NCBI GenBank assembly: GCA_904063045.1
Contig: CAJFCJ010000198.1
Coordinates: forward strand, 1-32,399
Direction of reading: 5' to 3'
DNA from: Dimorphilus gyrociliatus
Taxonomy: Eukaryota > Animalia > Annelida
Length of the DNA stretch: 32,399 nucleotides
In this document: piece by piece, positions 1 to 32,399 of the stretch
Layout: each line of letters opens with the position of its first letter
How positions within the stretch are numbered: position 1 is the stretch's first letter
Program-made: the position numbers and the translations under genes
The notes under the pieces: model-generated
What the model was told of the DNA's origin: nothing
Seen by the model: the letters and a program-made list of their open reading frames with translations, nothing else
The model's database searches: none

Positions 1-750
1 CACAGGTTGATTTTTCGTAACGTTTTGCTGCTTTTAGCAATACATCCACATTTAAAGTGTGTTAATTTTCCTGCAAAAGCTACGATACAATCTGTTTTGA
101 CTGTAACATCAAATTCATTTAAAACAGTTTCTTTACTTAAGTCCAGAGGATGGAATAAGGATTCATCATAACCTTTAATAAAATCATACGTTTATTGCTC
201 GGCACTTTATACAGTTGTGCTGTTTCAGCATCTACTTGTTTAGAGATGGTAATATATCATCTTAGCATTAGCCACCCTTCTATAGCAAAACTATGGTATC
301 TGTCATCTTTTACAAAGCCTTTTAAATCCGTACATGGGCAGTAATAACATATGGCACACCTGTTAACATAGCAGCATAAGGTGTAATCCATAAATGCTGT
401 GCATGGATAATATCTGGTTTAAAAGTATCTACTTCCTCTTGAACCACTTCTATATATTTATCCATGTAAGTCTTCATTTGATCATCTGATAATTCATAAT
501 AAGTTGTATTATTCTTGGATGGGTTGTAAAACATGGAAAATTGAAATCCACTTCAGGCTTTACTGTATTTGGTCCCTTAAACTTAATGACTCTTGATTCA
601 AATCCTTTATATGTCTTGTCTTCGTGTTCTGGATAAATGATTTTAACCTTATGGCAAAACTTACTAAAGCCTTTGCCAAATTTTTGGTGTACACGCCACT
701 ACAGTCCCTCCAATGGAAAATGATTATAACAAAATCTTCACACTCATCAT
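1..750 (-). CDS. GT4 glycosyltransferase copy 1, 5' part only (runs off the window edge); apparent frameshifts are 1-bp deletions
   Basis: Matches 6656-7415 except for many single-base deletions, mostly in homopolymers; ORF 322..534 matches the middle of the intact protein. Confidence 0.8.
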
Positions 751-1245
751 CCTTACTTGTAATTTATGAGAAATTTCTTGCTATAACAATAGAAACTTGT
801 TATAAAGTAGTCAGCATAAATATGCTACAAAGTAAATTTTGATAGTCAATATTAAAAGTCTTTTTCTTTGCACACATACATTTGTCAACTATAATCTCAC
901 AATAGAGAAGTAGTATTGAGCCAGGATTGTACTATTCAAAAGAGTTTTGTGGCATTGTGTGGTAATTATATAAGATTTGTTAAAGATTTTTCAAAAATCA
1001 TTAAACTAGGATAAAAGTTGTTCCCTGCTAGCTGACTGTTGCTGAACATTTGTTTCTTTTGCTCCTAACACTGCATAGCCAGAATGTTGTCTTTTTTCTT
1101 TTCTTTTAAAGAAAAAATATGTGCTACAATATGGAAAATCTTTTACTGGAGGAGAAACCTGTGTATATCTGTATGATCAGAATCAGAATCAAGTTTTTTT
1201 CTTTCAAATTATTATCATAACTCCATATATCATATATTTTCTTCA

Positions 1246-2747
1246 GGGTCAGGTGCAAACGTACTGGGTGCGAATGTACCAAGGCAGGTGTGAACATACC
1301 AGGTACATTCCCACCCTTTTCCTCTTTCTTTTATTTATTGATTTTTCATCAAATGGTTTTGTTAATAATAGATATATATGTATATACTCAGACTGTAAAA
1401 GTAATATTTTATCAATGTGAAGTATTATTTAAAAATATTAAATATTGTTGAAAAGTGAAATGGCAGGAAGTTCAATAGTGAAGGTGGTGAAATAAACTTT
1501 CACTTTGGACAGCATATACTTTCAAAGGTAAGCTGTATGTCCTGAATAAATTTGGACAAAGTGCTCTTTGTAGATTTTGAACAGGTAAATATTTAAAGCT
1601 TTTTAACTAGATTTTGATGCAAAATATTACAATTTAATATATTTTCTTTAATAACAAATTATTTCAATATTTGCTATAAACAAAATTTCAGCCATTTTGA
1701 ATATTTGGAAAGGAAGTGATTTTTTTAATATCAAGTGAATTTGTTTCTGTTGAAACAACATGGTTTCAAAGTGCAACAATTGTGATTCAAAAATTTATGG
1801 AAGGCAAAAATATTTGAAATGCTGCCTTTGTGAGAATCTTATCCATAGAAAATGTTCAGGTACATCAGTTTTCAAATATGATTTAGGCAACTATCTTTTC
1901 TTAACACATTGACACAGAAACACCTAGCATACCTGTTTGCACAAGATGTAACAAAGAAAATGTACTGTTAGCCTTAAGAAGTTAACAAATCTGGAAATTG
2001 ATCAATACAAAGAAAGTAATAAGACTTCAATGATAACAGAAGTGATCCTGCTGAGGTTAAAGATTCAACATTTGATTATGAAAGTCCTCGGCAATCAGAA
2101 AACCAATCAATGGATGTAGAAGGAACTGATGAAAATACAGAAGATGAAAATGACTCAATCAGGAGGAATGATTTTGAGATTGTACAAGGAGGAAGCAGAA
2201 AAGGACATGACATTTTATTGAATGATGGATATTCTTTTGTTGTTAAACATAAAACACTTACAACAACAATTTGGGTATGCAGTGTGAGAAGTAAGAAAAA
2301 AGATGTGTAGCTAGAATAAGACAAAATGGAAGTATATTTATTAAAGGCAATCTGGAACATAATCACAACAGAAAACCTAATTTGGAAGTAGATGTTAAAG
2401 TAAAAACTGATGTAAAAACTATTTGCAAAAGTGATAACAAAGCATCTGGAAGAAGCATTGCTGAAAAATTTCTATTATCATATGAACCTAATGCTAAATG
2501 TCTTCCTGATATCAATTACTTAAAAAGGATGGCAAACTCAAACAGACAAAAATTCAGGCCAGTTGAACCAAAAGTGTATAATTTCAACTTGAACACAACT
2601 TTTTTACCTGATGAATTTCTCCAGAAAGACATTTGTGAAAATGGAGAAAGAATCTTAATTTTTGCAACAAACCATCAGCTGAACTTATTATCCAAATCCA
2701 ACTACTGGTATATTGATGGTACTTTCCAAATTGTTAAGGATCCATTC
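1246..2747 (+). mobile_element. 5' half of a MULE (TIR remnant plus PHD-FLYWCH-partial DDE), copy 1, indel-rich
   Basis: Same sequence as 7920-9431. ORFs 2110..2310 and 2382..2819 carry the FLYWCH-like GYSFVVK...WVCS segment and YWYIDGTF. Confidence 0.85.
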
Positions 2748-3015
2748 TGGTTACTTTTCAATTTTGATGGCTATTCTACCTTCCAAATCAATGTATTGTG
2801 GCTTCATTTGAATTGTTGAATTCAATTTTTCAGGTGTATCAAAGTTGTTACATCTGTTCCAATACCATATTGTGAACACTCACTGTTTGTTTGTTTTAAT
2901 TAATTCATTATGGGTGTGTTATTATGGTTGTATTTAAATATACTTTGTGAATAAAATTGTAATTATTTTATCATATTATTAGTTGATTCTTTTAGATTTA
3001 GATATATAAAACTAG

Positions 3016-3225
3016 GTCATCATCCATTGATTGGAAGAGTTTTGTCTTAAAAAATACTTTTATATATGCCCCATATTGGCTTCAATAATGTTGAAGTCTG
3101 GGCAGTTAGCTGGCCATGAATGCAATGTTTCAACTTTCTTTCTCTTTAGGTATTCCTTTGCTCTGGCTGCTGTATGACAGCTGGGCCCATCGTGTTGGAA
3201 AATTTTCCCTCTATAATAATTGAAT
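3016..3225 (-). mobile_element. Tc1-like transposase catalytic fragment (DD35E), copy 1
   Basis: Same as 9700-9910: KIFQHDGPSCHTA...WPANCPDFNIIE. Confidence 0.8.
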
Positions 3226-3230
3226 GCAAA

Positions 3231-3680
3231 TATAGGCAAAAAGTCCCAGCCACCTTGTAAAATTTTTTGTTTTGATATTAAGCTATGCTGAATAGCTACT
3301 TTGAATTGGTAATAATAATGATTAATATGTATAAACTAATGTCCTTTACGAAAAATGATCAAAAAATTGTTTTTCTTTTATAAAATCCTGTTTTAGTAAA
3401 TACATCTCGAAAAAAGGGGTTAGTTAAAAATGAGTCACCATCTATTTAATCAAAAAAAGGGGGTTAAGCTGCATAAATCAAATAGGAAAGTATTTTATTA
3501 TAATTATATCTTTGGTTTTTCAAAAAAATAATGGTCATTGATAAAAAATTTGTTATTTGGTTGTTGAAAAATGCCAAGAAGGGCTATCATTGAACAAAAT
3601 TACCAAAATGTTTACAATTTCTAGCTTCAGTGCCCAATATATCTGGAAAATGTTTCAATTGCATCATACAATTGAAGATT
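3231..3680 (+). mobile_element. Tc1-like 5' end (TIR, leader and first ~45 codons), copy 1, joined to LRR sequence
   Basis: Reverse complement of ~20673-21125. Homology to the Tc1 ORF ends at ...HHTIEDL. Confidence 0.88.
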
Positions 3681-4810
3681 TGAAAGTTGGCCTATCATTA
3701 ATTTTTAAACAACTACTCATTTCATCAAATTCATTACAAAAGATCAATTTATGTTATTGTGATTTAGGCAAGAACAACTGTGAAACTCTATCAAATCTGC
3801 TTTCAAACTGTTCAAAAATTGAAAAAGTTAATTTAAGTTGGAATCCAAATGTTGAACACTTTTTACCTAAAATTTGCCAAGCACTTTTAATATCGTCAAT
3901 TGGACTCAAAGCTATAAACTTTTGCAATTGTAATTTGGATGGGAATAGTATTAAGAATGTTGCAGATTTATTAAAGAAATGTTGTTCTTTACAAAAAGTT
4001 GACTTTTCATTGAATAAAGATTTAAAAGACAGCTTGCCTACTATTTTGGATGGACTCTACAATTGTTGTAATACTCTAGCAGAAATTTATTTAAAAAGTT
4101 GTCTTTTAAATGGAAGTATGGCCAGAGAAATTGGTAATTTTTTAAATAACTGCCATAAAATTGAAAAGATCAATTTATCATTTAATGACAATATGGAAAA
4201 TGGATTTTTTTATATATGTAAACATCTACACAACTCTTCAAATACTCTAAAAGAAAATACAACAATATCAGAACAAATATTAAGGAATATTGCTGACACA
4301 TTAAAATCAGTGAAACAGCTGATAAAGATTGATTTCAAAGGCTGCAATTTAGAAGAGGAACAATGTAGAAAGATTGGAAAGCTTTTCTAAAGTTGCTCTA
4401 AAATAGACACAATCAACTTGGCATGGAATGTTCAGATGGGAGAAGGATTATTTAACATTTGTAAAGGACTCATCCAATCGTCAAGCTGTTTAAAAGAGAT
4501 AAATTTCGGCTGTTGTAATTTAAACAATGGGCAATGTAGACATATTGGAAACCTTTTTAAAGAATGCGCCAAGCTAGAGACAATCTACCTGACAGGAAAT
4601 CATACAACAGGCAATGGACTATTCTATATTTGTGCACAACTTCTTCATTTGTCAAATACTTTAAAATGCCTCAACTTTACAGAATGTAATTTGAGCGAAG
4701 ACCAGTCTAAAATAATAATTAACTTGTTTAAACACTGTTCAAAACTTAAAAGAATTTCTCTGGAACGGATATGGCATTGCGGAAGTGATCTTTTTGAACT
4801 AAGCAAATAG
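3681..4810 (+). pseudogene. RNI-like/NLR-type leucine-rich-repeat gene fragment with one in-frame nonsense codon (TAA 4388-4390), copy 1
   Basis: ORFs 3557..4390 and 4418..4810 are in the same frame. Alternating ~28-aa LRRs (e.g. LQKINLCYCDL / IEKVNLSWN / LKAINFCNCNL / LQKVDFSLN). No native N-terminus. Confidence 0.85.
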
Positions 4811-4894
4811 GTTGTTTAATTACACTGCTCTTAAATATTTTAATTATTCTTCTAATATTCCTGGTGATTGTTTAAAATAGTTTAGAACTAGAAA

Positions 4895-6194
4895 CTCATT
4901 TACTCAATAGATATTCTTTAAACAAAATACTGGCATTTTGTTGATTAATTTCTACTGAAATTACATTTCTTAAGACTACTTGTGGACGAATTTGAAAGGT
5001 TCTATTTGTGTGAGTACTTTGGTGCATTGATAAATGATTGGAAAGGACGAATACTGTTCTGAAGAAGGAGAAATTCCTACAATTACAATACAACAAAGTA
5101 CAATTTTGTTCAATAATTTATGAAATTGATATCAATCATCCAAGGAGTTACATTATAGAGGGGAGTAGGAATCTTGTCAAAATTTTCTTTTTAGCATCTT
5201 TTGATAAATATTGAATTCATAATATTCAAAAAACACTATTTGAAAACAGACCTAATCCTCAGTCTAGGCCTAGCATACTCTAAAAGTAATCAAAGTGCTA
5301 ATTTTCCAAAATCACTAGAAATATTGTTCCTACCCCTGCAACGAGTCACATGTGATAAGGAGAAGTGGAAAATGAAGAAAACTGAAAGTGAGAAAATGTT
5401 TTAAAAAGATATTTTGTGTGCAGTTTTTATTGAATCTAAACAATTTATGCTGTATATATAAGAGAGAGGTTGAAATGTGAACAGAGAGTGACAAGCATCT
5501 CTCACAAAATAATAAAAACAAACAGAAAAATACTTTTACAATAGATTTAAGTGTTTTAAAAAGTAAGAAAACTACTTTTTTATACTAACTGCCAAGCTAC
5601 AACTTTTTCAACAGCTATACATGATTGTTACAATTGTGCTATTGCAATACCATTAGACTGTAAAATAGAAATGGATATCTAAAGTCCAAGTATTGATAAT
5701 TCACTATATCTAAGTGCACAAAAATTCTAAAAATATGTTTGTTAAAAGGCTGCGTTGGTCTTTAAAATGGTGGAAAATGCCAAATTATTAAAAATTCCAT
5801 TGTTTAGTGGTAATAATTGAATAATGAATTACAGAGCAATCGAACAATTTCTGTCATTATTGAAAAGTTTTTATACACATTTAAATTGCCTCATGAATTA
5901 AATTATTAATTCAAAATGTAAATTAATCAATGAAAACATATCAAAAATCCTTTAGAATATTGGTTCAGTTATAAACATCACTGGTTGTACTTTGTTGTTT
6001 TGAAATTGGAGGAATTTCTGGTTTCTTACAACTGTAAGCATTCTTTCCAATCATTTGCCAATTTGCCAAAGTACTCACACAAATAGAACCTTTAGAATTC
6101 GTCCACAAATAGTCTTAGCAAATGTAATTTTGGTAGAAATTAATCAGCAAAACACAAGTATTTCATTTAAAGAATATGTATTGAGTAAAATGAG
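4895..6194. repeat. Diverged inverted repeat pair, arms 4895-5103 and 5985-6194 with a ~880-bp spacer
   Basis: Hand alignment gives ~33 mismatches and 1 gap over ~210 bp (~84%). Shared core aaaggttctatttgtgtgagtactttgg. Confidence 0.85.
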
Positions 6195-6209
6195 CAATTA
6201 CCTACAGTA

Positions 6210-7415
6210 TTACATACATAAAATTTCTTTATATAATGTTTCTACAGCTTTGATTGAATGTTCTAATGAGAAACCCTTTACTGCATATTCAGCACAGTAG
6301 GCACGTCTAGCTGCTTTATCGCTGTGTTTAAGTTCTTCCATAATGGCATCAGCCAGTTCTAAATCATCTTCTACTTGAACCAGACGACCTACTTTGCTAT
6401 CAATAAAATCTGGTAAACCACCTTGGTTAGTACCCACTACAGGTGTGCCACAAGCAAGGGCTTCAATTGCTACTAGACCAAATGGTTCTGTACGAGAAGG
6501 CACAACACTTACATCTGCAATATTGTACATTTTAACTAATGTCTCTTGATTAACGTGACCTAAGAAGTATACATGTTCAAGGTCTAAATCTTCTTTCATA
6601 CGCTTTAACACACCATAGAGTTCACCATTACCTGCAATAATTGTCATTACTTTACCACAGGTTGATTTTTCGTAACGTTTTGCTGCTTTTAGCAATACAT
6701 CCACACCTTTAAAGTGTGTTAATTTTCCTGCAAAAGCTACGATACAATCTGTTTTGACTGTAACATCAAATTCATTTAAAACAGTTTCTTTACTTAAGTC
6801 CAGAGGATGGAATAAGGATTCATCATAACCATTTAATAAAATCATACGTTTATTGCTCGGCACTTTATACAGTTGTGCTGTTTCAGCATCTACTTGTTTA
6901 GAGATGGTAATAATCATCTTAGCATTAGCCACCCCTTCTATAGCAAAACTATGGTATCTGTCATCTTTTACAAAGCCTTTTAAATCCGTACCATGGGCAG
7001 TAATAACATATGGCACACCTGTTAACATAGCAGCATAAGGTGTAATCCATAAATGCTGTGCATGGATAATATCTGGTTTAAAAGTATCTACTTCCTCTTG
7101 AACCACTTCTATATATTTATCCATGTAAGTCTTCATTTGATCATCTGATAATTCATAATAAGTTGTATTACTTCTTGGATGGGTTGTAAAACATGGAAAA
7201 TTGAAATCCACTTCAGGCTTTACTGTATTTGGTCCCTTAAACTTAATGACTCTTGATTCAAATCCTTTATATGTCTTGTCTTCGTGTTCTGGATAAATGA
7301 TTTTAACCTTATGGCCAAAACTTACTAAAGCCTTTGCCAAATTTTTGGTGTACACGCCACTACCAGTCCCCTCCAATGGAAAATGATTAACTAACAAAAT
7401 CTTCACACTCATCAT
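6210..7415 (-). CDS. GT-B fold family 4 (GT4) glycosyltransferase, 401 aa, intronless, bacterial type (BshA/RfaB-like group)
   Basis: N-terminal KILLVNHFPLEGTGSGVYTKNLAKAL (Gly-rich acceptor-domain loop); DIIHAQH; VITAHGTDL (cf. BshA TLHGTD); FAGKLTHFKG; EX7E motif EPFGLVAIE; PVVGTNQGGLPD. Confidence 0.93.
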   Translation of the reverse strand: MMSVKILLVNHFPLEGTGSGVYTKNLAKALVSFGHKVKIIYPEHEDKTYKGFESRVIKFKGPNTVKPEVDFNFPCFTTHPRSNTTYYELSDDQMKTYMDKYIEVVQEEVDTFKPDIIHAQHLWITPYAAMLTGVPYVITAHGTDLKGFVKDDRYHSFAIEGVANAKMIITISKQVDAETAQLYKVPSNKRMILLNGYDESLFHPLDLSKETVLNEFDVTVKTDCIVAFAGKLTHFKGVDVLLKAAKRYEKSTCGKVMTIIAGNGELYGVLKRMKEDLDLEHVYFLGHVNQETLVKMYNIADVSVVPSRTEPFGLVAIEALACGTPVVGTNQGGLPDFIDSKVGRLVQVEDDLELADAIMEELKHSDKAARRAYCAEYAVKGFSLEHSIKAVETLYKEILCM

Positions 7416-7919
7416 CCCTTACTTGTAATTTATGAGAAATTTCTTGCTATAACAATAGAAACTTGTTATAAAAGTAGTCAGCATAAATATGCTACAAAGT
7501 AAATTTTGATAGTCCAAATATTAAAAGTCTTTTTCTTTGCACACATACATTTGTCAACTATAATCTCACAATAGAGAAGTAGTATTGAGCCAGGATTGTA
7601 CTATTCAAAAGAGTTTTGTGGCATTGTGTGGTAATTATATAAGATTTGATAAAGATTTTTCAAAAATCATTAAACTAGGATAAAAGTTGTTCCCCTGCTA
7701 GCTGACTGTTGCTGAACATTTGTTTCTTTTGCTCCTAACACTGCATAGCCAGAATGTTGTCTTTTTTCTTTTTTCTTTTAAAGAAAAAAATATGTGCTAC
7801 AATATGGAAAAATCTTTTACTGGAGGAGAAACCTGTGTATATCTGTATGATCAGAATCAGAATCAAGTTTTTTTCTTTCAAATTATTATCATAACTCCAT
7901 ATATCATATATTTTCTTCA

Positions 7920-9431
7920 GGGTCAGGTGCAAACGTACCTGGGTGCGAATGTACCCAAGGCAGGTGTGAACATACCCAGGTACATTCCCACCCTCTTTCC
8001 TCTTTCTTTTATTTATTGATTTTTCATCAAATGGTTTTGTTAATAATAGATATATATGTATATACTCAGACTGTAAAAAGTAATATTTTATCAATGTGAA
8101 GTATTATTAAAAATATTAAATATTGTTGAAAAGTGAAATGGCAGGAAGTTCAATAGTGAAGGTGGTTGAAATAAACTTTCACTTTGGACAGCATATACTT
8201 TCAAAGGTAAGCTGTATGTCCTGAATAAATTTGGACAAAGTGCTTCTTTGTAGATTTTGAACAGGTAAATATTTAAAGCTTTTTAACTAGATTTTTGATG
8301 CAAAATATTACAATTTAATATATTTTCTTTAATAACAAATTATTTCAATATTTGCTATAAACAAAATTTCAGCCATTTTGAATATTTGGAAAGGACAGTG
8401 ATTTTTTAATAATCAAGTGAATTTGTTCTGTTGAAACAACATGGTTTCAAAGTGCAACAATTGTGATTCAAAAATTTATGGAAGGCAAAAATATTTGAAA
8501 TGCTGCCTTTGTGAGAATCTTATCCATAGAAAATGTTCAGGTACATCAGTTTTCAATTATGATTTAGGCAACTATCTTTTCTTAACACATTGACACAGAA
8601 ACACCTAGCATACCTGTTTGCACAAGATGTAACAAAAGAAAATGTACTGTTAGCCTTAAGAAGTTAACAAATCTGGAAATTGATCAATACAAAGAAAGTA
8701 ATAAGGACTTCAATGATAACAGAAGTGATCCTGCTGAGGTTAAAGATTCAACATTTGATTATGAAAGTCCTCGGCAATCAGAAAACCAATCAATGGATGT
8801 AGAAGGAACTGATGAAAATACAGAAGATGAAAATGACTCAATCAGGAGGAATGATTTTGAGATTGTACAAGGAGGAAGCAGAAAAGGACATGACATTTTA
8901 TTGAATGATGGATATTCTTTTGTTGTTAAACATAAAACACTTACAACAACAATTTGGGTATGCAGTGTGAGAAGTAAGAAAAAAAGATGTGTAGCTAGAA
9001 TAAGACAAAATGGAAGTATATTTATTAAAGGCAATCTGGAACATAATCACAACAGAAAACCTAATTTGGAAGTAGATGTTAAAGTAAAAACTGATGTAAA
9101 AACTATTTGCAAAAGTGATAACAAAGCATCTGGAAGAAGCATTGCTGAAAAATTTCTATTATCATATGAACCTAATGCTAAATGTCTTCCTGATATCAAT
9201 TACTTAAAAAGGATGGCAAACTCAAACAGACAAAAATTCAGGCCAGTTGAACCAAAAGTGTATAATTTCAACTTGAACACAACTTTTTTACCTGATGAAT
9301 TTCTCCAGAAAGACATTTGTGAAAATGGAGAAAGAATCTTAATTTTTGCAACAAACCATCAGCTGAACTTATTATCCAAATCCAACTACTGGTATATTGA
9401 TGGTACTTTCCAAATTGTTAAGGATCCATTC
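7920..9431 (+). mobile_element. 5' half of a MULE: TIR remnant 7920-~7995 and transposase exons 8441-8540 and 8599-9431 (PHD, FLYWCH, first catalytic Asp), truncated after KDPF
   Basis: Spliced MVSKCNNCDSKIYGRQKYLKCCLCENLIHRKCS/ETPSIPVCTRC. Colinear with the intact MULE up to WYIDGTFQIVKDPF, then unrelated sequence. End-to-ATG distance is 521 bp versus 529 bp in the intact element. Confidence 0.88.
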
Positions 9432-9699
9432 TGGTTACTTTTCAATTTTGATGGCTATTCTACCTTCCAAATCAATGTATTGTGGCTTCATTTGAATTGT
9501 TGAATTCAATTTTTCAGGTGTATCAAAGTTGTTACATCTGTTCCAATACCATATTGTGAACACTCACTGTTTGTTTGTTTTAATTAATTCATTATGGGTG
9601 TGTTATTATGGTTGTATTTAAATATACTTTGTGAATAAAATTGTAATTATTTTATCATATTATTAGTTGATTCTTTTAGATTTAGATATATAAAACTAG

Positions 9700-9910
9700 G
9701 TCATCATCCATTGATTGGAAGAGTTTTGTCTTAAAAAATACTTTTATATATGCCCCATATTGGCTTCAATAATGTTGAAGTCTGGGCAGTTAGCTGGCCA
9801 TGAATGCAATGTTTCAACTTTCTTTCTCTTTAGGTATTCCTTTGCTCTGGCTGCTGTATGACAGCTGGGCCCATCGTGTTGGAAAATTTTCCCTCTATAA
9901 TAATTGAATG
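9700..9910 (-). mobile_element. Tc1-like transposase catalytic fragment (DD35E), copy 2
   Basis: ORF 9744..9938: FQHDGPSCHTAARAKEYLKRKKVETLHSWPANCPDFNIIE; 35 residues between D and E. Confidence 0.82.
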
Positions 9911-9914
9911 CAAA

Positions 9915-10365
9915 TATAGGCAAAAAGTCCCCAGCCACCTTGTAAAATTTTTTGTTTTGATATTAAGCTATGCTGAATAGCTACTTTGAATTGGTAATAA
10001 TAATGATTAATATGTATAAACTAATGTCCTTTACGAAAAATGATCAAAAAATTGTTTTTCTTTTATAAAATCCTGTTTTAGTAAATACATCTCGAAAAAA
10101 GGGGTTAGTTAAAAATGAGTCACCATCTATTTAATCAAAAAAAGGGGGTTAAGCTGCATAAATCAAATAGGAAAGTATTTTATTATAATTATATCTTTGG
10201 TTTTTCAAAAAAATAATGGTCATTGATAAAAAATTTGTTATTTGGTTGTTGAAAAATGCCAAGAAGGGCTATCATTGAACAAAATTACCAAAATGTTTAC
10301 AATTTCTAGCTTCAGTGCCCAATATATCTGGAAAATGTTTCAATTGCATCATACAATTGAAGATT
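9915..10365 (+). mobile_element. Tc1-like 5' end joined to LRR sequence, copy 2
   Basis: Same as 3231-3680; homologous to the end of the element at 19532-21128. Confidence 0.88.
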
Positions 10366-10972
10366 TGAAAGTTGGCCTATCATTAATTTTTAAACAACTA
10401 CTCATTTCATCAAATTCATTACAAAAGATCAATTTATGTTATTGTGATTTAGGCAAGAACAACTGTGAAACTCTATCAAATCTGCTTTCAAACTGTTCAA
10501 AAATTGAAAAAGTTAATTTAAGTTGGAATCCAAATGTTGAACACTTTTTACCTAAAATTTGCCAAGCACTTTTAATATCGTCAATTGGACTCAAAGCTAT
10601 AAACTTTTGCAATTGTAATTTGGATGGGAATAGTATTAAGAATGTTGCAGATTTATTAAAGAAATGTTGTTCTTTACAAAAAGTTGACTTTTCATTGAAT
10701 AAAGATTTAAAAGACAGCTTGCCTACTATTTTGGATGGACTCTACAATTGTTGTAATACTCTAGCAGAAATTTATTTAAAAAGTTGTCTTTTAAATGGAA
10801 GTATGGCCAGAGAAATTGGTAATTTTTTAAATAACTGCCATAAAATTGAAAAGATCAATTTATCATTTAATGACAATATGGAAAATGGATTTTTTTATAT
10901 ATGTAAACATCTACACAACTCTTCAAATACTCTAAAAGAAAATACAACAATATCAGAACAAATATTAAGGAA

Positions 10973-11100
10973 GAGTATGGGAAAAAACGTCCTTGGGAAA
11001 AAACGTCCCTGGGAAAAAACGTCCCAGGGTGGGAAAAAACGTCCCAGTGTGGGAAAAAACGTCCCAAGGTTAGGAAAAAATGTCCCAAGGTTGGGAAAAA
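10973..11100 (+). repeat. Left TIR: 5 perfect and 2 degenerate copies of GGGAAAAAACGTCC
   Basis: Repeat starts at about 10979, 10995, 11011, 11031, 11051, 11072 and 11093. Confidence 0.92.
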
Positions 11101-11297
11101 CAAGTAGTGGGAAAAGATATTTGAATTTTAAAAAAGATTGCTCTATTTTGGGAACCAATGGCAATATACTGAGAATATAATAATTAATAATGAATATATG
11201 TTTATTAAAATGTATTAAAAATGAAAAAAGCTAAGAATGTTATACAAAGTTTAAAAGTTACTAGAATAAAGTATAAAGTATGTTAAGACACTGAGAA

Positions 11298-13296
11298 TTA
11301 TTTTGAATAGATTAATGCAATCTTCTGCAAGAGGACAGCAGATGTAATCATTCCCAATTTGTATTCATCCCAAACAGCAAATACTTGCTTCTGCTTCTGG
11401 ATGACACTTTTCTTCTGATACTTCTTTAGCCTTTTTTCTGATAGAAGTTTCTCTACAACTGGAATAAGACTTGATTCCTGTTTTAAAATATCTATGAGCA
11501 TATAAAATGACCCTTTTGCAGGAGTCTTTTCATTTATTCTTCTGTGCCATCCTTCAACATCATTGTTGGTCCTGATGGCAAGACCAAATACAGACCAACA
11601 ATTTGGTGTCCAAATTGAATGCTTAATCCAAGTACTTTCAATGTATTGGAAAAAATCCAAAAATTCATTTCTCTCAAAGGCCTCATCTTTTAGCATGTAG
11701 AAACTGTTTAGAATGGCTTCATCTGGAAGAAAAGGTAATGCCAAAACTTGTTTCAGCAGTCCTGCCTTCTTCTTTTCCATATTATATTGTTGTGTGTATC
11801 CCAAATTCTACAATAATTTAATAATAAGGCCAAGCACTGAATTTAAATATAAGCTTACTTGAATTTTTCTGTAGACAGCTTGTGTCCAATGGAAGACACA
11901 ACCTTGAATAGGAATATTAGGGTAAACTGAGTTAAGAGCACTCCATATACCTAATTCAAAATCAACTACAAATTTGTCAGGTTGAAAACCATTTGTCAAT
12001 TTTTGAATCTCCTTTTGATAAGATGAAGTTAATGAAACAGAATTAAGCAACCAAATCATACTTACTTTAAGAATCATTTTGTACACTTTTTTTTTCTTTG
12101 ATGTTAAAAAAGCAAATGCTAATGGAATTTGTTTTGCTTCTCCATCATTTTTAATAAAAGAATGAACAGAAAAAAGCTGTACAAATGGATCCTTCACAGC
12201 CTTGAAAGTGCCATCTAAATACCATACTTTACTTTTACATAATAAAGACAACTGGTGCTTAGAAGCAAATAGTAAAACTCTTTGATTTCTTACAACAATA
12301 TCACTTTGAAGAAAATCATCTGGTATAAATGTTGTATTAAGTTCAAAATCAATTTCGTTTGGTTCTTTAGGCCTTGATTTTTGCCTATTGATATTGGCTA
12401 ATCTCCTCAGATTTTCCAGTTTTGGTAGGTTATTTTCACTTTTATTTAAATTAATTAATAGATCTTCAGCAATTGCTCTTCCAGATGACTTGATGTCTGC
12501 ATTAGAGATTGCTCTCAATTCTTTTCTAGCAGAAATATTCACAATAAGGCTTTTCCTTTTGTTATGATTGTGTTCATGTTTACTCTTTATGAAAATATTT
12601 CCTTTTTGTTGAATAATAACTGGACATTGAATATTCTTATTTCTAACAGAACATCTCCAGATGGTTCTCTTGTGACTTCTAGATTTTATATTAAAAGCAT
12701 AGCCATTGTTGGTCAAAATATCTTTCCCTTTTTGACTTCCACCAATAATAATATGAAATTTGTCTGAGCTTTCCATATTCTCATTATTTTCAGTTTCATT
12801 TTCATGCAATAAATTTTCCTCCATATTAGAAGTATTGCTAACTTCTTTAAGACTACAATTGTCTTTAACCATATTATTATGAGTACAACTCAGAGCAGCT
12901 TTTACAATAGGATCATCATTGATCACATCTGATAAACTAATGAGACAATATCTTTCACTCAAACTTTTGCATGAAGAACACTTATCATCTTTCATTTCTG
13001 TAATATTAAGCAAAGTTAAATAAATGTATGTTTTACATAGTAAATATCACCTTTACAGATATGATGACAAAGTGAACATGTAGTTTCTTGAATCCTGAAC
13101 TTTTCTGCACAATTATTGCAAAATACTCTTTCAGATTCTAAATTGAAAATGAAAAAAGTGAATAATTTAATAAAAACATATAAAGAGACAGACCTTTGAT
13201 GCATTTGGCATGGACATAATCTTGGCAGTCATTGCATTTCATCTTTCTCTGTCTGCCATAAAATCTTTTATTACAATTAATACAAACAGGTGCCAT
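11298..13296 (-). CDS. MULE transposase, predicted 594 aa, 5 exons (13296-13194, 13137-13051, 12997-12066, 12011-11859, 11807-11298): PHD finger, FLYWCH, DDE
   Basis: GT-AG introns of 56, 53, 54 and 51 bp give one stop-free frame of 1785 nt. Motifs: CINC..CNDC..HAKC..CNNC (PHD); GYAF..WRC..HNH (FLYWCH); WYLDGTF (D1), VVDFE (D2), CVFH (CxxH), RTNNDVEGWH (E). Confidence 0.88.
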
Positions 13297-13709
13297 TACT
13301 AAGTTTCTGCAAAAATAAATTCACTTTCAACTATCAAATATGGCTGCCTATACAAAAATTATAAATAATAACTCACTGGAAAGAAGTGTTCTTAAACAAT
13401 GTATAATCTTGTAATATTCAATAAACTAAATCAATACCAGAGTTTCAATGCTTAAAAAACAAATTAGCCTGAAAATATGCCAAGAAATGCAAAATTTATC
13501 TTTCACTTACAGACAAGACAAGGAAATAACTCATTTCTCTTTTAATAGCATTACATAATTCAGAGAAAACTGGTAAAAACATCACAATACATATCCCTTT
13601 CTTCAAAAATATTAATATTTATTCTATAAATGAAATAAACAGCAAAGAGAAAAACATTTCTGATTATAAGTATAAATAATTATGCCAAGTATATCTTTAG
13701 CCAGGCATA

Positions 13710-13825
13710 GGACGTTTTTTCCCAACAATTAGGACGTTTTTTCCCAACAATTAGGACGTTTTTTCCCGCCCTGGGACGTTTTTTCCCAGGGACGTTTTTT
13801 CCCAAGGACGTTTTTTCCCGACCCC
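13710..13825 (-). repeat. Right TIR: 6 copies of GGACGTTTTTTCCC
   Basis: Repeat starts at 13710, 13732, 13754, 13774, 13790 and 13806. Confidence 0.92.
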
Positions 13826-14441
13826 ATTAAGGAATATTGCTGACACATTAAAATCAGTGAAACAGCTGATAAAGATTGATTTCAAAGGCTGCAATTTAGA
13901 AGAGGAACAATGTAGAAAGATTGGAAAGCTTTTCTAAAGTTGCTCTAAAATAGACACAATCAACTTGGCATGGAATGTTCAGATGGGAGAAGGATTATTT
14001 AACATTTGTAAAGGACTCATCCAATCGTCAAGCTGTTTAAAAGAGATAAATTTCGGCTGTTGTAATTTAAACAATGGGCAATGTAGACATATTGGAAACC
14101 TTTTTAAAGAATGCGCCAAGCTAGAGACAATCTACCTGACAGGAAATCATACAACAGGCAATGGACTATTCTATATTTGTGCACAACTTCTTCATTTGTC
14201 AAATACTTTAAAATGCCTCAACTTTACAGAATGTAATTTGAGCGAAGACCAGTCTAAAATAATAATTAACTTGTTTAAACACTGTTCAAAACTTAAAAGA
14301 ATTTCTCTGGAACGGATATGGCATTGCGGAAGTGATCTTTTTGAACTAAGCAAATAGGTTGTTTAATTACACTGCTCTTAAATATTTTAATTATTCTTCT
14401 AATATTCCTGGTGATTGTTTAAAATAGTTTAGAACTAGAAA

Positions 14442-15741
14442 CTCATTTACTCAATAGATATTCTTTAAACAAAATACTGGCATTTTGTTGATTAATTTCT
14501 ACTGAAATTACATTTCTTAAGACTACTTGTGGACGAATTTGAAAGGTTCTATTTGTGTGAGTACTTTGGTGCATTGATAAATGATTGGAAAGGACGAATA
14601 CTGTTCTGAAGAAGGAGAAATTCCTACAATTACAATACAACAAAGTACAATTTTGTTCAATAATTTATGAAATTGATATCAATCATCCAAGGAGTTACAT
14701 TATAGAGGGGAGTAGGAATCTTGTCAAAATTTTCTTTTTAGCATCTTTTGATAAATATTGAATTCATAATATTCAAAAAACACTATTTGAAAACAGACCT
14801 AATCCTCAGTCTAGGCCTAGCATACTCTAAAAGTAATCAAAGTGCTAATTTTCCAAAATCACTAGAAATATTGTTCCTACCCCTGCAACGAGTCACATGT
14901 GATAAGGAGAAGTGGAAAATGAAGAAAACTGAAAGTGAGAAAATGTTTTAAAAAGATATTTTGTGTGCAGTTTTTATTGAATCTAAACAATTTATGCTGT
15001 ATATATAAGAGAGAGGTTGAAATGTGAACAGAGAGTGACAAGCATCTCTCACAAAATAATAAAAACAAACAGAAAAATACTTTTACAATAGATTTAAGTG
15101 TTTTAAAAAGTAAGAAAACTACTTTTTTATACTAACTGCCAAGCTACAACTTTTTCAACAGCTATACATGATTGTTACAATTGTGCTATTGCAATACCAT
15201 TAGACTGTAAAATAGAAATGGATATCTAAAGTCCAAGTATTGATAATTCACTATATCTAAGTGCACAAAAATTCTAAAATATGTTTGTTAAAAGGCTGCG
15301 TTGGTCTTTAAAATGGTGGAAAATGCCAAATTATTAAAAATTCCATTGTTTAGTGGTAATAATTGAATAATGAATTACAGAGCAATCGAACAATTTCTGT
15401 CATTATTGAAAAGTTTTTATACACATTTAAATTGCCTCATGAATTAAATTATTAATTCAAAATGTAAATTAATCAATGAAAACATATCAAAAATCCTTTA
15501 GAATATTGGTTCAGTTATAAACATCACTGGTTGTACTTTGTTGTTTTGAAATTGGAGGAATTTCTGGTTTCTTACAACTGTAAGCATTCTTTCCAATCAT
15601 TTGCCAATTTGCCAAAGTACTCACACAAATAGAACCTTTAGAATTCGTCCACAAATAGTCTTAGCAAATGTAATTTTGGTAGAAATTAATCAGCAAAAAC
15701 ACAAGTATTTCATTTAAAGAATATGTATTGAGTAAAATGAG
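14442..15741. repeat. Second copy of the ~210-bp inverted repeat pair
   Basis: Same as 4895-6194, offset by 9547. Confidence 0.85.
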
Positions 15742-15756
15742 CAATTACCTACAGTA

Positions 15757-16962
15757 TTACATACATAAAATTTCTTTATATAATGTTTCTACAGCTTTGA
15801 TTGAATGTTCTAATGAGAAACCCTTTACTGCATATTCAGCACAGTAGGCACGTCTAGCTGCTTTATCGCTGTGTTTAAGTTCTTCCATAATGGCATCAGC
15901 CAGTTCTAAATCATCTTCTACTTGAACCAGACGACCTACTTTGCTATCAATAAAATCTGGTAAACCACCTTGGTTAGTACCCACTACAGGTGTGCCACAA
16001 GCAAGGGCTTCAATTGCTACTAGACCAAATGGTTCTGTACGAGAAGGCACAACACTTACATCTGCAATATTGTACATTTTAACTAATGTCTCTTGATTAA
16101 CGTGACCTAAGAAGTATACATGTTCAAGGTCTAAATCTTCTTTCATACGCTTTAACACACCATAGAGTTCACCATTACCTGCAATAATTGTCATTACTTT
16201 ACCACAGGTTGATTTTTCGTAACGTTTTGCTGCTTTTAGCAATACATCCACACCTTTAAAGTGTGTTAATTTTCCTGCAAAAGCTACGATACAATCTGTT
16301 TTGACTGTAACATCAAATTCATTTAAAACAGTTTCTTTACTTAAGTCCAGAGGATGGAATAAGGATTCATCATAACCATTTAATAAAATCATACGTTTAT
16401 TGCTCGGCACTTTATACAGTTGTGCTGTTTCAGCATCTACTTGTTTAGAGATGGTAATAATCATCTTAGCATTAGCCACCCCTTCTATAGCAAAACTATG
16501 GTATCTGTCATCTTTTACAAAGCCTTTTAAATCCGTACCATGGGCAGTAATAACATATGGCACACCTGTTAACATAGCAGCATAAGGTGTAATCCATAAA
16601 TGCTGTGCATGGATAATATCTGGTTTAAAAGTATCTACTTCCTCTTGAACCACTTCTATATATTTATCCATGTAAGTCTTCATTTGATCATCTGATAATT
16701 CATAATAAGTTGTATTACTTCTTGGATGGGTTGTAAAACATGGAAAATTGAAATCCACTTCAGGCTTTACTGTATTTGGTCCCTTAAACTTAATGACTCT
16801 TGATTCAAATCCTTTATATGTCTTGTCTTCGTGTTCTGGATAAATGATTTTAACCTTATGGCCAAAACTTACTAAAGCCTTTGCCAAATTTTTGGTGTAC
16901 ACGCCACTACCAGTCCCCTCCAATGGAAAATGATTAACTAACAAAATCTTCACACTCATCAT
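15757..16962 (-). CDS. GT4 glycosyltransferase copy 3, 401 aa, protein identical to 6210..7415
   Basis: The ORF track translations are identical. Confidence 0.93.
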   Translation of the reverse strand: MMSVKILLVNHFPLEGTGSGVYTKNLAKALVSFGHKVKIIYPEHEDKTYKGFESRVIKFKGPNTVKPEVDFNFPCFTTHPRSNTTYYELSDDQMKTYMDKYIEVVQEEVDTFKPDIIHAQHLWITPYAAMLTGVPYVITAHGTDLKGFVKDDRYHSFAIEGVANAKMIITISKQVDAETAQLYKVPSNKRMILLNGYDESLFHPLDLSKETVLNEFDVTVKTDCIVAFAGKLTHFKGVDVLLKAAKRYEKSTCGKVMTIIAGNGELYGVLKRMKEDLDLEHVYFLGHVNQETLVKMYNIADVSVVPSRTEPFGLVAIEALACGTPVVGTNQGGLPDFIDSKVGRLVQVEDDLELADAIMEELKHSDKAARRAYCAEYAVKGFSLEHSIKAVETLYKEILCM

Positions 16963-17466
16963 CCCTTACTTGTAATTTATGAGAAATTTCTTGCTATAAC
17001 AATAGAAACTTGTTGTAAAAGTAGTCAGCATAAATATGCTACAAAGTAAATTTTGATAGTCCAAATATTAAAAGTCTTTTTCTTTGCACACATACATTTG
17101 TCAACTATAATCTCACAATAGAGAAGTAGTATTGAGCCAGGATTGTACTATTCAAAAGAGTTTTGTGGCATTGTGTGGTAATTATATAAGATTTGTTAAA
17201 GATTTTTCAAAAATCATTAAACTAGGATAAAAGTTGTTCCCCTGCTAGCTGACTGTTGCTGAACATTTGTTTCTTTTGCTCCTAACACTGCATAGCCAGA
17301 ATGTTGTCTTTTTTCTTTTTTCTTTTAAAGAAAAAAATATGTGCTACAATATGGAAAAATCTTTTACTGGAGGAGAAACCTGTGTATATCTGTATGATCA
17401 GAATCAGAATCAAGTTTTTTTCTTTCAAATTATTATCATAACTCCATATATCATATATTTTCTTCA

Positions 17467-18963
17467 GGGTCAGGTGCAAACGTACCTGGGTGCGAATGTA
17501 CCCAAGGCAGGTGTGAACATACCCAGGTACATTCCCACCCTCTTTCCTCTTTCTTTTATTTATTGATTTTTCATCAAATGGTTTTGTTAATAATAGATAT
17601 ATATGTATATACTCAGACTGTAAAAAGTAATATTTTATCAATGTGAAGTATTATTTAAAAATATTAAATATTGTTGAAAAGTGAAATGGCAGGAAGTTCA
17701 ATAGTGAAGGTGGTTGAAATAAACTTTCACTTTGGACAGCATATACTTTCAAAGGTAAGCTGTATGTCCTGAATAAATTTGGACAAAGTGCTTCTTTGTA
17801 GATTTTGAACAGGTAAATATTTAAAGCTTTTTAACTAGATTTTTGATGCAAAATATTACAATTTAATATATTTTCTTTAATAACAAATTATTTCAATATT
17901 TGCTATAAACAAAATTTCAGCCATTTTGAATATTTGGAAAGGACAGTGATTTTTTAATAATCAAGTGAATTTGTTCTGTTGAAACAACATGGTTTCAAAG
18001 TGCAACAATTGTGATTCAAAAATTTATGGAAGGCAAAAATATTTGAAATGCTGCCTTTGTGAGAATCTTATCCATAGAAAATGTTCAGGTACATCAGTTT
18101 TCAAATATGATTTAGGCAACTATCTTTTCTTAACACATTACACAGAAACACCTAGCATACCTGTTTGCACAAGATGTAACAAAAGAAAATGTACTGTTAG
18201 CCTTAAGAAGTTAACAAATCTGGAAATTGATCAATACAAAGAAAGTAATAAGGACTTCAATGATAACAGAAGTGATCCTGCTGAGGTTAAAGATTCAACA
18301 TTTGATTATGAAAGTCTCGGCAATCAGAAAACCAATCAATGGATGTAGAAGGAACTGATGAAAATACAGAAGATGAAAATGACTCAATCAGGAGGAATGA
18401 TTTTGAGATTGTACAAGGAGGAAGCAGAAAAGGACATGACATTTTATTGAATGATGGATATTCTTTTGTTGTTAAACATAAACACTTAACAACAATTTGG
18501 GTATGCAGTGTGAGAAGTAAGAAAAAAGATGTGTAGCTAGAATAAGACAAAATGGAAGTATATTTTTAAAGGCAATCTGGAACATAATCACAACAGAAAA
18601 CCTAATTTGGAAGTAGATGTTAAATAAAAACTGATGTAAAAACTATTTGCAAAAGTGATAACAAAGCATTGGAAGAAGCATTGCTGAAAATTTCTATTAT
18701 CATATGAACCTAATGCTAATGTCTTCCTGATATCAATTACTTAAAAAGGATGGCAAACTCAAACAGACAAAATTCAGGCCAGTTGAACAAAGTGTATAAT
18801 TTCAACTTGAACACAACTTTTTTACCTGATGAATTTCTCCAGAAAGACATTTGTGAAAATGGAGAAAGAATCTTAATTTTTGCACAAACCATCAGCTGAA
18901 CTTATTATCCAAACCAACTACTGGTATATTGATGGTACTTTCCAAATTGTTAAGGATCCATTC
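17467..18963 (+). mobile_element. 5' half of the resident MULE, copy 3 (indel-rich toward the gap)
   Basis: ORF 17989..18348 starts with the PHD exon; the sequence matches 7920-9431 with scattered 1-bp deletions. Confidence 0.85.
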
Positions 18964-19056
18964 TGGTTACTTTTCAATTTTGATGGCTATTCTACTTCCA
19001 ATCAATGTATTGTGGCTTCATTTGAATTGTTGAATTCAATTTTTCAGGTGTATCAA

Positions 19057-19057
19057 N
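19057..19057. other. Assembly gap/join (single N) where the tandem array stops
   Basis: The N lies at the point equivalent to 9525; unrelated sequence follows. Confidence 0.9.
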
Positions 19058-19531
19058 AAAACAACAAAGTCAAGTTCAATCAATTAAAGCTACTCATTGC
19101 TTCTATTTTTCCCCTTTTTCTTTTTCCTCCCTCTCTCTCTAATTGACATGAACAGACAAAATGTCATTAATAAACTACATCAGCAAAATACAAATTCATT
19201 CTATTCTATTGTTAAAATATGCAACTGTTACATGACTTTTTTATTTTAATATTATTGAATAGAATAGAAGGATGGGCAAGACTTTCCTATAATTTAAGTT
19301 TCTATTCTGTTGAAGAAACAGACACATATATTATTGGAAAACTTATTGCCCTACAAAAATCTAAGAGAACAAATATCATTATCCCCAAAACATTTAATAA
19401 GTTAATCTATAAATATCTCTTCTTTGAAAGCTTTGAAAAGACAAAAAAAACTTATATTCACATTTATAAAATAAAATTTTCAAAAAGAGCTTTTTGCCTA
19501 ACTCTGAATAGTGTCCATTTTCATCATACTT

Positions 19532-21128
19532 TAAAAAAATTTTTAGTTTTGATATTAAGATATACAAAATAACTAGTTTTAATTGGTAATAATAATGATT
19601 AATATGTATAAACTAATATCCTTTACAAAAAATTTTCAAAAACTTGTTTTTCTTTTATAAAATGCAGTTTTAGTAATTATACCTCGAAAAAAGGGTTAGT
19701 TAAAAATGAGTCACCATCTATTTAATTAAATATTTTACTTTAAATCTACCTTAGGACACTCCTTAACAAATTATATAAATGAATTATTACAATATTTTAT
19801 GAAAATATAGTAATAATACTTTTAGACCTTTTTAATACTTAGTGTGGCCAACTTTATTGAAATGACACAGTTGTAGCCTCATTCTAACACTGTTAAACAA
19901 TTTTTCAACATATTCAGTTGGAATATTGTCAAATTCTTGCTGTATTACCCTCCATAGATCATCAACATGTGTGCACAGATGTTTACCAACCCTTCCTTTT
20001 AGGTATGACCATACATTTTCAATAGGATTTAAGTCAGGACTCTGGGCTGGTCAGTCTTGCTAGTGCCTTAAGTTCTTTTCATTTAGATACCGAAAGGTAC
20101 TCCTAGATGTATAGCATGCAGCACCATCCTGCATGAATACATGGTACCTATTGTAATTCTATAGAAAAGATTTACCAATAATTTCTTGATATTTCTCCAA
20201 ATTTAAATTGCTTTTATATAAATGTATACCTCTGCTGCCATCACTTTTTAAAAAACCCCAAATATTTAGGGAACCATTTGCCTCTTTAAAAGTTTTTTTT
20301 GCATATTTTGCCTTATATCTATTAGTTGGATGCCTCCTGACGAACTGCCAGTGTTTTGGATATAAATCTATCCTTGTCTCATCCAAAAACACAATTGAAT
20401 TAATTTGCTCTGTGCTCCAAGAGAGGAGTCTTTTTACAAAAGTTTATCCTATTTGACAAGTCTTTTTTCTAATAGGGATTTTTTTGCTCCAACATAGCCT
20501 CTCAAGTTATGTTTCCTTAAAACATTCTTACATGTTGATAAGAATATAACTGATGCTAGTTTAGAGGTGGACAAAATTTTTTTTTGCTCCCCAGAAATGA
20601 TTTCTGCTAGATATAAGGCATAATATTCTCTCATCTTGCTTGCTTAATTTGACTGGTCTGCCACATCTGGGTAAATCTTCAATTGTATGATGCAATTGAA
20701 ACATTTTCCAGATATTTTGGGCACTGAAGCTAGAAATTTTAAACATTTTGGCAATTTTATTCAATGATATCCCTTCTTGGTGTTTTTCAACAACCAAATA
20801 ACAAATTTGTTTATCAATGACCATTGTTTTTTTGAAAAACCAAAGATATAATTATAATAAAATACTTTCCTATTTGATTTATGCAGCTTAACCCCATTTT
20901 TTTGATTAAATAGATGGTGACTCATTTTTAACTAACCCCTTTTTTCGAGGTGTAATTACTAAAACAGGATTTTATAAAAGAAAAACAATTTTTTGATAAT
21001 TTTTGGTAAAGGATATTAGTTTATACATATTAATCATTATTATTATCAATTAAAAGTAGCTATTCAGCATAGCTTAATATCAAAACAAAAAATTTTACAA
21101 GGTGGCTGGGGACTTTTTGCCTATACTG
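19532..21128 (-). mobile_element. Decayed Tc1/mariner-superfamily element (~1.6 kb) with ~200-225-bp TIRs (19532-19726 and 20905-21128); one terminus intact (TA|CAGTATAGG)
   Basis: The two TIRs align over ~195 bp. TA at 21129-21130 abuts a CAGT terminus. The outer ~30 bp of the left TIR is missing. Confidence 0.88.
19832..20824 (-). pseudogene. Tc1-like transposase pseudogene (HTH domains plus D-D35-E) with frameshifts and stops
   Basis: MVIDKQICY..GRP (HTH), FLDET (D1), FMQDGAACYTSR..*QD*PAQSPDLNPIENVW (D2, E). Terminal stop at 19832-19834. Confidence 0.9.
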
Positions 21129-21258
21129 TATATTTTATATAGGCCTTAATTGATTTTATACAGAAATTAAAGCTATTTCTGTATTGTTCATTTAATAAAA
21201 CAATATTAATAAACAGTGATTATACTACTCATCGAAATTTATCACTAATTGAAATTTA

Positions 21259-23200
21259 TTCAAGTGTAAAAACCAATGAAAGTTTATTTAACTAGAAAAA
21301 GTTTGCAATGGAATTATAGACTGCTATGAAGGAAGTTATGAATTGTTTTGTAATATTAAACTATTTCATCATAGATTGTGTAAAAAAATATTAAATTATG
21401 AATATATATGTGAAAACAATGGAGATTTTAACAACATAACTATAAATTCTAGTATAAGAAAAGTAACAATTTCTGGAAATTTAGACATAAATTATCATTT
21501 ATTAACATGTTCAAAGTTTCCAAATTTAATACTATTGAATTTGCATGGAAATAATTTAGATATTAAATCTTCAATGATTGGAAGCAAGAATTTCAAATTA
21601 AAAATGATACAATATATAGATATTTCTAAAAATCTTTTAAAAGAATATTTTGAATAAAGTAGGAAAAAGACTTTATTTTAATAGTCACCGAAACATATAT
21701 CTTGATGATATGATGCGACGGTGAAGACAATTCAGTTATTGATCGTATACCAAGGGGCCACCTGGTGGGAGTTTGTATGACGTTACGTTTTTAAAGGGTG
21801 TAATGGCCCTCTGTCGGCTATTACAAACGTTACTTAGCATAACTTATTTTACAGAATATATATAATAAAATATTTAGATAATAATTTAAGATATTTTAAA
21901 AAGTTAGAAATTTTAAAAATAGCAAATTATGATATTTTTGAAATTAGTTTGAAATCATTTGAATTTTTTATTAATTAAAAAAATTTACATTTAAATAACA
22001 CAAATTTTCCATTGGATGAACGTGATAGGATTGCGAAATATATAAAAAAAAATTGAAAGTATTGTGAGTAAAAGTTATGAATTGTGTTGCCTTGTATGGA
22101 AATATTTTAGTAGGAAAGTTCAATGTCTTCCAAATAAGTCATTATCCAACACTTGTTCAGATTTATTGATTTAAAAATTGATCAAATCCTTTTTTTGTAT
22201 TTTTGGAGCTCTTGATTTCATTGTTAAATTTCTTTCAATACTTCTTTCACTAATTGTAGTTTCAATGTCAAGGTTATTTAGGTTAATGTCAAATATAGCG
22301 GATTTTTTAACATCATTCTCTCAATTGCTATTGTTGATAATTTTTATAATAACAATTACATTGAAAATGATTCAAAATGGCGTCAGAGTGAATTCTGTCA
22401 ATTTTTAAGAACAAGTATGACTTTTTCTTTATTACTTTCAACAGAAAGCCTTTTATTAATAACAGGAGAAAGATATATTGCAATTTCATGTCCATTTTTG
22501 GTGTCTGGACTGAAAAAATACAAAAATATCTTGCTCTGTTCATATTCATTCAAGTACTTTTAACATTAATAATACCACTTTTGCTTTATACAGTAAATAA
22601 TCAACATCCGGTTTTCATATTAATTAGGACGGATCTAATTCTTTTCTCATTCCCATAGAATGTGCATTGAAAATCACCAATATGCTTTAATATTCATATT
22701 AGAAGTGAATTAGGATATGGCTGGATTTATTCATTTATCATCTTTAAATTAACAACCTTAGTAATTAGCATACTAATTTGCATATTATATGGAAATATTA
22801 TTTGTCATGAAAGTAAGTTCCTTTTAAAAAATGGTGAATAATGAAAAAACAAAATAAATCAAAAAGAAATTATTTAGGTCTGTTAATTGTTACAAATATT
22901 TGTTATTGGATTCCAATTTCAATATTAGGTATCGTTACAAATTGCAGTTTTATAATCTTATCTAAATATATTTTTAAGGTTTGGTTTTATTGGTTACTGA
23001 TGTTCAATGATGTCTATTCCATTATTGTTTCATTATTAATATCCATAAATAGCTTGTTAAATCCATTTTTGTATTTTCTTTCTTATCAGAAAGAATTCTC
23101 GGTAAAAAGAGAAGAAATGCAGAAAGGAAAAGGTTCATTGAAATTTTTTGCCTCAATTTTTTCACTCGGAAAATTTGTTAAAAAAATTTTTTTAAACTGA
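21259..23200 (+). pseudogene. Decayed LDLa-LRR-7TM receptor (GRL101/RXFP-like LGR)
   Basis: LDLa FKCKNQ*KFI*LEKVCNGIIDCYEGSYELFC; LRRs LILLNLHGNNL and IQYIDISKNLL; hinge YELCCL..CLPNKSLSNTCSDLL; WRQSEFC..TGERYIAISCPF (TM3); LIVTNICYWIPI (TM6); INSLLNPFLY (TM7). Multiple stops and frameshifts, plus an insertion at 21646-21836. Confidence 0.8.
21646..21836 (+). repeat. ~190-bp CpG-containing dispersed repeat inserted in the LGR pseudogene
   Basis: Aligns in inverted orientation with 31220-31412 (shared cores aaacatatatctt, gacggt.aagacaattcagtta, tggccctctg.cggctattac). Confidence 0.8.
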
Positions 23201-23510
23201 AAACACTTAATGATGCAGTTGATAAAATGTTCATTAAGTTTGAGTACAAAGCACAAAAATTACCAGTTTCCTTGAGAAAATATGACTTTACAAACTTCTT
23301 CTATTCACTCCTTAAGCAATAAATTTTTTTTAAAAACTCCAATGGATATTTCGTTATGGAAGACAATACTTTTTTATACAAAGAAAGTTTTTATTGAAAA
23401 AAAATACATTAAAGCAACAAAGGATATTCTAAAGGCAATTTCTTACTGCCATAGTAACAAATTCACGTCTGAAAACCAACTGACATCTGATAACATATGT
23501 TAAAATGTAA
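23110..23510 (+). pseudogene. Possible degenerate protein-kinase-like relic directly after the LGR TM7
   Basis: Across frames: GKGSL, GYFVME and DILKAISYCHSNK...DNI resemble kinase subdomains I, V and VIa-b in order. No HRD or DFG is seen. Confidence 0.3.
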
Positions 23511-24364
23511 AAATGTCAATTAAAATATTTAAAATTATACAAAATCTAAATTTTTAAACATAATGAGGTTTACAGATAGAATGCATCTTCCAAATCCCAA
23601 TAGGAAAAAAACAAATTTTTCATTGTCTCATAATGAAACTCTAATGAATTTCCAATATTTTCAAATAAAAAACATACCTTTTTTGATTAGTTTATTTTGA
23701 TTAGTTAAAAGAATGAAATTAGTAAAAAAAAATGTCAAAAATAGGTCCTGCACGAAAAATTTCGTCTTTGACTGTTTAGTATCAAATAGTTCTGTATCAA
23801 ATAAACTTTTAGACTATAGTCTCAGTAAACATTTAAAAATATTCATACGTGTAGAATAATGCCATAAAGTAGAATATTTAATTTAACACTTGCAAATTGT
23901 AAGTTTAAAATGTACAGTGGCTGTTTAATTGCAGTACCTACTTCAAATTCAACAGTACTTTTATTTCTTTTTATGCAAAATCAATAATAAGACTCCATGA
24001 TTTGCATGATTCCTTGCAAAATATCGTTTACTACAAACCTTTGTTAATATCGAAGATTACATTACAATCTTTAATCTCATTGCTCTAACTAATTTTACTA
24101 AAAACAGAACAGAAGAATAAGAGAAACTAATGTTGGCTTCCCTAGAAAATGATGGATTAGTAGTGTAATAATGAAATATTGGCAAAGTATTCAATAAATT
24201 TCCCCTTAAGAGTCTATTGGACTCTAGAAAAAAATATTCTTCGGATTCTATGCTTCCAGCTGTACTTTGAAATCTTTTTGGAATTTTTTTAATAAATAAA
24301 AATCTATTTATATTATAAAAACACAGGTTAAAATATCTGATTAATTAGAAGATCATCACTAGAG

Positions 24365-25321
24365 ATGGGATTGGCAAATATATATTTAACAGTTTTTTCA
24401 TGTTCTGTTCAAGTGTTTGGCTTTCTTTTGAATAGTAATTTAATTATAATAAATATGATGAATAAAGATTTATGGAAATTACATAATTTCGGAGTTACAG
24501 CCTTAACTGTTACAGATGTTCTCTACTCTTTAGCTTTCTTTTTCTTTATTCTTTTACATGATACAAAGTTAACTTATCACACCTGTTTAATTGCATTTGA
24601 GTTTATTTTTTTGATAACTTCAGTATCGTCATTTACACTGACTCTAATTACATTTGAAAAGTTTATGGCAGTTGTAAAACCATTAACATTTTATAAAATT
24701 TGGACAACGAAAAGAGCGTTTATCCTGTTTTCTTCAATATGGTTTATCAACGTTGTTATTTGTTCACTTCCAACTTTAGGTTGGAATAATTATGAAACTC
24801 TTTTGAAGGAGGTGAATACTTTTAAATGTAATTCTCTTAATGTTTTTCCTTTTTCATTTATTTTGTTTTGGTCATTCACAAGTGTTTTACCAAATGCTAT
24901 TGGCAGTTTACTATTATACATTCCAGTATTGAAAGCAGTAAGAAAACATAGAAAAGCAATTTCCGATGTATCTAGTGATAGGAATTTAGAATCTGAAGGC
25001 AGTAGTATTCGAGTTTTAACTAGTTTATTAATAATCAATTGTTTCTTTTGGCTTATACCAGCTATAATACCAACTGACAATTATTTCAGATTGCAAGGAA
25101 TATTAAATTTGTCAGATAATAAGTTTGAATTACTCACTGACTCACTCCTATCACTTATTATTTCCAATGCAACATTAAACGCCCTTGTTCATGGGTATAC
25201 AAAATCATCAATAAGGCGACAAACCAAAAGACTTTTTCTGAATATCTTAAAAAGGATTGTTTGTCAAAAAAATTTTAGAAATACAATTCTTGTTGTAAAT
25301 AGTGTAGAAACAGTAATTTGA
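24365..25321 (+). CDS. Intronless class A (rhodopsin-like) orphan GPCR, 318 aa
   Basis: Seven hydrophobic segments; TM2 LTVTD; TM3 Cys and ITFEKFMAVVKPL (DRY variant); TM4 W and LPTLGWN; TM6 CFFWLIP; TM7 NATLNALVHGY. Confidence 0.88.
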   Translation: MGLANIYLTVFSCSVQVFGFLLNSNLIIINMMNKDLWKLHNFGVTALTVTDVLYSLAFFFFILLHDTKLTYHTCLIAFEFIFLITSVSSFTLTLITFEKFMAVVKPLTFYKIWTTKRAFILFSSIWFINVVICSLPTLGWNNYETLLKEVNTFKCNSLNVFPFSFILFWSFTSVLPNAIGSLLLYIPVLKAVRKHRKAISDVSSDRNLESEGSSIRVLTSLLIINCFFWLIPAIIPTDNYFRLQGILNLSDNKFELLTDSLLSLIISNATLNALVHGYTKSSIRRQTKRLFLNILKRIVCQKNFRNTILVVNSVETVI

Positions 25322-25917
25322 TTTAGACTAATTAATTATTTCAGTATTTGTATAATAATATTAATTAAATATCGGATTATCTAGATATGAGTTCTTAGTA
25401 AAAATCAATACTTGTTCTATATCTATAAATGTTACTTTATGTATTTTATGGTGTAAAATGTAAAGGAACTCTATCAATTTTTATTGAACCTAGTAAATAA
25501 TACTGCATCTTTGTGATTCTATTTTGAATTTTTCCCAGTATAAATCTTTAGTTTGTAAAAAAAATCATCTGAATGTTCAGGAATATTTCTTTACCATAAA
25601 ACTAGAATGTGAGGTAATTTTTGGTCAAAATTAATAACCAAACCAACAGCTCCAGTACGATTCATTCCAATTAATCATCCTTTTAATAGTGATAAAATAT
25701 GACAAACTGAAATAAACTTTATAAGATTTTGTTTTTCGCTTATAGCACGAAATTCCTAAGAATTTCGTATAAATTTTATTTGATATTCTTTTGGTCTCTC
25801 ACACCGTTCTATTACATTCACTCAGTATTTTTCAATAGAACTAATAACTTTATATAAACATATTCGCAGTGAAAAAGTTTTTCATTCTCTCTCTCTCTGT
25901 TCACTCTAATTAGAGCT

Positions 25918-26300
25918 ATGAAATCTTTGATCGTGCTTATAATTTGTGTGAGTTTGATTGCAAATATGCAATCACTCGAGCACCAATCGAATGATGTTGC
26001 AGACAATTTGGTAATTAATTTATACTTTTTTATTCCTGGTAAATGTCAATATATGGAATTTTTTCTTCTTAAGGTAAGATCTTTAAAGGAACTCCTATCG
26101 ATGAAAGTAAATTATTAAAGAGAGAGTTGAACTTGTGGAATGCAAAGAAGAGTTTAAAGGACTTACTACTTAAGCGCCAGTTGGAAGTTAGTATAAAAAT
26201 TAAACAATTATTTTAAGGGATAATCTAATTATATTTTCAATTTTTAGTAGCTACTACTTGAGACAAAAACCTATCAAACACCATTGCAATGGGATAAATA
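25918..26300 (+). CDS. Candidate small secreted, prepropeptide-like multi-exon gene
   Basis: Signal-peptide-like MKSLIVLIICVSLIANMQS; GT donor at 26011; a downstream frame contains LLKR-ELNLWNA-KK-SLKDLLL-KR. The exon structure is ambiguous. Confidence 0.35.
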
Positions 26301-27649
26301 AAAGTGGATAGTTTAAAGTGCAAAGTAATTTCGAAATATTGTATTGTATTGATGTAGAAATTTTTTATGTTAACTTTTGCTGTAATATTTTTGAAATAAA
26401 TATTTTAATTTCATTTCCCTAAATTCAATTTCACTGCCATAATTGTAACTTAAATTGATATCTTCCAATGTTTCACATTTTTTGTAACAATAATTTAAAC
26501 ATTTGAATATAAATAGAGCACAAATAGAAAGGTTAATTCTAGAAAAATATTTCGAAGAAGTTATTTAATTATTTAATATTTTTCAAAACCCCTGTCCATA
26601 TGTAACATTTTGACTTAAATTGATATTTTTATTACATTTCCTTAATAGATCTTCAAAATATCTACCTTGATGCATTTCAAGATTATGTTTAGAGAGATCA
26701 ATTTTAAGAAGTGAACTTGATGCTGATGATTATAAACCATTATATATTCTTTCAAATTAATTTCCATATGTATAATTTCCTCTTAGGTAGATTTCATGCA
26801 ATGATGTACATCTTGAAGCTAAATAACTACATTATTTGTCAGTGAGATCGTAATCACAAAAATGTCTCATTTCCACTTAAATTAATTTTATTCAAACACT
26901 TACATTCTTTAAAAGAATATCCTAATATAAAACTATTCTCTTCATTTAATTTATAATAAACTAAACTCAATTTTAAAAAAAATTTGTTGAAAATTTAAAT
27001 AAATTTTTTAATGTTAAATTTTCCAAAATTTTAAAAGATCAATTTTTCTTTCGTATCATTTAGCAAGTAATTATGCGAAAGTTTAATAGCAGGGAAGATA
27101 GTTTGTAGAAGGGTGTCAAATTACTAAACTAGCGAATGTTTACGATGCACAATGCAATGAGTATATTAGAACCTTTGTCTATTGTTATGTTTTATAGATT
27201 TAAACTTATCTGGATAAATTATGACTAATTTTTGTATGCAAAAAAATTTATTTAATCAATCCAAAATGCTATGTTCCTCAATTAAATAACATTTACCAAG
27301 ATATATTTTAAAATCTAAAAAAAAATTTAATAAAAATTAAATAACATTTACCAAGATAGATTTTATACTATTGCATAGTCTCTGAAATTCTTTTCCACTC
27401 GCCATTTTTTATTTAAATTGATATCTTGTAAAGATGTTCATTCTTTAAGTAAATCTGTTGAAGATCGGTTCTTCTGCGATTAGGAAACAATATATTTCAC
27501 TGTTTGTAACCTTATCAAAGGTTGATGTATTCTGTTCGACTAATAATCAGTATCAATATAATCACGTGTTGATACACACACCTGAATGTGTATTATCTTC
27601 ATTTTATTTTTTTTGTATTAAATATATCAAGTACAACAATTTAGCTTTT

Positions 27650-28270
27650 AGTTAGTTTCCATACATCATGCATGTAAAACAACATTACGTCTACCAGCAT
27701 TTTCAATAATTATATATTTTGCATTGTAGTTATTAAAGTCAATATTTTTCATAACATTGTAAAAATTTATCTATCTGATTTCCGTGATAAGTCCACGAAG
27801 CATATTTAAAATATCCAATGGACATCTTAAAAAAATAGATAAAATGTGAATTGCTGTTATTAGTTTTGAATTACCAAATTTTTCCGTCATGTTGAACAAT
27901 TGTGAGAACATCAGCAAAATTAATCTTGCGTGCCCTATCCAAAAAACAACAATATTTGAGAAAAGGAGAATGAATTGTTATTGATGGTATCAACGTTAGA
28001 CTCCATATCCTATTGATTGGCGCATGTCTTCACTATCTTCAACCGTCCAACGTAATCTAAAGAACTTTAAGGATATTGTTCTAACTATTACCCCAAATGA
28101 TAAAATATCTCCTGTTTCAAATCTTAATTATATATTATTAGACGCCATCACATAACTAAAAATGCAATATTTTTTGTTGATCGGAACATCAAGGGAAGGT
28201 TATCCCTTGCTGTTTGCTAGCACAAAAATAATTTTGAAATGGCCTGACGAAAACGATAAAAGTTTTCACA
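27650..28270 (-). pseudogene. Cys-loop ligand-gated ion channel (nicotinic AChR-like) extracellular-domain relic
   Basis: In correct order on the minus strand: VRPFQN, RLRWT, PINRIW, TIVQHDGKIW, CPLDI, FKYASWTYHGNQID, RRNVVLHA*CME. Stops and frameshifts throughout. Confidence 0.6.
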
Positions 28271-31219
28271 ATCAAATCTTTTTATATTTTTCTTCTCTAC
28301 TTCTTTCTATTTAAATTTTTCGGTTTTTTTATTATCTTCTGCAAGAAAATGACAAAAGCGATTATAAATTGAAAAGATAAATAAAACGGATTCTATATAT
28401 TGTACAGAAGAGGGACTCGAAAAAAACATCCAAAAGTTTCTATTAATATAATGTTATGAATTTAAAATGGGTAGGACAAAGATTAAACTAAAGATTAGGA
28501 GACATGCGCAAATGAAAACAAAACCAATAGTTCCTTATTATTTTCATAGAATAGGGCATAGAATGGAACCCATTGTATCTGACTGCCTGTTACTACATAT
28601 GGGGTAGTTTTTAAACAATTTTTGATAGTTATTATGCACTACGTCATAGTAAATTCATTTACAAAAACTTCCATCATCACCAAACTCTGGCTCATCTGAA
28701 GGTTTATCATTGTGCTCACTAAGACCTTCTACAAATTGAATTTCATAATCAGCTACATTTTATAATTTTTCACCGAATTCACAATTATGCGCCTTGATCT
28801 GTTAGTCTTCTAGGAAATATTTAACCAATAAATTCGACTTAAACTTGATTAAATAATATATAATCATTTACCTTTTAAATCTTGCAAATTAAGTTAGCTC
28901 AAAATTATTTCGCAACTATGTTTTAACCTTTTAAAGTAAAAGTTAGATAACTTTTTCAATTTTAGGATAGCTGTCTTTTCACTGTTCACAATATCTTTAC
29001 ATACTTAATCCGTCGTTTATAGATAGCTAAACTTTTTTTTTATTCGAAAAACTTTAATTTGATTTGATATCTGAATCTATACTAAGAGTTACAGGGAATG
29101 AAAATATTGTGATAACGTCTAAACGTTATTAATTGGATTAACAAAGGAAATATGTAGACAGTGTGAAAACATGATTTTTAAAGTTTTTTTCCTTTGCCCA
29201 TTATATGTGTTTTCTGATAATTTCTGATGTTAATGATCAAGTGCAACAAATTCTACACTGATGTTTAAATTATCATATCTTTTAAAATACAACATCAATG
29301 ATCCTTTGATGATCTGGTTTGTTAGCCATCTTGTAGCAATTACCAACAATATAATGAAAACTGAATGCAATGCAAATTTTTATACTGTTACAATGATCCC
29401 AATATTCTTTAGCAGTTTATATTAAGATTGGAATTCTCTAAATTATTGCCTGTACAACCTCTAAAGTCATACTTTTGAAAATTATAAAACTTATCTGATG
29501 TTACAGCAAAACTTTTAGAAAAAACTCTTCTCTTAATAATAAAATACATACCAAAATGTCGTTCCTCTAGTAAATCAAGAATGAAAAATTTAAAATAAAT
29601 CATCATTTAAGATAACGTTTTTTAAAGCGTTACTATATATTATTATTTTTTTTTGATCTACTTTATTTTTAAAAAAAAATGGAAATTGAAAATTTCCAAC
29701 TCGATCTTATCTTCTCTATATCAAAAAAAGAGTTAAAATATTTTATTCTATAATTGCTCATTTAAGAAACAATATCAAATTTCACTGTAATTTATGAGAC
29801 TTAACAAACTTAGACATAAATACTTCATCAAATCATCAGGTGTTTTTGCAGCAATATGTAAAATTTCACGTTTTCGAATAAATTTCAAATTTCCTATGAC
29901 GATGAACAAGTTCTAAAAAAATTCAATACAGTGTATATGTGGACTGTTAACCCTGTTAATATCGTAAGGCAAAAAAGTATACATAAAGATAATTCAGAGC
30001 ATAAAAGGCATAACCTTGCGTCAAATAGTTTCCAAATGTACTAATTCCCCAAAAATTGTTTTATTTTATAAAACAATGCAAACTTCTCAGATGTGAGAAT
30101 GAAATGGTCTTTTTTGTTAAAATCGTCATTCACAATCTACCACATTTATGTAAAGATTTATATATAAAAAACCGAATTTAGAAACTTTACATTTAAATGA
30201 AAATCTTTCAAATACACGATTTTTCATTATTATATCAAAATTATACTTACATTGAGAGTTATGAAAAAATTTTCAAATACCAGCAAATCTATGACCTGCA
30301 ATGAGCCACTCATTATTCAAAAATAGTATCAGTTCTCTTTTTAGTGACTATTTTCCAATGCAAAATAAAGCTTTGAAACTTATATGATTCGTGAACCTTA
30401 TCTGTTGACGCCTAAAAATATGGTCAACCCAATGGAATTCAATTCGAAAAGCCGCACTTTGAGCGATCTTTCAAACCTGAGCTATGCAAAAAATAATTAT
30501 TATATTAATGATTATCTTAAAATTGTAATGTTCAGGTCACTCTTTCTCTTACTGTTGCAAATATCTTTATCCTATTTTGGAAATTCTTCTGTAATATCTG
30601 TATAAAACCATAGGAAGAAATAAAAAAAAGGAATTGTGTGAAGTTTATCAATATTTGTCATAGTGCAATTATTTGCTCTGATGTGAATGAACTTTTCAAT
30701 GCCCTGCTCATCGAGTTTAGTTAGAATCTTTGAAAATAGAAAAAATTCCCAGATTGTAATAAAAAGAAACAGGTTCTCTGCGGCGGAATTTGGAAACTAC
30801 AAAAAATTATGTTATTTTTTAGTCGAGTATAAATGCGTCTGTGAGGCATATTGCATTAATGTAGAGCAATTCTGTAATAGATTATGCAACATTGCTCATT
30901 TAGACGGTGACCATGAAATGAATTGTGTAATTGGCTTATATTTTTTAAGTATTGAAAACAAATGGTGTATCTCATTTTTGAGAAAACTTGCGATGAAATG
31001 TCAAGTGACGAATTATTTTGGAAAGAGCAAATTAATGAATTCCACAGTACTGTTGGCATAACAAATACTTTCTCGAATGTATATCAGTTACATGTACTAA
31101 ATTTTTAATTGTTAATATATGTATATTTAAATTTATAAATTAACTTGAATTGAACCAGAAACATTCTTAAAAAAAACAGACATAATAAAAATGCTAAAAG
31201 AATAAATTGTTGAATAAGA

Positions 31220-31412
31220 TAAATAACGTTAGTAATAGCCGTCAGAGGGCCAATGTATCTTTTAAACGTTACGTGCTAAGAATCCCGCTAGGCGGCCTTT
31301 TTGGCGTACGTGCAGTAACTGAATTGTCTTTACCGTCGTAATATATATCGTTAAGATATATGTTTCACGGTAACTTTTAAAATAAAGTTCTTTTCCTATT
31401 TTATTCAAAATA
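31220..31412 (-). repeat. Second copy of the ~190-bp dispersed repeat
   Basis: Inverted homolog of 21646-21836. Confidence 0.8.
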
Positions 31413-32399
31413 AATAATCTAAAGATTTTATAAATTTAAAAGAATTTTTTTGTTGAATAAAAGCCATTATTTTTGTAAACTTTCTTTTCTAAACTTGAAA
31501 AAATATCTTGAATTTGTTATTTTACATCACTTTTTTTTAAAAAAACGGACTATTGTAGAGCAGAAGCAGCAAACTTGTCAAGTGGCAATATTATTGTCAT
31601 TGCTTTAAGATTTATATCTGTAGGTTCCACAGAATTACAAATTATATTTTACTTTGAAACTAAAGTGCAATTATTATTCAAAAGATGAAACATCTCCTTG
31701 ATTACGTGTATTTTAGAAGTTGAAACAATGTAAAAAAGGTAAAAGGCAAAAGGTATTTGTATAATATAATAAAAATCTGAGAGGCAGGTTAGGTTCGATC
31801 ACTAAAATTTATGTTCGACTTAAAACATTTAACAAAAGCCTAGAAACTGCAAACCTACTGAATTCTTAAAGCTACAATAGAAAAAAGTCTTATTACCTAT
31901 AATACCAGTTTTTTAGGAATAAACATACTAATAAAATATGAAAAATCGATGGTTCTATTAAAATTGTTCGATTTCATCAAAATTTTCAGAATTGTTATTT
32001 TTACAATTTGTTTTTTATCAATATTTCAACGACATTTTTGTTGATATCAAGTAGTATTAAATTTGCATTTTATCCTAATATTAAGAATTCTATTCGAAAC
32101 ACTTAACGTTTGTATCCTAAAGAATCTATCAGTAAATTAGTGTATTCATGCGAAATACGGGGGAAAAAACCGATTGATGTTGATTATCAATCATTTCAAT
32201 CGTATATGTTGTGTATTACTTACATTGAATTCTCTGAAAAAAATACATATCGTCATTGTTTTTGAATTTTTTTTCCAACATTAGATGGAATAAGGTAGAA
32301 AACGAAATTGGGTATGCTTTATGAATTGTTTTTCAAAATTACTATGTACATTCTTTTACAACATACAAAAAGTATTTTAAGTGAAAGGCATTCAGACTG

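Follow-up and report, generated by a model that had tools for sequence, protein, structure and literature searches.

A Clostridia-type family 4 glycosyltransferase gene in a transposon-bearing tandem array of the annelid Dimorphilus gyrociliatus

Bacterium-to-annelid gene transfer is well supported, on the evidence of sequence, for a family 4 glycosyltransferase (GT4) gene in the genome assembly of Dimorphilus gyrociliatus. The gene occurs in a stretch of 32,399 nt, hereafter the window, where it sits on a short foreign segment that is repeated together with surrounding transposon debris. An earlier note on this DNA had proposed horizontal acquisition from bacteria, and we uphold that proposal on three grounds: the nesting of the protein within a Clostridia clade, the footprint of a donor operon attached to the gene, and the sharp breakpoints of the foreign segment.

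The glycosyltransferase and its tandem array

The left part of the window, up to a scaffold gap, is occupied by a tandem array and the GT4 copies that it carries:

1..19056, unstranded: tandem array of 2.9 units of 6,655 bp, each unit combining GT4, transposon debris and pieces of LRR-like ORFs; fills the contig
1..760 (end approximate), minus strand: GT4 copy A, partial, truncated where the contig begins, so that codons 1-253 are present
6210..7415, minus strand: GT4 glycosyltransferase ORF, copy B, intact, 401 aa plus stop
15757..16962, minus strand: GT4 ORF, copy C, intact, DNA-identical to copy B
19057..19057, unstranded: scaffold gap, a single N in the sequence, at the end of the array

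The uninterrupted 401-aa ORF, claimed earlier to encode the same protein twice, is the same in copies B and C in both protein and DNA. Copy A differs from them by indels of 1-2 nt only, with zero substitutions, and because these indels cluster at positions 1-2300 and 18100-19056, its frameshifts are attributed to poor consensus at the contig ends and not to decay. The amplification that had also been claimed is a tandem one of at least two full copies and one partial copy, a number that is a lower bound because the array fills its entire contig and stops at the N. Positions 1-4287 match 6656-10972, and 4279-9526 match 13826-19056; units B and C are separated by 3 true substitutions in 5.25 kb.

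All of the motifs listed in the earlier note were recovered in the protein (KILLVNHFPLEGTGSGVYT at residues 5-23, TAHGTDL at 139-145 and EX7E at E310-E318), together with GKLTHFKG at 230-237, a GK-x4-KG sequence of the diphosphate-binding Lys/Arg-x4-Lys type. The EX7E and Lys/Arg-x4-Lys motifs are invariant across the family alignment. Both Pfam domains score well above their gathering cut-offs (Glycos_transf_1, 2e-36, 125.4 bits vs 26.4; Glyco_transf_4, 5e-19, 69.3 bits vs 28.5), and the AlphaFold model (pLDDT 89.5, pTM 0.86) has a GT-B architecture with two Rossmann-like domains and TM scores of 0.75-0.81 to solved GT4 enzymes. Judged by these profiles and the predicted fold, the encoded protein is a complete retaining GT-B glycosyltransferase of family 4. 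TM scores of ~0.8 were obtained against the sucrose-phosphate-synthase (SPS)-like protein of Leishmania major, a cyanobacterial sucrose-phosphate synthase, BshA and MshA, every one of them a retaining enzyme whose acceptors are small and soluble.

The label "BshA/RfaB-like" that had been attached to the protein proved too specific. Identity with BshA (TIGR03999) was rejected at 106.9 bits vs an NCBIfam equivalog cut-off of 273.7, as was identity with MshA (TIGR03449) at 115.9 bits vs 462.5, and because both scores fall far under their cut-offs the annelid protein is not regarded as an equivalog of either. BshA and MshA, retaining enzymes that make GlcNAc-malate and GlcNAc-inositol-phosphate, share with it the GT-B fold, the EX7E and GK-x4-KG motifs and, by analogy, small soluble acceptors, but only ~22% identity. 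The acceptor of the annelid enzyme is most likely small and soluble, as it is for MshA, BshA and sucrose-phosphate synthases. The best solved match is the L. major SPS-like GT4 (PDB 8UAG, 8VRF and 9DCM; 3e-33 by sequence, TM 0.79-0.81), which differs in having ~24% identity overall, in being ~60 residues longer and in going back to an independent and far earlier acquisition by a protist. Its name appears among Leishmania genes of prokaryotic or lateral origin (PMC4711719). The L. major protein is a second eukaryotic case of a bacterial-type GT4 of this subclass.

Bacterial origin and operon relic

The three best of 3,801 database matches to the GT4 protein share 92% amino acid identity with it (P0001-P0003) and belong to uncultured Clostridia. 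They are followed by matches at 81-83% identity that include Clostridia metagenome-assembled genomes and, further down, by ~65% matches from Helicovermis, Acidaminobacter and other Bacillota. The nearest Atlas clusters are all bacterial or archaeal. In a maximum-likelihood tree, the annelid protein falls with the three 92% matches in a four-row clade (100/100), nested in a 12-row clade (100/100) that takes in the matches at 81-83% and in which all relatives are bacterial. The BLASTp and tree comparison that the earlier note had recommended thus places the protein within a Clostridia clade and in no vertically inherited eukaryotic one.

The 92% relatives lie on long bacterial contigs with genes for TyrRS, a two-component system, a lytic transglycosylase (SLT), GalU and pyruvate:ferredoxin oxidoreductase (PFOR). 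At two of these loci (L001 and L002) the donor-type operon runs from a 411-aa gene of no family through GT4 and a cNMP-binding protein to GalU, an order repeated in an 81% relative. The operon GalU scores 392.6 bits vs a cut-off of 326.8, and since a bona fide GalU adjoins GT4 in the donor operon, UDP-glucose is suggested as the donor sugar of the transferase and is the most likely one. In L001, the protein without a family is encoded at 8785-10020 and the cNMP-binding protein, of 581 aa and with the domain at its C terminus only, at 11229-12974; both flanking genes are conserved beside GT4 and GalU in Clostridia.

The extent of the bacterial-derived DNA in the array was delimited by comparison with these loci:

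1-804, minus strand: bacterial-derived segment, copy A, matching the copy B segment
6195..7470, minus strand: whole bacterial-derived segment, copy B, ~1,275 bp, 87% nucleotide identity to L001/L002
7387..7470, minus strand: 28-codon relic of the operon gene that precedes GT4 in bacteria (its 3' end), read in a different frame and carrying a W-to-stop change
7407..7415, minus strand: start region, ATG ATG AGT and then the GTG that served as start in the bacterial gene
15742-17017, minus strand: bacterial-derived segment, copy C, matching the copy B segment

The 5' edge of the segment lies 55 nt before the ATG, in the terminal 28 codons of the preceding operon gene; the 3' edge lies 14 nt past the stop, just short of the ribosome-binding site of the next gene. 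The annelid fragment thus still holds the end of a Clostridia gene other than the GT4 itself, which reads YNKFLLL*QEISH in the worm vs YNKFLLAWQEISQ in bacteria. An Ala-Trp pair in this stub, invariant in seven of seven bacterial sequences, is Leu-stop in the annelid. A tblastx comparison of the window found no bacterial sequence beyond the GT4 segment and no neighboring bacterial genes.

Set against the Clostridia operon gene, the annelid copy is of equal length and carries the same motifs at 87% nucleotide identity over 1,275 nt, but it is a lone gene whose operon partners are absent and which starts with ATG where the bacterial gene has GTG. The first ATG is found only in the annelid and the second is common to the outgroup locus L003; the second may be ancestral. 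Pairwise divergence from the nearest sampled bacterium is 0.043 at non-synonymous sites (dN) and 0.73 at synonymous sites (dS), and given a dS of this size the nearest sampled bacterium is not taken to be the donor, which would itself be unsampled. A viral vector was considered and rejected, no relative of the GT4 being found in IMG/VR.

Vertical inheritance of a eukaryotic GT4 with a bacterial look is a reading for which no supporting point was found. Among the 3,801 matches, which reach as low as 59% identity, and among the nearest Atlas clusters no eukaryotic sequence occurs, the protein is nested within a bacterial clade, and vertical descent is ruled out by the donor-operon relic attached to the gene; we assign this reading a negligible probability.

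Near position 7447 (minus strand), three substitutions have changed the bacterial GGCATGG to GTTATAG, a change that creates both the relic stop and, 32 nt ahead of the ATG, a site that resembles a splice acceptor in being rich in pyrimidines and ending in AG, and that would be a candidate for splicing in a 5' UTR. Neither an intron nor a clear poly(A) signal was seen, a result that speaks against use of the gene.

Integration among transposons and presence in the animal

As read from the assembly, host DNA adjoins the foreign segment at either end, the breakpoints (6195 and 7470 in copy B) recurring in three units, and the following transposon features surround it:

4279..4287, unstranded: the MULE target site of unit 1, empty
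4895..6194, unstranded: element of 1.3 kb whose 210-bp inverted arms are 84% identical and which abuts the 3' edge of the segment with its right terminus
7920..9503, plus strand: "half MULE" with a MULE-type terminus with sub-repeats at ~7920-7995 and a FLYWCH ORF at 8793-9503
10973..13825, minus strand: FLYWCH-MULE of 2.85 kb, present in unit 2 only, its termini with GGGAAAAAACGTCC sub-repeats

The junction of the 1.3-kb element with the bacterial segment, at 6194/6195, has neither a gap nor a target-site duplication, a hint that the incoming bacterial fragment was joined to the end of a transposon or to a break. Capture of the gene by a Pack-MULE was rejected for this window: the GT4 does not lie between paired MULE terminal inverted repeats, and a search for a second terminus to match was negative. 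The MULE terminus nearby belongs to the half MULE, which is divergent from GT4, begins 450 bp from its 5' edge and is oriented away from it. The complete MULE of unit 2 is flanked by a perfect 9-bp target-site duplication (ATTAAGGAA, at 10964-10972 and 13826-13834), and its jump is, on this reading of the units, younger than the tandem amplification. In the assembly, the GT4 array lies within eukaryotic, transposon-bearing DNA. This agrees with one part of an earlier claim, that the gene is contiguous with transposons; the other part, an animal-type LRR, fared less well, as the "LRR" ORFs reach only sub-threshold Pfam scores.

Reported bacterial genes in animals often turn out to be contamination, and an artefact was weighed here, in which contaminating bacterial DNA, or long reads assembled into a chimera, would leave the gene outside the animal chromosomes. 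In favor of an artefact, the array contig consists of the repeat only, includes zero single-copy host genes, is bounded by the scaffold end and the N, has poor consensus at both ends and is joined to the right-hand side (19058-32399) across the scaffold gap only; moreover, one 2024 run labeled as the same species yielded zero of the sampled GT4 sequence words. The library of that run could have been bisulfite-converted. Against an artefact, just 1,275 bp are bacterial, with junctions identical in all three units and no bacterial neighbor genes, and the segment differs by 13% of nucleotides from the nearest known bacterium. The MULE with its target-site duplication and empty site lies inside the array, and sampled words of the GT4 were found in five runs from two studies, and one of these runs had all words of 6196-7470 and 79% of those of 5900-7800. 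The genome paper, which describes a PacBio assembly, reports four rounds of decontamination. We therefore give an artefact very little credence. Among runs X1, X4 and X6, two are listed at ~1 million letters yet have 88-98% of the sampled words, and such high recovery from small runs may mean that the cassette is high-copy.

A second way in which the annelid might not be the host is that the scaffold comes from another eukaryote in the culture, such as a food organism or protist, the transfer being real and its recipient different. Consistent with this, no protein of the window is matched exactly in the public proteome of the annelid; an exact-sequence look-up of the GT, GPCR and MULE proteins returned no record. 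The transposons speak for the worm instead: the MULE transposase has its best named match in D. gyrociliatus, with bivalve, amphioxus and abalone proteins next, and the genome paper gives Mariner and MULE as the DNA transposons of this species. The scaffold also carries a rhodopsin-type G protein-coupled receptor (GPCR) ORF, and one transposon fragment recurs, 96% identical, to the left and to the right of the gap. A different host is, in our judgment, highly improbable. The GPCR ORF encodes 318 aa at window positions 24365-25321 (Pfam 7tm_1, 3e-18); searches gave neither a relative in the database below E = 1e-5 nor an identical public protein.

Observed-to-expected CpG ratios are 0.62 in the right-hand contig, 0.39 in the GT and just 0.16 in the repeat unit (4279-10972 minus the GT), which has the look of transposon DNA that was methylated for a long time or lost its CpGs in some other way. 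As a candidate host signature of CpG decay, the GT value compares with 0.69-0.75 in its bacterial sisters, with polarized CpG losses numbering 3 vs 4. CpG-poor transposon places like the GT4 setting are described in the genome paper as islands of closed chromatin.

We propose that a single-gene fragment of a Clostridia operon, ~1.28 kb in length, was integrated into the annelid nuclear genome beside transposon ends and that, much later, it was amplified in tandem together with the surrounding transposon debris. The transfer, dated by a relic divergence of ~9%, is on these figures long before the tandem amplification, which has left 0.06% divergence between units. The dead relic beside the gene is taken here, and in the comparison with the ORF below, to record neutral change from the transfer onwards.

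Evolution since transfer and possible roles

Three-point estimates of dN are 0.033 on the annelid branch vs 0.009 on the sister branch, and polarized non-synonymous changes number 24 vs 3. With dS split equally between the branches, omega is ~0.09 in the annelid and 0.025 in the sister. Synonymous sites have reached saturation relative to the outgroups, and polarized synonymous counts were for that reason not used to estimate omega; the non-synonymous asymmetry alone was kept. Post-transfer evolution seems from these comparisons to have proceeded under purifying selection that is relaxed but real, and given this apparent selection the worm probably uses the gene.

The main competing account is that of a real transfer that left a silent passenger, in which the DNA was ligated at transposon ends, copied with the repeat and is too young to have decayed, with no enzyme made. 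Several observations accord with it. The gene is set in a transposon island with the low CpG ratio given above, and it is unannotated in public proteins: a GT-like protein is absent from the D. gyrociliatus proteins of the database, though that proteome is represented. The annelid-branch dN is 3.7 times that of the sister, and in simulations a two-phase model with a neutral phase of ~2% divergence fits the observed omega and leaves the ORF intact with a probability of ~0.4. The identity of copies B and C, for its part, reflects very recent duplication only.

Other observations are harder to reconcile with a passenger. Replacements avoid conserved columns: those with conservation of 95% or more make up 40% of all columns and take only three of the 24 replacements (p = 0.003), a p value that becomes about 0.03-0.07, by our own estimate, when excess replacements only are counted. 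Every invariant residue of the family is kept (127 of 127 invariant columns in a 43-sequence alignment). The adjacent relic has decayed ~3-4 times faster per non-synonymous site (N-site) and has already gained a stop; its four non-synonymous changes in 45 N-sites compare with 24-31 in 949 for the ORF, a difference that is marginal given the small counts (p = 0.03-0.07). At the ~9% neutral divergence seen in the relic, simulated frames stay open in a few percent of cases (k = 80: 0.05). The ATG start where the bacterial gene has GTG points the same way, with its value as proof of adaptation weakened because L003 already has an ATG at the second position. We regard the silent passenger as a possible outcome, on the doubtful side, and we lean modestly towards the view that the GT4 is maintained and probably expressed in the annelid. 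That the gene is still functional in the worm, as the earlier note proposed, is only suggested, by the intact fold and motifs and by selection tests that are no more than marginally significant, and amplification for dosage, proposed in the same place, stays a hypothesis.

The annelid protein has a net charge of -8, up from the -18 of its three bacterial sisters, and many of the 24 polarized replacements are E-to-K, D-to-N or E-to-Q changes or gains of K/R. The shift could stem from directional change or from a G-to-A mutational bias.

A bolder hypothesis holds that the worm has domesticated the Clostridia GT4, with a promoter derived from a transposon, tandem and dispersed amplification selected for dosage, a glycoside otherwise unavailable to animals as the product, and the 10-unit charge shift as an adaptation to the cytosol. 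We consider it rather unlikely in this full form; if it were true, candidate products would be a compatible solute, a thiol precursor or a protective sugar conjugate.

The UDP-glycosyltransferase family of the spider mite Tetranychus urticae is reportedly old, diversified and expressed, with a role in detoxification. The annelid GT4 copies, in contrast to that family, are near-identical. Both are bacterial glycosyltransferases gained by an animal and then multiplied, the T. urticae family being of GT1 and not GT4, and its bacterial origin is given in a passage of PMC13342648 that cites Ahn et al. 2014. Full-text literature searches found no description of the D. gyrociliatus GT4 gene; the gene is unmentioned in the genome paper, and the species in a compendium of metazoan horizontal gene transfer.

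The transfer can be argued here from sequence alone, by virtue of a stub of a bacterial neighbor gene and a later jump of an animal transposon into the array. The host is a laboratory annelid whose genome is very compact and otherwise repeat-poor, and the recently amplified foreign gene offers a tractable system for the establishment of new genes. If the gene is expressed, a lophotrochozoan would have gained a metabolic capability of bacterial origin.

Follow-up and report, generated by a model that had tools for sequence, protein, structure and literature searches.

The window analysed here is an entire 32.4-kb contig (C198; 32,399 nucleotides) of the annelid Dimorphilus gyrociliatus, short and made up largely of repeats, and it contains units of a host cassette, one of which is interrupted by a 2853-bp element bearing a five-exon transposase gene (Table 1). 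Judged from its sequence, the element at 10973-13825 is in all likelihood a structurally complete, probably autonomous MULE of the animal FLYWCH type, and it adds a member to a known kind of transposon without establishing a new one. The perfect 9-bp target-site duplication (TSD) reported by an earlier, sequence-only reading is present, with ATTAAGGAA lying immediately next to both termini of the element (GAGTAT... and ...GACCCC) and permitting no extension on either side; a TSD of 8 bp lengthened by a chance match was discarded for this copy, since the end-adjacent 8-mers differ and only the 9-bp repeat fits. Family copies elsewhere in the genome end in the same terminal bases. The compact layout proposed by that reading, 2.85 kb with four introns of 51-56 bp, also holds, the introns measuring 56, 53, 54 and 51 bp and all being GT-AG.

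Each terminal inverted repeat (TIR) is about 120 bp long and includes six copies of a subterminal repeat of about 15 bp, (T)GGGAAAAAACGTCC (6 + 6 copies in all), at a spacing of 16-21 bp in the TIR on the 3' side of the gene, with the arm at 10979-11044 being 98 % complementary to 13754-13819 (66 nt). The outermost 6 nt are asymmetric, GAGTAT versus GGGGTC, and this asymmetry is conserved among other copies. Apart from three tiny AT repeats, Tandem Repeats Finder reported only the repeats of the TIRs. A Pack-MULE or captured host fragment was rejected, as the gene and its UTRs fill the interior, to which the rest of the window contains no match.

Table 1. Coordinates of the element, its gene and its target sites within the window
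Feature	Position	Strand	Content or basis
Whole MULE element, 2853 bp	10973..13825	- (transposase gene strand)	Borders set by TSD and empty-site alignment
Left TSD, ATTAAGGAA, 9 bp	10964..10972	.	Same 9-mer as at 13826-13834 and, once, at the empty site
Right TSD, ATTAAGGAA, 9 bp	13826..13834	.	Directly adjoins element end
Unoccupied target site, neighbouring cassette unit	4279..4287	.	Alignment with filled unit
TIR, 3' side of gene	10973..11100	.	Terminus GAGTAT, then six subterminal repeats
TIR, 5' side of gene	13709..13825	.	Six inverted copies of the same motif; terminus GGGGTC on minus strand
Exon 1, ATG at 13296-13294	13194..13296	-	First half of C4HC3 PHD-like zinc finger
Exon 2	13051..13137	-	Last CxxC of PHD-like finger and CxxCHH stretch
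Exon 3	12066..12997	-	FLYWCH zinc finger; first catalytic Asp, codon 12215-12213
Intron 3, 54 bp, GTAAGT...AG, in frame, without stop	12012..12065	-	Homologue comparison
Exon 4	11859..12011	-	Second catalytic Asp 11963-11961; CxxH 11900-11889
Intron 4, 51 bp	11808..11858	-	Exon 4 end matches continuity of homologue P0001
Exon 5 and stop	11298..11807	-	Conserved Trp 11597-11595; catalytic Glu 11555-11553 in RTNNDVEGWH
AATAAA polyadenylation-type signal, 91 nt past stop	11201..11206	-	Pattern match only

Transposase gene and protein domains

The reading frame was checked exon by exon, each in its own frame, and protein searches were likewise run exon-wise. The spliced gene comprises 1785 nt, that is, 594 codons plus the stop, and it is stop-free with D, D, E and CxxH intact, as had been claimed. 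Retaining either of the introns that flank exon 2 soon brings an in-frame stop. At intron 3, the Pfam MULE match runs through 18 extra residues that the homologues lack, while the junction of exon 4 with exon 5 is contiguous in homologue P0001 (residue 405 into 406), and the annotated paralogue DgyrCDS14598 has counterparts of introns 1, 3 and 4, the last of these following ...YRKIQ. In a sister lineage on contig C68, which is 87 % identical, the first, second and third codon positions have diverged by 8.1, 6.5 and 17.8 %, respectively, and introns 3 and 4 by 22.9 % versus 7.3 % at codon positions 1 and 2 (Fisher p ~7e-6), a pattern that bespeaks purifying selection on the five-exon model. The splice junctions, upon which the earlier reading depended, thus draw comparative support from P0001, DgyrCDS14598 and the C68 divergence, and none was refuted.

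N-terminal to the DDE domain, exon 3 matches Pfam FLYWCH (PF04500) at 3.9e-10, above the curated cut-off, and Pfam MULE (PF10551) is matched at 2.2e-10, with 41.3 bits against a cut-off of 27.6. The PHD-like C4HC3 finger is split over exons 1 and 2, and exon 1 alone matches C1_1 at 9.4e-6 and PHD at 0.011, both below the Pfam cut-offs. Based on alignments of 11 sequences, the W, C, C and H of the FLYWCH finger and the first catalytic D are invariant, and D267, D351, C372-H375 and, in exon 5, W71 and E85 occupy invariant or near-invariant columns. Hallmarks of MULEs include the DDE triad, a (C/D)xxH motif 15-45 aa beyond the second D, and a W that precedes the E (PMC5499845); here, CxxH lies 21 aa past the second D. 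The features by which a MULE is recognized are found together in the element, namely a DDE domain with D/D/E, CxxH and W, a TSD in the range of 8-11 bp, long TIRs and an N-terminal zinc finger. Membership among the hAT or P elements, considered on account of 8-bp TSDs, was rejected, since Pfam returns MULE and FLYWCH only. In a word-indexed search of proteins, no match to the transposase exceeded 46 % identity, and so the gene is neither annotated nor seen as a spliced product; the protein collection holds no annotated gene model for the window family, and a PDB search gave no relative at E <= 1.

Family copies and the likelihood of continuing activity

At least seven other near-full-length copies exist, with a substitution identity of 99.2-99.96 %. 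Compared to the window copy, the copy on C44 has 3 substitutions in 2853 positions and the one on C114 has 1 in 2782, both with the frame intact, and five further copies differ by 0.4-0.75 %. A left-terminus pattern gave 51 matches versus 0 with the reversed control, and approximately 40 of them look like true termini. The family amounts to some 40 elements at different sites, about 30 being deletion derivatives, of which at least eight share the breakpoints 684/2331 and were thus mobilized in trans. TSDs accompany 13 of 17 paired elements, at distinct sites, and measure 8 bp in eight cases and 9 bp in five; among the four copies without a TSD, no reciprocal flank swaps were found. Hence, of the near-identical copies with distinct 9-bp TSDs that the sequence-only reading had envisaged, the youth of the copies and their distinct sites stand, rather than all the others being old and diverged, and the TSD length needs to be amended to 8 or 9 bp.

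By analogy with Muta1 (PMC5499845), the 594-aa transposase would bind the six GGGAAAAAACGTCC repeats in each TIR via its FLYWCH, and perhaps its PHD-like, finger; the DDE/CxxH domain would excise the element through hairpins on the flanking DNA; and the free 3'-OH ends would join a staggered 8- or 9-bp target cut, repair of which would yield the 8- or 9-bp TSD. On this view, which is inferred, the protein is produced, was responsible for moving these copies and has remained active. It is somewhat unlikely, on the other hand, that the family is extinct or the window copy inert, i.e. that transposition of these young copies has since stopped, for example through host silencing, or that the window copy, disabled by a private His-for-Asp change or by regulatory defects, was moved by the transposase of a sister copy. 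Consistent with this alternative, the protein search brought up no spliced product of the gene; several sister copies have stops or frameshifts; the strong CpG-directed decay of transposable element (TE) bodies in this genome hints at host action; and the window copy has one private amino-acid change, a non-synonymous one at position 12674 inside the FLYWCH-domain match, giving His where 7/7 other copies have Asp. However, the column in question varies among homologues, and three copies (window, C44 and C114) keep the 594 codons and all splice sites at a divergence of no more than 0.1 %, which speaks against this alternative and, like the trans-mobilized derivatives, points indirectly to an autonomous, active element.

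The host cassette and the empty site

The host cassette spans about 6.7 kb and is present at least 11 times across several short contigs, recurring at 99-100 % identity on C112, C98, C268, C229 and C343. Within the window, the host copies are almost identical, as had been noted previously, with 2 substitutions and 34 gaps (26/34 in homopolymers) between 1-4287 and 6656-10972 and 3 substitutions between 4279-9526 and 13826-19056; homopolymer indel noise is present in the assembly. The unoccupied target in the neighbouring unit, likewise claimed before, was verified, as it reads ...acaaatATTAAGGAAtattgc..., with both flanks joined and the 9-mer occurring once. This empty site exists at no fewer than nine places in the genome, at 99-100 % identity over 601 bp, i.e. 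on C268, C112 (four), C98 (two) and C229 as well as in the window's own empty unit, and C343 has a partial match. Because a single occupied copy of the site stands against at least 10 empty ones, with identical flanks, its occupancy indicates that the element inserted very recently into one cassette copy, whether the units are tandem or allelic. The claim that insertion followed a very recent duplication (or is allelic) consequently survives as regards the recent insertion and the filled/empty pair, but the 'duplication' is one unit of a cassette with at least 11 copies.

Since the cassette is multi-copy on short contigs, the filled/empty pair may consist of mis-joined alleles. By this account, which is quite improbable and leaves the element itself real, the assembly has strung in tandem either the two alleles of a heterozygous insertion or reads drawn from distinct cassette copies, and the pair would then be uninformative as to the order of duplication and insertion. 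The extent of the window, which is the whole of this short contig, the 99-100 % identical cassettes on the other contigs and the nature of the between-unit differences, nearly all of which are homopolymer indels typical of long-read error, are compatible with such a product; however, a third, truncated unit continues in the same register, and the recent insertion holds anyway. There is next to no chance that the locus is a domesticated, host-serving gene of MULE origin, for although its reading frame is intact and FLYWCH-MULE proteins have been co-opted as animal transcription factors (PMC10027918), this is already contradicted by the TIRs, TSDs, many non-homologous sites, non-autonomous derivatives and empty paralogous site.

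Relation to known MULEs and the CpG pattern

In architecture, the element matches Muta1 of Aedes aegypti, from the Phantom/Muta group of animal MULEs, which has been shown to transpose, with activity both in vitro and in yeast (Liu and Wessler 2017, PMC5499845). Like Muta1, the window element has one transposase gene, whose product carries a FLYWCH finger towards the N-terminus and a DDE domain towards the C-terminus, a size of about 3 kb, TSDs of 8 or 9 bp and long TIRs in which subterminal repeats in tandem adjoin a short motif at the terminus (in Muta1, 9 x 12 bp within 145 bp; here, 6 x ~15 bp within ~120 bp), the likeness being one of architecture. Unlike Muta1, it encodes 594 rather than 504 aa, with a PHD-like finger added at the N-terminus, is split by four short introns and differs between its two ends in the outermost 6 nt, and it is a candidate active element, whereas the activity of Muta1 is demonstrated. 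Compared by architecture only, it fits the description of Phantom/Muta (group 20 of Dupeyron et al. 2019) in host, TSD, TIR and finger, that group having animal hosts, TSDs of 8-10 bp, TIRs of 18-613 bp and no finger or a FLYWCH or SWIM finger (PMC6446971, Table 1). Other PHD-FLYWCH-MULE families of D. gyrociliatus, among them those of DgyrCDS14598 and DgyrCDS14672, share its genome, domain order and homologous intron positions, but protein identity is only 40-43 %, which places the window element in a separate family. Rehavkus, a group that Repbase lists from insects and from the leech Helobdella and that served as the MULE outgroup in PMC6446971, resembles the element in having an annelid host, a 9-bp TSD, long TIRs and a single ORF, and its PHD finger may have a counterpart in the PHD-like finger of the window element; however, the FLYWCH finger is unlisted for Rehavkus, the window family also has 8-bp TSDs, and assignment to Rehavkus was rejected because the minisatellite that defines the group, situated before the 3' TIR, is lacking (Tandem Repeats Finder).

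Intact Mutator elements are few in animals, and no other than Muta1 was found whose movement has been shown (PMC5499845). The present family has three intact copies that are nearly identical, clear repeats as putative binding sites and a clean filled/empty pair, which makes it a practical choice for an excision assay and perhaps also for annelid transgenesis; if it is transposing now, just one animal MULE would precede it in having demonstrable activity, and spiralians would gain a compact candidate tool. The understanding of how MULEs work is unchanged. MULEs make up 1.5 % of the D. gyrociliatus genome, in which very recent TE bursts have occurred (PMC7854359), and the window provides a base-pair-level record of those 'very recent expansions', which the genome paper gives only in aggregate.

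Nearly all of the CpGs of the element (13/14) sit in the dozen or so putative transposase-binding repeats, and the observed/expected CpG ratio of its interior is 0.02, the baseline being taken from the genome-wide value in the literature and from the window's unique end. D. gyrociliatus has been published as being without 5mC. A doubtful, compound proposal is that the family is transposing now and that a CpG-directed, methylation-like mutational pressure is accompanied by selection that holds CpG inside the binding site; if so, binding or silencing may be methylation-sensitive.

The insertion and its repeated host cassette

The sequence-only reading of this locus, an autonomous and very recently transposed MULE with a filled and an empty site, is supported overall, with caveats on the word 'active' and on the tandem pair of filled and empty units. 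The insert is 2853 bp long and is bordered on both sides by the 9-mer ATTAAGGAA, which cannot be extended either way, so the target-site duplication (TSD) of this copy is exactly 9 bp. One cassette unit upstream, both flanks are joined around a single ATTAAGGAA; the perfect duplication and the unoccupied target reported earlier were thus both recovered.

On either side lies a tandemly repeated cassette with a unit of ~6.7 kb. Between units 1-4287 and 6656-10972 there are 2 substitutions and 34 gaps, 26 of the latter being differences in homopolymer length, which are long-read noise; units 4279-9526 and 13826-19056 differ by 3 substitutions. Within the 77.9-Mb assembly (349 contigs, the window being the complete contig C198), the cassette has at least 11 copies at 99-100 % identity, located in the window (1-19056) and on contigs C112 (in both orientations), C98, C268, C229 and C343, and is therefore a recently amplified repeat itself rather than a product of simple local duplication. 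A genome-wide DNA search located the 601 bp spanning the target site, uninterrupted and 99-100 % identical, in at least nine places (four on C112, two on C98, and one each on C268, C229 and in the window's empty unit), with a partial match on C343. Occupancy of the target once, against at least ten empty sites, argues that the insertion postdates the spread of the cassette or that filled and empty sites are alleles, much as had been proposed. The tandem arrangement of the two units may reflect mis-joined alleles, C198 being short and rich in repeats.

Within the cassette, the element lies antisense in a weak LRR-like ORF scoring below Pfam cut-offs. The cassette also contains a FLYWCH-only half MULE and a 401-aa ORF, and the non-repeated part of the contig holds a 318-aa ORF that lacks introns and encodes a 7TM receptor domain of the rhodopsin family (Pfam 7tm_1, 2.8e-18).

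Coordinates of features in the window
Feature	Position	Strand
MULE insert	10973-13825	
TSD copies	10964-10972; 13826-13834	
Empty target site	4279-4287	
TIR arms	10979-11044; 13754-13819	
Exon 1	13296-13194	minus
Exon 2	13137-13051	minus
Exon 3	12997-12066	minus
Exon 4	12011-11859	minus
Exon 5	11807-11298	minus
First catalytic D (codon)	12215-12213	minus
Second catalytic D (codon)	11963-11961	minus
CxxH	11900-11889	minus
W	11597-11595	minus
E in RTNNDVEGWH	11555-11553	minus
5' leader	13297-13700	minus
LRR-like ORF (empty unit)	3557-4387	
FLYWCH-only half MULE	8793-9500	
401-aa ORF	6210-7415; 15757-16962	
7TM receptor ORF	24365-25318	plus

Termini, transposase and splice model

The 66-nt TIR arms are 98 % complementary, and six copies of (T)GGGAAAAAACGTCC per end, spaced 16-22 bp apart, form inverted repeats of ~120 bp. 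The outermost 6 nt are unlike, reading inward GAGTAT at one end and GGGGTC at the other, an asymmetry kept in the element's other copies.

Introns 1-4 of the transposase gene measure 56, 53, 54 and 51 bp, all four with GT-AG borders, and the summed exons (1785 nt, each open in its own phase) yield the stop-free 594-codon ORF of the sequence-only reading plus a stop, with AATAAA 91 nt downstream. Within the 5' leader are two GT...AG pairs in good splice-donor and -acceptor context, GTAAGT...TTTTCAG and GTGAGT...TTTTTGCAG, that could be 5'-UTR introns. Protein searches used unspliced DNA pieces, namely a 401-aa frame (exon 3, intron 3 and exon 4), exon 5, and exons 1 and 2 separately. Pfam matches to FLYWCH (3.9e-10) and MULE (2.2e-10) exceed curated cut-offs; matches of exon 1 to C1/PHD-type fingers are sub-threshold, and a C4HC3 pattern runs across exons 1 and 2 read in order. 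Alignment to ten homologues, drawn from cnidarians, bivalves, crustaceans, amphioxus, thrips and rotifers, shows the FLYWCH W/C/C/H residues, the catalytic D, D and E, the CxxH and the W to be invariant or nearly so; both the assignment to MULEs and the intact catalytic set accordingly stand. The second D precedes CxxH by 21 residues, within the 15-45 given for MULEs and hATs (PMC5499845). Among solved structures, no sequence relative was found.

The splice model was assessed by sequence comparison. In homologue P0001, RKIQ (residue 405) continues directly into exon 5 sequence (406 onward), and the 18 residues that retention of intron 3 would contribute are absent. The annotated paralogue DgyrCDS14598, whose individual exons are matched in the assembly at 97-99 % identity, carries introns within its N-terminal finger, two codons off the element's intron 3 and exactly at intron 4. 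Retention of intron 1, 2 or 4 leads to a stop, which is the only comparative support for intron 2. When an 87 %-identical copy on contig C68 is compared with the window copy, first, second and third codon positions diverge by 8.1, 6.5 and 17.8 %, and introns 3 and 4 together by 22.9 % (Fisher p ~7e-6 for introns and ~3e-6 for position 3, each versus positions 1+2), the signature of purifying selection on the exon model along once-active lineages.

Copies of the family across the genome

A whole-genome DNA search, a check that the sequence-only reading had proposed, found at least seven further near-full-length copies, with differences counted as substitutions relative to the window copy: on contig C44 (3/2853), on C114 (1/2782, truncated where the contig stops), and on C105, C54, C42, C75 and C251 (11-21 in ~2700 each). 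Exons and splice sites are all intact in the window, C44 and C114 copies. Those on C54 and C42 are open too, but have an in-frame 30-nt deletion toward the 3' end of exon 5, shared with C75; the C75, C105 and C251 copies carry a stop or frameshifts, part of which may be assembly noise. At 12674, the window copy has a private change to His, the other seven of seven having Asp, at a residue that varies among homologues.

The left terminus gave 51 matches at ≤2 mismatches versus 0 for a reversed control, and ~40 look like true termini. One internal deletion, which brings element positions 684 and 2331 together, recurs in at least eight copies, and since these lie at different loci, each with its own duplication, a deletion derivative was mobilized in trans. 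Among 17 elements with both ends, the TSD is 8 bp in eight, 9 bp in five and absent in four (C105, C54, C46 and C35), and no target consensus is evident; the distinct 9-bp TSDs that the sequence-only reading had proposed to look for occur at different loci, alongside 8-bp ones. The four TSD-less copies show no reciprocal flank matches with one another, and recombination between copies, alternative transposition or assembly chimeras are possible explanations. On contig C47 (57156-62741), a near-identical copy is interrupted at element position ~830 by a ~2.7-kb insert holding a 65 %-similar MULE (59426-60414), a MULE nested in a MULE.

Relationship to known MULEs and CpG depletion

The anatomy of the element matches that of Muta1 from Aedes aegypti, a 3198-bp MULE with 8- or 9-bp TSDs, a FLYWCH + DDE transposase and a 145-bp TIR made of a terminal motif and nine 12-bp subterminal repeats (PMC5499845). 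Muta1 was shown to bind its repeat, cut via flanking-DNA hairpins and join 3'-OH ends to target DNA (PMC5499845). By analogy, the transposase would bind the GGGAAAAAACGTCC repeats, the element would be cut out via hairpins on flanking DNA, and its 3'-OH ends would be joined to the target. In architecture, the element agrees with the Phantom/Muta group described by Dupeyron et al. (PMC6446971). Rehavkus, known from a leech and bearing a PHD finger (PMC6446971), is contradicted by the missing minisatellite, none other than the TIR repeats having been found in the element.

The DNA transposons of D. gyrociliatus are Mariner and MULE, MULEs making up 1.50 % of the genome, and its transposable elements (TEs) either are old or stem from very recent expansions (PMC7854359). 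The element adds to this published picture a distinct family for which no gene model is annotated, as its closest proteins, including three other MULE families from the same genome, are only 39-46 % identical. Its chief interest is that it offers a clean candidate for transposition assays.

The element has 14 CpGs versus 67 expected, 13 of them within the TIR repeat motif; its 2.6-kb interior has one versus 54 expected (observed/expected 0.02), with GpC normal. Extreme CpG depletion is restricted to transposon and cassette DNA: the ratio is 0.06-0.07 in a second MULE family and 0.22 in the cassette (1-6655); the unique window end (28001-32000) gives 0.82-0.95, near the published genome-wide 0.9. 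Among copies, differences affect 11.5 % of CpG sites versus 3.4 % of other C/G sites (3.4x; p = 7e-11), and 36 of the 40 CpG-site differences are transitions. From these sequence data, the pattern looks like methyl-CpG-type decay directed at TEs, in a host with reported negligible adult 5mC and lack of DNMT3.

Several further FLYWCH-MULE families have many near-identical open copies on many contigs, among them an 852-bp FLYWCH-MULE exon with identical match scores on at least 15 contigs, so MULE activity in this genome has been multi-family and recent.
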